Below are positions 1 to 52,243 of a DNA stretch of 52,243 bases, one piece after another. Numbering within the stretch: position 1 is the first letter of the stretch; every line of letters starts with the position of its first letter. Made by a program: the position numbers and the translations under genes. The stretch comes from Candidatus Sulfobium sp. (GTDB lineage: Bacteria > Nitrospirota > Thermodesulfovibrionia > Thermodesulfovibrionales > UBA6898). The notes below the pieces were generated by a model. It was given only the letters and a program-made list of their open reading frames with translations, ran no database searches and had not been told where the DNA came from. The stretch is taken from positions 1-52,243 of the forward strand of contig JARRRI010000004.1 in the NCBI GenBank assembly GCA_037380845.1. Direction: 5' to 3'.

Positions 1-344
1 CTTTTACATACCTCAAAGCCGTATATCTTGGGAAGGGCGACTTCCATTATTGTGAGAAAAGGATATTCCCTGAGGGCCTTGACGACGGTGTCGATTCCGT
101 CCGATGTCGTTATGATCTTACAGCCCAGAGGAGAAAGAATGGAAGTAATGCTGTTGATCATTTCGGGGTTTGAATGGGCAACGAGTATCTTGCCGGTGTC
201 GAGGTTTTTTCCGGGCCGGGCCGCCGGCTTCCTGACGATCAGCACCGCACCGCACTTCGGACATTTGAACCTCGAACCGGAAGGCGAAAGCCTTGTCTCG
301 TCCACTTTGAGCTTTGCCCGGCATTTAGGACATAAAACTACCAC
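1..344 (-). CDS. Zinc-ribbon (MJ0042-like) plus atypical receiver-domain protein, runs off the window edge
   Basis: Not in the ORF track. Hand translation from GTG at 344, with AAGGAGG upstream: MVVLCPKCRAKLKVDE...FKCPKCGAVL...KILVAHSNPE...FLTIMEVALPKIYGFEVCK. Two CxxC pairs, then a CheY-like pattern. Confidence 0.8.
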   Translation of the reverse strand, partial: MVVLCPKCRAKLKVDETRLSPSGSRFKCPKCGAVLIVRKPAARPGKNLDTGKILVAHSNPEMINSITSILSPLGCKIITTSDGIDTVVKALREYPFLTIMEVALPKIYGFEVCK

Positions 345-1009
345 CTGCGAATCCTCCTTGGCAGCCACAATTTGATCGTGAGCAGACCCGCCAGGAAACC
401 TCCCATGTGAGCAAACCAGGCTATACCCCCCTGGTTCGGTCCGGCATGGATGAGCAGGCCGCTCACGACCTGTATAATAGCCCAAAAGCCGATAACTATC
501 AAGGCGGGAATCCTGATGATCTGGACAAAGAAGCCGAGAAAAACAACGGTGTGGACCCTGGCCCTCGGAAAGAGCAGGATATATGCTCCGAGGATCCCTG
601 AAATCGCGCCGCTGGCGCCGATCATTGGGACGGTCGACGAAGGCACCGTTAACGCATATGCATAAGCCGATATGACGCCGCTTACCAGGTAGAACAGAAA
701 AAATCTCATGTGTCCCAGCACGTCTTCTATATTGTTCCCGAATATCCAGAGGTATAACATATTGCCGCTTATATGCAAGAGTCCGCCGTGCATGAACATC
801 GAGGTGAAGACCGTCAGGGACGGGGGTATCGCCTGGTCCGATCCGAAGGTCAGTATGTTTTTTGGTATCGCCCCGTAAACGTGCGCCATCCTGCCCGCGT
901 CATTACCCGACACGAACTGAAGTATGAAGACCGCGACGTTCACTCCCATGATGAGATACGTAACGAAGGGCACGGTCCTGACGGGATTGTCGTCTTTATA
1001 AGGGATCAA
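338..1009 (-). CDS. Rhomboid family intramembrane serine protease
   Basis: SMFMHGGLLHISGNMLYL, catalytic GASGA and AHMGG motifs; several TM segments. Confidence 0.95.
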   Translation of the reverse strand: MIPYKDDNPVRTVPFVTYLIMGVNVAVFILQFVSGNDAGRMAHVYGAIPKNILTFGSDQAIPPSLTVFTSMFMHGGLLHISGNMLYLWIFGNNIEDVLGHMRFFLFYLVSGVISAYAYALTVPSSTVPMIGASGAISGILGAYILLFPRARVHTVVFLGFFVQIIRIPALIVIGFWAIIQVVSGLLIHAGPNQGGIAWFAHMGGFLAGLLTIKLWLPRRIRRW

Positions 1010-1066
1010 CTCTCTTCTCTCTTCAATGGCCGGACACGAAGCTGATCCGCGCCCTATGCCACTATT

Positions 1067-1618
1067 CTACATGCTTCCCCGCTCAATATCAGTCAAAATG
1101 TCCCGCAGGTGACTTCTCAGATGGACTGTCACCGCGGCGGAGTTTATGGGGACACCGTCCAGTTCCGCCTTTATCTCCCGCGTATCAAATTTACACTCCC
1201 GGCCGTCCTTTACATAGCTAAAGTCAAAGTCCACCCGGGGATTGCCCGTTATCAGGACGATCAGGGTATCGGCGATATCGCCCAGGGGCCTCATATCTAT
1301 GTGGCCCGGTCTGAAACGGGCTTCCACGACGGTGCCCTTGTTCGCTGCGGACGATATATTTATGTCGCCGCCGGTCTCCCTTGCAGATTGGGCGAGGAGC
1401 GCAAGGCCCATCCCGATCTTTCTGGTCGTGCGGGTGGTGTAAAAGGGATCGAGTGCCTCGCGCAGGTGCTCCTGAGGAATTCCCCTTCCGTTATCTTCCA
1501 CGCGGACGGTAAAGATATCCTCACTGCTCTTTTCGGTAATCCGGATCTTAACGAGAGTGGCGCCCGCATTGATCGAGTTTTCTACGATGTCCAGTATATG
1601 GAGAGAGATGTCTTCCAT
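1067..1618 (-). CDS. HATPase_c (histidine-kinase-like ATPase) of the type found in hydrogenase accessory clusters
   Basis: DIVENSINAGA, DNGRG, DPFYTTRTTRKIGMGL; no HisKA domain. Confidence 0.85.
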   Translation of the reverse strand: MEDISLHILDIVENSINAGATLVKIRITEKSSEDIFTVRVEDNGRGIPQEHLREALDPFYTTRTTRKIGMGLALLAQSARETGGDINISSAANKGTVVEARFRPGHIDMRPLGDIADTLIVLITGNPRVDFDFSYVKDGRECKFDTREIKAELDGVPINSAAVTVHLRSHLRDILTDIERGSM

Positions 1619-1622
1619 AAGT

Positions 1623-2363
1623 CTACGGAACGATCCCCCGCCCCCCGGTACCCTTCATCGCGAGGCGGATCTCGTCGAATGTCGAATGATACATGAGGAG
1701 GCCGGTCGTCCTCCTTCCGATGTCTTCTATCTCGTGCGCATCCGAGGATGTAACCCACGGTATGTGGAGATAATCTGAAAAAGTTTTTGCCGCATCAGAC
1801 ATTGTAATCCGCGGGGAGATTTCCAGCCCGTCGAACTCTATCCCGGCCGGGACGAAGCCGAGCTGGCCGATGATCCCGAAACCTTCCCTGTCGATATGGC
1901 TGGCGATAGCCAGCCCGCTGAAGCTGTGTATGAGATCGACGACCCTGTCTACCGGAAGGCCGGTCGCGCCGATCAGGAGTCTCCTGTTGAACGCCACTAC
2001 CTCATCGGCCTCATTGGCGACGACCTGCATCCCGAATCTTTCGTCGTCGTTTTCCCCTGCCTGCAGGTTTTCGTATACCACCGTCTGCATCGCCTCCGCG
2101 TCTTCCACAGCCCCGAAGAGACCCAGGATGTGGACCTCTTCCATCGAGGTGATCTCCATCCCGGGGACAACATTTATCCCTTTCTTCTTCGCCAGGTGTT
2201 TAGTCACCTCCGCGTTTTCCGCCGAGTTGTGGTCGCATATCGCAAGGATGTTGATCCCGAGGGATGCCGCTCTTTCGACGATGGCCCGCGGCGTCATCGA
2301 CAGGCCGGCGCAGGGGGAAAGACACGTATGGATATGCAGGTCGGCCCTGAACTCTACCGGCAT
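1623..2363 (-). CDS. PHP-domain phosphoesterase
   Basis: DLHIHTCLSPC, CDHN, SHIDR and SSDAH motifs. Confidence 0.9.
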   Translation of the reverse strand: MPVEFRADLHIHTCLSPCAGLSMTPRAIVERAASLGINILAICDHNSAENAEVTKHLAKKKGINVVPGMEITSMEEVHILGLFGAVEDAEAMQTVVYENLQAGENDDERFGMQVVANEADEVVAFNRRLLIGATGLPVDRVVDLIHSFSGLAIASHIDREGFGIIGQLGFVPAGIEFDGLEISPRITMSDAAKTFSDYLHIPWVTSSDAHEIEDIGRRTTGLLMYHSTFDEIRLAMKGTGGRGIVP

Positions 2364-2701
2364 CTCAGGCCGAGGGAATAGAGCCTGCCGACCAGTTCGA
2401 AAGTGGGCAGGGTGGTTGCCAGTATGGGGACGTTCTCCTCGGCAGCTTTTTTCAGGGTTTCCTGGTCAGGGGTCCTGTTGTTTACCAGGACTATCCCGGA
2501 AAGTCCCTTAAGGGAGGCGACGGCGACGATATTCAAGTGTACCTGGAGTGTAACCCACAGGAAACCCTCTCTGGCGTTTCCGATCACATCCGACAGGAGG
2601 TCGCTCACATAACCCCCCGTGACCTCCCTTTTCAGGTCAATGCCGGGTGTCTTTACTTCAAGAGAGAGGGAATCGACAAGATCCACGAGTTTCATGGCCA
2701 C
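2354..2701 (-). CDS. DRTGG-domain protein
   Basis: GGYVSDLLSDV, LWVTLQVHLNIVAVASL. Confidence 0.85.
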   Translation of the reverse strand: MAMKLVDLVDSLSLEVKTPGIDLKREVTGGYVSDLLSDVIGNAREGFLWVTLQVHLNIVAVASLKGLSGIVLVNNRTPDQETLKKAAEENVPILATTLPTFELVGRLYSLGLRCR

Positions 2702-2711
2702 CTCCTTAATT

Positions 2712-2960
2712 AGAGTCTGTATGAGAATTGTCTTATTCGCCGAAGTCCTGTCATGACCGCAAGCCCCAACCGGGTCGGGACAGGCTGCGCGCGCCTGCCT
2801 GCCGGCAGGCAGGTCGGGAATCCTTCTGTAAGACCGCTTGAAAGGTTCCCCGTAAAGGTCGGGACAGGCCGGACAAGTTTGCCCGCCCCAGGCGGCGCCG
2901 AAGGCGACCGGGGCCGGAACGACAAACTGCTTCGGACTTGCGCTGCAATTTATAACTCAT
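2712..2960. repeat. Composite palindromic intergenic element
   Basis: Perfect 20-bp palindrome CCTGCCTGCCGGCAGGCAGG at 2794-2813 and two copies of GGTCGGGACAGGC; the ORFs over it have no protein-family signature. Confidence 0.65.
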
Positions 2961-2990
2961 CCTTTTCCCCGCCGGGCATCGTCTTCTTTG

Positions 2991-3419
2991 TCACCGGTTC
3001 AGATAGATGATAAATTCCAGTGTTGTCCCTGCGCCGACGACCGAATTGATTTTCAGTTGGTCGGTGTTTTTCTTGATGTTCGGAAGTCCCATCCCGGAGC
3101 CGAAGCCCATCTCACGGATATAATCTGGTGCCGTGGAATATCCCTCCGTCATGGCCAGTTCAATATTTTCGATCCCCGGTCCCATGTCTTCCACCACGAC
3201 CCGGATCTTGTCCGGTGTTACGTAATACTTCATCATGCCTGCCACCGCGTATATGATCAGGTTCATCTCCGCTTCGAAGGCGGCTATGGCCGCCCTCCTG
3301 ATCACTCGTCCCTGGACGTTCATCCCTTCAAGCAGGCCCTTCAGGCGGCTCGATGCCGCTCCTGCATTGGTGAAGTCCTTGCCGGTAAGAAAGAAGCAGC
3401 CTTCCGTGCAGCCGCTCAC
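2991..3419 (-). CDS. RsbW/RsbT-like anti-sigma regulatory Ser/Thr kinase (ATP-binding protein)
   Basis: FEAEMNLIIYA, EDMGPGIENIELAMTEGYSTA, GFGSGMGLPNI. Confidence 0.85.
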   Translation of the reverse strand: MSGCTEGCFFLTGKDFTNAGAASSRLKGLLEGMNVQGRVIRRAAIAAFEAEMNLIIYAVAGMMKYYVTPDKIRVVVEDMGPGIENIELAMTEGYSTAPDYIREMGFGSGMGLPNIKKNTDQLKINSVVGAGTTLEFIIYLNR

Positions 3420-3772
3420 CCGCCGCCCTCCGCATTGCTCCGCAGTCCCTTCTCATAGAGTTTTCCGCACACGTCGAACATGGAGTAATCGGTCACAAGC
3501 AACGGGATCCTCTTTTCCTCGGCAAGGGCGATCGTGTCGACATCAGGCCTCTTGGACTGAACGAAGACTATGGCCCTGATGTCGGCTACCTCTGCCGTGC
3601 GGATTACCTGGGTGTTGGTCAGACCCGTAATCAGGAGCGAGCTGGTGATCGAAAAGGCCAATACATCGCTCATGAGGTCCGCACAGTAAGCCATATCGAC
3701 CCTGATGCCCATATCTTTTGCCCTGGCAAGAATCCTGGCACCAAGGGCGCTCTTTATCTCGTCGAGTGTCAT
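3416..3772 (-). CDS. DRTGG-domain protein
   Basis: ADLMSDVLAF, LLITGLTNTQVIRTAEVAD. Homology begins at MTLDEIK (3772); the longer ORF from 3883 overlaps the upstream gene. Confidence 0.85.
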   Translation of the reverse strand: MTLDEIKSALGARILARAKDMGIRVDMAYCADLMSDVLAFSITSSLLITGLTNTQVIRTAEVADIRAIVFVQSKRPDVDTIALAEEKRIPLLVTDYSMFDVCGKLYEKGLRSNAEGGG

Positions 3773-3863
3773 GAGAGTAACGGAGAGGGCCGGGAAAACC
3801 CGGCGGAAGCCCGGACCGGCCGCGTACGTCTCAGGACTTCCGCCTTTATCATTTCCTTCTACC

Positions 3864-6320
3864 TTATCCCTGTACCGCTTCAATCTTTACCGCGGTCGTA
3901 ACGGGGGTTCCGTTTTCCGAAGGGAAAGTGAGAGCGTTGACCCTGCCGTGCGGGAAGTGAGACGACGTGAATACGGTTCCGGACGGAATCTCATCCGATA
4001 CCTTCGCCTTGAGGTATACCGTTCCGCGCTTTGAAGTGACCTTGACATGGCTGCTGTCGGATATACCGAACTTCTTTGCGTCGTCTTCGCCCACCTCCAG
4101 GAATGCTTCCGAAACGACAAGGTCGAGGGCCTTTGACCTCGTCGACATGGTCCCCGAGTGCTGAAGCACGTCTCTCGTTACCAGTGAGAGCGGATATTCA
4201 GCATCGGGTTCTTCGCCTTCGGAATGCGCCACCGGCTGGAAGGCCCTTTTCCCCTCCGGCTGCCCTTCCGCCTTTACCATAGCCGCTATCTCTTCAGATA
4301 CGTCGCCGATGTTCCTGATCGAAATATCGGAGCCCATCACGAGCGAGAGGTTCCTTATTATCTGCCAGTCCGGCATCGACTGCCCCGTGGTCTCGACCAC
4401 CTTGTTCAGCTTCTGGGCGACGCCCTCGGCGTTTACGAAAGTCCCGTCCTTCTCAGCCCAGCTCGATGCAGGGAGCAGGACGTGGGCGTACTTGGCGGTC
4501 TCGGTCATCGCGATATCCTGGACTATCAGCAGTTCCAGTGCCTTAAGCGTGTGTATGATCTTTGAATTATAGGGGAATGCGGAGACGGGGTCTTCGCCCA
4601 TGATATAAAGAGCATGAAGCGAGCCCGGCTGGTAGAGCATGTCAAAGAGGTCTTTGCCTCCCTCCGGCCTGATACCCATCTCATAGGCACCGAAGGTATT
4701 TGCGTAGTCGGCCGGTATCTGCAGCGCCTCCGCCTCTTCCCCCAGCAGGATGACGAGGTTCGCCGCCGCCAGCACGGTGTCGGAACCCTTGGTGTTCTCG
4801 GTATGGTTGACCGTGAGGGATATCATGCGGCTCTTTGCCTTTGCCAGTGCCTCGGCCGCCGCGACGATTTCGTCGCCGGGAATCCCGGTGATTTCCGAGA
4901 CTTTCTCCGGGGTGTAATCCGCGACCGTCTTTTCGAATTCAGCAAAGCCTTCCACCCCGGATATCGTCTCTCTGTCGTAAAGGCCCTTGTCCATAATGGC
5001 CTTCATTAGACCATTCAGGAAGGCCACCGAGGTGCCCCTTTTCATTTTGAGGTAAGCGGTGCTGTGCCTGGTGAGCTTCGTCTCTTTCGAGTCCGCAACG
5101 ATAAGTCGGGAGCCTTCCCTCTTTGCCTGCAGTATATTGAGGCCGAAGACGGGATGGGTTACGCTTATGTCGGACTCGACGACCAGGATCGCCTCCTTTC
5201 CCAGAGGGGCCTTCAAGTCTATGGGATGAGTCTCTAGTCCGAAAGCCTTCCCGAGTGCGCTCTGCACCTTCGTGTATCCGAAGGCCGCAGCGGAATCGAG
5301 GTTGCCGGAGCCCACGACGCCGGCCATGAATTTCTTCAGCATGTAGTTGTCTTCGTTTGTGCACCTGTGGGAGCCGATGGCGCCGACGGACGAGCTGCCA
5401 TAGGAATTCGTTATGAACTTCAGCCTGTCGCTGATATAGGACAGTGCTTCGTCCCATGAGGCCGGTACAAGAACGCCTTCCTTCCTGATCATCGGCGTCT
5501 TCAGCCTGTTTTCGCTGTAGATGTAGTCGAAGCCGAACCGGCCCCTTCCGCAGAGGTTTCCCTCCGACCGGCCATTGTCCTCTTTCCCCCGGGAGCGGAG
5601 TATCTTGCCCTCCCTGAGGCCCAGGGTAAGCGTGCACCCGCAGCCGCAGAAAGAACAGACCGTTTCCTTCTCCTCAAGGAACCATGCACGGGCCTGGAAC
5701 TTGAAGGGCTTGCTGAGGAGAGCCCCGGTGGGGCAGATGTCTATGCACTGTCCGCAGTAATCACACTCCAGGATCTCGCCGAAGGCCGGCTGCACCACCG
5801 TCGGGAAGCCTCTCCCTATGAAACCCAGCGCCCCCCTGCTCTGGTGCTCTGCACAGATGCGGACGCACTTTCCGCAGAGGATGCATCTGTTAGCCGTCAG
5901 CTCGACAAGAGGCCCCCTCACGTCCGGCGGTGCGGCCTTCCTGTGCCTTACAAAGCGCCCCTCCGGTTTACCGTATTCATATGCAATGTCCTGGAGGTCG
6001 CATTCGCCTGCCTTGTCGCAGATCGGGCAGTCCAGAGGATGATGTATCAGGAGGAGTTCAAGGACCGTTTGGCGTGCCTTCCGGAGCTTCGGTGTTTCCG
6101 TCTTGACGACCATGCCGGGCGCCACGGGGGTGGAACAGGAGGCGAAAAGCCTCGGCTGCTTTTCCACTTCCACGACACAGAGCCTGCAGCCGCCGTAAGG
6201 TCTCAGCCTTTTGTCATAGCACATGTTCGGTATATGGATCCCGTTTTGCTGGGCGGCCTTGAGTATTGTAGTGCCCTCTTCGACGGATATGGCCTTGTCG
6301 TTGATCGTAAGTTCAACCAT
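3864..6320 (-). CDS. NuoG/FdhA/SfrA-like Fe-S subunit (molybdopterin-oxidoreductase fold; no H-cluster, no Mo-ligating Cys/Sec)
   Basis: 2Fe-2S (GGCRLCVVE), HPLDCPICDKAGECDLQ, 2x4Fe-4S (CILCGKC, CDYCGQCIDICP) and CSFCGCGC; GNLDSAAAFGY where FdhA has its catalytic Cys/Sec. Confidence 0.85.
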   Translation of the reverse strand: MVELTINDKAISVEEGTTILKAAQQNGIHIPNMCYDKRLRPYGGCRLCVVEVEKQPRLFASCSTPVAPGMVVKTETPKLRKARQTVLELLLIHHPLDCPICDKAGECDLQDIAYEYGKPEGRFVRHRKAAPPDVRGPLVELTANRCILCGKCVRICAEHQSRGALGFIGRGFPTVVQPAFGEILECDYCGQCIDICPTGALLSKPFKFQARAWFLEEKETVCSFCGCGCTLTLGLREGKILRSRGKEDNGRSEGNLCGRGRFGFDYIYSENRLKTPMIRKEGVLVPASWDEALSYISDRLKFITNSYGSSSVGAIGSHRCTNEDNYMLKKFMAGVVGSGNLDSAAAFGYTKVQSALGKAFGLETHPIDLKAPLGKEAILVVESDISVTHPVFGLNILQAKREGSRLIVADSKETKLTRHSTAYLKMKRGTSVAFLNGLMKAIMDKGLYDRETISGVEGFAEFEKTVADYTPEKVSEITGIPGDEIVAAAEALAKAKSRMISLTVNHTENTKGSDTVLAAANLVILLGEEAEALQIPADYANTFGAYEMGIRPEGGKDLFDMLYQPGSLHALYIMGEDPVSAFPYNSKIIHTLKALELLIVQDIAMTETAKYAHVLLPASSWAEKDGTFVNAEGVAQKLNKVVETTGQSMPDWQIIRNLSLVMGSDISIRNIGDVSEEIAAMVKAEGQPEGKRAFQPVAHSEGEEPDAEYPLSLVTRDVLQHSGTMSTRSKALDLVVSEAFLEVGEDDAKKFGISDSSHVKVTSKRGTVYLKAKVSDEIPSGTVFTSSHFPHGRVNALTFPSENGTPVTTAVKIEAVQG

Positions 6321-8200
6321 TATGCTTCCCCCTTTGCCGTCCCGCCTTCCGGCGCCCCGGTCTTGACCTCTTCGGCCTTTTCGGGCGATCCCGCGTCATA
6401 GCCGGCGGGCATGATCTTTATCGATTTGAATTTGCATGCCTCATAGCATGTCCTGCAGTGTACGCATACCTCCTGGATGATCTTGTGGGGCTGCTTCTTC
6501 TCTCCTATTATCGCTTTTGAGGGGCATGCCCTCAGACAGGCGCCGCATCCCTTGCAGAGTTCCTCGTCTATCACGAACGTCGTAAGGTTTCTGCAGACGC
6601 CGGCCTTGCACCATTTGTCGTGGATATGCGACTCGTATTCGTCCCTGAAGTATTTTATCGTTGTCAGCACCGGGTTCGGAGCGGTCTGACCGAGGCCGCA
6701 GAGCGAGGTGGTGAGGATGTCCTTTGCGAGGTCCTGAAGGGTCTCGATGTCGCCTTCCTTGCCGTTCCCCTCGGTGATATCGGTAAGCATGTCCAGCAGG
6801 ATCTTCGTGCCTACCCTGCAGGGCGTACATTTGCCGCAGGATTCATCGGCCGTGAATTCGAGAAAAAATCTGGCGGTGCCGACCATGCAGGTATTGTCGT
6901 CCATCACGACCATTCCGCCGGAACCCACGATGGCTCCGGTGGCCACAATGTCCTCGTAGGTAACCGGCGTATCCAGGAGGTGTTCCGGGATGCAGCCGCC
7001 GGAAGGCCCCCCGAGCTGTACGGCCTTGAAAGTCCGGCCCTTTCTGATGCCGCCGCCGATGTCGTAGATGATCCTTCTGAGGGGAATGCCCATCGGCACT
7101 TCGACCAGGCCCACGTTGTTTACCGCACCCGTCAGGGCGAACACCTTGGTGCCCGCGCTCTTTTCCGTCCCCAGGCTCCTGTACCAGTCCGATCCGTTCA
7201 GGATGATCGGTGCTATCTGGGCGAGTGTCTCGACGTTGTTCAGCACCGATGGCTTGTCCCACAATCCCTTTACGGCAGGGAAGGGAGGCCTGGGCCTGGG
7301 CATTCCCCGTTTGCCCTCTATGGAGCGCATAAGCGCAGTCTCTTCGCCGCACACGAATGCGCCGGCGCCAAGGTAGATGCCGAGTTCAAAGTCGAACCCG
7401 GTATCGAGGATGTTCTTTCCGAGGAGTCCCATCTCGGTCGCCTGGTCTATTGCCATCTGCAGACGTTTCACGGCAAGGGGATATTCGGCCCTCACATAAA
7501 TGTAGCCGTTGTGGGCGCCTATCGCCTTTGCGCCGATGATCATTCCCTCTATCACGGAATGGGGGTCCGCTTCCATAACCGACCTGTCCATAAACGCGCC
7601 GGGGTCCCCCTCGTCGCCGTTGCAGAGCATGTATTTAACATCGGATTTCACCTTGGAGGCGAATTCCCATTTCAAGCCGGTGGGGAATCCGGCGCCGCCC
7701 CTGCCGCGCACTCCGGAGTCCTTCACGGTCTTTATGATCTCTTCCGGTGTCATTGCCGTAAGCGCCCGGGCCGCAGCCTGGTAGCCGTCCCTGGAGATAT
7801 ATTCCTCGATCTTTTCCGGATCGATCAGCCCCTTGTTCCTCAGCACCCTCAGCACCTGATGCTTGAAGAAGGGAATTTCCTTCATCAGAGGTATGGCGGT
7901 CTTCTTCTCCGGCTCCCTGAACATGAGTTTCTCGTAGGGCCTTCCTTTAAGGAAATGCTCCTCTACGAGCTTCGGTATCTCCTCGACCGTCAGCTTCTGA
8001 TAGAAGACCTCGTCGGGGTATACGGACATGACGGGGCCTTCGGCGCAGTAGCCGTTGCAGCCCGTCAGGACGATCTTGATCTCATCGGCGAGGCCTTTCT
8101 TTTTCAGCTCTTCCTGGAGGGCGTCTTTTACCTTCATCGTCCCGCTTGCCACGCAGCCCGTCCCCGCGCATAACATCAGATTTGCACGAAACTTTTCCAT
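6320..8200 (-). CDS. HydB/HndC-like NAD(P)H/FMN subunit (NuoF family with extra ferredoxin domains)
   Basis: N-terminal 2Fe-2S (CAGTGC, GCNGYC), GRGGAGFPTG, GDEGDPGAFMDR, GGPSGG, CGKCTPCR and C-terminal 2x4Fe-4S. Confidence 0.92.
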   Translation of the reverse strand: MEKFRANLMLCAGTGCVASGTMKVKDALQEELKKKGLADEIKIVLTGCNGYCAEGPVMSVYPDEVFYQKLTVEEIPKLVEEHFLKGRPYEKLMFREPEKKTAIPLMKEIPFFKHQVLRVLRNKGLIDPEKIEEYISRDGYQAAARALTAMTPEEIIKTVKDSGVRGRGGAGFPTGLKWEFASKVKSDVKYMLCNGDEGDPGAFMDRSVMEADPHSVIEGMIIGAKAIGAHNGYIYVRAEYPLAVKRLQMAIDQATEMGLLGKNILDTGFDFELGIYLGAGAFVCGEETALMRSIEGKRGMPRPRPPFPAVKGLWDKPSVLNNVETLAQIAPIILNGSDWYRSLGTEKSAGTKVFALTGAVNNVGLVEVPMGIPLRRIIYDIGGGIRKGRTFKAVQLGGPSGGCIPEHLLDTPVTYEDIVATGAIVGSGGMVVMDDNTCMVGTARFFLEFTADESCGKCTPCRVGTKILLDMLTDITEGNGKEGDIETLQDLAKDILTTSLCGLGQTAPNPVLTTIKYFRDEYESHIHDKWCKAGVCRNLTTFVIDEELCKGCGACLRACPSKAIIGEKKQPHKIIQEVCVHCRTCYEACKFKSIKIMPAGYDAGSPEKAEEVKTGAPEGGTAKGEA

Positions 8201-8229
8201 CTATTTCCTCCTCACACTTTTTTTCACTT

Positions 8230-8613
8230 TCAGTATGTCGTCTCGCTGCCGACAACCAGGGCGTATTTCTCGACGGGGGCGCCCCCCAGCACGTGTTCCC
8301 TGAATATCTCCCTCATCTTTTCTTCGTTCAGGTCGCAGTACCTGACGGGGGGCTGGTTCATCAGCTCCACCGTAGCCAGAGGCTCTTTTGCGCAGAGGCC
8401 CGCGCAGCCTGACGTGGTGACGATGATGTCAGTGGATTTTGCCTTCGCCATCTCGTCCATAAGCGCCGTCATGACCGCCCTGGCACCGGCCGCTATGCCG
8501 CAGGTGCCCATGTGTACGGTAACCTTCGCCCTGTATCCGCCTTCCCTCAGTGTGAACTCGGCTCTGTGCTGTTCCTTGATCTTCTGAAGATCCTCTATCT
8601 TTAATCTTGGCAT
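8230..8613 (-). CDS. HndB/HydD-like thioredoxin-fold 2Fe-2S ferredoxin subunit
   Basis: VHMGTCGIAAGAR, TSGCAGLCAKEP. Confidence 0.9.
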   Translation of the reverse strand: MPRLKIEDLQKIKEQHRAEFTLREGGYRAKVTVHMGTCGIAAGARAVMTALMDEMAKAKSTDIIVTTSGCAGLCAKEPLATVELMNQPPVRYCDLNEEKMREIFREHVLGGAPVEKYALVVGSETTY

Positions 8614-8614
8614 A

Positions 8615-9550
8615 CTAAACCTCCTTCTCGGCCATCTCTTCCGTTTCTTCCGGAGCCGCGGCCTGGATGACTGACGGCTCGTACTGACTGATGATTTCGA
8701 GTGCCTTCTTCGGCGTCATAGCCCCGTGCGTGTCCTGATCGATCACCATCACAGGGGCAAGGCCGCAGGCCCCGAGGCACCTGACGCCCTCAAGGGAGAA
8801 TTTCCTGTCGTCGGTGGTGTCTCCTATGTGGATCTTGAGTGCGTCGCTGATCTTGCCCAGCACACCTTCGATCCCTTTAACATAGCACGCCGTGCCGAGG
8901 CAGACCCTGATATTGTGGTCACCCCTGGGCTTCATCGTGAAGAAGGAGTAAAACGATACAACGCTGTGCACCTCCGCCGGAGGAAGGTTGAGCCCCCTGG
9001 CTATCTTCTTCTGTACGACCGGCGGGAGATATCCTACGATTTCCTGCGCCCTCTGAAGAACGGGGATCAGGGACCCCGGCCTCTCTCTGAACGCTTCTAT
9101 CACCCTCTGGAGTTCAGCCTCCATCGCGGGAGGAAGTTCCTCGGCGGTTTTTTCCGCACCTTCCTCTTTCTGCCTGCCCTTCGTCCATTCCACGGCCCGC
9201 TGGGTCACGTCGAGAAGGACCGCAGGGGTGAAGGGCTTCGGCACATAATCTATGATGCCGAGCTCAAGGGCTTCCTTTATCGTTTCCTGGGAGGGGTAGC
9301 CGGTAATGATTACTATGCCCGCCGCAGGCTTCGTCTTCTTTATCCATTTGATCAGGGTGATACCGTCTACCTCGGGCATCTTCAGGTCGGTGAAGACGAG
9401 GTCGTAATCCCCCTGCCCCATCTTCATGATCGCCTCCCTGCCGCCCTGGGCGCCTTCCACTGCATACCCTTCGCCCTTCAGGACCCTCTCCGCGCTCCGG
9501 ATGACGATGAGTTCGTCATCGACAATCAGTATTTTCGGGTCTCCCGCCAT
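8615..9550 (-). CDS. Receiver domain fused to a NuoE/HydC (HndA) 2Fe-2S subunit
   Basis: N-terminal ILIVDDE, TDLKMP, ITGY, PKPF; C-terminal VCLGTACYVKG and VRCLGACGLAP. Confidence 0.92.
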   Translation of the reverse strand: MAGDPKILIVDDELIVIRSAERVLKGEGYAVEGAQGGREAIMKMGQGDYDLVFTDLKMPEVDGITLIKWIKKTKPAAGIVIITGYPSQETIKEALELGIIDYVPKPFTPAVLLDVTQRAVEWTKGRQKEEGAEKTAEELPPAMEAELQRVIEAFRERPGSLIPVLQRAQEIVGYLPPVVQKKIARGLNLPPAEVHSVVSFYSFFTMKPRGDHNIRVCLGTACYVKGIEGVLGKISDALKIHIGDTTDDRKFSLEGVRCLGACGLAPVMVIDQDTHGAMTPKKALEIISQYEPSVIQAAAPEETEEMAEKEV

Positions 9551-9565
9551 AATTTCCTCCTGGAG

Positions 9566-10339
9566 TTATTGATTGGTTGTTAACGGTTTTATGCGTGCCA
9601 GCCAAAGCAGCCAGCCTTCGCTCAGATTGTCGCGTACCAGGGCGCTCATCGCGTCATTTGCCTGATGGTTCAGCTGGGTCACCACGCCCGACATGGGCGA
9701 GATGAGGTCGTCGGTCTGTCCGCCCCCCGAAAGGACTTTCGCAAAACATTCGCCGGCGGCGACCGCCTTTATGTCCGCGGGGAGGTCTATGTACATGAGC
9801 TGGCCGCTCAACAACCAGTAACGTATGTCGCAGCCTATTTCCCATAATCCGTCTTTCACCGGCCGTGCCCAAGTCCCCTCCTTATAAAAGATGACGGGGT
9901 TTGCCGTATCCCTCAGAGAAACGATCTCGTTCCTGAATTCGTCGATAAATGCCTTCCTGAGTATCCATCCCCTGTTGTCGAAGACCTTCGTGGCCACATT
10001 CAACATGAAATCGGGTGTGAAGGGCTTTTCGATGAATTCGAACGCCCCGAGCCTGACGGACTCTTTGGCGTCTTCCAGCGTGGGATAGCCCGTTATGATT
10101 ACTACGTCCAGACCGGGCTGGATGACCTTCGATTCCCTGAGGACGGTGATCCCGTTGACGTCGGGCAGCCTGACGTCCGTAATAAGAAGATCAAACTCTT
10201 CATTGGAGATCTTCTTTATCGCGTCCTCGCCCTTGTCCGCGGTCAATATGTTGAATCCTTCCGCTCCGAGGATTCTTTTGCAACTGAGCGTTACAACCGG
10301 GTCGTCGTCAAGGACCAGTATTTTTCCCTTGTTTTCCAT
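9566..10339 (-). CDS. Receiver domain fused to a GcvH-like (glycine cleavage H) domain
   Basis: Receiver motifs LDDD, TDVRLP, EKPF; C-terminal TWAR...IG...YIDLP...GE.F...LISPMSGVVTQLN...EGWL. Start at 10339 has AGGAGG upstream. Confidence 0.8.
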   Translation of the reverse strand: MENKGKILVLDDDPVVTLSCKRILGAEGFNILTADKGEDAIKKISNEEFDLLITDVRLPDVNGITVLRESKVIQPGLDVVIITGYPTLEDAKESVRLGAFEFIEKPFTPDFMLNVATKVFDNRGWILRKAFIDEFRNEIVSLRDTANPVIFYKEGTWARPVKDGLWEIGCDIRYWLLSGQLMYIDLPADIKAVAAGECFAKVLSGGGQTDDLISPMSGVVTQLNHQANDAMSALVRDNLSEGWLLWLARIKPLTTNQ

Positions 10340-10388
10340 AGTCGCCTCCTCCTGTTCAGTTCTTGAAGCCTTGAACGTCATCAATCAA

Positions 10389-10405
10389 AGCAAATGAGAT
10401 GCCAA
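10389..10405 (-). promoter_or_regulatory. sigma54 (-24/-12) promoter
   Basis: Minus strand reads TTGGCATCTCATTTGCT (GG-N10-GC), about 50 bp upstream of the first gene of the operon. Confidence 0.8.
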
Positions 10406-10654
10406 AATGAAAAAACCTTCGAAAACAGACAGTTATCGGTAAAAGATTGGGCGAAAGGCCGGAACAGAAGCTTGCGAAGTATAAGAAAATAATACAGGGG
10501 AGGGTGCATCGACCTCAAATCGCCGTCGGAAGCCGGTAAAGAGAAGGATTTGAAGTATGTATTTTCTTTTTATACACGTATATATGGCAACTGAAAATAC
10601 CGAAGGCAAGCGGCAATAGGCCAGAGGCAACAGGTTGGGGGGAACTCCGCCTGA

Positions 10655-10728
10655 TCATTCCCGGGGTAGTAGCCGGGAATCCCTGTCTCTAAGCAGATGT
10701 GCCCGGATTTCCGCCTTGCGAAAATGAC
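10655..10728. repeat. REP-like palindrome doublet
   Basis: TCATTCCCGGGGTAGTAGCCGGGAATCC...GGATTTCCGCCTTGCGAAAATGAC; related copies at 20781, 34511 and 37748. Confidence 0.75.
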
Positions 10729-10774
10729 GACGTGCAACCCTGAACATAAGAGAAGAAGCTTTGGATGTATTGCA

Positions 10775-11245
10775 CTAGAAACGCAGGGTGGCCTTCATCC
10801 TCTTCGGATTCAGAAGCAGGTCCAGCGCATCGACAGCGGAACGTACCAGGATGGCTGCGGAAGTGGCGGCATCCATCGCGCACCCCTCCTCGAGCAAGAC
10901 GGCGATGCCGACCCTTGCGGCCTTCAGCATCCTTCTGTCGTTGTTGCCGTTGCCCAGCGCAACTACACCCTCCGGCCCCAGGCTGTCGACGTACGATTCC
11001 TTCTGGATGTCGTGGCCTTTACCGCGGAGGATATGCAACGTGCATTGCACACCTTCAAGTTCCTTCCTTGCCATGCCGAACGTGTCGGCTGTCAGAACGT
11101 GTATCGTGAGGAACTCACCTGCTTTGTTGAGGCGTTCCTTAACCCCGGGCAGGAGTTTTCCGTCGACCGACAACGTTCCGGTAAAATCGGATACAAGGTG
11201 TTCCAGTCTTACGGACCCGAAACCGGGTATTTCTATCTCGTGCAT
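10775..11245 (-). CDS. HAD-family hydrolase (soluble P-type ATPase-like)
   Basis: DFTGTL, LTADTFG, GNGNND. Confidence 0.85.
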   Translation of the reverse strand: MHEIEIPGFGSVRLEHLVSDFTGTLSVDGKLLPGVKERLNKAGEFLTIHVLTADTFGMARKELEGVQCTLHILRGKGHDIQKESYVDSLGPEGVVALGNGNNDRRMLKAARVGIAVLLEEGCAMDAATSAAILVRSAVDALDLLLNPKRMKATLRF

Positions 11246-11479
11246 TGTTGCCTCCAGGCAGGCAGCCCGGGATTATTATCCTTACGGCTGCAAAAAGAAT
11301 CCTCACGAAGCACGAAGGGCGCGGTGAAGAATGCCGTGCAGCGACACCCTACGGCCCTGTACAGGGGTCCGCCATCTTTTCCCCGAAGTCACAAGCCGTC
11401 AGGTCTGTATTTATATGTGAGACGGGTGAAATAATGTTGCGATTGCAAGGCCTTTTCCGTGCTGCCGGTAACACAAGGG

Positions 11480-12187
11480 TTATTCTCCCGCGTCCCTGTG
11501 GGTATACTTGATAATGTCCACGTCGGAAAGGGCGACGATACCCTCCGTCACCATTTCGTCCAGGATGGGCATCACCTTCCTGACGTTTTCTTCGACGTCC
11601 ATCACCGTGATCAGTATGGGCATTTCCCCCGTTGACGTCAGAGTCTTCTTCTTGTGGTAGCGGCGGTGAGGGCCGTATCCCGCGATTGCCTTATATACGG
11701 TCGCTCCGGCGATGTCGGTCATGATGAGCCTCTTTACGATCGCCTCGTACAGTGGCTCCCCCTCCCACTTGTCATCTTCGCTTATCATGATGCGAAGCAT
11801 TTTTGCCTTGCCCTGCAGTTTCATGGTTTCTTCCTTTTGCTCCTCGGTCTTGGCGCTCTTGCAGCACTTAACAACATTAGTGTCAGACACCTCCACGAGG
11901 CCCTTTTCAACGACGTGATAAACGTCCGGAAGGACCTTGTCGATCATTTCCGCTGAATCAACTACCTCTATCTTGACCGGCAGGCTTGTAGAGAGTTCGA
12001 GCATCTTCGCTGTATGAACAACACCGTCGCTTCCGTACCCTGCTATGCCCCTGAATACGCTCACCCCGATGATCTTGTTTTTGAAAAAGATATCGAGCAG
12101 AACCTCATATACGGGCTTGCCGTGGAACTTTTCCGTCTCGTCGACGTATACGACAAGCTTCTTTGCCGGTCCCTTGGTTACCATCAA
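11480..12187 (-). CDS. Tandem DUF190 (PII-like) protein
   Basis: Two repeats of (YVDE/MISE)...PxYE...G(V/A)(S/T)V..(G/A)IAGYG...P(V/I); directly downstream of crcB. Confidence 0.85.
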   Translation of the reverse strand: MMVTKGPAKKLVVYVDETEKFHGKPVYEVLLDIFFKNKIIGVSVFRGIAGYGSDGVVHTAKMLELSTSLPVKIEVVDSAEMIDKVLPDVYHVVEKGLVEVSDTNVVKCCKSAKTEEQKEETMKLQGKAKMLRIMISEDDKWEGEPLYEAIVKRLIMTDIAGATVYKAIAGYGPHRRYHKKKTLTSTGEMPILITVMDVEENVRKVMPILDEMVTEGIVALSDVDIIKYTHRDAGE

Positions 12188-12192
12188 GCCTC

Positions 12193-12570
12193 CTATAGTA
12201 TCTTGGCGAGTACCTCGCCTGTCTTAAGTGCGACAAACCCCAGAAACACGCTCAAAACAATATTGAGGCCCGCCAGCAGAAGCTCGCTGTCTTTCAGCAG
12301 CTTGCCGGTCTCATATTCGAAGGTCGAGAAAGTCGTATAGGCCCCCAAAAACCCGACGAAAAGAAAAAGCCTTATCTGCGGGCTGACCACAAATTTCTCG
12401 GTAAGCAGTGTCATCAATAACCCGATAAAAAAACAGCCGCTTACATTGGCGGCGAACGTACCGGCGGGGAAGCTCCTGCCCCACTTCATCCCGACCCAGG
12501 TCGCGATCACGTATCTGGCGATTGCCCCTATGAAGCCGCCTGCCCCTATTACCAGATAATTTATCATCAA
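12193..12570 (-). CDS. crcB: Fluoride efflux channel CrcB/Fluc
   Basis: GGFIGAIARY, FPAGTFAANVSG, GFLGAYTTFSTF. Confidence 0.96.
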   Translation of the reverse strand: MMINYLVIGAGGFIGAIARYVIATWVGMKWGRSFPAGTFAANVSGCFFIGLLMTLLTEKFVVSPQIRLFLFVGFLGAYTTFSTFEYETGKLLKDSELLLAGLNIVLSVFLGFVALKTGEVLAKIL

Positions 12571-12599
12571 TGACCCAGTTTCTCAAACCTTAACGGCAC

Positions 12600-12632
12600 A
12601 AAAAACTCCTGCCCTCGAAAAAGAGCAGGAGT
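12600..12632 (-). terminator. Intrinsic terminator of the riboswitch expression platform
   Basis: Minus strand ACTCCTGCTC-TTTTTC-GAGGGCAGGAGT followed by a T-run; overlaps the aptamer 3' end. Confidence 0.8.
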
Positions 12633-12675
12633 CATCAGCCGGAATCGGCGCTTAAAGGCGAACTCCATCGCCTCT
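12624..12675 (-). ncRNA. Fluoride riboswitch (crcB motif)
   Basis: Minus strand GGCGATGGAGTTCGCC...GCTGATGACTCCTGC, directly upstream of crcB. Confidence 0.93.
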
Positions 12676-12678
12676 GGT

Positions 12679-12708
12679 AACATATCAATAAAGATCCTGA
12701 TATGTCAA
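12679..12708 (-). promoter_or_regulatory. sigma70-type promoter for the riboswitch-crcB unit
   Basis: TTGACA-N18-TATGTT ending a few bases before the aptamer. Confidence 0.65.
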
Positions 12709-12986
12709 CAGCACCCCACAATTGACCGCGACTTCCCTCCGGACATGTCATTGGTCAGGTTGTCACTCAAAACGGAAGAAGTACTTCGGTCGCGAACTTC
12801 GGCAAGGTATCCGAACATGAATGGCATGTTTTCTCAAACTGATAGGACAGGAACATCTTGGTCCGGAGTCGATAGACCCTATTGGACTGTCGGATATTCA
12901 GCCCAAGAGCTGCGGATCAGAATTTCCGGCTTTTACTCTCTAATGCTTACGGCTTCCTGCCTGAAATTCCCAATAAAGGCACCGCA

Positions 12987-13157
12987 TTATTGGAATCCCA
13001 GATAGACTTCACCAACAGTAGCGCCTATGTCGCCCTCCGTTGTTGAGGACTGGGTACTTTTCAGGGCATGCCTGATTACTTCCTCTTTTTCTTTATCCGT
13101 GAGGCGTGCCCAAAGATTGGATTCGTTCAGGATCTCTATAACTTCCTTCGCAGTCAT
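12987..13157 (-). CDS. Small hypothetical protein
   Basis: MTAKEVIEILNESNLW... with AGGGGGT upstream of the ATG. Confidence 0.5.
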   Translation of the reverse strand: MTAKEVIEILNESNLWARLTDKEKEEVIRHALKSTQSSTTEGDIGATVGEVYLGFQ

Positions 13158-13190
13158 AATTGCCACCCCCCTTGACCTGGAGAAGCACAT

Positions 13191-13304
13191 TCAGTCAGTA
13201 GACCTGCGTCCCGGCTTCCCGACGAAGGTCAACCCAAATGAAGAACCGTAGTCTGCAACGAGGCCCATTGCCAAAATAAGACCAAAAATTATTGACCTTC
13301 TCAT
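13191..13304 (-). CDS. 37-aa small ORF resembling a signal peptide or single TM
   Basis: Strong RBS AAAGGAGGAGGAGA-ATG; MRRSIIFGLILAMGLVADYGSSFGLTFVGKPGRRSTD. Confidence 0.4.
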   Translation of the reverse strand: MRRSIIFGLILAMGLVADYGSSFGLTFVGKPGRRSTD

Positions 13305-13642
13305 TCTCCTCCTCCTTTCGTTTCTCGATTAGTGACCTAATTGAATCAGGGTCCTGATTCCTACTTGTAGCTTACCGGCTTTACCGCCCGATTGCTATGA
13401 TATTCACTGCCTTTGTTGCGGCAATTATTGCGGAAGAGATTGCTCTTTATTGCTGGCATTACCGAGTAAGCGCAATAAAAAGCAACATTACGGTAATTGC
13501 TGCTTATGATCACGTCTGACACAGCTGTTAATCTGTTCAAACTCACGACCTATTCTTTAATTGTATCGAAAAGGGGGCTTCGGAAAGCGGTACTACGGAT
13601 AACCTTTATCGTCCGCAGTGTTTATCTTCAAAGGTGAGCATT

Positions 13643-13963
13643 TCAAACATCTGAAATATACCGGGCTCCAGCCTCAAAATAACGAGGGCCTTTTTTCGAC
13701 CATTTGATTAAGGCCTTGCGGCCGCTAAAATCAGGCATCATGTGTTCCGTTATTGTTAAAGTCTGTCCTTCTTTAATGCCTGCCTGAGTAAGAAAACCGA
13801 AGCCGCGGGAAGAAATGTCAATTGTTATACCTTCAAAAATTTCTTCGGATATGCCATTGAAGAATCGAAAATTAGCAATAATTCCGTCGCGCGCAACAAT
13901 TCTCCTTTCTTCTTCACTTGTGGCTCTTCTTATAGCTGCCGAGGTGACTGTACCAGAAGACAT
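13643..13963 (-). CDS. PilZ-domain protein
   Basis: Degenerate R-rich motif (RRATSEEERR) and DISSRGFG; adjacent to a GGDEF-EAL gene. Confidence 0.7.
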   Translation of the reverse strand: MSSGTVTSAAIRRATSEEERRIVARDGIIANFRFFNGISEEIFEGITIDISSRGFGFLTQAGIKEGQTLTITEHMMPDFSGRKALIKWSKKGPRYFEAGARYISDV

Positions 13964-14327
13964 CAGCTTATACTTTTACGCCTATTACAATACATCATCC
14001 TTACCGTAATTCGGAGAAAACGCAACACCAGTCAATTGGTCAACTCCTCTTTGATTACAATAGACCTATTATAGCGGAGGTGTCAACTTCAAAGTTTGGT
14101 TCTCATTTTAGCTTATAGCCGGCGTTTTAGAGGCTTTGCAGGAGGGGGTATAAAAAGGGCTGCACCAAGACACATCTTGAGACTAAAGTGCGGGGTGAAC
14201 TCCTCGTGCACTGAGAAAATCCTGCTGTACTGACTTGACTTCGGGAATAAACCAGTACATATTAAAATTGCTTGTTCAAGAAAACCGTTGGGTGAAGAAG
14301 GCTTTTTTGGGGCGGGGGTGAAAAAGC

Positions 14328-16022
14328 ATGAAAAATGAGGAAGAGATTCGTGCTGTAAAAGCAGACAACTCTGCTTATAAGGTTTTATCCAGAACAGCAT
14401 TCTACATTGTGATTCTGGCGTGGATTTTACTCGCTGTCTATATTTTGCATATTGACGGAGAGTTAAGCGAAGACATCATTAGGCCCTTCCTGATAGCGGA
14501 TAGGCCGGGCTTTAGACTCCGGGCTTTCGTACTGCTTGTACCGCTTGTTTTGACCTTACTTGGATATCTCATCAATGACAGGGCAAATCTTTTCAGAAAG
14601 GCCCTGGCTGCAGAAAAGGAATCACGGCAAAGAACTGCCGAGCTCGAACAAGTCAACGAGCTTTTGACACGTGAAAATAGCGAACGGAAAAAGGCGGAAG
14701 ATCTGTTGACCCGTCAGGCTTTTTATGATTCTCTTACAAATCTGCCGAACCGGTCGCTTTTTATCGAGCGTCTGCGCGCTTCACTGCAGCGCAGGAAGCG
14801 GTATCCTGATCATTCCTTCGCCGTGCTGTTTCTTGATCTTGATCGCTTCAAGGTTATCAACGACAGCCTGGGGCATATAATCGGGGACCAATTGCTCATA
14901 ATGCTTGCTCAAAGGCTGAAAAAACACATCAGGGCTATTGACACAATTGCCCGTTTTGGGGGTGACGAGTTCGCCGTCCTCCTGGAAGAGACCAAAGAAA
15001 TATCCGCTACGAATGAGATTGCCGAGCGGTTCCATAACGAGATGAAAGAGCCTTTTACAATATTCGGTCGTCAGATATTTACGACCATGAGTATAGGCAT
15101 GGTGCTCAGCAATATGGGAGATTACACAAAACCTGAGGAGCTCCTCCGCGACGCCGACACGGCAATGTACCACGCGAAAGAGCGCGGCAAGGCCTGTCAT
15201 ATCATCTTCGACGCAACCATGCATGAGAAGGTAACCGCAGCCCTTTGGCTCGAAACAGAGCTGCGGAGTGCAGTGGAGCGTAACGACTTTATTGTCCACT
15301 ATCAGCCCGTCATTTCACTTGAAGGGAACAAAGTTTGTGGATTCGAAGCGCTCCTCCGCTGGCGGCATCCGGAACGCGGGATTATTACGCCTTCGGAGTT
15401 TATTGTGGCGGCCGAAGAGACCGGCCTCATCTTTCCCCTCGGCGAACGCGTTATTCGGGAAGCATGCCGGCAGCTCAAGGCTTGGCAGGACCAATTCCCA
15501 ACTTACCGGGGCCTGACAGTCAGCGTGAATGTATCCGCAAAGGTCTTCTCACAGCCTGACTTCTTCGCCTCCGTGAAGAGCATCCTTGAGGAAACCGGCC
15601 TTGCGGGAAGCTGTCTAAGACTCGAGATAGTGGAAAGGACCCTTATAGAAAACCCCGAGCCGGCTGCCGCAACGATAAATCGCTTCAAGGAAATGAACGT
15701 CTTGTTCGACATCGATGACTTCGGCACCGGGTACTCTGCCCTGAACTATCTTCGCTACTTCCCCATAAAAGGTTTGAAGATCGACGGCTCATTCATTAAC
15801 GCCCTTACCTCTGACAATAATAATGTGGCAATTGTCAAAACAATGATTGCTTTAGGGAAGGTCCTTGGCTTAGACGTTATTGCCGAGGGAGTGGAAACAG
15901 TCGAACAGCTTGATGTATTCAAAACGTTACAGGGCGAATATGCGCAGGGATTTTATTTATTCAGGCCCTTGGACAGTAGGACAGCAGGGGACCTTCTTTC
16001 CGGCAAAATATCGTCGCATTGA
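14328..16022 (+). CDS. Membrane-anchored diguanylate cyclase/phosphodiesterase (GGDEF-EAL)
   Basis: Two TM segments, YDSLTNLPNR, RAID..FGGDEF, EAL, DDFGTGYS. Confidence 0.95.
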   Translation: MKNEEEIRAVKADNSAYKVLSRTAFYIVILAWILLAVYILHIDGELSEDIIRPFLIADRPGFRLRAFVLLVPLVLTLLGYLINDRANLFRKALAAEKESRQRTAELEQVNELLTRENSERKKAEDLLTRQAFYDSLTNLPNRSLFIERLRASLQRRKRYPDHSFAVLFLDLDRFKVINDSLGHIIGDQLLIMLAQRLKKHIRAIDTIARFGGDEFAVLLEETKEISATNEIAERFHNEMKEPFTIFGRQIFTTMSIGMVLSNMGDYTKPEELLRDADTAMYHAKERGKACHIIFDATMHEKVTAALWLETELRSAVERNDFIVHYQPVISLEGNKVCGFEALLRWRHPERGIITPSEFIVAAEETGLIFPLGERVIREACRQLKAWQDQFPTYRGLTVSVNVSAKVFSQPDFFASVKSILEETGLAGSCLRLEIVERTLIENPEPAAATINRFKEMNVLFDIDDFGTGYSALNYLRYFPIKGLKIDGSFINALTSDNNNVAIVKTMIALGKVLGLDVIAEGVETVEQLDVFKTLQGEYAQGFYLFRPLDSRTAGDLLSGKISSH

Positions 16023-16232
16023 AATACAACCTCAAATGAGAGCGACTGGTCTCGAAGGTTTCGGTAGTTTCAGCCAGATACTCTCCACCGCGTTTCCTGT
16101 ACAGGTCGAGGCAATGTCCGAAGGGGCTTCAGGATGTCGGGCTATAGCGCTTACTAAGCACAACCTTGCTCATTTGAGGGGAAATCGGTGATTTGGACGC
16201 TTTCCGCGTCATCGCTCGCCTGGCAGCAGATT

Positions 16233-17627
16233 TCAGCGGCCGGAGGGATGCTTCTGCTTCGCCGAGATATTGTATTTCTTCATGAGAGCATGGAAATTGG
16301 GCCTCTGCATTCCCACGTCGGAAGCCGCCTTCGATATATTCCACGCGTTTCTCTTCAGGGCCTCCATTAAAAAGGATTTCTCTATGTTTTCGACGGACTT
16401 GAGCCTCAGGTCTTTCTTCTTTTCCTTCAGTTCGTCCACGGTCTTCGGCACCTCTTCCGCTACCGGTATTTCAAGGGCAGAAAAATGCTCCGGCCGGAGG
16501 GTCTTGCCCTGACACATGATTATGGCGCGCTGTATGCTGTTTTCGAGCTGCCTCGCATTGCCCGGCCAGTCGAAAAGGAAAAGCATCCTCATCGTTTCCG
16601 CGCTTATATGAGTCACGCTCTTCCCAATCTCCCGGCTGTATTTCCGGAGAAAATGGTTGGCAAGGGCGGGGATGTCCTCCCTCCTTTCCCGAAGTGGCGG
16701 GATATGGATCGGAAAGATGTTCAGTCTGTAAAAGAAATCCTCCCTGAAGGTTCCATCCCTTACCATCGTCTTCAGATCCTTGTTCGTAGCCGACACAAAC
16801 CTGACGTCGGCCTGGACGGTCTTTTTTTCGCCGACCGGCCTGAACTCCTTCTCCTGCAGTACTCTAAGCAGCTTTGCCTGTGTCGACAGGGCGAGATTGC
16901 CTATCTCGTCAAAGAAGATGGTCCCTCCGCCCGCCATTTCCAGGAGTCCTTTTTTCTTTTCGAAGGCGCCCGTGAAGGCCCCTTTGGCATGTCCGAACAA
17001 TTCCGACTCGATAAGTGTTTCGGGGATGGCATTGCAGTCTACAATTATGAAGGGCTGTTCCTTCCTCGGGCTGTTGAAATGGATGGCCTTGGCGACAAGC
17101 TCTTTTCCGGTACCGCTTTCACCGGTGATGAGCACCGTGCTTCCAGTTACCGCCACCTTCGCTATGAGCTGAAAAATCCTCTGCATGGCCTGGGACACAC
17201 CGACGATGTTCCCAAGCTCATAGTGAGAAGGTACCATCTCTCTGCCGGCCGCCGAAAGACCCTTCCTCTCCATTGCCCGCTTTACGAGTGACAGCAGGTC
17301 GCCCGGGCTGAAGGGCTTTTCTATATAATCGAAGACGCCGGCTTTCATCGCCCTCACAGCGGTCTGTACCGTCCCGTACCCTGTCATGATGATCACTTCG
17401 GTTTCTGGCCACTTTTCCTTGATCCTTACCAGGATCTCTATGCCGTCGATGTCAGGCATCTTAAGATCGGTGAGAACAAGGTCAAAGGGAGAAGAGTCGA
17501 GTGCCTGCAGTCCCTCATTGCCGGATTTAGCGGTTCTTATCCCGTAGCCTTCCGGCCTGAGTATTCGTTCACAGCTGATCCTTATGATGTCTTCGTCATC
17601 GATGATAAGGATGCTGCCCCTGTTCAT
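16233..17627 (-). CDS. sigma54-dependent response regulator (REC-AAA+-Fis HTH)
   Basis: TDLKMP, GESGTGKE, GAFTGA, WPGNARQLEN; alternative start at 17645. Confidence 0.95.
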   Translation of the reverse strand: MNRGSILIIDDEDIIRISCERILRPEGYGIRTAKSGNEGLQALDSSPFDLVLTDLKMPDIDGIEILVRIKEKWPETEVIIMTGYGTVQTAVRAMKAGVFDYIEKPFSPGDLLSLVKRAMERKGLSAAGREMVPSHYELGNIVGVSQAMQRIFQLIAKVAVTGSTVLITGESGTGKELVAKAIHFNSPRKEQPFIIVDCNAIPETLIESELFGHAKGAFTGAFEKKKGLLEMAGGGTIFFDEIGNLALSTQAKLLRVLQEKEFRPVGEKKTVQADVRFVSATNKDLKTMVRDGTFREDFFYRLNIFPIHIPPLRERREDIPALANHFLRKYSREIGKSVTHISAETMRMLFLFDWPGNARQLENSIQRAIIMCQGKTLRPEHFSALEIPVAEEVPKTVDELKEKKKDLRLKSVENIEKSFLMEALKRNAWNISKAASDVGMQRPNFHALMKKYNISAKQKHPSGR

Positions 17628-17805
17628 GACGTCGGATTCCCCCATGGGTTATTCAGGGCCTGTGCCCAAAAGGACCCCGTTATCGTGGTTTTCAGCCTGT
17701 CCGGACCCCGGCAAATCGACCTTTATTATGTCATTGTCCGGTCAAGTCGTGGAATCACAGCCGACTTAACCTTAAAGTTGCATAAATTCTCTCATTCACG
17801 CAACT

Positions 17806-18177
17806 TTAAGGTCTATTGTCCAGCGCGGCGGCAACGGCGGAGGTCAGGGCGTCCGGAGTGAAGGGCTTTTCTATGTAATCGAAGGCCCCGAGTTTGATGG
17901 ACTTCACCGCCGTGTCGACCGTCTGGTAGCCGGTAATGACGATTACCTGCGTTTGAGGCCACCTTTCCTTGATTGTTCGGAGGACCGTTATGCCGTCCAT
18001 GTCGGGCATCTTGAGATCGGTGAGTACCAGGTCGAACGGTTCCTCTTCCAGCATCCTGATACCGTCGAAGGCGTTTGCCGCCAGTCTTACCTCGTACCCC
18101 TCCGGCGAGAGGACCCTCTTACAGCTGGTCCTTACGATACTTTCGTCATCGATTACCAGAAGTTTGCCCTTGTTCAT
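17806..18177 (-). CDS. Single-domain response regulator
   Basis: VIDDE, TDLKMP, EKPF. Confidence 0.93.
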   Translation of the reverse strand: MNKGKLLVIDDESIVRTSCKRVLSPEGYEVRLAANAFDGIRMLEEEPFDLVLTDLKMPDMDGITVLRTIKERWPQTQVIVITGYQTVDTAVKSIKLGAFDYIEKPFTPDALTSAVAAALDNRP

Positions 18178-19754
18178 ATCACATCCGCATAAGCCGGCAG
18201 CCTGACAAGAAAACTGGTCCCCTCACCTGGCCAGGTCTTTACGTCAATTTTACCACCATGCTCCCTGATTATGCCGTGGCTGACGGCGAGCCCCAGGCCG
18301 GTGCCCTTGCCGACCGGTTTTGTGGTGAAGAAAGGCTCGAATATCTTCGCCAAATTCTCATCGCTGATACCCGGACCGGTGTCGTGGAACTCGATTTCAA
18401 CATAGTCCATGTCGTCTTCGTTTACGTTCCTCGTTGAAACGGTGATAGTGCCCTTGCCTTCGATCGCATCCGCTGCGTTCATTATCATGTTAAGGAAGAC
18501 CTGCTGCAACTGGGACGCATCGGCCTTCACCCTTGAGAGGGCGGGGTCGAGGTCGGTGATAAGCTTAATGTCGAAGAAGTCGGCCTTGTTCCTGACGATG
18601 TTGAGGGAATGGGAAAGGACGTCGTTAATGTTCACCGGCGCCTTCTCGGCAGCCGAAGCCCTCGCGAAGCCCAGCAGTCCCTTTATGATATTCGAGCACC
18701 GGTTCGCCTGCTCGATGATCACTTCCACATCCTCCCTCTCTTCGGTGTCCTGAGGCAGGCGCTTCAGGAGGAGATGCCCGAAGGTGACGATCCCCGTCAG
18801 CGGACTGTTTATCTCATGTGCGACGCCGGCAGCCATCCTTCCGAGAGAGGCCAGCTTCTCCGAATGGATGAGCTGGGCCTGCGCCATCCTTATAGCCTCT
18901 GTCTTTTCCTGCACTTTCTTTTCGAGGGTGTTGCCCCATTCGACCAGCTCGTTCTTTGCGGCTTTAAGGTCTGATGTCATTTCATTGAACGCCGAGGCAA
19001 GTTCGCCCATCTCGTCTTTGGTGTTGATCTCGACATGGTAATCGAGGTCTCCGTCGGCCACCTTCTGCATGCCCTGCGCAAGCATGCTCACCGGGGTAGA
19101 GACAAAATTCCACAGGATCGTGCAAAGAACGATCGAGATGATAAAAAGGAATATGAGGATATAAACGGTAATGGCGATGCCCTGCTCCTTCATGCTCTTG
19201 TCCATAAAGGCGAGGGAAAGGTTTGCCTGTACGAGCCCCAGGATCTTCTGAGATTTCCTGTGCACGTGGCACGCCGAGGTGTAACAGGCCGGCTCGTTGA
19301 AGATCGGCTGCACGATGGTCAGGACCCTGGCATTACTGTCTGTCTTGTGTATGAACCAGGTGGGTGTTGACTGCGACTGGCCAGTGGCGGAATGACAGCT
19401 GAGACAGAGGGGGGACTTCATGTCTATAACGGTACCGATCTCCTTTTTCGAAGATGCATAGGCGATCTTGCCGCCGGTGTCGAACACCCGGACGTCCATC
19501 ACTCCTTCTGCGGAACCGATCGCCTCGATTGTCTGCTGCGTAAGGAGTTTCTGGAAGGTGAGCATTCCGTAACGGGTGCTCTTTTTTACGGAATCGACGA
19601 AAGAGGAGCCGTATTTAACCGAATACTCTACCAGTTCCTGCTCCTGGTGTCTGAAGAGGAAATACCAGAATATGGAGCTGCCGACTACCATCAGGGTGCC
19701 GATGGTAAGAATGAGCTTGCCGGTCAGCGAATGGAAGGATTTCTTAACAAGCAT
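18174..19754 (-). CDS. HAMP sensor histidine kinase with haem c-type motifs in the periplasmic domain
   Basis: TM-periplasmic-TM-HAMP layout; CLSCH and CYTSACH; VAHEINSPL, N box, DTGPG, GTGLGL. Confidence 0.92.
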   Translation of the reverse strand: MLVKKSFHSLTGKLILTIGTLMVVGSSIFWYFLFRHQEQELVEYSVKYGSSFVDSVKKSTRYGMLTFQKLLTQQTIEAIGSAEGVMDVRVFDTGGKIAYASSKKEIGTVIDMKSPLCLSCHSATGQSQSTPTWFIHKTDSNARVLTIVQPIFNEPACYTSACHVHRKSQKILGLVQANLSLAFMDKSMKEQGIAITVYILIFLFIISIVLCTILWNFVSTPVSMLAQGMQKVADGDLDYHVEINTKDEMGELASAFNEMTSDLKAAKNELVEWGNTLEKKVQEKTEAIRMAQAQLIHSEKLASLGRMAAGVAHEINSPLTGIVTFGHLLLKRLPQDTEEREDVEVIIEQANRCSNIIKGLLGFARASAAEKAPVNINDVLSHSLNIVRNKADFFDIKLITDLDPALSRVKADASQLQQVFLNMIMNAADAIEGKGTITVSTRNVNEDDMDYVEIEFHDTGPGISDENLAKIFEPFFTTKPVGKGTGLGLAVSHGIIREHGGKIDVKTWPGEGTSFLVRLPAYADVI

Positions 19755-19878
19755 TGGCCCACAATGAAGTCATTTGCATCTATTATGCATAAGGTCGGTA
19801 CAAACCTACAAGCCTAAACTTACAAGTTTAATTTTTTCCTTGACAATTTAAGCCAATTGCATCAAATTATATATCGTC

Positions 19879-20250
19879 ATGCCCGGAGCCTTTATGCCGT
19901 CAGCATATTTGCCGATACTGATCTTCCTGATGGTCGCAACGGCCTTTGGAATCGGCGCACTCTTAATCGGCGAGCTATTCAGAATAAAAAGACCCTATTC
20001 CGAGAAATTGATGCCGTATGAGTCGGGCAATCCCCCGGTGGGAGAGCCGCGGCAGAGATTTTCCGTAAAGTTCTATATCATAGCCATGCTCTTTGTGGTG
20101 TTCGATGTGGAAGCGATTTTCCTCTATCCGTGGGCGGTGACGTTTGACAGGATAGGGCTGTTCGCTTTTGTCGAAATGATAATCTTTATAGTGATACTCC
20201 TCGTAGGATATATTTATGCGTGGAAAAAGGAGGCTTTCGTATGGGATTGA
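19879..20250 (+). CDS. nuoA: NADH-quinone oxidoreductase subunit A
   Basis: [19 protein letters not shown]. Confidence 0.96.
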
Positions 20251-20768
20251 CAGTCGGCACTTCTTCACCTGCTCTTGTCGAAGTGGACGAAAGGACAAAG
20301 GTCCTTGCGCCCAACGTCATCATCACTACCATCGACAAGATCATCAACTGGGGAAGAAGTTCGTCGTTATGGCCTATGACCTTCGGCCTTGCCTGATGCG
20401 CCATTGAAATGATGACGACGGGATCGTCACACTATGATCTGGACAGGATGGGCATCATCTTCAGGGGCTCACCGAGGCAGGCGGACTTCATGATAGTTGC
20501 AGGCACTGTGACCAAGAAGATGTCTGAGATCGTCCGGAGGGTCTACGACCAGATGCCGGAGCCGAGGTATGTAGTATCCATGGGCAGTTGCGCATGCAGC
20601 GGAGGGATATTCAATACTTACAGCACGGTACAGGGATGCGACACCTTTGTGCCTGTGGATATTTACGTGCCGGGATGCCCCCCCAGGCCGGAGGCCCTTA
20701 TGGAAGGCATCATCAAGCTCCAGGAAAAAATAAGGGCGGAGCACTTCAGATGGAGCCGGTGGAGATGA
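20241..20768 (+). CDS. nuoB: NADH-quinone oxidoreductase subunit B with an in-frame TGA (candidate selenocysteine) at codon 52
   Basis: ATG at 20241 after AAGGAGG; reads ...[22 protein letters not shown]...SPRQAD...SMGSCA...PGCPP. TGA at 20394-20396 replaces the first Cys of FGLACCAIEM. Confidence 0.92.
20413..20429 (+). promoter_or_regulatory. Candidate bacterial SECIS hairpin
   Basis: TGACGA-CGGGA-TCGTCA: 6-bp stem with a G-containing loop starting 23 nt after the UGA. Confidence 0.6.
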
Positions 20769-20780
20769 TTCTGAAAGAAC

Positions 20781-20812
20781 GGATCCCCGGTTGAAACCTC
20801 GGGAATGACGGC
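20781..20812. repeat. REP-like palindrome between nuoB and nuoC
   Basis: GGATCCCCGGTTGAAACCTCGGGAATGACGGC. Confidence 0.7.
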
Positions 20813-20862
20813 TACTGGAAGGACTTTCCGCGAAGCAGGCGATTTGAAATCGTAACAGGGAT

Positions 20863-21405
20863 ATGGAACCTTTAGAGATTGCAGAAAATATAAGAGAAAA
20901 ATTCCCGGAGGAAGTCCTGGATGTCAGGGAGTTCAGGGGACAGGTTTCGGTCACCCTCAGGAAAGACAGGATTCTGGACGTCTGCCGGCACCTTCACGAT
21001 TCCCCGGACCTTTTCTGCGATTATCTGGTAGACGTGTGTGGTGTCGATTATCTCGGCAGGAAGGAAAAGAGGTTTGAGGTCGTTTACCATCTCTATTCCA
21101 TCAGGCACAGGCATTCGGTAAGACTCAAGGCGGAGGTGCCTGAACAGGACGCCGAGATAGATTCCGTCACCTCCATATGGGCCGGCGCAAACTGGCATGA
21201 GAGGGAGGCCTTCGATCTCTACGGCATAACTTTCAAAGGTCATCCCGACCACAGAAGAATACTCCTGCCTGAGGACTGGGAAGGTCATCCCCTGAGAAAG
21301 GATTATCCGGTAAAAGGGCCCGAGAAGGAATGGTCCGGCTTCCAGGACGTGCTTGACAGGGCGAAGAGATTTCACGAATTTGAATGGCACGAGCCGGGTG
21401 AGTAA
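20863..21405 (+). CDS. nuoC: NADH-quinone oxidoreductase subunit C
   Basis: [23 protein letters not shown]. Confidence 0.96.
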
Positions 21406-21409
21406 GGAT

Positions 21410-22609
21410 ATGGAAAACACGGAAACCGGTGAAAGGACGGTAGAGACAAAAGACCTGCAGATCAGCATGGGTCCCCAGCACCCTGCGACCCACGGTGTTC
21501 TGAGACTGGTCCTTGACCTGGACGGCGAGACCGTGAAGAAATGCACGCCCTACGTGGGGTATCTCCACAGGGGGGTGGAAAAACTTGGCGAAAACAGGAC
21601 ATACCTGGCCGCCCTGCCACTGACCGACCGTCTGGATTACATATCGTCGATGAACAACAACGTCGGATATGTTAACGCCGTCGAAAAACTCTTCGGTATC
21701 GAAGCCCCTGAGCGGGCCAAATTCATCAGGACCATAGTCGCCGAGATGGGCAGGATATCGAGTCACATCATCTGGCTCGGCACCCATGTCCTAGATATCG
21801 GCGCCACCACGCCCTTTCTCTACGCCTTCCGCGAAAGGGAACGCATACTGGACCTTTTCGAGATGCTATGCGGCGCCCGTCTCACCGTCAGTTATCCGAG
21901 AATAGGCGGGGTCAAGAACGACATTTCACAGGAATTCATGGACGAGCTTTACGATTTCGTTCTCGATTTCCCTTCCAGGATTGATGACTATGAGACGCTC
22001 GTTACCGAAAACAGGATCTGGAAGGAGCGGACAGTGGGAATCGGCGTGATTTCCGCGGAAGAGGCTGTAAACTGGGGCCTCACCGGAGGCACACTGAGGG
22101 GCTCGGGCGTCGACTACGATGTCCGGAAATATGCACCGTATGATGCTTACGGCCAGGTTGACTTCGATGTGCCGGTCGGCAGGAACGGTGACTGCTACGA
22201 CCGCTACATCGTCAGGATGCAGGAGATGAGGCAGGCCAACAGGATCATCCAGCAGTGCATAGAAAAGCTGCCGACGGGACCCGTAATGGCTGATGCCCCG
22301 AAATTTACCCTCCCTTCCAAGGAGATGATCCTGAAGGATATGGAGCATCTGATACACCAGTTCGTGCTTATCAGCAAAGGGCCGGCGGCTCCTGAAGGAG
22401 AGGTCTATATGGGCTCCGAAGTGCCCAAGGGGGAGCTGGGTTTCTATTTTATCAGCGACGGAACCGGCAAGCCTTACAGGATGAGGGTAAGGGCCCCGTC
22501 TTTCGTCCACGCCTCGGTGCTTCCCAGGCTGTGCGAAGGAGGGCTGGTGGCGGACGTTATCGCAAACATAGGCACCATCGACATCGTTCTCGGTGAGTGC
22601 GACCGCTAG
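21410..22609 (+). CDS. nuoD: NADH-quinone oxidoreductase subunit D
   Basis: [37 protein letters not shown]. Confidence 0.97.
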
Positions 22610-22625
22610 GAGTACCGGGAGTATA

Positions 22626-23090
22626 ATGTTCAGCGAAGAGGCGATAAAGGAACTTGACGGCATAAAGGCGAAATATCCGACGGCGCGGGCGGCGCTTCTT
22701 CCGGCTATATACGTCGCCCAGCGGGAGTTCGGGTGGCTCTCGGCCGACGCTTACGAGGCCGTGGCGGATATACTGGGGGTGCCCAGGGCGATCGCACGGG
22801 GAGTCGGTACGTTCTATGCCATGTACAAGAACATGCCGGCGGGAAGGAATGTCGTTCAGCTTTGCACAAACGTCTCCTGCATGATATTGGGAGCGGAGAA
22901 GCTGGTCGACTTTCTGAAGAACAAATACGGCCTCGAACCCGGCGGAACTACTCCGGATAAGAGATTTTCCCTGGTAATAATGGAATGCATAGGAGCCTGC
23001 GGAACTGCGCCTGCGATGCTTGTGAACGACGATTTTTACGAAAATCTGACCGAAAATTCTATAGAAGGGATTTTGGGGAAATATAAATAG
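22626..23090 (+). CDS. nuoE: NADH-quinone oxidoreductase subunit E
   Basis: LCTNVSC, ECIGACGTAP. Confidence 0.95.
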   Translation: MFSEEAIKELDGIKAKYPTARAALLPAIYVAQREFGWLSADAYEAVADILGVPRAIARGVGTFYAMYKNMPAGRNVVQLCTNVSCMILGAEKLVDFLKNKYGLEPGGTTPDKRFSLVIMECIGACGTAPAMLVNDDFYENLTENSIEGILGKYK

Positions 23091-23094
23091 CATC

Positions 23095-24357
23095 ATGGAA
23101 AAAGTCCTCTTAAAAAACATAGACAATCCTGATTCGGCAGACATCGGCCAGTATCTGAAAAGCGGCGGCTATCAGAGCCTTCCGAAGGCCCTCACCATGG
23201 AACCGAAAGACATTATAGAGGAAGTAAAGAAATCCGGTCTTCGGGGGAGGGGAGGAGCCGGTTTCCCGGTCGCCATGAAATGGACGTTCGCGTCCGCCGA
23301 CCCCAAGTTTCCGAAATACCTTCTCTGCAATGCAGACGAGGGGGAGCCCGGAACGTTCAAGGACAGGCCGATTCTCGAAAAGAATCCTCACCTGCTCATC
23401 GAAGGAATGGCCATATCAGGGCACGCGCTGAAGGCGGAATACGGTTACATCTACCTGAGGGGAGAGTACCCGGCCGCAAAGCATATACTGGAGGCGGCAA
23501 TCGGACAGGCCTACGATAAAGGCTTTCTCGGAGACGATATCCTTGGGAAAGGAATAAGGTTCCACCTTGCCGTCCACCAGGGCGCGGGCGCCTACATATG
23601 CGGGGAGGAGACCGCCCTCATCGAGTCTCTCGAAGGCGACAAGGGACAGCCCAGGATCAAGCCCCCCTTCCCAGTCAATGTAGGCGTGTTTTCAAAGCCT
23701 ACGGTAGTAAACAACGTAGAGACGCTTTCCAACCTGCCGTACGTCCTGGAAATAGGCGGGGAGGCATATTCGAAGATAGGCAGTCCCGACTGCCCGGGTC
23801 CGAAGATCTACTGCGTGAGCGGACACGTGGAAAGACCCGGTGTGTATGAACTGCCCATGGGGACGAACCTGCGGGACATCATTTATACCCACTGCGGGGG
23901 CATAAGGGGCGGCAGACAGCTCAAGGCTGTCATCCCCGGCGGGATTTCGACACCCGTTCTACCTCCCGACAAGATAGACTGCCCGATGGATTTTGTGAAT
24001 ATGCCCAAACACGGCAGTATGCTCGGTTCGGGTGCGGTGATCGTCATGGACGAGAGTGTCTGCCTGGTAAAGGTCTGCTACAGGGCGCTCAGGTTTTTCG
24101 AGCACGAGTCGTGCGGCAAGTGCACGCCGTGCCGCGAGGGCACCGGATGGTTGAGAAAGATCCTCGGCAGGATCGAAAACGGTGAAGGGATGGACGGAGA
24201 CATGGATCTCCTGCTGTCCGTTTCGGGAAACATGCTGGGCAAGACGTTCTGTCCCCTCGGGGACGGCGCCGCTTCAGTGGTGCAGAACTTCATAAAACAT
24301 TTCAGGCCGGAATTCGAGGAGCACCTCAGAACCGGTGCCTGCACGGTCAAGGGCTGA
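23095..24357 (+). CDS. nuoF: NADH-quinone oxidoreductase subunit F
   Basis: GRGGAGF, ADEGEPGTFKDR, CGEETAL, ESCGKCTPCREG; 420 aa with no extra ferredoxin domains. Confidence 0.96.
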   Translation: MEKVLLKNIDNPDSADIGQYLKSGGYQSLPKALTMEPKDIIEEVKKSGLRGRGGAGFPVAMKWTFASADPKFPKYLLCNADEGEPGTFKDRPILEKNPHLLIEGMAISGHALKAEYGYIYLRGEYPAAKHILEAAIGQAYDKGFLGDDILGKGIRFHLAVHQGAGAYICGEETALIESLEGDKGQPRIKPPFPVNVGVFSKPTVVNNVETLSNLPYVLEIGGEAYSKIGSPDCPGPKIYCVSGHVERPGVYELPMGTNLRDIIYTHCGGIRGGRQLKAVIPGGISTPVLPPDKIDCPMDFVNMPKHGSMLGSGAVIVMDESVCLVKVCYRALRFFEHESCGKCTPCREGTGWLRKILGRIENGEGMDGDMDLLLSVSGNMLGKTFCPLGDGAASVVQNFIKHFRPEFEEHLRTGACTVKG

Positions 24358-24358
24358 T

Positions 24359-26935
24359 ATGATTACGGTCACCATAAACGGCAGAGAGATTAAACTGGAG
24401 AAACCCGTGACGGTGCTCCAGGCCGCAAGGTCCGCGGGTATAAAGATACCCACCCTCTGCTACCATGAGCAACTCGAGAAATACGGGGGATGCAGGCTCT
24501 GTCTGGTCGAGGTCGAGAAGATGCCCAGGCTCCAGACTGCCTGCACACTCATGACGACCGACGGCATGGCGGTGCGGACGGAGACCGAGGCCATAGCCGG
24601 CGTGAGGAGAGGGATACTCGAATTCCTGCTGATAAACCATCCCCTCGATTGTCCATACTGCGACAAGGCTGGCGAGTGCGAACTCCAGGACCTGGTGGAA
24701 AAATACGGTCCCACCGCAAGTAGGTTCAGGGAGATGAAGAGGAAGGTCCCGGAGAGCCTGGAAGACCCCGTCCTGGTGAGGAACATGGAAAGATGCATCG
24801 TCTGTACGAGGTGCGTGAGGATGTGCGAAGGGGTTCAGGGCGCATCGGCCATCTCGGTTATCAGCAGGGGCGGACACTCACACATAGAGCCTTTCTCGGG
24901 CGGGAAGTTCGAATGCGAATACTGCGGAAACTGCGTCTCGGTTTGTCCGGTGGGGGCCATCATGTCGCGACTTCACAGGCACAGCTACAGGCCCTGGCAG
25001 GTGGTGAGCGAGACGGAGACCATCTGCCCCTATTGCGGCGTTGGATGCACAATGGTCGTCCAGGTGAGGGACGACGTCATCAAGAGAGTGGTGCCCAGAA
25101 TCGGAACGCCGGTGAACAACGGTCTCCTGTGTTCGCGCGGCAGGTTCGGATATGAGTTTGTCGGGAGCGGCGAAAGACTGACCGGTCCCCTTATAAGGAA
25201 GAACGGTGTGCTCGAAGAGTCTACCTGGGAGGAGGCGATCGGCCTGGTCGCCAACAAGCTTTCGGAGATACGGGACAAATTCGGCGGAGGAGCTGTGGCC
25301 GGGATTGCGTCCCCGAGGTGCACCAACGAGGACAACTATGTTTTCCAGAAGTTCATGAGGGTGACACTCGGCACAAACAACATCGACAGCACGGCCAGAC
25401 TGGGTTTCGCGGGCGCCCAGAGTTTCATCGAAAACATATTCGGTCAAGGGGCTACGGCCAACCTGATCCCGGGTCTTTCGAACTCCGATGCGGTCTTGGT
25501 GATCGGAGGCGACCCTACCGCGGTGAATCCCATACTGGGCCTCCAGGTGAGGTCCTGTGCGCGCAAGGGAGGAACAATACTCACCGTGGGGCATGTGAAG
25601 GGGCTCAGGCATTACAGCCCTGTGGAAGTCAAACCATCAGTGAACACCGAGGATGTTCTGCTTGAAGGTATTGTGTCTGCCCTGAAGGACAAGAAGGGGC
25701 TTCCGGGTTCACATGCCGCCCTGGAAGAAAAAATAAAAATCATCGCCACTTCTCCGCAGGATGTCACAAAAGCCTGCGGCATTCGGGAAGAACACCTCCT
25801 CCGGTTTGTGGAAGTCCTTGCGTCTTCCGCCACGCCTTCGGTGCTGATCGGCAAGGAACTCTTGCAGAGCGCAGGCGCAAGCTACAGGCTTCTTCTCATA
25901 TGCGCCCTGAATTATCTCGTAAACGGAAGGATTTACCTTCTTTCGGAGCGTGCCAACGAACAGGGTCTTTTGGATGTCGGCTGTGTTCCCGATCTCCTGC
26001 CGGGATGCAGGCCGGTGGGCTATGAGGAGTTCAGGAAGAGATACGAATCTCTCTGGAAGAAGGCGCTGCCTGAGAAGCCGGGGCTTTCACTCTTCGGCAT
26101 GATCGATGCCGCCAGGGCAGGAGATCTGAAGTCCATATACATAATGGGAGAGAACCTGGTATATAACGTGCCGGATTCTTCGGCTGTGGAGGCTGCGCTG
26201 AAGAAAGTGGATTTTGTTGTCGTCCAGGACATCTTTCTCACCGAGACCGCGAAACTGGCTGACGTTGTCCTTCCGGCTTTGAGTTGGGGAGAGAAAGAAG
26301 GGACATTCACGAACATGGAAAGAAGGATACAGCGGCTGAGGAAGTCGGTCCACAGACAGGGGCTGGAGGACTGGCGGATTATCTCCGAGATCTCACAGAA
26401 TATGGCGGTGAAGATGAACTATGCGGACGCCGAAGGAGTGTTCGCCGAGATGTCCAGGGTTTCACCCCTTCACCGTGATCTTGCATATGAAGATCTTGAG
26501 GGTGGTAAGGCTATTTATCCTTATAAAGGTGAACCTCTCCGCGGGGTTGCGGCAGAGATCAGGACGGACCGGGGAACAGGCATGGAGGCCGCCGGGAAAT
26601 TCTTTCTCAGGATCGAGAGGCCTCTGTTTCATTCGGGTACGCTGAGCAGGAGGGCGAAGGCCCTGGTGAACATATATGCCGGCGCGGTGGCCAGGATCAG
26701 TCCGGAAGCGGCTGGTTCCCTCTCTGTCAAGGACGGCGACGTCTTGAGGATATCCACGGAAGCGGGATCTCTGGAACTGCCTGTTTCTGTCGACCAGTCC
26801 GTTGACGGCCGGTGTATAATGCTTACGAACAATTTCGAGGGAAAGGGCGCCTTCGGCCTGATCAGGTATGCTCTGGACCCTGTTATTGAGGCTCCCGCGC
26901 TTGACGGTGTTGAAGTCCGCGTTGAGAAAGGGTGA
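24359..26935 (+). CDS. nuoG: NADH-quinone oxidoreductase subunit G (long molybdopterin-fold type)
   Basis: GGCRLCLVE, HPLDCPYCDKAGEC, CIVCTRC, CEYCGNC, CPYCGVGC; lies between nuoF and nuoH. Confidence 0.92.
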   Translation: MITVTINGREIKLEKPVTVLQAARSAGIKIPTLCYHEQLEKYGGCRLCLVEVEKMPRLQTACTLMTTDGMAVRTETEAIAGVRRGILEFLLINHPLDCPYCDKAGECELQDLVEKYGPTASRFREMKRKVPESLEDPVLVRNMERCIVCTRCVRMCEGVQGASAISVISRGGHSHIEPFSGGKFECEYCGNCVSVCPVGAIMSRLHRHSYRPWQVVSETETICPYCGVGCTMVVQVRDDVIKRVVPRIGTPVNNGLLCSRGRFGYEFVGSGERLTGPLIRKNGVLEESTWEEAIGLVANKLSEIRDKFGGGAVAGIASPRCTNEDNYVFQKFMRVTLGTNNIDSTARLGFAGAQSFIENIFGQGATANLIPGLSNSDAVLVIGGDPTAVNPILGLQVRSCARKGGTILTVGHVKGLRHYSPVEVKPSVNTEDVLLEGIVSALKDKKGLPGSHAALEEKIKIIATSPQDVTKACGIREEHLLRFVEVLASSATPSVLIGKELLQSAGASYRLLLICALNYLVNGRIYLLSERANEQGLLDVGCVPDLLPGCRPVGYEEFRKRYESLWKKALPEKPGLSLFGMIDAARAGDLKSIYIMGENLVYNVPDSSAVEAALKKVDFVVVQDIFLTETAKLADVVLPALSWGEKEGTFTNMERRIQRLRKSVHRQGLEDWRIISEISQNMAVKMNYADAEGVFAEMSRVSPLHRDLAYEDLEGGKAIYPYKGEPLRGVAAEIRTDRGTGMEAAGKFFLRIERPLFHSGTLSRRAKALVNIYAGAVARISPEAAGSLSVKDGDVLRISTEAGSLELPVSVDQSVDGRCIMLTNNFEGKGAFGLIRYALDPVIEAPALDGVEVRVEKG

Positions 26936-27020
26936 AGATCAGACATATGGTCAAGGTGCAGGATAAAAATGATGTCAGAAGAAGGTATGAACGGATGGTG
27001 CTCAGCCGGCTGGTGAAATT

Positions 27021-28079
27021 ATGAACCTGATGGGCGCTTTTGAGACGATAGTGACACCCGGCTCCATCGATATCGCGGTGAGGATATTGATCATACTGAT
27101 AGAAATCGCCATTGTGGTTGGGATAGCCCTTCTCCACGTGGCTTACGCAACATACTGGGAGCGCAAGGTCATCGGACATATGCAGGTGAGGCTCGGGCCG
27201 ATAGAAGTAGGCTGGCACGGCCTTCTTCAGCCCTTTGCAGACGGGATCAAGCTTTTCTTCAAGGAAGACATCATCCCGGCGAACTCCGACAAGCCGCTCT
27301 TTTATCTGGCACCGGTAATATTCTTTGTCTCGGCGCTGTCTTCACTTTCGGTGATCCCCTTCTTTAACGGGTTTGTCATCGCCAATATCAATATAGGACT
27401 TCTCTTTCTGTTTGCGATGTCCTCCCTCGGTGCTTACGGCATAGTCCTTTCCGGCTGGGCGTCGAATTCAAAATATGCCTTTCTGGGGGGGCTTCGTTCG
27501 GCTTCCCAGGTGATCAGCTACGAAATCGCGATGGGACTGAGCCTTGTCGGCGTAATGATGATGGCAGGCTCCCTCAACCTTTCCGACATAGTCAAGGCCC
27601 AGCACAATTATCCGACCGGCATGTATGCCGTTCCCCAGATCCTGGGTTTCTTTGTGTTCATCGCCGCGGCCTTTGCAGAGACGAACAGGCTGCCCTTCGA
27701 CCTCCCGGAGGCAGAGAGCGAGCTGGTGGCAGGCTACTTCACCGAATACAGCGGGTTCAGGTTCGCCCTTTTCTTTTTGGGCGAATACACGGGAATGATC
27801 GTGATGTCTTCAATAGCGGCCGTCTGCTTCCTGGGGGGGTGGACGATTCCGCGCTTTGTAACTGACGTGCTGCCTTTCCTGTCCGTGGTGCCGGGGATTG
27901 TGTGGTTCCTGCTGAAGGTATATGCCTTCATGTTCCTTTATTACTGGGTCAGGGCGACCCTGCCCAGGTACCGTTATGATCAGCTCATGTCGATCGGCTG
28001 GAAGATACTTATACCTCTTGCCCTGCTGAACATAGCGATCACGGGGTTTATAAAAGTCATGGTGGAAGGGTTGCTATGA
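27021..28079 (+). CDS. nuoH: NADH-quinone oxidoreductase subunit H
   Basis: ERKVIGHMQVRLGP, ETNRLPFDLPEAESELVAG. Confidence 0.97.
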   Translation: MNLMGAFETIVTPGSIDIAVRILIILIEIAIVVGIALLHVAYATYWERKVIGHMQVRLGPIEVGWHGLLQPFADGIKLFFKEDIIPANSDKPLFYLAPVIFFVSALSSLSVIPFFNGFVIANINIGLLFLFAMSSLGAYGIVLSGWASNSKYAFLGGLRSASQVISYEIAMGLSLVGVMMMAGSLNLSDIVKAQHNYPTGMYAVPQILGFFVFIAAAFAETNRLPFDLPEAESELVAGYFTEYSGFRFALFFLGEYTGMIVMSSIAAVCFLGGWTIPRFVTDVLPFLSVVPGIVWFLLKVYAFMFLYYWVRATLPRYRYDQLMSIGWKILIPLALLNIAITGFIKVMVEGLL

Positions 28080-28624
28080 GCACCGAAAAACTTATACGGA
28101 AGATATTTTTTGTCGAGATACTCAAGGGGATGGCGCTGACCCTTCGGACCCTTTTTACACATCCGGTCACGCGGCGTTATCCGAAGGTCAGGAGACCGGT
28201 CCAGCCGGGTTTCAGGGGTCTTCACGCACTGGCGAAGAACGAAGAAGGGAAGATGAAGTGCGTGGGGTGCGGGCTCTGCGGCGCCTACTGCCCCTCGAAG
28301 TGTATATATATTTATACCTCGGAGGGAGAGGACCATACCAAGGTCGTCGACAGGTACGAGATAGAAGTGCTGAGGTGCATATACTGCGGGTTCTGTGTCG
28401 AGGCCTGTCCATTCGGGGCGATTACTCTGAGCGAGCATTACGAGTACTCCGATTATTCAAGGGAGCCCTTTTATATGACTAAAGAGAAGCTCCTTTCGAA
28501 CTGGGACAAGTACTTTGCCGGCGAGAAGGGCAGAAGATATTTCAGGGATTTCTGGCGGCCCAAGACGGTGGACTTCGCCGGCGCCGACGAGCAGGCGACT
28601 TTTGCGAAAGTCAGAAGAAAGTAA
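28076..28624 (+). CDS. nuoI: NADH-quinone oxidoreductase subunit I
   Basis: CVGCGLCGAYCP, CIYCGFCVEACP. Confidence 0.96.
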   Translation: MSTEKLIRKIFFVEILKGMALTLRTLFTHPVTRRYPKVRRPVQPGFRGLHALAKNEEGKMKCVGCGLCGAYCPSKCIYIYTSEGEDHTKVVDRYEIEVLRCIYCGFCVEACPFGAITLSEHYEYSDYSREPFYMTKEKLLSNWDKYFAGEKGRRYFRDFWRPKTVDFAGADEQATFAKVRRK

Positions 28625-28632
28625 GGAGAGGC

Positions 28633-28783
28633 GAACATGCTGAAAAAGTCCATAAATTTGTCAGGTATTGATTCCGACTCACGTAAGCGCAGTTTCAGAC
28701 CTGTGTGGTTTTACTCAAGGCGCCTGTCACCGCAGCCGGGGGCTGCGCGGAGCCTCAGGTTATGGACCCTTTTCAGCACATTC
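28633..28783. mobile_element. MITE-like element with terminal inverted repeats, between nuoI and nuoJ
   Basis: Left end GAACATGCTGAAAAAGTCCATAA; right end reverse-complemented GAATGTGCTGAAAAGGGTCCATAA; no transposase. Confidence 0.6.
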
Positions 28784-28838
28784 TCCTCTCTTTTCCGGGC
28801 TGGATATGCAACTGAAGGGTATGATTACGGGAGGCAAC

Positions 28839-29354
28839 ATGCTGCCTAGGCTGTTCTTCGGATATTTTGCCGCTGCCATAACGATTATTTCTATCCTCGT
28901 AGTTACGCGAAGAAACCCGGTCCACAGCGTGATATGGATGCTCCTGCTTTTTTTCCATATCGCCGGCATGTACCTCTTCCTGGACGCTGAGTTCATAGCT
29001 GCGATACAAGTGATCGTCTATGCGGGTGCGGTCCTGGTCCTTTTCCTGTTCGTGGTTCTGCTTTTGAACCTGAGGGAGGAACTCCGGACGGAGAGGTTCA
29101 TAGGTTCATGGCCCGCAGGGGTTCTCATTGCTGCCGCTTTATTTGCAGGTATTGCCGCGGCCCTGAGGTCCTTCGTTCCGGGACCGGCAGGGATTTATAC
29201 GATCAACTTTGTGCAGAGAGTGACTGACACCAAGGCACTGGGACAACTGCTGTTTACACGGTTTCTCCTGCCCTTCGAAGTGGTGTCGGTAGTCCTCCTT
29301 GTTGCCGTCATAGGCGCGATAGTACTGGCGAAGAAAGGGGTGAAGGTCAGATGA
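28839..29354 (+). CDS. nuoJ: NADH-quinone oxidoreductase subunit J
   Basis: [33 protein letters not shown] at 28839 after GGAGG. Confidence 0.95.
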
Positions 29355-29659
29355 CGGCCGTACCGTTAAACTGGTATCTGATGCTCAGCGCCGTTGTTTT
29401 CAGTATAGGCATCTTCGGCTTTCTGACCAGGAGAAACATCATTATAATGTTTCTGTCCATCGAGCTTATGCTGAACGGAGTCAATATAAGTCTCATCGCC
29501 TTCAGCCATTATCTGCAGGACCTGAGAGGGCAGGTCTTTGCTTTTTTTGTGATCGCCGTTGCGGCAGCCGAGGCGGCCATAGGGCTGGCGATCATCATGG
29601 CCCTTTTCAGAAATAAATCTACGGCTCATGTCGATGAGATGAACGAGATGAAAGGATAA
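29351..29659 (+). CDS. nuoK: NADH-quinone oxidoreductase subunit K
   Basis: [18 protein letters not shown]. Confidence 0.96.
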
Positions 29660-29691
29660 ATCCGTAAAGTTATGTGTAAAGGGATAAGATT

Positions 29692-31434
29692 ATGAATAGT
29701 TACCTGCTGATACCCTTTTTGCCTCTTGCAGCCTTTGTGATCAATATCCTGCTGGGCAGGAAATTCATCAGGGGAAAGGCACACCTGGTCGCGATAGCGG
29801 CGGTTGCCGCTTCATGGGTCGTTTCGGTTGTGACACTCATCGATGTAATGTCCGGAAGGACCCTCGACAAAGACCTCTACACATGGATAGTCTCGGGCCA
29901 CTTCACGGTATCGGTAGGGTTCCTTATCGACCAGCTCACGGCGGTGATGCTCATCGTCGTGACTACCTGCAGTACACTCATACACATTTACTCCGTGGGG
30001 TACATGCACGGCGACGACGGGTTCTATCGCTTCTTCTCCTACCTGAGCCTTTTCACCTTCTGCATGCTCATGCTCGTCATGTCAAATAATTTCCTGCAAC
30101 TCTACTTCGGCTGGGAGGGTGTGGGCCTCTGTTCCTATTTCCTGATCGGATATTATTTCAGGAAGAAGTCGGCCTCCGACGCCGGGAAGAAGGCCTTTAT
30201 CGTCAACAGGTTCGGCGACTTCGGTTTCGGCCTGGGAATCATAGTGATATTCCTCACTTTCGGTACAGTTTTTTACGCTCCGGTCTTCGGCCACGCAGGA
30301 GATATCGCGGGCAGGACAATAAATTTTCTCGGCTATGACATCAGCCTGCCTACGCTGATCGCACTCCTTCTTTTCTGCGGTTCAGTCGGCAAATCCGCAC
30401 AGCTTCCGCTGCATGTCTGGCTGCCCGACGCGATGGAGGGCCCGACACCGGTCAGCGCCCTGATCCATGCGGCGACCATGGTGACTGCCGGGGTATTCCT
30501 GGTGGCCAGGTGCCACGCCATATTCGATCTCTCGGCTACGGCCCTTTCGGTTGTGGCCGTCGTCGGAGCATTAACGTGCCTCTTCGCCGCCACAATCGCC
30601 ATTGTTCAGAACGACATAAAGAGGATCATCGCCTATTCGACCATAAGCCAGCTGGGTTACATGTTCATTGCCTGCGGTGTGGGCGCATATGGCGCCGGCA
30701 TATTCCACCTTTATACGCATGCCTTTTTCAAGGCCCTTCTCTTCCTGTGCGCGGGCAGTGTGATGCACGCCATGGCGGGAGAGCTTGACATGCGGAAGAT
30801 GGGGGGTCTTAAGAAATATATGCCCGTAACCTATATGACCATGCTCCTGGCTTCGCTCAGCATCTCGGGCGTTCCGGGATTTGCGGGCTTCTTCAGCAAG
30901 GACGAGATCCTGTGGCTCGCCTATTCGGGTGCGAGCCCGGTCGGGAAATTCGTGTGGCTTATCGGGACCATAGTTGTCTTCCTTACGGCATTCTACTCGT
31001 TCCGGCTTATCTTTGTGACCTTCCATGGAAAGTTCCGTGGTACCCACGAGCAGGAGCATCACCTCCATGAATCGCCGAAGGTTATGACCATTCCGCTCAT
31101 GCTCCTCTGCGTAGGGGCCGTCGCGGCGGGGTGGGTGGGCATACCTCACCTGCTAGAGCAGTTCAGACTGGTCTACAAATTCCTCTTTAATAAATACTAT
31201 ATTGACGAAATATACAGTTTCTTCATCGTGCGGCCGACCATATGGGCTGCGGGCAACATACTTATAGGAATTACGGACACGAAGATCATAGAGGCGGTAG
31301 TCAACGGCGTTCCAGCGGCCATAGGCGGCGTCAGCCGGAAGCTGAGAAGGGTGCAGACCGGTTTTTTGCAAAATTACGCGGCTATAATGGCCACTGGCGC
31401 TCTGATTATTGTGGCCCTGATGCTCCTGAGGTGA
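29692..31434 (+). CDS. nuoL: NADH-quinone oxidoreductase subunit L (apparently shortened internally near the C-terminus)
   Basis: GWEGVGLCSYFLIG, GKSAQLPLHVWLPDAMEGPTPVSALIHAATMV. Confidence 0.95.
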   Translation: MNSYLLIPFLPLAAFVINILLGRKFIRGKAHLVAIAAVAASWVVSVVTLIDVMSGRTLDKDLYTWIVSGHFTVSVGFLIDQLTAVMLIVVTTCSTLIHIYSVGYMHGDDGFYRFFSYLSLFTFCMLMLVMSNNFLQLYFGWEGVGLCSYFLIGYYFRKKSASDAGKKAFIVNRFGDFGFGLGIIVIFLTFGTVFYAPVFGHAGDIAGRTINFLGYDISLPTLIALLLFCGSVGKSAQLPLHVWLPDAMEGPTPVSALIHAATMVTAGVFLVARCHAIFDLSATALSVVAVVGALTCLFAATIAIVQNDIKRIIAYSTISQLGYMFIACGVGAYGAGIFHLYTHAFFKALLFLCAGSVMHAMAGELDMRKMGGLKKYMPVTYMTMLLASLSISGVPGFAGFFSKDEILWLAYSGASPVGKFVWLIGTIVVFLTAFYSFRLIFVTFHGKFRGTHEQEHHLHESPKVMTIPLMLLCVGAVAAGWVGIPHLLEQFRLVYKFLFNKYYIDEIYSFFIVRPTIWAAGNILIGITDTKIIEAVVNGVPAAIGGVSRKLRRVQTGFLQNYAAIMATGALIIVALMLLR

Positions 31435-31441
31435 ATTTGAC

Positions 31442-32968
31442 ATGGTGAACGGCACAGGTTTTCCCATACTAAGCACAGTGATCTTTCTGCCTGTTGCGGG
31501 TGCGGCCCTGCTTCTTCTGGTCCGGAGAGATCGCGAAACACTCATAAAGTGGATCGCCCTTGCCGTAAGCCTCCTGGATTTCTTCATTTCCATTCCCCTC
31601 TTTACCGGCTTTGACAAGACATCTCATCTCATGCAGTTTGTCGAAAGGCACGCGTGGATACCGGCCTGGAACATCAACTACGCACTGGGTTTGGATGGCA
31701 TAAGCATACTGTTTGTGCTGCTGTCCACCATCGTCATAGTCCTTAGCGTCCTGATATCATGGAACTCCGTAAAGACGAAGACGAAGGAGTTTTACATCTC
31801 GATCCTCCTGATGGAGGCTGCGATGATAGGGGTCTTCTGCTCCCTGGATTTCTTCCTATTCTACATTTTCTGGGAGGCCATGCTTATACCCATGTATCTC
31901 CTGATCGGCGTCTGGGGCGGACCCAACCGGGTGTATGCGGCGGTCAAGTTCTTCCTCTACACGCTGGTGGGAAGTGTCCTGATGCTGGTCGGCATAATCG
32001 TTCTTTACTTCTATTCCGGCAGGACCTTCGACATCGTCACACTCTCTACCCTGTCGTATCCTTACCGGATGCAGTTCTGGCTTTTCTGGGCCTTCTTCGC
32101 GGCTTTCGCGGTGAAGGTCCCTATGTTCCCTGTGCACACGTGGCTTCCCGACGCCCACACGGAGGCACCGACAGCGGGCAGCGTAATACTGGCGGCGGTC
32201 CTTATCAAGATGGGGGCCTATGGTTTTCTCAGGTTTTCGCTTCCCATTCTGCCTGATGCGTCGAGGGCCATGACACCCGTCATGATGACGCTTTCGGTAA
32301 TCGCCATCATTTACGGGGGAGTGATCTGTCTTGCGCAGACCGATATGAAGCGACTCATCGCCTACAGTTCGGTCAGTCATATGGGTTTCGTGACACTGGG
32401 GATATTTGCCCTGAACATACAGGGCATGGAGGGCGGCATTCTCCAGATGATCAACCACGGTGTCGTCACCGGGGCGCTCTTCCTCAGCGTGGGTGTTATC
32501 TATGACAGGACCCATACCAGGCAGATCGCCGATTACGGCGGTGTCGCCACCGTTATGCCCATATATGCCTCGCTCTTTATTGTGTTTACCCTGGCATCTA
32601 TCGGTTTTCCCTCCACAAACGGGTTTGTGGGCGAATTCCTGATAATCCTGGGCGGATTTACCGCAAGCCAGTGGGCCGGTGTGCTTGCCGCTACCGGCGT
32701 GATTATCGGTGCCGGCTATATGCTATGGCTCTATCAGCGGGTCTTTTTCATGGAGACAAACGAAAAGGTCTCGGGCCTCGCCGATGTCAACGGAAGGGAA
32801 TTGCTCACCCTGGTCCCTATGATAATACTTATATTCTGGATAGGGGTGCATCCCGACACGTTCCTCGGTTTCATGCATGAGTCGGTGCACCACCTGCTTG
32901 AGCGTGTCAATACCGGCGGCCTTGCCGGGGCGAAAGTCGGCAAAAATATTGCGGAGATCATGAAATGA
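31442..32968 (+). CDS. nuoM: NADH-quinone oxidoreductase subunit M
   Basis: FWEAMLIPMY, AVKVPMFPVHTWLPDAHTEAP. Confidence 0.96.
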   Translation: MVNGTGFPILSTVIFLPVAGAALLLLVRRDRETLIKWIALAVSLLDFFISIPLFTGFDKTSHLMQFVERHAWIPAWNINYALGLDGISILFVLLSTIVIVLSVLISWNSVKTKTKEFYISILLMEAAMIGVFCSLDFFLFYIFWEAMLIPMYLLIGVWGGPNRVYAAVKFFLYTLVGSVLMLVGIIVLYFYSGRTFDIVTLSTLSYPYRMQFWLFWAFFAAFAVKVPMFPVHTWLPDAHTEAPTAGSVILAAVLIKMGAYGFLRFSLPILPDASRAMTPVMMTLSVIAIIYGGVICLAQTDMKRLIAYSSVSHMGFVTLGIFALNIQGMEGGILQMINHGVVTGALFLSVGVIYDRTHTRQIADYGGVATVMPIYASLFIVFTLASIGFPSTNGFVGEFLIILGGFTASQWAGVLAATGVIIGAGYMLWLYQRVFFMETNEKVSGLADVNGRELLTLVPMIILIFWIGVHPDTFLGFMHESVHHLLERVNTGGLAGAKVGKNIAEIMK

Positions 32969-32983
32969 GAAAAGGGGAAGTCT

Positions 32984-34402
32984 GTGATGCCTGATTTGCG
33001 ACCTTTGATGCCGGAGATAATAATGACCGTCCTGGCCCTGTTTATCCTTCTTTCGGACCTTGTTGTCCGGAAAAAGGAGAACATCGGCTTCCTCACCATG
33101 ATCTGTGCTGCAGTGGTGACTTACAGCCTCGCCGGCTCCATGGGTACCGCCTTCAACGGCATGTTCATAGCCGACGGCTACGGGCTGTTTTTCAAGCTGA
33201 TCTTCCTGCTCAATGTAGTGCTCACCGTCCTGATATCGGTGCGGTATATAGAGATAGAAAGAGTGAACCTGGGCGAATATTACGGCCTTCTTCTCTTCTC
33301 AACGCTGGGCATGATGATAATGGCGTCTGCCGGTGACCTCATCGTACTCTATCTGGGGCTGGAACTCATGGCTCTGAGCACCTATATCCTGGCGGGCTTC
33401 ATGCGACACGATGTTAAGTCCAACGAGGCGGCCATGAAATATTTCCTGCTTGGTGCTTTCGCATCAGCCTTCCTTCTTTACGGGACCTCCATGGTATACG
33501 GGCTCACCGGCACCACGGATCTCAGGGGCATTTCTTCCTATATCCTTAATCACGGACTTACGGGCAACCCGGCACTTACCCTCAGCATGATGCTTATGGC
33601 CGTGGCCTTCTCTTTCAAGATAGCTGCGGTACCCTTTCACATGTGGGCCCCCGACGCCTATGAAGGAGCGCCGACATCGATAACGGCCTTTATGTCAGTG
33701 GGCCCCAAGGCGGCTGGCTTCGCGGTGCTGGGGAGGGTTTTCCTTACCGCCTTCGGATCATTGAGGGTCGAATGGACGGCTGTACTCGTCCCGATCGCCA
33801 TCCTGACCATGGCCGTGGGCAACATAGTTGCCATATCACAGACGAATATCAAAAGGATGCTGGCCTATTCCTCAATTGCACACGTAGGATATATCCTCCT
33901 TGGCATCATAGCCGGAACACATGACGGTCTTGCCAGTGTCATGAATTATCTGGTGATCTATGCGTTTATGAACGTAGGAGCCTTTGCGGTCATTATCATG
34001 CTGAGGACTGAGGGCTTCAAAGGTGATAATATTTCCGATTACGAGGGGCTTTCCAGGACCCATCCCCTTGCGGCCGCAATGATGCTGGTGTTCATGTTTT
34101 CACTTACCGGAATCCCTCCGACAGCCGGCTTCATGGGTAAGTTCTATCTCTTCATGAGCGCGATAAATGCCGGCTACACCTGGCTGGTGATCATAGCCGT
34201 GCTTTTCAGCGCGATATCCGCGTACTTCTACCTGAGGGTTGTGATGTACATGTATATGAGGGAGCCGAAGGAGACGGTGGAGCTTGCAAAATCCCCGGCC
34301 CTCGGACTGGCGCTTGGGGTAACCGTGACCGCCGTCATTTTCATAGGGGTTCTTCCTTCAGCGTTCATCAACTTTGCGCGCGTAGCGATAGCTGGATTTT
34401 AG
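32984..34402 (+). CDS. nuoN: NADH-quinone oxidoreductase subunit N
   Basis: EAAMKYF, FKIAAVPFHMWAPDAYEGAP. Confidence 0.96.
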   Translation: MMPDLRPLMPEIIMTVLALFILLSDLVVRKKENIGFLTMICAAVVTYSLAGSMGTAFNGMFIADGYGLFFKLIFLLNVVLTVLISVRYIEIERVNLGEYYGLLLFSTLGMMIMASAGDLIVLYLGLELMALSTYILAGFMRHDVKSNEAAMKYFLLGAFASAFLLYGTSMVYGLTGTTDLRGISSYILNHGLTGNPALTLSMMLMAVAFSFKIAAVPFHMWAPDAYEGAPTSITAFMSVGPKAAGFAVLGRVFLTAFGSLRVEWTAVLVPIAILTMAVGNIVAISQTNIKRMLAYSSIAHVGYILLGIIAGTHDGLASVMNYLVIYAFMNVGAFAVIIMLRTEGFKGDNISDYEGLSRTHPLAAAMMLVFMFSLTGIPPTAGFMGKFYLFMSAINAGYTWLVIIAVLFSAISAYFYLRVVMYMYMREPKETVELAKSPALGLALGVTVTAVIFIGVLPSAFINFARVAIAGF

Positions 34403-34510
34403 ATCACAACCCGCTGAATCCCGCGAATTACCTCAGAGGCGCCCTGAAAAGATCCATCCCCGACTGAAAACTCCCGCAAGGATTTCGGGGCAGGCTTCGG
34501 GGACAAGCTC

Positions 34511-34591
34511 GCCGTCATTCCCGAGGTAGTAATCGGGGATTTGTTTTCTTTAGAAACATGGCAACGTGGATTCCGGCCTGCGCGGGAATGA
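34511..34591. repeat. REP-like palindrome doublet
   Basis: GCCGTCATTCCCGAGGTAGTAATCGGGGAT...GGATTCCGGCCTGCGCGGGAATGA. Confidence 0.75.
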
Positions 34592-34621
34592 GGATAAAAT
34601 ACCCGAATCTCACGGAAAGAA

Positions 34622-35629
34622 ATGCCGCCTCACCCAACTGGCGCGGAAAGCCCGGAAAATGGCTATAGTATTATCATGACAGTCTCTCCAGAAGAATCCG
34701 GCCCTGATCTGCTCAGGATACCCCCTTTCAGGGATGCCCACATGCACTTCATGACCGAAGGCGGGCCTGTGACGGCTGAAGAATTGCCGGAGATAAGAGA
34801 CCGTTACAGGAAATGCGGAATTTTTTCCGTCTATGACATGGGCCATAAGAGCGGAATCGGCCTGAAAGCGAAAGAATTATTCGGAGGCTTTTTTAGCTTA
34901 GAGACTGCCGGGTGGTCACTTTACCGCGAAGGAGGGTACGGCGGTTTCACCGGGAAGGCGGTTTCCGGCAATAACGAAATTAAAAAGGCGGTCGGAGAAC
35001 TTTCCGGCGCCGGCGTGGACTTCATAAAGGTGATAAACTCCGGGATCGTGAGCACAAGGAGAGACGAACCGGTCACGGCCGGGGGGTTCCCCCTGGAGGA
35101 GTTGAAGGTGGTATGCCAGGAAGCCGGGGGGAGAGGTCTCCAGGTGCATTGCCATGCAAATTCCGATGAGTCTGTCAGGAATGCAGTCCTTGCCGGAGTG
35201 TCGGCCATAGAACACGGCTTCCTGATTTCGCGCGAGACGGTTCATATGATGGCCGGGGCTGGTGTGTCATGGACGCCGACCGTTATCGGCCTGCGGAACA
35301 TTCTCCGGTTTCTTAATGCCGACGAGCAAAGATATATGGAGGAAGTCCTGGGCCGACACCTTATTGCGATCAGCGAAGCTTCCACGGCAGGTGTGACGTT
35401 GAAGACAGGCACCGACGGCGGGGCCAGAGGAGTCCCGCACGGAGGGTCTTTTTTTGAAGAGCTGCTTGAGTTCCATAAAGCAGGTCTGTCTCCGGAGAAG
35501 ATACTGACGGCAGCTTGCATGCCTCGGGAAGAGATGGACAAGGGCAATTACCTGCTGGTGAGAAAGGATTTTATAACGGCCGGCGAAATTCAGGCCGTGT
35601 ATGAGGACGGTATCAGGTTGGTATTTTGA
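34622..35629 (+). CDS. Metal-dependent amidohydrolase family protein (start uncertain)
   Basis: DAHMH, GVDFIKV, VHCHAN, IEHG, GTDGG. Confidence 0.85.
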   Translation: MPPHPTGAESPENGYSIIMTVSPEESGPDLLRIPPFRDAHMHFMTEGGPVTAEELPEIRDRYRKCGIFSVYDMGHKSGIGLKAKELFGGFFSLETAGWSLYREGGYGGFTGKAVSGNNEIKKAVGELSGAGVDFIKVINSGIVSTRRDEPVTAGGFPLEELKVVCQEAGGRGLQVHCHANSDESVRNAVLAGVSAIEHGFLISRETVHMMAGAGVSWTPTVIGLRNILRFLNADEQRYMEEVLGRHLIAISEASTAGVTLKTGTDGGARGVPHGGSFFEELLEFHKAGLSPEKILTAACMPREEMDKGNYLLVRKDFITAGEIQAVYEDGIRLVF

Positions 35630-35816
35630 TTCGGTAAACAAGTACGAACCGCTTGATACCGGCGGTCTGTTGCTTTTTCGGCGCTCAAGTGGTTAAGATA
35701 GAAGGCAGTTATCGCCCGTCTACACCTTCCCGAATTACTGCTTACTGAAAGGTGCGGTTTTCTGCCTGTCGGCCTTGCCGGCTTTCATATTTATACGAAA
35801 CACAAGAGGACCTGCT

Positions 35817-37640
35817 GTGAAACGTGAAGATTTAAGAAATATAGCCATAATAGCCCATGTTGACCATGGCAAGACAACACTTGTCGACGGGATGCTCAGA
35901 CAGTCAGGGATTTTCCGCTCGAATGAAAAAGTCCAGGAAAGGGTCATGGACAACATAGACCTTGAAAGAGAGCGCGGCATCACTATTATGGCGAAGAATA
36001 CCGCCGTCTCCTATATGGGAGTGAAGATAAATATAGTAGACACCCCGGGGCATGCCGACTTCGGCGGGGAGGTGGAGAGGACACTCAAGATGGTAGACGG
36101 GGTCCTCCTTCTCGTCGATGCGTCCGAAGGACCGCTGCCCCAGACGAGATTTGTCCTGCAGAAGGCGCTGGAACTCAATCTGCCGCCTATTCTCGTCATT
36201 AACAAGATCGACAGACCCGATGCGAGAATCCAGGAGGTCCTCAACGAGGTCTACGATCTTTTCATCGACCTCGGCGCAACTGAAGAACAGATCGATTTCC
36301 CTGTGGCATACACAAATGCCAAGCTGGGGACCGCCCAAACCGCCCTGGAAGAGGAGGGGGAGGACCTCAGACCGCTTTTCGAGCTTATTCTCAGGACTAT
36401 CCCCGCGCCCGACGCCGGCGATCCGGACAGCCTTCAGCTTCTCGTCACAAACATCGACTATAACGATTATGTCGGCAGGCTCGCCATCGGCAGGATATTT
36501 TCTGGCTCTGTAGGGATAGGAGACGTTGTAGGTGTGGCGCGCGGCGGGGATGGAGTGATGAAGACGAAAATAACCTCGCTGTACGAATTCCAGGGTCTCG
36601 ACAGGGTCGATGTGAAACGCGCTTCGTCAGGCGATATAGTAGCCCTGGCAGGCATCGAGGGTGTGAATATCGGGGACACGATAACCGGCTCCGAGAACCC
36701 GCGGCCTCTCCCGAGGATCACTGTCGATGAGCCTACCATATCGATGGTTTTTTCCATAAATACCTCCCCTTTTGCGGGAAGAGAAGGCAAGCATGTGACC
36801 TCCCGGAAACTGAGGGAGAGGCTTGAGAAGGAACTGCTTTACAACGTCGCGATAAGGGTGGATTTCGACGGGACCGATTCTTTCAAAGTGCTGGGCAGGG
36901 GAGAGCTTCAGCTGGCCATCCTGATAGAGATGATGAGGAGGGAAGGCTACGAACTGTCGGTCTCCATGCCCGAGACTGTCACCAGGCATGTCGACGGAGC
37001 ACTGCATGAACCTATGGAGCACCTGGTAATAGACGTGCCGGAGGAGTTTGTGGGCGTAGTTACACAGCAGGTGGGGATGCGCCGGGGCAGGATGCAGAAG
37101 ATGCAGAACAACGGCCACGGCAGGGTGAGGCTGGAATTCAGGATCCCCTCAAGGGGACTTATCGGATTTCGATCCCAGTTCCTGACGGACACCAGGGGGA
37201 CCGGACTTCTCAACCACATCTTCGACGGTTACGAAACATGGCAGGGTCCGATCTCGAAGCGCTCAAGCGGGGCAATAGTCGCCGACAGGGCGGGGAAGAC
37301 GACCACTTACGCCCTTTTTCACCTCCAGCCGAGGGGTACGCTCTTCGTGAAGGAAAATACGCCTGTATATGAGGGTATGATCGTCGGTGAAAACTCGCGG
37401 GAGAACGATATAGATGTGAATGTCACCAAGGAAAAGAAGCTCACGAACATGAGGGCGTCGGGAGCCGACGAGGCCCTTCAGCTTATTCCGCCCCGGATAC
37501 TCAGCCTCGAACAAGCGATAGAATTTATCAAGGAAGACGAGCTTGTCGAGATAACACCGGCATCGATCCGGGTGAGGAAAAAGGTCCTTGAATCAAACAG
37601 GAGGCCGAAGCACAAGGAGCCTCTCGTCCACATAAACTGA
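35817..37640 (+). CDS. typA: Translational GTPase TypA/BipA
   Basis: [44 protein letters not shown] start at 35817. Confidence 0.97.
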
Positions 37641-37747
37641 CAGGCCTGCAGATAATATCAAGAGTCTCATAATAATTGTCGCATTGTCGCAGTATTATCC
37701 GTTATGCCCGAGGTTCTTAGCCTGGTATCCACCCTGCCTGAAAACTT

Positions 37748-37779
37748 GGATTCCCGACTGCTACCCCGGGAATGACGGC
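37748..37779. repeat. REP-like palindrome between convergent genes
   Basis: Reverse complement GCCGTCATTCCCGGGGTAGCAGTCGGGAATCC, nearly identical to the copy at 10655. Confidence 0.75.
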
Positions 37780-37832
37780 CTCGAACCAGGATTCTTTCAA
37801 ATCCAGAATAGAAGAGTGTCGGAGGGCTGGAG

Positions 37833-39221
37833 TCACTTGATGCGGTATTCCTTGATCTTCGTCCTCAGTGTGTTTCTGTTTATCCCCAGGATCTTTGCGG
37901 TCCTGAGCTGATTTCCGTTTGCCTCTTTCAGGACTATGTCTATAAGGGCCTTTTCCACCTCTGAAAGCACGGTATCGTAAAGGTTGCAGTTTACCGCTTT
38001 AGTCATGTCTTTCAGGTAACGCTTCAGTTTTTCTTCAAGAAATTCCTTCATGGTGAAAGTACTTTCTTCGATCAGGAGGTCCTTCTTTTCTATGACGCTT
38101 CCTGTGGAAAGGACGCAGGCCCTCTTTATGACATTTTCGAGTTCGCGGACGTTGCCCGGCCAATCATACCGGAGTATCGCAGCCGTTGCCTCCTTCGAGA
38201 GCTTCTTGTCCCCCGTCTCCAGTCTTTCCACCGATTCTCTCAAAAAACTCTTGATAAGCAGCGGAATATCTTCCTTTCTTTCCCTCAGGGCCGGCAATCT
38301 TATACTGACCACATTGAAGCGGTAGTAAAGGTCTTCCCTGAAGCCCCCTTTCGATACGGCCGCCGGCAGGTCCTTGTTTGTGGCGCCGATAATGCGGACG
38401 TCCGCCTTTATCGACTGGTTGCTGCCTAGAGGTGTGAACTCCTTGTCCTGCAGGAAACGCAGCAGCTTTGACTGGAGTCCTGCGTCCATCTCGGATATCT
38501 CATCGAGAAAAAGAGTGCCGCCGCTGGCAGACTCTATCTTGCCTTTTTTGCCCTTCACGGCGCCGGTAAATGCGCCTCTCGTGAATCCGAAAAGTTCCGA
38601 TTCGAGCAGTTCTTTCGGAATGGAAGCAGAGTTTATGGCTACAAACGGGGCGGCCGAGCGGCTGCTGTTGTAATGTATGGCCTTGGCCACAAGTTCTTTG
38701 CCCGTCCCGCTTTCACCGGTTATTAATACTGTGATGTCTTTCGGCGCCACCTTCCCGATGTCCTTGAAGACCTTCAGCATACCGGGACTTTTACCGACCA
38801 TATGGGGATGATCTGTTTCGAAGGCCGCCTTCCTGAGTTCCCTCAATTCTTCCCGCAGGGAAAGGTCGCGGAAGGCTTTTTCAATCACTATCTTGAGTTC
38901 TTCGATATCGAAAGGTTTTTCAAGGTAATCATAAGCGCCCTCCTTCATGGCCGTTATGGTGCTCTCCATCCTGGCATGGGCCGTTATCATGACTACGATG
39001 GCCTCAGGATTGAGAGAACGTATTTCCCTCAGGCCTTCAAGTCCGTCCCCGTCCGGAAGTATAAGGTCCAGGAGAACAACCTGAGGGTTGTCCTGGACGG
39101 CCTTGAGGCCGGTCGCCAGTCTCGTCCTCGAGGTGATAGCGTAGCCGAGAGGTTCGAGAGTCTTCTTTGCAACCCAGATGATGCTCTCGTCGTCGTCTAT
39201 GACCAATATTTTCTTATGCAT
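37833..39221 (-). CDS. NtrC-like sigma54 response regulator
   Basis: Receiver domain, GESGTGKE, GAFTGA, LGINRNTLR HTH. Confidence 0.93.
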   Translation of the reverse strand: MHKKILVIDDDESIIWVAKKTLEPLGYAITSRTRLATGLKAVQDNPQVVLLDLILPDGDGLEGLREIRSLNPEAIVVMITAHARMESTITAMKEGAYDYLEKPFDIEELKIVIEKAFRDLSLREELRELRKAAFETDHPHMVGKSPGMLKVFKDIGKVAPKDITVLITGESGTGKELVAKAIHYNSSRSAAPFVAINSASIPKELLESELFGFTRGAFTGAVKGKKGKIESASGGTLFLDEISEMDAGLQSKLLRFLQDKEFTPLGSNQSIKADVRIIGATNKDLPAAVSKGGFREDLYYRFNVVSIRLPALRERKEDIPLLIKSFLRESVERLETGDKKLSKEATAAILRYDWPGNVRELENVIKRACVLSTGSVIEKKDLLIEESTFTMKEFLEEKLKRYLKDMTKAVNCNLYDTVLSEVEKALIDIVLKEANGNQLRTAKILGINRNTLRTKIKEYRIK

Positions 39222-40257
39222 TACGGTCGAAGGGTATGTAAATGGAAAAAGTCGTCCCCTTATCTTTCGCGCTTTTCACTTTGATGATTCCCCCGTGGTC
39301 CTTGATGATCTTTTTTGAAAGGGCGAGACCGATACCGGTACCATGTCTTTTTTTAGTATAGAAGGGGATAAATATCTTTTTCAGGTCCTGCTCGGGGATG
39401 CCTTTGCCCGTGTCCCTGATCGAAATCAGCGCCCACCGTTTAATCCTGCCGCCTTCCCTCACGGATTCTCTTGAGGGACAGGTCGATATCTCGATCTTGC
39501 CCCCCTTTTTCGACGCTTCAGCTGCATTCTTTACTATATTAAGGAAAACCTGCAACAGTTTTGCTTCGTCCCCCCGGACGTTGGGAAGGCTCGGGTCGTA
39601 AGAGCGCTTCAGCGTTATACCCGCCCTGCCGAGAGGTGCCTTCATAATTGAAAGGGCCTTTTCCATTACCTCATGGATATTCACCGGGTTGAACACCGGT
39701 TTCTTGCAGATTGTCAGATAATCCTGGAGGATTGAATTCAGCCTGTCTGTTTCCCGTATAATCAGGTTGACGTACTCGTCCGCCGACTCGTCCCGCTCTT
39801 TCCTCCGGAGAAGCTGTGCAGCCCCCTTTATTCCCCCCAGAGGGTTTTTGATCTCGTGGGCGATGGACCCTAACAGGTAGACAATGGAATCGAAGTCATA
39901 ATCTTCTCTCTCGGCGATGTTTATATTTTCAGAGATAGACATGACGGCGCCCTTTATTCTGTTGTCCTGAAAAAAAGGGGCGAGATTGAAATCCATGCTG
40001 ATTACCCGCCCGATGTTCATGCCGGCCGACCTGCCCCTGAAAGAACGTCCTTCAGATATCGTCTTCTTTATGAGTGAATGAACGGAGTCTTCCACCTGCA
40101 GAACCTGAGAAGGGACTTTGCCCAGAACATCCTTCGAACTCTTTCTGAGAAGTTCTTCGGCTGTCTTGTTCAGGTAAATTATTCTGGTCGTCTTATCAAA
40201 CAGGATTATCGCCTCTTCCAGACTGTTTATTATCGCGTCACAAGAGATCATTCGCAA
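39214..40257 (-). CDS. NtrB-like PAS histidine kinase
   Basis: PAS domain, IAHEIKNPLGGIKGAAQLL, YDPSLP, GTGIGL. Confidence 0.9.
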   Translation of the reverse strand: MRMISCDAIINSLEEAIILFDKTTRIIYLNKTAEELLRKSSKDVLGKVPSQVLQVEDSVHSLIKKTISEGRSFRGRSAGMNIGRVISMDFNLAPFFQDNRIKGAVMSISENINIAEREDYDFDSIVYLLGSIAHEIKNPLGGIKGAAQLLRRKERDESADEYVNLIIRETDRLNSILQDYLTICKKPVFNPVNIHEVMEKALSIMKAPLGRAGITLKRSYDPSLPNVRGDEAKLLQVFLNIVKNAAEASKKGGKIEISTCPSRESVREGGRIKRWALISIRDTGKGIPEQDLKKIFIPFYTKKRHGTGIGLALSKKIIKDHGGIIKVKSAKDKGTTFSIYIPFDRNA

Positions 40258-40427
40258 AAAGGACAGCCGTCACTGTACGGGTAGAGCAATCAGTTTTCTT
40301 AACAGGACGTGTAAGACTTTATCACAGGGAAACGGAATTTTTCAATGCCGTCTCCGGACAACCCGGCGAGATATTTTTGATGGTCTCCATTATTCTTTAT
40401 TATCAAACCGTTCGGGCAAAGATTACG

Positions 40428-40457
40428 TTGACACGCTGTCTGAGAAACTGCTACAAT
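40428..40457 (+). promoter_or_regulatory. sigma70 promoter of rpsU
   Basis: TTGACA-N18-TACAAT. Confidence 0.65.
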
Positions 40458-40493
40458 CTATCCATATTTCAGACAGGGAGGAGTGATAGATGA

Positions 40494-40688
40494 ATGCCCT
40501 CAATTAGGGTGAGGGAAAATGATTCCTTTGAAAATGCGCTGAAGAAGTTCAAGAAACAGTGCGAAAAAGAGGGGATACTTTCCGAGATAAAGAAGAGAGA
40601 GCACTATGACAAACCTAGTGTGAAAAAGAAGAAAAAAGCCATCGCCGCCCGTAAAAAGGCCATGAAAAGAGGCAGGATATCGCGGTAA
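40494..40688 (+). CDS. rpsU: 30S ribosomal protein S21
   Basis: [30 protein letters not shown]. Confidence 0.97.
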
Positions 40689-41064
40689 TTCTTACGAACA
40701 GACCGCGGACATCCCGCACAATGCACTAAAGCCGGATCTTATAAGGCCGGCCGGGCCGCGAGTTTCCGCAACACATCAAGACAAGAAGAATTCATTTTCC
40801 GGGGATGGTACCAGACCATCCCCTTCCTTTTTAGTGTCCCGTGATTTTGGAGGCCGCAAATGCGGGTCTTGAGGTGAAATCCTTACCCGCCGTTTCGGCA
40901 GAAGATCCAATTCCTTTACATTGACAACGAAGACAGAACCCTGGCTCGAATCGACCGTGAACATCCGTGTTTGAAATCCTGGTCTCTGAACCCTGCCTGT
41001 GTTCGCCGCTTCGACAATTTCCGATCTCCTTCGTGGTAAAATGAATTTACCTACGGGGAAAGTT

Positions 41065-42724
41065 ATGAAGACTGCCACGCTTCTTGAAGATATAAAGTCG
41101 CGGCTGGACATTGTAGATCTCATATCCGGGTATGTCCAGCTGAAGAAAGCGGGGCAGAACTGGAAGGGGCTTTGTCCTTTCCACTCCGAGAAAACCCCTT
41201 CCTTCATGGTCAGTCAGGCCAAGCAGATGTTCCACTGTTTCGGCTGCGGCGCGGGACATAGTCGCCTTTGTTACAGCCTACGAGAATCTCTCCTTCCCCG
41301 AGGCGGTCAGCCTTCTTGCCAAAAAGGCCGGTGTTGCGCTGCCCGTGTCGGGAAGGGGTGAAAAGAACTTCCGGAGAGAAGAGAAGATACGGAATGCGAT
41401 GCGCGAAGCGGGGACTTTCTTTTCCGGCCAGTTAAGCCGTTCTGCTTCGACAGCCGGCTATCTCAAAAAAAGAGGTATCGACGAGGAGTCCGTTAAGACT
41501 TTTATGCTGGGGTATGCTCCGGCCGGATGGGACAGTCTCCTTAAGTATCTGAGGCAGAGAGGTTACGACGATGAGGTTGTCAAAGACGCGGGCCTGGCCG
41601 TAAAGGGCAGCAGGGGATTATATGACATGTTCAGGCAGCGGCTGATGTTCCCCATCACGAGCGTCAGCGGCGGGACCATCGCCTTTGGGGGGAGGGCACT
41701 GGCAGATGTCAATCCGAAATATATCAATTCTCCCGAGACAGCCGTTTTCAAAAAATCAGATACCCTGTACGGTCTTTCAGCCGCCAGGGATGAGATACGC
41801 CGGCAGAACCGAGTGATGATCGTGGAGGGGTACCTCGACGTCATTATCTGCTATCAGCATGGATTCAGGAACGCCGTTGCGCCGCTCGGGACATCGTTGA
41901 CGGCGGGTCAGCTGAATAAATTGAGACACATGACAGACCGGGCCGTTCTGGTCTTTGACGGGGATGCCGCAGGAATCGCCGCAGCAAAGAGATCGCTGCC
42001 GGTTATCTGCCGGCACAATTTCACCGCCGGTATTCTGGTCCTGCCAGACAACGAAGACCCGGACAGCTATCTCAGGAAGTATGGCAGCGGGTCCTTCCAG
42101 GAATTACTCGGGAAAGCAAAGACTTTGGTTGAATTTATGCTGGGTGTCTCGCGCACCGGAAGAACCGACACGGCGAGAGAAATTCTCATGCTCGTCTCTG
42201 AAGTAAAAGACCTGCTTCTGGCCGACGAAATGCTCATAGAGCTGGCGGACAGGACGAGGATAAACGAGGGGACACTTAGAGAGGAGTTTAGGAGGATCCG
42301 CACCAAACCGGCCAGGCATGACGACAGACGCCCGGCGGAGGAAAGGAGGACGCCGAACAAAGAAGAATATATCCTGCTCAGCGCGGTCATTGCGTTTCCG
42401 GAAAAATCCGGCCATGTATTTTCCGCGCTGGATATCGAGGATCTCACGGACGCTACCGTGCGTTCCCTGTGCAGAAAGATTGCATCACTGCCGGGCAACA
42501 GGGATGTTTCGGGCATTATGGAGGCGGCGGACGAAGGCGAAAGGCGGCTCATATCGAAATTCTCTGTTGATCCGGGGTTTGACCTGGAGCACGTAGACAG
42601 GAATATAGAGGACTGCGTGAGGATGATCAGAAGGCGTAAACTCGACGAGAGGATCCGTGCGGCGGAAATGTCCGGAGACCTCAGGCGTCTCAATGACCTT
42701 ATCACGGAAAAGAAACATTTGTGA
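41065..42724 (+). CDS. dnaG: DNA primase, frameshifted near 41254 in this sequence
   Basis: [11 protein letters not shown]...HCFGCGA in one frame; [18 protein letters not shown]...[23 protein letters not shown] in the +1 frame. Confidence 0.9.
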
Positions 42725-42737
42725 GGGAAGACGGTTT

Positions 42738-44309
42738 ATGAAAGACCGCGACGAATATTTCGAGGATTTTGACGAGCGGCAGTCCCGGCCGGACGACGGG
42801 AATGACGAGGACCGCGGCTCCGGGCCGGAGGACACCGAGGCACGGGACTCGCTGTTCCGTGAGGAAGAGGCGGACCCGATAAGGATCTATCTGAGGGAAA
42901 TGGGTGAGGTGCCGTTGCTGACGAGGGAGGGCGAAATCGAGATAGCCGCCAGGATCGAAGCGGAGAAGGAAAAGGTAGCGAAGGTCGTCTTCTCCCTGCC
43001 TTTTGTGCTGAAGAAACTGGTGGACCTCGGGGAACTGGTCGAGGCGGGGGAAGCACCCCTGGAGGAGATAATAACCCTCGGGGAAGATGAGACGGAAGAA
43101 GAACTGGAAGGGGAGCGGGAGAAGTTTTTCAGTCGCACGGTGAGCATCAGATCACTTTCGCAAAAACGCAGCAGCCTGCTTGCCCGGAGGGAGGACGCCG
43201 GCGGTTCGGTCCGCAAGGAGATCGGCGATGAGCTTTCAAAAAACATGGACCTGATATACGCGGACTTGCGTCAGATAGGTTTGAAGGACGAGGTCGTGTC
43301 TGCTTTTTCGGATGAGATCAGAAAGGCGCTGGGCGAGACGGCCCGGTTGCGTTCGCAAATCTGCTCCGTCCTGAGAAAGGCGAAATCTCTCGGAGTCGAC
43401 GTTGAATGTCTGCACAGTGCCGCGGAGAAAGCCGGGGACCTGGATCCGGAAATATCGGATCTGCGGACGGCATATGCTGAATATAAGGCCGGCATCGCCG
43501 AAGAAGAAAAGGCAGTGGGCATGAACTACCATGAACTTCGAAGGGCAGTGACGACTCTCGACGAGGGAGAGAGGAGGATCAGGGAGGCCAAGAACGAGCT
43601 GATAGAGGCCAATCTGAGGCTGGTCATCAGTATAGTCAAAAAATATCTCGGAAGGGGACTTGGGTTTTCCGATTTGATCCAGGAAGGAAACGTGGGACTT
43701 ATGAGGGCGGTGGACAAATTTGATTACAGAAGGGGATACAAGTTCAGCACCTATGCTACATGGTGGATAAAACAGGCGATTTCCAGGGCCATCGCCGAAC
43801 AGTCCAAGACCATAAGGATCCCGGTCCACATGTCCGAAGCAGTCGGCATGATGGCAAAGGCGATGAGAGAGTTTGTACAGGATAACGGGAGGGAGCCTTC
43901 CCCGGAAGAGATAGCCGGCAGACTGAATGTATCTGTCGAAAAAATCAGGACACTGCTGCGGATATCGAGAGAGCCCATCTCTCTTGAAACGCCTGTGGGT
44001 GAGGACGAGGACAGCCATATAAGCGACTTTATCGAGGACAAATCGACCCTGTCACCCCTTGATGTTGCAATGCAGGACGATATGAAACGTCAGATTGAAA
44101 AGGCTCTGGATTCACTGACCGAAAGGGAAAGGAATATCCTGAAGAGAAGGTTCGGTCTCGGGGAAGAAGCCCCTCATACCCTTGAAGAGGTCGGCCAGGA
44201 GCTTGATGTTACGCGCGAGAGGGTGCGGCAGATAGAGGTGAAGGCGATACGGAAACTGCGGCATCCTTCGAGAAGCAAATGGCTCAGGGCTTTCGTCGAG
44301 AGGCCTTGA
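42738..44309 (+). CDS. rpoD: Primary RNA polymerase sigma-70 factor
   Basis: [47 protein letters not shown]; follows dnaG. Confidence 0.93.
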
Positions 44310-44463
44310 TCGCGGTTACAACGAAAGGGTAAGTTCACAAGGGGTATGGTTGAATGGTTGTCGGGGAATCCGGTATTCCCGTCCGGATGCTCCGGTCAGG
44401 CCGGAGTGCGACGGCATCTGAAAATGATCGTTTATTGATCTGCTGCTGACAGTAACTGTCAGG

Positions 44464-44493
44464 TTGACTTATGGTCGCGCCGGGAATTATAGT
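44464..44493 (+). promoter_or_regulatory. sigma70 promoter upstream of the tRNA
   Basis: TTGACT-N18-TATAGT. Confidence 0.6.
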
Positions 44494-44540
44494 AACAAGT
44501 TGCGGACGTTGCAGGACCGGCGCCCGTCATTTTTTCCTCA

Positions 44541-44616
44541 GGGCCCATAGCTCAGCTGGTAGAGCTACCGGCTCATAACCGGTTGGTCCCAGGTTCGAGT
44601 CCTGGTGGGCCCACCA
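44541..44616 (+). tRNA. tRNA with CAT anticodon, most likely tRNA-Ile2 (lysidine)
   Basis: 76-nt cloverleaf GGGCCCA...TGGGCCC-ACCA, anticodon CAT at 44574-44576, paired 1-72 (so not initiator); sits downstream of rpoD like ileX. Confidence 0.93.
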
Positions 44617-44633
44617 ATTCTCTGGAGGAACTG

Positions 44634-45341
44634 GTGAATAACGTCATCAAACTTCTGATGGAATTACAGGAGATGGATTCGAGAATCCTCCAGAAACGGG
44701 TGTTTGTCGACAAGGTGCCCCAAAGGATTCACGAGGTCGACGAACCGCTGAAGCTTGCGAGGCAGGAACTGGATAAGATCAGGCAGAAAAGTGAAGGTCT
44801 TGCCGGGAAGAGGCGTGAAAAGGAAAAGATCCTCGATGAGCTCAATGAAAAAATCGGAAAGATGAAGTCCCGCGTTTCGGATATCAAGACCAACAAGGAA
44901 TATCAGGCGCACCTGAAGGAAATAGAGTCTTTTGAAAAAGAAGTTTCGGGCATTGAAGAAGAAGTCCTTGTGATAATGGAAGACCTTGACAGCGTGGTGA
45001 AAGAGCAGCAGGAAAAGGAAGAAAGGGTGAACGAGGAGGTAGAAAGGATCAACGCCTTCAAGACGGAGCTGGACAGGGAAGTGGAGAGGTACGAAAAAGA
45101 ATTGTCGTCGCTCAAGGAGCAGAGGGCGGCGGTAGTGAATTCCCTTCCTGCTGAAGTATACTCCAGGTACATGTCCCTTATTAGTTCGGGCAACGGCGTC
45201 GCCGTGACAGAGGCCCGGAATGAGATTTGCCTTGGCTGCAACATGAACATACCGCCGCAGCTGTTTGTAGAGATCAGAAAGAACGAGGAGTTGATCCAGT
45301 GTCCCCAGTGCAGGCGTATACTGTATTACTCCGAAGAGTGA
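44634..45341 (+). CDS. C4 zinc-ribbon coiled-coil protein (DUF164/CT398-like)
   Basis: LMELQEMD, long coiled coil, CLGCNM...CPQCRRILY; GTG start after GGAGG. Confidence 0.9.
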   Translation: MNNVIKLLMELQEMDSRILQKRVFVDKVPQRIHEVDEPLKLARQELDKIRQKSEGLAGKRREKEKILDELNEKIGKMKSRVSDIKTNKEYQAHLKEIESFEKEVSGIEEEVLVIMEDLDSVVKEQQEKEERVNEEVERINAFKTELDREVERYEKELSSLKEQRAAVVNSLPAEVYSRYMSLISSGNGVAVTEARNEICLGCNMNIPPQLFVEIRKNEELIQCPQCRRILYYSEE

Positions 45342-45494
45342 CGCCTTAAAATCCGTAGTGTCGGTTTGAAATTCCTGCAACGGTTCAGGTTTGCGAAAAA
45401 GGTCGCGTGATTGTCAGATGTTGACCCACTGGCTAAAATCCTTCCCTCTTTTTTTAATTTCAGGAAATGTTATATAATAATTAAATTTTGTTAT

Positions 45495-45919
45495 AGGCCG
45501 AAGCAGAACATGTGGTTGCCCGACCGGCTTAAGCCGGTTGGGAGGAAAGTCCGAGCTCCGCAGGGCAAGGCGCTCCGTAATACGGAGTCCCGGCAACGGG
45601 AAGGAAAGTGCCACAGAAAGGGAAACCACCCCGCATGGTCGGGGAAAGGGTGAAAAGGTGTCCCGATTTATCGGGATCCGCCCTGCAAGGGGCGGAAGGT
45701 AAGAGCTCACCAGTGTCCCGGGCGACCGGAACAGCTTGGTAAACCCCGCCTGGAGCAAGGCCAAATAGGTTCCGCTTTGAAAAGGGCCCCTTTGAGTCCC
45801 TGTTCATCAGGGAGGCGGAACGGGTAAGGCCGCAAGATCCCGGCCGTAAGGCCGGGACCAGATGAATGACCACACCTCGGCAACGGGGACAGAACTCGGC
45901 TTATGGACTGCTTCGGCCT
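45495..45919 (+). ncRNA. rnpB: RNase P RNA (type A)
   Basis: GAGGAAAGTCC, GAAAGTGCCACAGAAA, GGTAAACCCC, GGAGCAAG, ACAGAACTCGGCTTA; P1 formed by AGGCCGAAGCAG/CTGCTTCGGCCT. Confidence 0.96.
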
Positions 45920-45943
45920 GATTAACAGGCCCGAAAGGGATAC

Positions 45944-46852
45944 ATGGAAGATCACAAACTAAAGGTTTTCTGTACTGTTGCTGAGACCAGGAGCTTCTCC
46001 AAGACATCCGAGATTATCCACCTCACCCAGCCCGCAGTGAGCCTCCAGATACAGGGGCTCGAAGAGATTTACGAGACAAAGCTTTTTGACAGATCGAGCA
46101 GTACCGTTACACTGACGCCGGCGGGGGAGGCGCTGTACAAGTATGCAAAGGAGATACTTACCCTTTACGCTTCGGCCGAGAAGGTTATCGGTGATATTAC
46201 CGGCCTGGTGAAAGGGAGCATAGGCATAGGTGCAAGCTCCACGATAGGCAATTATCTCCTCCCCGGGGTGATAACCGATTTCAAGAAGGCCCACCTGAAG
46301 ATAAAGATCCATCTCCTGGTGGGGAACACCAAGCGGGTGGTGGAGCTCCTCAATTCAGGCAATATCGACCTTGGGCTTGTCGAAGGAGAGGTTGCTAGGC
46401 AGAAGATGTTTGTCGAGAAGCTGATTCCCGATGAGCTGCTTCTGGTCGTTCCCTCCCACCACCCTTGGACGAAGAAAAAGGACGTATCCATAAGTGAACT
46501 TACCAAGGAGCCTTTCATATTCAGGGAAGGCGGGTCCGGTACGAGGCAGATGATAGAAAAGTTTCTGGCCCGCCACGGCATCTCGCCGCAGGATATGAGG
46601 GTATCGATGGTCCTGGGTAGTACGGAAGCGATCAAGGAGGCGGTGGAGAACGGGCTCGGGGTATCGATAATCTCCCGATGGGCGGCGAGGAAGGAAAGTA
46701 AATACGGGAGCCTTCACCTCCTCAGGATAAAGGAAGAGAAGGTCCTGAGGGAGTTTTCACTCATTCTGAACAAAAACGCGGTGTCTTCTCATGCCGTTGA
46801 CGAATTCCTTACGTACCTGAAGTCGTACCCTTTTCAGAAGCTGCTGGTCTGA
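45944..46852 (+). CDS. LysR-family regulator (CysL-like)
   Basis: LTQPAVSLQI HTH, GASSTIGNY, REGGSGTR, LGSTEAIKEAVE. Confidence 0.92.
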   Translation: MEDHKLKVFCTVAETRSFSKTSEIIHLTQPAVSLQIQGLEEIYETKLFDRSSSTVTLTPAGEALYKYAKEILTLYASAEKVIGDITGLVKGSIGIGASSTIGNYLLPGVITDFKKAHLKIKIHLLVGNTKRVVELLNSGNIDLGLVEGEVARQKMFVEKLIPDELLLVVPSHHPWTKKKDVSISELTKEPFIFREGGSGTRQMIEKFLARHGISPQDMRVSMVLGSTEAIKEAVENGLGVSIISRWAARKESKYGSLHLLRIKEEKVLREFSLILNKNAVSSHAVDEFLTYLKSYPFQKLLV

Positions 46853-46908
46853 AGGCCGGCCACTCGGCGTGCCTGCAAGCCTGTCATTGGCGACTCGCCA
46901 CCCCCAAG

Positions 46909-47042
46909 ATGCTGAAAAAGTCTCACGACCGTGCCCAATTTCTGTCGTACCGGCGGAGGCGGATATCCAAACTACCCGGAATGATTGGATTCCGGCATGC
47001 ACGGCAGTGACGAAAAGAGGTTGAAAGCACTTTTTTCAGTGC
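46909..47042. mobile_element. Degenerate MITE-like element enclosing a REP-like doublet
   Basis: ATGCTGAAAAAGT...ACTTTTTTCAGTGC ends resemble the element at 28633; internal GGATTCCGGCATGCACGGCAGTGAC. Confidence 0.5.
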
Positions 47043-47093
47043 CCGGCAGGAAGTGGTCATTTCGACTCGGCAAGCACCCCGTTATTTCGCCTT

Positions 47094-47122
47094 TTGACAA
47101 ATGACGCCGCAATATATATAGT
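47094..47122 (+). promoter_or_regulatory. sigma70 promoter of rdgB
   Basis: TTGACA-N17-TATAGT. Confidence 0.7.
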
Positions 47123-47142
47123 TATTATTCAGGATCTTCCAT

Positions 47143-47733
47143 ATGACCATAGTCCTTGCCACTCGAAACAAAAATAAGGTTGAAGAGCTGAGGCGTATAT
47201 TCGCCGGTTGCGATATCGGCTTTGTAACGCTCGATGCGTTCCCCGGATGTCCGGACGTGGAGGAAGACGGCAAGACGTTCCGGGCGAACGCCGTTAAGAA
47301 GGCCCTTCACGCAGCCCGTTTCACCGGGTGCCCCGCAGTCGCCGATGACTCGGGGCTTGAAGTCAGCGCACTCGGCGGTGCTCCGGGCGTGTTCTCGGCC
47401 AGATATGCCGGTAAAGAGGCCGGTGACAGGGAGAACCTGGCAAAGCTGATGAAGGAGATGAGAAGGGTAGGGGAGGGGCAGCGACTGGCGAGGTTTGTAT
47501 GTTGCATCGCTTTTGCCCTGCCGGACGGTCAGGTCAAGACCTTCAGAGGATATGTGAAGGGCAGGATAGGAAAGAGGAGAAGAGGGGCGAACGGGTTCGG
47601 GTATGACCCCGTCTTTTATCCCCTGGGACATGACAGGACTTTTGCCGAGATGACAGACTCCGAGAAGGACGAACTGAGTCACAGAGGAAAGGCCATGAGA
47701 AAATTCTACCTTTTTTTGAAGGATGTCCTGTAA
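47143..47733 (+). CDS. rdgB: Non-canonical purine NTP pyrophosphatase (XTP/dITP diphosphatase)
   Basis: ATRNKNKVEE, ADDSGLEV, GFGYDPVF, SHRGKA. Confidence 0.96.
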   Translation: MTIVLATRNKNKVEELRRIFAGCDIGFVTLDAFPGCPDVEEDGKTFRANAVKKALHAARFTGCPAVADDSGLEVSALGGAPGVFSARYAGKEAGDRENLAKLMKEMRRVGEGQRLARFVCCIAFALPDGQVKTFRGYVKGRIGKRRRGANGFGYDPVFYPLGHDRTFAEMTDSEKDELSHRGKAMRKFYLFLKDVL

Positions 47734-48142
47734 ATACATATTATCAACCATAAAGTTTATTAAGCTATCTTCCGCCCCGCCGTCGTCCGTCGGCCAGTTT
47801 TAGGCGACTTTATAATCCAAAAATCAGAATAATAAGTAAATTTTATTTAGCCATCAGAAATATGAATTTGACTTAAAAAATTGATGGGGCTTATAGTTAT
47901 AAGGTTTTGGAAGTTTATCGCTCCTATAAGTGATTTTTATTTTTAGTGGGAATCAGTCTGGTTTAATCGGGAAGATTTGAAGATTCAGCAGGGAGTTAAG
48001 AGGAAGGTATGACTGGACGCACCTCCCTTACGACGGCCTTTGCAAAAATCGGTAGAACGGAAAAATGAAGGAAATCACTATTGCTGGACCGTCTGGATCC
48101 GAGAGTCAAGTCAGAATAAATTCATAAACAGGAGGAACACCA

Positions 48143-49345
48143 ATGGCTTTAGTAAATCCGCATGGAAAAGAGAAGAAATTAAAACCTCTTCTGCTGACGG
48201 GCGCAGAGCTTGAGTCGGAGAAAAAGAAGGCTGAAGGTCTCAAGAAGATCAAGATATCGTCCCGCGAGACCGGGGACCTTATCATGATGGGAATAGGAGG
48301 ATTTACCCCGCTTGAAGGCTTCATGACCTACGAGGACTGGAAGGACGTCTGTGCCGATTACAAGATGGCCGATGGTACCTTCTGGCCGATTCCGATAACT
48401 GTTTCTACCGATGATGACGTGAAGGTCGGCGAAGAGATCGCTCTTTTCTCGGAGGAGTTCGGCGAGATCATGGCCACCATGAAGGTCACCGAGACATACA
48501 AGATCGACAAGGAATATGAGTGCAAGCAGGTTTACAAGACTACAGATCTGGAGCACCCCGGTGTGAAAATGGTCATGGACCAGGCGGGGACGAACCTCGC
48601 GGGCCCCGTGAAGGTACTAAGCGAGGGGAACTTCCCGAAGGATTATCCTGAGATCTACCTTACACCGGCCCAGTCAAGACATCTCTTCCTGGAGAAGGGC
48701 TGGAATACCGTTGCGGCCTTCCAGACCAGAAACCCCATGCACCGTTCCCACGAGTACCTCTGCAAAATAGCCATTGAGACCCTTGACGGCGTGTTTGTCC
48801 ATATGCTCCTGGGAAAGCTGAAGCCGGGCGACATACCTTCGGACGTGAGACAAAAGGCCATCGATACGCTCAATGAGAAGTACTTCGTAAAAGACACTAT
48901 CGTTGTCGGCGGTTATCCGCTGGATATGAGATACGCGGGACCGAGAGAGGCCCTGCTCCACGCAGTCTTCAGGCAGAATTACGGCTGCAGCCACCTAATC
49001 GTGGGAAGAGACCATGCAGGTGTGGGAGAGTATTACGGACCCTTTGACGCGCAGAAGATATTCGAGGAGATCCCGGAGGACGCCCTTGAGACGAAGCCCC
49101 TGAAGATCGACTGGACGTTCTACTGCACTAAATGCGACGGAATGGCATCCATGAGGACCTGCCCTCACGGCAAGGAAGACAGGCTTCTCCTCAGTGGAAC
49201 GAAACTCCGCAAGATGCTTTCGGAAGGAACGGATGTGCCCGACCACTTCAGCAGGCCCGAGGTCCTGGCAATCCTGCGCAATTACTATGAAGGTCTTACC
49301 GAAAAGGTCGAAATTAAAACACATAAATATTCTGAAGGTGCTTAA
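48143..49345 (+). CDS. sat: Dissimilatory sulfate adenylyltransferase
   Basis: [40 protein letters not shown]. Confidence 0.98.
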
Positions 49346-49499
49346 AATTTTACCGGATAATGCAACAGGCGGCTAAAGGGAACCCCAATGGCCGCCTCTT
49401 GCTTCGCTGAAACGAGAGGGGGTGAAGTCAGGGAAGTACAGGAAGCAGCTTCAAGAGAATGCTGTAAGTTAAACATTTTATTAAACAGGAGGTTTAGAG

Positions 49500-49946
49500 A
49501 TGCCAAGTTTTGTGGACCCATCAAAATGCGATGGCTGCAAGGGCGGTGAGAAGACTGCATGTATGTATATCTGCCCGAGCGACTTAATGGTCTTGAATGT
49601 CGAGAGCATGAAGGCTTACAACCAGGAGCCTGATCAGTGCTGGGAATGCTATTCCTGTGTTAAGATTTGCCCCCAGGGCGCGATATCTGTAAGGGCCTAT
49701 TCCGATATCGTTCCCCTCGGCGGTGTCGTGCAGCCGATGATGAGTTCGGACTCCATCATGTGGACGATCCAGTTCAGAAACGGCAACCTGCAGCGCTTCA
49801 AATTCCCGATCAGGACGACGCCAGAAGGTTCTATCGACCCGAAAAACGATGCTCACAAGGGAAAGGACCTCGCTACCGAGAGACTCTCCGATGAAGAGAT
49901 CGACAACGTAGAGCTCAAGAGGCCGATTGCCATCCACGGCAAGTAA
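49500..49946 (+). CDS. aprB: Adenylylsulfate reductase beta subunit
   Basis: MPSFVDPSKCDGCKG, CWECYSCVKICP, FKFPIRTTPEG. Confidence 0.98.
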   Translation: MPSFVDPSKCDGCKGGEKTACMYICPSDLMVLNVESMKAYNQEPDQCWECYSCVKICPQGAISVRAYSDIVPLGGVVQPMMSSDSIMWTIQFRNGNLQRFKFPIRTTPEGSIDPKNDAHKGKDLATERLSDEEIDNVELKRPIAIHGK

Positions 49947-49980
49947 TTGACAAAAAAATCAAAACAGGAGGAATAGAGAC

Positions 49981-51945
49981 ATGGCATTACCTAACAAGCC
50001 AATAGGCGAATTACCGGCAACGTTAGATCCGGCAGTAGCTGAGATGGAAGCGGATATCCTGATTGTCGGCGGCGGCATGGCGGCATGCGGCACGGCATAC
50101 GAAATAAAGAAATGGGCCCCGGAAGGCACCAAGATCCTTCTTTGTGACAAAGCAGCCCTTGAAAGAAGTGGCGCGGTTGCACAGGGCCTTTCGGCCATCA
50201 ACACCTACCTCGGCGAGAACACCCCGGACGACTATGTCCGCATGATCAGGAACGACCTCATGGGCATCGTCAGGGAAGACCTCATCTTCGACGTAGGCCG
50301 TCACGTTGACAGGTCGGTGTATCTCTTTGAAGAGTGGGGACTTCCCATCTGGAAGACCCTCGAAGACGGCAAGACAGTTGACGGCGCTCAGGGCGCCCCG
50401 ATCCTCAAGGTCGGAACGAAGCCTGTCCGCTCGGGCCGCTGGCAGATCATGATCAACGGCGAGTCATACAAGAGGATCGTTGCCGAAGCAGCAAAGGCAG
50501 CCCTCGGCTCGGACAATATCATCGAAAGGTGCTTTATCGTGAAGCTCCTTCTCGACGCCAATGAGCCTAACAGGATCGCTGGCGCGGTGGGCTTCAGCGT
50601 CAGGGAAAACAAGGTTTATGTGATAAAGACCAACACGATGATGGTCGCATGCGGCGGCGCTGTCAATATCTATAGGCCGAGGGCTACCGGTGAAGGCATG
50701 GGCAGGTGCTGGTATCCTGTCTGGAACGCAGGCTCGACCTATACCATGTGCGGCGAAGTCGGCGCAGAGCTGACGATGATGGAAAACAGGTTCGTGCCCG
50801 CAAGGTTCAAAGACGGCTACGGTCCTGTCGGCGCATGGTTCCTCCTCTTCAAGGCGAAGGCTACCAACACCCTCGGGGAAAACTACATGGCAACAAATGC
50901 CGAGATGCTCAAGCAGTATCCTCCTTACGGTCTCGCCAAAGTCCCCGCATCCTGCCTCAGAAACCACCTCATGCTGAAAGAGATGAGGGAAGGAAGAGGC
51001 CCGATCTACATGGATACGCCGACCGCTCTTGCGAACCTCTCTGCCAACATGACGCCGAAGGAAGTCAAGCACCTCCTCGCCGAGGCATGGGAAGACTTTC
51101 TTGACATGTCCGTCGGCCAAGCCGGTCTCTGGGCTGGCACGAATACCGAGCCTGAGAAGGTCGGTTCGGAGATCATGCCCACAGAGCCCTATCTCCTCGG
51201 CTCGCACTCCGGCTGCTGCGGCATCTGGGTCGCAGGTCCGAATGAGGACTGGGTTCCGGATTCCTACAAGATCCCTTACAAGGGCAAAAACTACAAGGGT
51301 ATGACCACCGTCAACGGTCTCTTCACCGCTGGCGACGGCACCGGCGCTTCCGGCCACAAATTCTCCTCCGGCTCGCACTCCGAAGGCAGGATGGTCGCAA
51401 AGTCGATGGTGAGGTTCCTCACGGACAACAAGGACTTCAAACCGGCCCTTAAAGAGTCTTCGAAAGACCTCGTTGACCTGGTCTACAGGCCGGTCAGGAA
51501 CTTCATGGAGCATTATGAGAAGACGACCGCTGTTGATGTCAACCCCAACTACATCAAGCCGGCCGGCTTCCAGAGAAGACTCATGAAGATCACGGACGAA
51601 TACGGTGCAGGCATTGCAACATCATACGTCACAAGCAAGGCGATGCTGGAAAGGGCCTTTCATCTCCTCGGCATGCTCAGGGAAGATGCCGAGAAGATGG
51701 CTGCGGGCGACCTCCACGAACTCCTCAGGGCCTGGGAGAACTACCACAGGCTCGGCACAGTTGAGGCCCACCTCAGGCACATCCTCTTCAGGGAAGAGTC
51801 GAGGTATCCGGGCTTCTACTACAGGTCAGACTTCGACCTCGTCGACGAGCAGAACTGGAAGTGCTTCGTGAATTCGAAGTTCGATCCTGAAAAGAAGGAA
51901 TGGTCGACATTCAAGAAAGACTACATCCAGATCATACCGGATTAG
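49981..51945 (+). CDS. aprA: Adenylylsulfate reductase alpha subunit
   Basis: GGGMAACG, RSGAVAQGLSAINTY, WQIMINGESYK, GHKFSSGSH, REESRYPG. Confidence 0.98.
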   Translation: MALPNKPIGELPATLDPAVAEMEADILIVGGGMAACGTAYEIKKWAPEGTKILLCDKAALERSGAVAQGLSAINTYLGENTPDDYVRMIRNDLMGIVREDLIFDVGRHVDRSVYLFEEWGLPIWKTLEDGKTVDGAQGAPILKVGTKPVRSGRWQIMINGESYKRIVAEAAKAALGSDNIIERCFIVKLLLDANEPNRIAGAVGFSVRENKVYVIKTNTMMVACGGAVNIYRPRATGEGMGRCWYPVWNAGSTYTMCGEVGAELTMMENRFVPARFKDGYGPVGAWFLLFKAKATNTLGENYMATNAEMLKQYPPYGLAKVPASCLRNHLMLKEMREGRGPIYMDTPTALANLSANMTPKEVKHLLAEAWEDFLDMSVGQAGLWAGTNTEPEKVGSEIMPTEPYLLGSHSGCCGIWVAGPNEDWVPDSYKIPYKGKNYKGMTTVNGLFTAGDGTGASGHKFSSGSHSEGRMVAKSMVRFLTDNKDFKPALKESSKDLVDLVYRPVRNFMEHYEKTTAVDVNPNYIKPAGFQRRLMKITDEYGAGIATSYVTSKAMLERAFHLLGMLREDAEKMAAGDLHELLRAWENYHRLGTVEAHLRHILFREESRYPGFYYRSDFDLVDEQNWKCFVNSKFDPEKKEWSTFKKDYIQIIPD

Positions 51946-51966
51946 TCTGAATAAGCTGTTTCTGTG

Positions 51967-51998
51967 TTGTGCCCAGGGCCCTCGCGCCCTGGGCACAA
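51967..51998. other. Strong stem-loop downstream of aprA (mRNA stability or weak terminator)
   Basis: TTGTGCCCAGGGC-CCTCGC-GCCCTGGGCACAA; no U-tract after it. Confidence 0.5.
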
Positions 51999-52187
51999 TG
52001 CGGATAAGGGCTGCTGATTCGGGAAAGGACTTCATCGGACAGATTGAGTCTTTTCCCCAGGCGGCAGGGAAATAAAAAGGATAACGGCTGGACAACCTCT
52101 TTTGTAATCATAATGTTATAATGGGTTGCCCGGCTCGATAGATTAGAAGCAGTTGCTTTGTTAACCCGTGTAAATATGGAGGAAAAT

Positions 52188-52243
52188 ATGGCGGATGAAA
52201 AAACCGGCGCTCCCGTATCCGGAACCATCCTGGTTGTGGGGGG
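52188..52243 (+). CDS. qmoA: Probable QmoA (HdrA-like FAD protein), N-terminus only
   Basis: GGAGG then MADEKTGAPVSGTILVVGG, the start of an FAD-binding motif; the canonical position after aprA. Confidence 0.65.
   Translation, partial: MADEKTGAPVSGTILVVG

Follow-up and report, generated by a model that had tools for sequence, protein, structure and literature searches.

Branched pathways in which one kinase serves many receivers include CheA, which passes phosphate to CheY and CheB, and PleC/DivJ, which serve DivK and PleD. One transmitter in these systems has varied outputs, among them single-domain and enzyme-linked receivers, and other branched systems contain receivers that serve as phosphate sinks. 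The NtrB/NtrC and AtoS/AtoC systems pair a HisKA kinase with an activator (REC, AAA+ with GAFTGA, HTH_8), which acts with a -24/-12 promoter and two upstream palindromes. Kinase specificity is described as being set by co-varying residues, most of which lie on a single face of helix alpha-1 and in the beta5-alpha5 loop (Capra et al., 2010, PMC2991266). HydABC/Bfu is presented as a NuoEF-type flavin enzyme family (Schut et al., 2022, PMC9304861), and the words "receiver" and "kinase" are absent from that article. Cache_heme/Tll0287 domains are described as periplasmic haem-c sensors (PMC12889525).

A locus in the genome of Candidatus Sulfobium (Thermodesulfovibrionales) resembles all of these systems and departs from each. 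It was analysed in a window, the whole stretch under study, of 52,243 nt (contig JARRRI010000004.1). The features are listed below; helix-1 strings were read in the translations.

18174..19754, minus strand: sensor histidine kinase, 526 aa (HAMP, HisKA and HATPase_c by Pfam)
17806..18177, minus strand: single-domain receiver, 123 aa (Response_reg 116 bits; helix-1 positions 5/5), helix-1 string IVRTSCKRVLSPEG
16233..17645, minus strand: predicted sigma54-dependent activator, 470 aa (REC, AAA+ with GAFTGA, HTH_8), helix-1 string IIRISCERILRPEG
10558..10576, no strand: distal putative activator site, palindrome TGTATTTTCTTTTTATACA (TGTAT-N8-TATAC)
10479..10496, minus strand: proximal putative activator site TGTATTATTTTCTTATAC (TGTAT-N8-TATAC)
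10389..10404, minus strand: putative sigma54-type -24/-12 promoter TGGCAT-N5-TTGCT, TGGCATCTCATTTGCT (motif match and conservation)
9566..10339, minus strand: REC-GcvH, a receiver with a GcvH-like domain without the lipoyl lysine, 257 aa from ATG 10339 (Pfam), helix-1 string VVTLSCKRILGAEG
8615..9550, minus strand: REC-NuoE, a receiver with a NuoE/HoxE-type [2Fe-2S] subunit, 311 aa (Response_reg and 2Fe-2S_thioredx), helix-1 string IVIRSAERVLKGEG
8230..8613, minus strand: thioredoxin-like [2Fe-2S] ferredoxin-like small protein, 127 aa (profiles below cut-off)
6320..8200, minus strand: HydB/BfuB-type NuoF, 626 aa (Complex1_51K, NADH_4Fe-4S, 2Fe-2S_thioredx and Fer4 by Pfam)
3864..6320, minus strand: NuoG-like subunit, 818 aa, with a molybdopterin-type domain (NCBIfam and alignment)
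1067..3883, minus strand: accessory block (Pfam), made up of the next five features
3416-3883, minus strand: DRTGG
2991-3419, minus strand: anti-sigma-like HATPase
2354-2701, minus strand: DRTGG
1623-2363, minus strand: PHP phosphoesterase
1067-1618, minus strand: stand-alone HATPase_c

In contrast to the NtrB/NtrC and AtoS/AtoC systems, the activator here belongs to a set of four matched receivers and most related loci lack it, and its predicted target operon encodes two further receivers of the same clade. AtoS and AtoC are the best NCBIfam matches of kinase and activator, each below cut-off, and orthology with AtoSC or NtrBC was rejected as scores fall under every equivalog cut-off. Compared with the CheA and PleC/DivJ pathways, the branch that we infer includes two receivers whose fusion partners are a NuoE-type iron-sulfur subunit and a GcvH-like domain; receiver outputs of either kind were not found in the literature searched. 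The operon shares three features with HydABC/Bfu: a NuoE-like subunit; a NuoF-like subunit whose N-terminus bears an additional [2Fe-2S] domain and whose C-terminus bears 2x[4Fe-4S]; and a NuoG/HydA-like N-terminal cluster domain. It differs in that the NuoE subunit carries a receiver and that a molybdopterin-type domain lacking the catalytic Cys-His is found in the third subunit.

The four receivers and the sensor kinase

A sequence-only reading of this DNA had proposed that the four receivers have helix-1 residues in common. All four strings were found in the translations of the genes concerned, and a Pfam search confirms the domain calls. The same reading held that the NtrC-like protein at 37833 differs; this protein (37833-39221, minus strand) does read IIWVAKKTLEPLG at the corresponding place and adjoins its own kinase at 39214-40257. 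The TGY and KPF(T/S)P motifs, also cited in that reading, are present in the four receivers, but several further receivers of the NtrC and OmpR types in this genome have them too; they do not discriminate and carry no weight.

A genome-wide receiver search gave 78 matches, 74 of them near full length. Among the genome receivers, the relaxed pattern DD[ED].[IVA][IV]..S[CAVS]...L...G[YF] matches these four open reading frames and no others. At five "specificity" positions in helix 1, mapped by hand from Spo0F numbering and not by a tool, the four receivers agree at 5/5, the next three at 3/5 and the remaining 67 of the near-full-length set at two or fewer.

Response_reg (PF00072) scores of the four lie between 87.8 and 116.3 bits against a Pfam cut-off of 30.2. 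Alignment columns 5 and 6 hold the acidic pair (D, D), column 49 the phospho-acceptor D, and columns 77 and 99 the conserved T and K. With two truncated activator rows left out, conservation of these residues is 96-100% in every receiver class, each represented by 14 to 80 orthologues; in the fused classes the T is 96-100% conserved and the other four residues are invariant. By profile and residues, the four are predicted to be phosphorylatable. The window also encodes a true pseudo-receiver at about 1-191, in which HSNPE replaces the acidic pair and which is very unlike the four.

The kinase displays, in order, a membrane segment, a periplasmic Cache/PDC-like domain with CxxCH and Cx4CH motifs (CLSCH and CYTSACH, placed between the two membrane segments), a second membrane segment, HAMP, HisKA and HATPase_c. 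By pattern, CxxCH is found in 47/50 and Cx4CH in 49/50 orthologues; in the alignment C83, C123, C128 and H129 are invariant in 50/50. A model of the sensor domain (pLDDT 85, pTM 0.81) matches the folds of WalK, CitA, DcuS and the haem-c sensor GSU0935 (3b42), the last at rank 4 with 19% identity. Pfam scores for the Cache_heme/Mcp40H-20 families all fall below cut-off, with Mcp40H-20_sensor at E 0.0015 and 19.2 bits (cut-off 27) and Tll0287-like at E 0.063 and 14.1 bits (cut-off 24.1), so the domain is at most a candidate member of either family. The likeness to Geobacter GSU0935/GSU0582 (3b42) and Cache_heme/Tll0287 is a Cache/PDC-like fold with a covalent-haem motif; those domains have one motif, whereas this kinase has CxxCH plus Cx4CH. 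The modelled fold and conserved CxxCH point to a Cache/PDC sensor with predicted haem attachment.

The DHp motif of the kinase, EKLASLGRMAAGVAHE[IL]NSPLTGIVTF, is co-conserved with the receiver signature and is retained even in one genome (G029) whose haem sensor is replaced. No close DHp paralogue was found among the 36 other HisKA-type matches in the genome (37 counting this kinase), the best being 35/75 identical.

The redox operon

REC-GcvH and REC-NuoE are the first two products of the operon. A TTG start at 10384 was considered for REC-GcvH, and ATG 10339 was judged most likely. Both Response_reg and GCV_H exceed their cut-offs (GCV_H 31.9 to 34.1 bits versus 22.2), and the second domain matches E. 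coli GcvH at E 4e-7. Identity as a glycine cleavage H protein was nevertheless rejected: Gly lies opposite the E. coli lipoyl-Lys ("...esvKaasd..."), and Lys is absent from the lipoyl column in all 31 orthologues. The likeness of the domain to GcvH is thus confined to its fold. Both the domain and the linker are highly conserved.

REC-NuoE scores 163.3 bits with 2Fe-2S_thioredx (Pfam). C217, C222, C258 and C262, which we take to be the [2Fe-2S] cluster ligands, are invariant across 31 orthologues. Profile and cysteines point to a NuoE/HoxE-type [2Fe-2S] subunit, and full-length matches occur in 34/41 related genomes, own genome counted. The adjoining ferredoxin-like gene is conserved in related loci; its product matches NCBIfam fdxn_Clost (E 4e-7) and Pfam 2Fe-2S_thioredx (E 0.0016), both below cut-off. 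The NuoF subunit displays an N-terminal [2Fe-2S] domain, an FMN/NADH core and a C-terminal 2x[4Fe-4S] domain by Pfam, with a mean column identity of 83% over 31 orthologues; its putative Bfu/HydB-type class is assigned from this domain order.

The NuoG-like subunit matches TIGR01973 NuoG marginally (476.4 bits, cut-off 470.05) over model positions 1-606 of 606. Formate dehydrogenase alpha was rejected as an identity: the Fdh-alpha score of 476 bits is under the cut-off of 666, and "...vCHsp..." of Rhodobacter capsulatus FdsA (6tg9) aligns to "fGYtk", with Gly-Tyr opposite Cys-His. The FdsA Cys-His are presumably the catalytic residues, and because they are missing here the operon would not encode a working formate dehydrogenase. 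By domain content, the operon is a NuoE, ferredoxin, HydB-type NuoF and NuoG-like set, whose predicted product is an NADH-dehydrogenase-like enzyme. The accessory block co-travels with the module in related loci; one group of loci differs in carrying it after the single receiver and ahead of REC-GcvH, not after the NuoG-like gene.

The promoter and the activator

The activator matches Sigma54_activat (PF00158) at 235.7 bits, Response_reg, AAA_lid_14 and HTH_8 (31.4 bits), and its translation contains GAFTGA and GESGTGKE. These features identify a putative sigma54-dependent enhancer-binding protein, with DNA binding and sigma54 dependence predicted. An rpoN gene is present in the genome (G000:C20:7429-7902, 208 bits).

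The clean -24/-12 promoter that the sequence-only reading placed ahead of the operon holds up. No other site in the window comes within one mismatch of TGGCAC-N5-TTGCW, and the element is correctly placed, about 50 nt upstream of ATG 10339, which has a GGAGGAGG ribosome site. With at most two mismatches there are 17 window matches versus 19.7 expected, so the consensus by itself is not significant. The element is conserved in relatives: it lies 35-97 nt before REC-GcvH in 14/14 activator-bearing loci and is found in just 1/36 kinase-only loci, which lack the activator, a correlation that, being drawn from related genomes, probably reflects few independent gains and losses. It is also present in 2/2 distant genomes having the activator.

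Two palindromes lie upstream, within the 10405-10650 stretch that the same reading had singled out for activator binding. They are spaced about 80 bp apart, and about 90 bp separate the proximal one from the -24 element downstream of it. The window contains two copies of TGTAT-N8-TATAC, namely this pair, versus 0.01 expected, and two or more occurrences were seen in 0/100 shuffles; it occurs four times in the genome, two being this pair, which is unique as a pair. In an alignment of 24 upstream regions the distal-site column and the paired palindromes are conserved. The pair recurs in G029 and G030, and activator-bearing loci also carry two such sites. Promoter-activator co-occurrence and the palindromes lend comparative support to the predicted sigma54 arm.

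Receiver descent, gene neighbourhood and the proposed circuit

The sequence-only reading had suggested a receiver phylogeny. In a tree of 51 module receivers from 15 loci and 66 other receivers of this genome, the module receivers of all four classes form one clade (support 0.95), with the 66 outside. The GcvH-REC clade (1.0) is sister to the NuoE-REC clade (0.999), and activator receivers cluster with single receivers (0.80); in this locus the receiver of the activator is 58% identical to the single receiver. As judged from this tree, the four receivers are paralogues of one ancestor, and a helix 1 in common is thus expected by descent alone. On its own, it is no demonstration of one common kinase, as it is confounded with descent.

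Descent may then be the whole explanation. The receivers would be old paralogues, the kinase would serve the single receiver and the activator, and another kinase or donors of the acetyl phosphate type would serve the fused receivers, tying the enzyme to metabolic state and not to a periplasmic signal. This is considered unlikely, although monophyly is in line with it. The helix-1 signature is retained in every receiver class across about 80 species, and also in two distant complete genomes; with positions so nearly invariant, co-conservation is seen but these species offer no co-variation tying the positions to this kinase. At position 21 of the NuoE receiver, Arg drifts to A, T, M, S, I or L in remoter relatives while the kinase DHp is unchanged, again as descent alone would allow. 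On the other hand, the kinase-facing positions are constant in the four classes across the order despite an overall identity of just 38-46% between classes, and no other kinase in the genome resembles this DHp.

The gene neighbourhood bears on the same question. REC-GcvH lies directly upstream of REC-NuoE in 75/77 loci. Flanks of 9 kb or more are available for 55 related loci, and in 44 of these the pair is preceded, on its own strand, by the two-haem-motif kinase and the single receiver. In the other 11 no haem-type kinase was found within the roughly 10 kb upstream flank, and in this window the kinase cluster and the operon stand about 6 kb apart, with unrelated genes between them; both observations favour descent alone. 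Against it, 34 loci without the activator have the kinase and single receiver followed by the fused receivers, directly or past the accessory block, and no second DHp-bearing kinase gene travels with the operon in related loci. The single-receiver gene overlaps the kinase stop in this window and comes after the kinase in related loci; in many loci the kinase ends 86-670 nt from REC-GcvH with the single receiver alone between. The adjacency in relatives that the sequence-only reading had raised is therefore found in most related loci. The phyletic match of kinase sensor and REC-NuoE is imperfect: four genomes (G026, G027, G029 and G038) have REC-NuoE with a weakly matched sensor domain. By gene content, kinase, receivers and enzyme make up a signalling-plus-enzyme module conserved across the order Thermodesulfovibrionales. 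Kinase-facing residues and neighbourhood are held in common, as in a one-to-many pathway, and predict the preference of this kinase for all four receivers.

Less probable still is that the extra receivers drain or buffer kinase phosphate, or compete for it, and so time one true output. An output-less single-domain receiver does accompany the kinase in related loci, and one genome (G034) keeps the kinase, single receiver and REC-GcvH without REC-NuoE and the enzyme operon. But the retention of the NuoE fusion in most genomes and the conservation of the REC-GcvH linker and GcvH-like domain point to an output role, and the cluster encodes no Hpt protein. That the fused receivers have lost signalling and serve to dimerise or assemble the enzyme is very improbable: pseudo-receivers are described as common in general (PMC12632262), with nothing specific to this case, whereas the fused classes keep their phosphorylation residues and look quite unlike the window's true pseudo-receiver.

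The branched circuit put forward in the sequence-only reading, in which one kinase would serve four receivers including products of the operon, is supported and judged moderately probable. The Cache/PDC-like domain with its two c-type haem motifs may sense periplasmic redox state or a haem ligand. The kinase would autophosphorylate and pass the phosphoryl group to four sister receivers with the same kinase-facing helix 1; we infer each of these transfers. The free single-domain receiver would be a possible modulator or phosphate sink. The activator would bind the two TGTAT-N8-TATAC sites and open the -24/-12 promoter of the operon. The third output would be the receiver joined to the GcvH-like protein, and the fourth the receiver on the NuoE-type subunit of the NuoE/ferredoxin/HydB-type NuoF/NuoG-like flavin and iron-sulfur enzyme.

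Since two receivers are fused to enzyme subunits, the signal probably has two targets, the enzyme itself and its gene. As these fusions are the first products of the same operon, the signal in this genome would induce the enzyme and also act on it once made; for the second effect, the most plausible route would be receiver dimerisation, driven by phosphorylation, that alters subunit association. The activator is patchy, present in 10/44 kinase-bearing loci, so enzyme-level control would be the constant part of the system and the feed-forward loop a lineage variant.

Two gene clusters and their setting

Open reading frames together with Pfam and NCBIfam matches place the genes of the module in two clusters on the minus strand. 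One is an operon of redox-enzyme genes that opens with two receiver fusions, REC-GcvH and REC-NuoE; the second, which holds the kinase, lies ~6 kb upstream of it.

Genes and sites of the module and its surroundings
1067-3883, minus strand: accessory block (DRTGG, HATPase, DRTGG, PHP, HATPase), same operon
3864-6320, minus strand: NuoG-like protein, 818 aa, operon member
6320-8200, minus strand: NuoF, 626 aa, N-terminal [2Fe-2S] and C-terminal 2x[4Fe-4S] domains, operon member
8230-8613, minus strand: thioredoxin-like ferredoxin-like protein, 127 aa, operon member
8615-9550, minus strand: receiver fused to NuoE, operon member
9566-10339, minus strand: receiver fused to a GcvH-like domain, operon member
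10479-10496 and about 10558-10576: putative activator sites, TGTAT-N8-TATAC (exactly two in the window, 0.01 expected)
12619-12681, minus strand: fluoride riboswitch, 60 bits, preceding crcB and the DUF190 gene (block 11480-12681)
16233-17645, minus strand: sigma54 activator, second cluster
17806-18177, minus strand: single receiver, second cluster
18174-19754, minus strand: kinase, second cluster

The intervening stretch consists of unrelated genes: crcB, a DUF190 gene, a weak PilZ-like open reading frame and a GGDEF-EAL gene. In this genus the block with these genes and the riboswitch parts the activator from its proposed target operon; in other genera the activator is found ~300 nt from the operon. 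An open reading frame of 245 aa without a family match (10697-11434, plus strand) lies between the upstream sites and the DUF190 gene and is probably not a gene. Beside the kinase end at 19754, nuoA-N begins divergently at 19879; this operon carries a full set with its own canonical NuoE, NuoF and NuoG. At the window start (~1-191, minus strand), a receiver-like domain unrelated to the four receivers of the module is cut by the contig end. As HSNPE replaces its acidic pair, it is a predicted pseudo-receiver.

One receiver family and its candidate kinase

The sequence-only reading proposed that one haem-motif kinase feeds four look-alike receivers, on the strength of shared helix-1 residues. 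The translations match the four helix-1 strings and also the differing string of the unrelated NtrC-like protein (37833-39221, minus strand). A receiver profile built from the receivers of the window was iterated over all open reading frames of the genome (3.18 Mb, 104 contigs) and returned 78 matches, 74 of them near full length; a relaxed pattern of the helix-1 signature matches only the four. Five helix-1 positions were scored as [IV][IV]-S-R-[IV]; they are alignment columns 9, 10, 13, 16 and 17, which we take to be Spo0F 14, 15, 18, 21 and 22. Among the 74 near-full-length receivers, the four score 5/5, three others 3/5 and the remaining 67 at most 2. TGY and KPF(T/S)P, also put forward as shared marks, are found in other receivers of the genome too and do not discriminate. 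Consensus residues are identical at 3/5 helix-1 positions versus 32/114 columns overall, five positions being too few for a meaningful test. Residues that co-vary with the kinase are described as lying chiefly along a single face of helix alpha-1 and in the beta5-alpha5 loop, and OmpR has been rewired by swapping such residues (Capra et al., 2010, PMC2991266).

The four receivers display 38-58% pairwise identity, and REC-NuoE and REC-GcvH each have the rest of this quartet as their three closest receivers in the genome. A maximum-likelihood tree was made from 117 receiver domains, comprising 51 module receivers (15 loci, four classes) and 66 others of this genome. The module receivers form one clade with a support of 0.95 and the 66 others fall outside. 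Within the clade, the GcvH-REC class (1.0) is sister to the NuoE-REC class (0.999), and the activator receivers cluster with the single receivers (0.80). This monophyly indicates that the four are old paralogues. Paralogy cuts both ways, as it accounts for the likeness of the receivers without any shared kinase. The receiver classes have diverged to ~40% identity, yet the kinase-facing residues are kept in ~80 species and in two further families. All four classes also keep the catalytic residues and are predicted to be functional receivers, in contrast to the pseudo-receiver at the window start.

The DHp domain of the kinase is nearly invariant over the same span as the conserved receiver residues. 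No similar DHp was detected in another kinase of the genome, the next best among 36 other HisKA-type matches being identical at 35/75 positions. Co-variation between DHp and receiver helix 1 gave no obtainable signal because both are nearly invariant. It is highly probable that the kinase serves its two neighbours, the single receiver and the activator; that it also serves the two fused receivers appears likely.

The periplasmic part of the kinase has no Pfam match above the cut-off, and the weak matches below it are all to haem-c families. A sensor model built with 50 orthologues (pLDDT 85) displays a Cache/PDC-like domain. In a fold search it resembles WalK, CitA and DcuS, with the Geobacter haem-c sensor GSU0935 at rank 4. 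The Cys and His of both haem motifs are conserved in kinase orthologues. For signalling members of the haem-bearing Cache domains, a preprint describes nitric-oxide-type ligand binding (PMC12889525), and by analogy such a ligand is a lead for the kinase signal, nothing more. A second kinase family of 602-644 aa, whose sensor domain is 37-43% identical to that of this kinase, is absent from this genome and occurs in seven related genomes (genome and contig: G002:C14, G003:C380, G014:C76, G005:C66, G006:C30, G016:C34 and G037:C136).

The module and its sigma54-type promoter in related genomes

Full-length REC-NuoE is present in 34 of 41 related genomes, this one included, and is a single open reading frame in the two distant complete genomes inspected. 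Atlas clusters that combine Response_reg with 2Fe-2S_thioredx are commonest in Nitrospirota. Eighty loci were annotated with flanks of up to 10 kb; these are kin and not independent samples. REC-GcvH is immediately upstream of REC-NuoE in 75/77 loci with at least 1 kb upstream. Where at least 9 kb of upstream sequence was available (55 loci), the adjacency of kinase and operon suggested as a check is mostly borne out: a haem-type kinase and a single receiver are found upstream on the same strand in 44, and such a kinase is absent from the flank in 11. The sigma54 activator accompanies them in only 10 of the 44. The remaining 34 have REC-GcvH and REC-NuoE after the kinase and single receiver, either at once or with the accessory block between. 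A divergent nuoA adjoins the kinase in 40/46 loci.

Among the 41 genomes, three (G010, G033 and G035) have neither sensor nor REC-NuoE. In the small 1.7-Mb genome G034 (locus L094, G034:C11, 5419-8269), kinase, single receiver and REC-GcvH are followed by hrcA-grpE-dnaK-dnaJ, and REC-NuoE is absent from the genome; an enzyme-independent role of REC-GcvH is therefore possible. The contig of G024 stops just after the kinase cluster. Genomes G026, G027, G029 and G038 have REC-NuoE but only weak sensor matches. The cluster kinase of the complete genome G029 (L097, G029:C1, 12310-13446, minus strand) has 379 aa, the same DHp and no haem motif: the sensor is exchanged, and transmitter and receivers are retained.

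The accessory block (DRTGG, anti-sigma-like HATPase, DRTGG, PHP and a stand-alone HATPase_c) travels as a unit: here it follows the NuoG-like gene, but in a group of more distant loci (L063-L089) the single receiver precedes it and REC-GcvH comes after it. The block looks like a second regulatory layer of kinase/phosphatase type.

The genome encodes rpoN, and the activator carries GAFTGA and an HTH_8 domain. A clean -24/-12 promoter had been read before the redox operon, and TGGCAT-N5-TTGCT at 10389-10404, ~50 nt upstream of the REC-GcvH ATG at 10339, is indeed the sole match in the window with at most one mismatch. In 74 loci the promoter was scored as a GG-N10-GC element with at most two mismatches, 35-97 nt before REC-GcvH. 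It occurs in all 14 loci with an activator, in 1/36 with a kinase but no activator, and in 8/24 with neither in the fetched flank. The exception among the 36, locus L055 (7651-9036), retains the promoter and has only a receiver fragment at the activator position, which looks like an activator in decay. Two genomes of other families, G029 and G030, have the activator, similar palindromes and a promoter that deviates by one mismatch.

In an alignment of 24 upstream regions, two palindromes are conserved, as is a TTGATTT stretch. Genome-wide, TGTAT-N8-TATAC occurs in 4 copies versus 3.9 expected, and the perfect palindrome TGTAT-N8-10-ATACA in 6 versus 5.9. No second activator target was found in this search. 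Clustering is confined to the two copies at this promoter, which is probably the activator's only target. That the activator acts on this promoter is very probable.

The enzyme and the proposed circuit

The best PDB match of the 818-aa molybdopterin-type protein is FdsA of R. capsulatus. A Gly-Tyr aligns to the Cys-His in the '...vCHsp...' stretch of FdsA, and the protein scores marginally above the NuoG cut-off and below that of Fdh-alpha. With the catalytic Cys-His missing, a formate dehydrogenase was rejected and the protein is read as NuoG-like, which corrects its likely annotation as a formate dehydrogenase alpha subunit. NuoF shares extra cluster domains with HydB/BfuB-type subunits, and in Nitrospirae a Bfu-type input module has been described as part of complex I (Schut et al., 2022, PMC9304861). 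The words 'receiver' and 'kinase' do not occur in that paper. The GcvH-like domain passes Pfam GCV_H and has Gly at the lipoyl-lysine position in all 31 orthologues. The structure model of full REC-GcvH (mean pLDDT 67.6, linker below 50) was left unused for domain packing or fold search.

The most likely reading, and on balance a probable one as a whole, is a branched two-component circuit in which a single kinase would serve a free receiver and two receivers fused to products of the enzyme operon; in some lineages, this one included, it would also serve a sigma54 activator, through which these operon products would be induced. The branched feed-forward circuit first proposed thus stands as the favoured reading, but its activator arm is limited to some lineages.

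An unlikely extension is that NuoE, the ferredoxin, the HydB-type NuoF and the NuoG-like protein do not form a free-standing enzyme but serve the adjacent respiratory complex I as an alternative electron-input module able to use ferredoxin. The periplasmic two-haem sensor would then act post-translationally: through phosphorylation of Asp in the NuoE-type subunit and the GcvH-like adaptor, it would select the input module that pairs with the membrane arm. It is considered because nuoA is so often divergent beside the kinase, the NuoG model is passed and there is no formate dehydrogenase site. If true, a two-component system would directly control the composition of the respiratory chain.

Two-component systems are nearly always interpreted as gene switches, and branched pathways and sigma54 systems are already known. 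The branched circuit stands out by its receivers, one joined to a NuoE-type subunit and one to a GcvH-like protein, and both kept together with the kinase across the order; no description of REC-NuoE or REC-GcvH fusions was found in the papers searched. The same signal appears to be wired to receivers inside a flavin/iron-sulfur enzyme, in its NuoE-type subunit and GcvH-like partner. The arrangement has been retained throughout an order of anaerobic sulfate reducers, most of whose lineages lack the transcriptional arm. If phosphotransfer is confirmed, the module would offer a clear natural example of a periplasmic haem sensor exerting direct phospho-control of a NuoEF-type redox enzyme, and would illustrate how an older post-translational circuit gains or loses a transcriptional feed-forward arm.

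Follow-up and report, generated by a model that had tools for sequence, protein, structure and literature searches.

A conserved in-frame UGA at a tandem-ligand position of cluster N2 points to a selenoprotein form of the complex I subunit NuoB

Is a stop codon inside nuoB of Candidatus Sulfobium a lesion in the gene for a core subunit of respiratory complex I, or is it read as an amino acid? The window analyzed here, a stretch of DNA of 52,243 nucleotides, contains a complete nuo operon of 14 genes in which nuoB is encoded between nuoA and nuoC (Table 1). Translation agrees with what the original prediction had read from the letters of this locus: the list of open reading frames splits nuoB into two pieces (20220-20396 and 20409-20768), one frame nevertheless runs from the ATG at 20241 through 175 codons to a terminal TGA at 20766-20768, and its single internal in-frame TGA falls at residue 52, exactly on the first Cys of the FGLA-C-CAIEM(M) motif. 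Both halves of the gene were said to be otherwise intact, and they are: the frame is open, and the read-through protein scores 110.2 bits against Pfam PF01058 (cut-off 27), 247.7 bits against NCBIfam TIGR01957 (cut-off 142.7) and 258.5 bits against NF005012 (cut-off 116), while phmmer matches it to the solved NDUFS7/Nqo6/NuoB chains with E-values of 6e-65 to 6e-54. The protein resembles canonical Cys-type NuoB/Nqo6/NDUFS7 (PSST, NUKM) in these three family assignments, in its nuoA-N setting and in the FGLA-x-CAIEM, MGSC and PGCPP motifs; it differs from them in that all characterized members have Cys at the first tandem ligand, where the window has a UGA followed by a constrained hairpin. The internal stop is almost certainly a conserved selenocysteine (Sec) codon, and we consider it highly probable that nuoB is an intact selenoprotein gene, with a UGA decoded by SelB and Sec52 placed on cluster N2 of a 14-subunit complex I.

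Table 1. Features of the nuoB locus and of the selenoprotein genes elsewhere in the genome (positions in the window unless stated otherwise)
Feature	Position	Strand	Basis
nuoA-N operon, complete, 14 genes	19879..34402	+	Pfam for each gene
AGGAGG ribosome-binding site, 6 nt upstream of ATG 20241	20229..20234	+	direct sequence reading
nuoB, read through one internal UGA	20241..20768	+	frame, Pfam/NCBIfam, phmmer
UGA, predicted Sec codon (residue 52), replacing the first tandem Cys of N2	20394..20396	+	relatives, alignment, contigs
Cys53, second tandem N2 ligand	20397..20399	+	alignment
SECIS-type hairpin inside the coding sequence	20410..20431	+	sequence, folding, comparison with relatives
Cys117 (MGSC), third N2 ligand by homology	20589..20591	+	alignment
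Cys146 (PGCPP), fourth N2 ligand by homology	20676..20678	+	alignment
selD and two Fdh-like selenoprotein genes	outside the window: G000 C20:72243, C29:36972, C13:49478		

The placement of the UGA at an N2 ligand, as originally proposed, follows from alignment to solved structures. NuoB residues 23-167 align by phmmer to Yarrowia NUKM 56-201, residues 23-169 to Thermus Nqo6 16-163, and residues 21-168 to E. coli NuoB 32-180. U52 is thereby equivalent to C85 of Yarrowia NUKM (NDUFS7), C45 of Thermus and C63 of E. coli, and C53 to Yarrowia C86. The MGSC and PGCPP motifs, which we take to hold further N2 ligands, contribute Cys117 and Cys146. All four N2 ligand positions are present in the window (U52, C53, C117 and C146), the first of them as Sec and not Cys, and Sec52 is a predicted Fe ligand of N2. 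In PMC8042128, C85 and C86 of the Yarrowia enzyme are described as strained tandem ligands of N2, C85 as the more mobile of the pair and as lying near the quinone-ligating Tyr144 of NDUFS2, and N2 as the direct electron donor to ubiquinone.

The same codon was followed through two samples of genomes. An order sample, drawn by kinship and blind to the trait, comprised 61 genomes (that of the window, further ones from its genus and family, and members of 12 additional families of the order); close nuoB orthologues occur in 58 of them and make up 60 rows. An in-frame TGA is found in 22 of the 60 rows, always at this codon, and the other 38 rows have TGC or TGT, which is the TGA/Cys alternation that had been anticipated for relatives. 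A few distant NuoB-like paralogues (in G023, G041 and G028) were also flagged with one TGA; these are ordinary terminal stops of Ech/Mbh-type small subunits. G041, whose genome is a single contig, has a Sec-form nuoB. In addition, prokaryotes were scanned for F-G-L-[AS]-TGA-C-x-x-E-M with each species represented by a single genome; at least 118 loci were returned, and every one listed is an otherwise open NuoB frame. Syntrophia and Thermodesulfobacteria are among the groups that contribute to the matches listed. The two samples share genomes (L139 and L262, for instance, are on contigs of equal length), so that the count to be quoted is at least 118 species and not 140, and related genomes within it are not independent. 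Grouped into phyla by record titles, the matches listed include 57 loci from Nitrospirota, 27 from Thermodesulfobacteriota, 19 titled 'Deltaproteobacteria bacterium' (16 of which map to Myxococcota), five labelled Proteobacteria, three from Chloroflexota (two of them from one isolate), two from Ca. Tharpellota, one from Verrucomicrobiota, and four with no phylum named. A control scan for TGA at the second Cys, which is equally one base change away, returned five loci, consisting of three nuoB genes and two chance matches. The disparity between at least 118 and three nuoB genes argues that random nonsense mutations or errors are not the cause. The three second-Cys genes (FGLAC-TGA-AIEMM) come from MAGs titled Nitrospirae (L251), Ca. 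Binatus (L252) and Ca. Tectomicrobia (L253), and they may be C-U variants rather than errors; L251 retains the window's type of hairpin, and L253 has a hairpin of -12.7 kcal/mol.

How the two forms are related was read from a tree of the 60 NuoB proteins (unrooted, 160 columns, with the Sec column and the hairpin-encoded residues left out). At least 11 changes between Sec and Cys are needed on this tree, and at least four are forced by well-supported branches alone. An identical hairpin sequence is found in Sec forms of both deep branches, and one close relative (L029, G022:C68) has TGT at the Sec codon with the hairpin still letter-perfect, which looks like a recent conversion from Sec to Cys and would suit this relative as a natural partner for comparison. 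From the hairpin shared by both deep branches and the state of this relative, we infer that the ancestor had Sec and that Cys arose from it repeatedly through changes of one base. Within the order Thermodesulfovibrionales the Sec form thus seems to be old, on a tree that, being unrooted, does not itself give the direction of change. Sec would have been lost repeatedly through single TGA-to-TGY changes, with the hairpin decaying afterwards.

The genome encodes a full set of genes for Sec insertion: selA, selB, selD and tRNA-Sec, on whose presence the original prediction depended, are all over their cut-offs. selA (620 bits) and selB (332 bits) are adjacent on contig 22, selD is itself of the Sec type, its in-frame TGA having the C-A-G-U surroundings usual for this gene, and the tRNA-Sec (73 bits) has the anticodon TCA. 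The genome also has two Fdh-like molybdopterin enzyme genes (..CAR[YL]-U-HS..), each with one in-frame TGA. A hairpin of 6-7 bp follows each of these TGAs, and its 5-nt loop (GGUCU in one gene, GGGCU in the other) begins 21 nt from the U. In the order sample, 60 of the 61 genomes have a selA match over the cut-off, and the exception (G010) has a Cys-form nuoB. It was also found in four of five Sec-NuoB genomes picked from other groups. The fifth, a 1.6-Mb MAG titled Ca. Udaeobacter (L204/G061), has a Sec-form nuoB, but no selA was found in this genome, its selB-like match is truncated by a contig end, and its tRNA-Sec reaches 44.2 bits where the gathering score is 47; it is either an incomplete genome or one holding a mis-binned contig. 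This MAG provides the sole Verrucomicrobiota-titled Sec-form locus among the matches listed.

Downstream of the UGA, a TGACGA/TCGTCA stem with a CGGGA loop had been described, and it is found at 20413-20429, with the stem halves at 20413-20418 and 20424-20429 and the loop at 20419-20423. The pairs T20410-A20431 and G20411-C20430 extend this core, with A20412 bulged, and the loop starts 25 nt from the U of the UGA (22 nt after the UGA). Taken alone, the hairpin of the window is not beyond chance: the 57-nt fold of 20394-20450 has a z of 0.20 and a minimum-energy structure without the hairpin's pairing, which is adopted by windows of 27-39 nt only, at -6.5 kcal/mol. Its significance comes from comparison. 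Within the genome, the hairpin resembles the fdhF-type, SelB-dependent SECIS elements of the two Fdh-like genes in lying inside the coding sequence, in its 6-7-bp stem and in its 5-nt G-rich loop, but differs from them in the start of the loop (+25 versus +21), with no sequence similarity between the two and no match to an Rfam model. A covariance scan of 20340-20500 with Rfam at E-values up to 10 found no SECIS family and only two chance snoRNA matches far below their gathering scores; this blank is uninformative because bacterial SECIS elements are highly variable in sequence, as the peptide classes described below illustrate. The criteria of Zhang and Gladyshev (2005) reportedly require a stem-loop immediately 3' of the UGA whose apical loop contains a G and lies 16-37 nt from that codon, and the nuoB hairpin has all three of these features.

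Comparison was made across 140 Sec-form loci, namely the pattern-scan matches listed plus the order sample, whose genomes overlap. The loop of the strongest hairpin starts 23-28 nt from the U of the UGA in 137 of them. When the Sec forms are grouped by the peptide that follows the UGA, they fall into 24 classes that all have a hairpin at the same offset, built with different stems. The stem is made by codon choice: Thr-Thr...Ser-Ser is written ACG ACG..UCG UCA in the window's class, and Ala-Ala...Ser-Ser is written GCU GCU..AGC AGC in another. Codons alternate in pairs between stems, as in GUC..GCG versus GUU..GCA and AGU..AGU versus AGU..AGC. In the window's own peptide class (42-47 loci), the stem codons are identical in all Sec forms, with variation at the wobble base of the loop only, whereas the same codons vary freely in Cys forms. 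The loops are G-rich or begin with AGU or GGU, the counts being 44 for CGGGA, 19 for AGUUC, 18 for CGUGUAU and 10 for AGGU.

Three measures quantify this constraint. First, synonymous differences at codons 7-12 after the UGA amount to 0.049 among Sec forms within classes, against 0.444 in their own flanks, and to 0.611 against 0.505 in 16 Cys forms; synonymous change at the hairpin codons is thus reduced about 9-fold in the Sec forms. Codon variability pooled across classes hid this signal because each class has a different stem. Second, a criterion set after the Sec sequences had been viewed (at least six pairs, a loop start of 23-28, and GG or GU at the loop) picks out 72 of 77 distinct Sec windows; among Cys windows it picks out six of 37 from the order and 23 of 72 from other phyla. 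Third, 27 of 28 Sec peptide classes fold with a better energy than their synonymous recodings do (mean z of -1.61, versus -0.72 for Cys forms). This last test is modest for each sequence (median p of 0.086 among Sec windows, one third of which reach 0.05 or less), the hairpin of the MMAVYASHN class shows no gain in stability over recodings (z of -0.21), and the codon-variability test is the stronger of the two. Judged by sequence comparison, the hairpin is under selection, and the expectation that relatives with TGA would conserve it holds in the form of constrained codons 7-12 and alternative paired stems.

Two readings would accept the UGA as genuine and dispense with Sec or with a full-length product. 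One is that the UGA is translated as another residue, through a genome-wide reading as Trp, Gly or Cys or through read-through that is free of SelB. The frame is indeed open once the TGA is taken as a residue, and the identity of that residue as Sec is a prediction from sequence. We regard this reading as very improbable on four grounds. First, TGA is the terminal stop in 8 of the 14 nuo genes, including nuoB, and the 14.5 kb of the operon has no internal TGA apart from the one at 20394, from which it follows that TGA has no general sense reading in this genome. Second, the codon aligns with Cys and never with Trp or Gly. Third, the genome has the complete Sec machinery. Fourth, the constraint downstream of the codon matches the genome's own Fdh SECIS elements in place and form.

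The other reading, to which we give equally little weight, is that translation stops at the UGA and restarts at the ATG ATG at 20409, yielding NuoB in two pieces, with the hairpin serving termination-reinitiation or attenuation. A 119-residue open reading frame does begin at ATG 20409, and Met-Met follows the site in most forms. This Met-Met is, however, part of the universal CCAIEMM and is present in Cys forms too; no ribosome-binding site precedes 20409, and a break at this point would deprive NuoB of one N2 ligand and interrupt the strained tandem loop. The type of loop is that of the Fdh SECIS elements, and the distribution of selA across the order, with the one genome that lacks it carrying a Cys form, also speaks against a two-piece protein.

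The TGA is also seen in contigs of public metagenome runs. The stretch or part of it is contained in 19 public runs (marsh, salt-marsh and mangrove metagenomes, none recorded as RNA), and contigs were compared from four of these runs, belonging to three studies; one run is flagged as a possible source of the DNA, and three carry no such flag. An assembly error would have shown as TGC or TGT at 20394-20396, but the contigs of all four runs have TGA there without an alternative letter, despite variable sites nearby, and one contig with 27 differences over 338 bases retains it. The summed contig depth of one run rises from about 20 to 270-610 across 20370-20423. This 10- to 30-fold jump is confined to about 55 bases, which are all that short pieces of many other contigs match, and implies that the segment of motif, UGA and hairpin is near letter-identical in co-resident organisms. 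In a collection of 5.8 billion proteins, the best full-length matches reach at most 87% identity, and all eight of the top ones fetched are CC forms; a relative's Sec-form nuoB, once translated, is 94% identical. An origin of the TGA in faulty sequencing or assembly, or a reading of nuoB as a pseudogene, is barely credible: the split open reading frames and the want of a database form above 87% identity can be cited for it, and are outweighed by the agreement of the contigs, by the recurrence of TGA at this codon in at least 118 species genomes with frames otherwise intact as against three nuoB genes at the neighboring, equally reachable Cys, and by conservation at the protein level in both halves of nuoB.

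With the contigs, the Sec machinery, and the conserved UGA and constrained hairpin all in its favor, the candidate selenoprotein of the original prediction is well supported, and a mechanism can be proposed from the anatomy of the gene and the comparison with relatives. SelB carrying Sec-tRNA(Sec) would bind the hairpin and deliver Sec at codon 52, giving a full-length NuoB of 175 residues. Sec52 together with Cys53, Cys117 and Cys146 would then hold the terminal [4Fe-4S] cluster N2 of the 14-subunit complex I, with one Fe-Se bond beside the quinone site. A selenolate is more acidic and more polarizable than a thiolate and forms a longer bond. Selenium at N2 could relax the strain in the tandem pair, alter the potential of the cluster or its pH dependence, or protect against oxidation. 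Although speculative, an altered potential, protonation or robustness of the strained tandem-ligand site is most likely, rather than a neutral exchange; the more specific suggestion of an N2 potential shifted by Sec to suit menaquinone or reverse electron flow goes beyond the evidence. We see an even chance that many anaerobes have a selenolate-ligated N2 whose Fe-Se bond has been selected for retuning the potential, protonation or stability of the cluster.

The original prediction further held that Sec ligation would make complex I dependent on selenium. This would apply to the complex I of the Sec-type operon, read as proposed here, and does not extend to the genome as a whole, which has a second complete nuo operon outside the window (G000 contig C7, L294:6535-18588), with a Cys-type NuoB, nuoE/F/G and a fused NuoCD. 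With that operon, the genome need not rely on selenium for complex I activity in general. The Cys-type NuoB is about 50% identical to the Sec-type protein, and the two operons may encode a pair of isoenzymes in which the second supplies the Cys version. With the same query, a second NuoB was found in 4 Sec-form and 14 Cys-form genomes of the order sample; among the 22 Sec-form rows, the four that have one all belong to the window's own genus.

The Sec form of NuoB can be set beside several known systems. Group 4 hydrogenases are the closest kin of complex I. The nearest published case found is that of [NiFeSe] hydrogenases, including Group 4 variants predicted in September 2026 (PMC13582414). 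These enzymes resemble the present one in that Sec replaces a metal-ligating Cys within the hydrogenase/complex I superfamily and that Sec and Cys forms alternate among relatives. They differ from it in that Sec lies in the NuoD-homologous large subunit and binds Ni, whereas the window has it in the small-subunit homologue as a predicted [4Fe-4S] ligand; the paper mentions neither 'NuoB' nor 'Nuo' nor 'complex I'. Other Sec proteins are alike in having Sec at predicted cluster-ligand positions, in some of them beside a Cys (CU), but they have unrelated folds, none belongs to respiratory complex I, and in NuoB the order is U-C within the strained N2 pair. An inventory of 119 prokaryotic selenoprotein families and subfamilies from May 2026 (Table 1 of PMC13188914) does not include NuoB or PF01058, and its only NADH:quinone entry is NqrE (PF02508) of the sodium-pumping NQR. 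A 2022 review (PMC9312934) contains no 'nuo', and 'The algal selenoproteomes' contains no NDUFS7, NADH or complex I. Searches of PMC Creative Commons full texts and bioRxiv found no paper that describes Sec in NuoB or in NDUFS7. The Sec form of this core respiratory subunit is real and widespread and apparently uncataloged, and its decoding is presumably that of ordinary bacterial selenoproteins.

Electrons leave complex I for quinone from N2, the final carrier, which lies right above the quinone site, and a coupling of redox chemistry to conformational change through its unusual adjacent Cys ligands has been debated for a long time. A natural Cys-to-Sec swap in this pair offers a ready-made Sec/Cys comparison between close relatives and a 77Se spectroscopic handle; if the selenolate-ligated N2 is true, it would be a natural, isosteric 77Se probe of the debated role of N2 and its tandem Cys residues. 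Electron delivery to quinone in such organisms would then depend on selenium, and the supply of this element would bear on respiration in anaerobes that are common in sediment and groundwater. The finding would add a core bioenergetic enzyme to lists of selenoproteins that otherwise hold mostly thiol oxidoreductases. It also has a practical side in that gene callers split the Sec-type nuoB, and complex I may consequently be scored as broken in such genomes.

Two further features of the locus were recorded. Directly upstream of the nuo operon and divergent from it are the genes for a sigma-54 response regulator (16233-17645, minus strand) and a HAMP histidine kinase (18174-19754, minus strand), which may be regulators of the operon. 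The NuoB proteins of the clade read MGSCACSGG (window 20589-20597, residues 117-119) where solved mitochondrial homologues read MGSCANGGG, and the additional Cys119 and Cys133 (20637-20639) are present in Sec and Cys forms alike.
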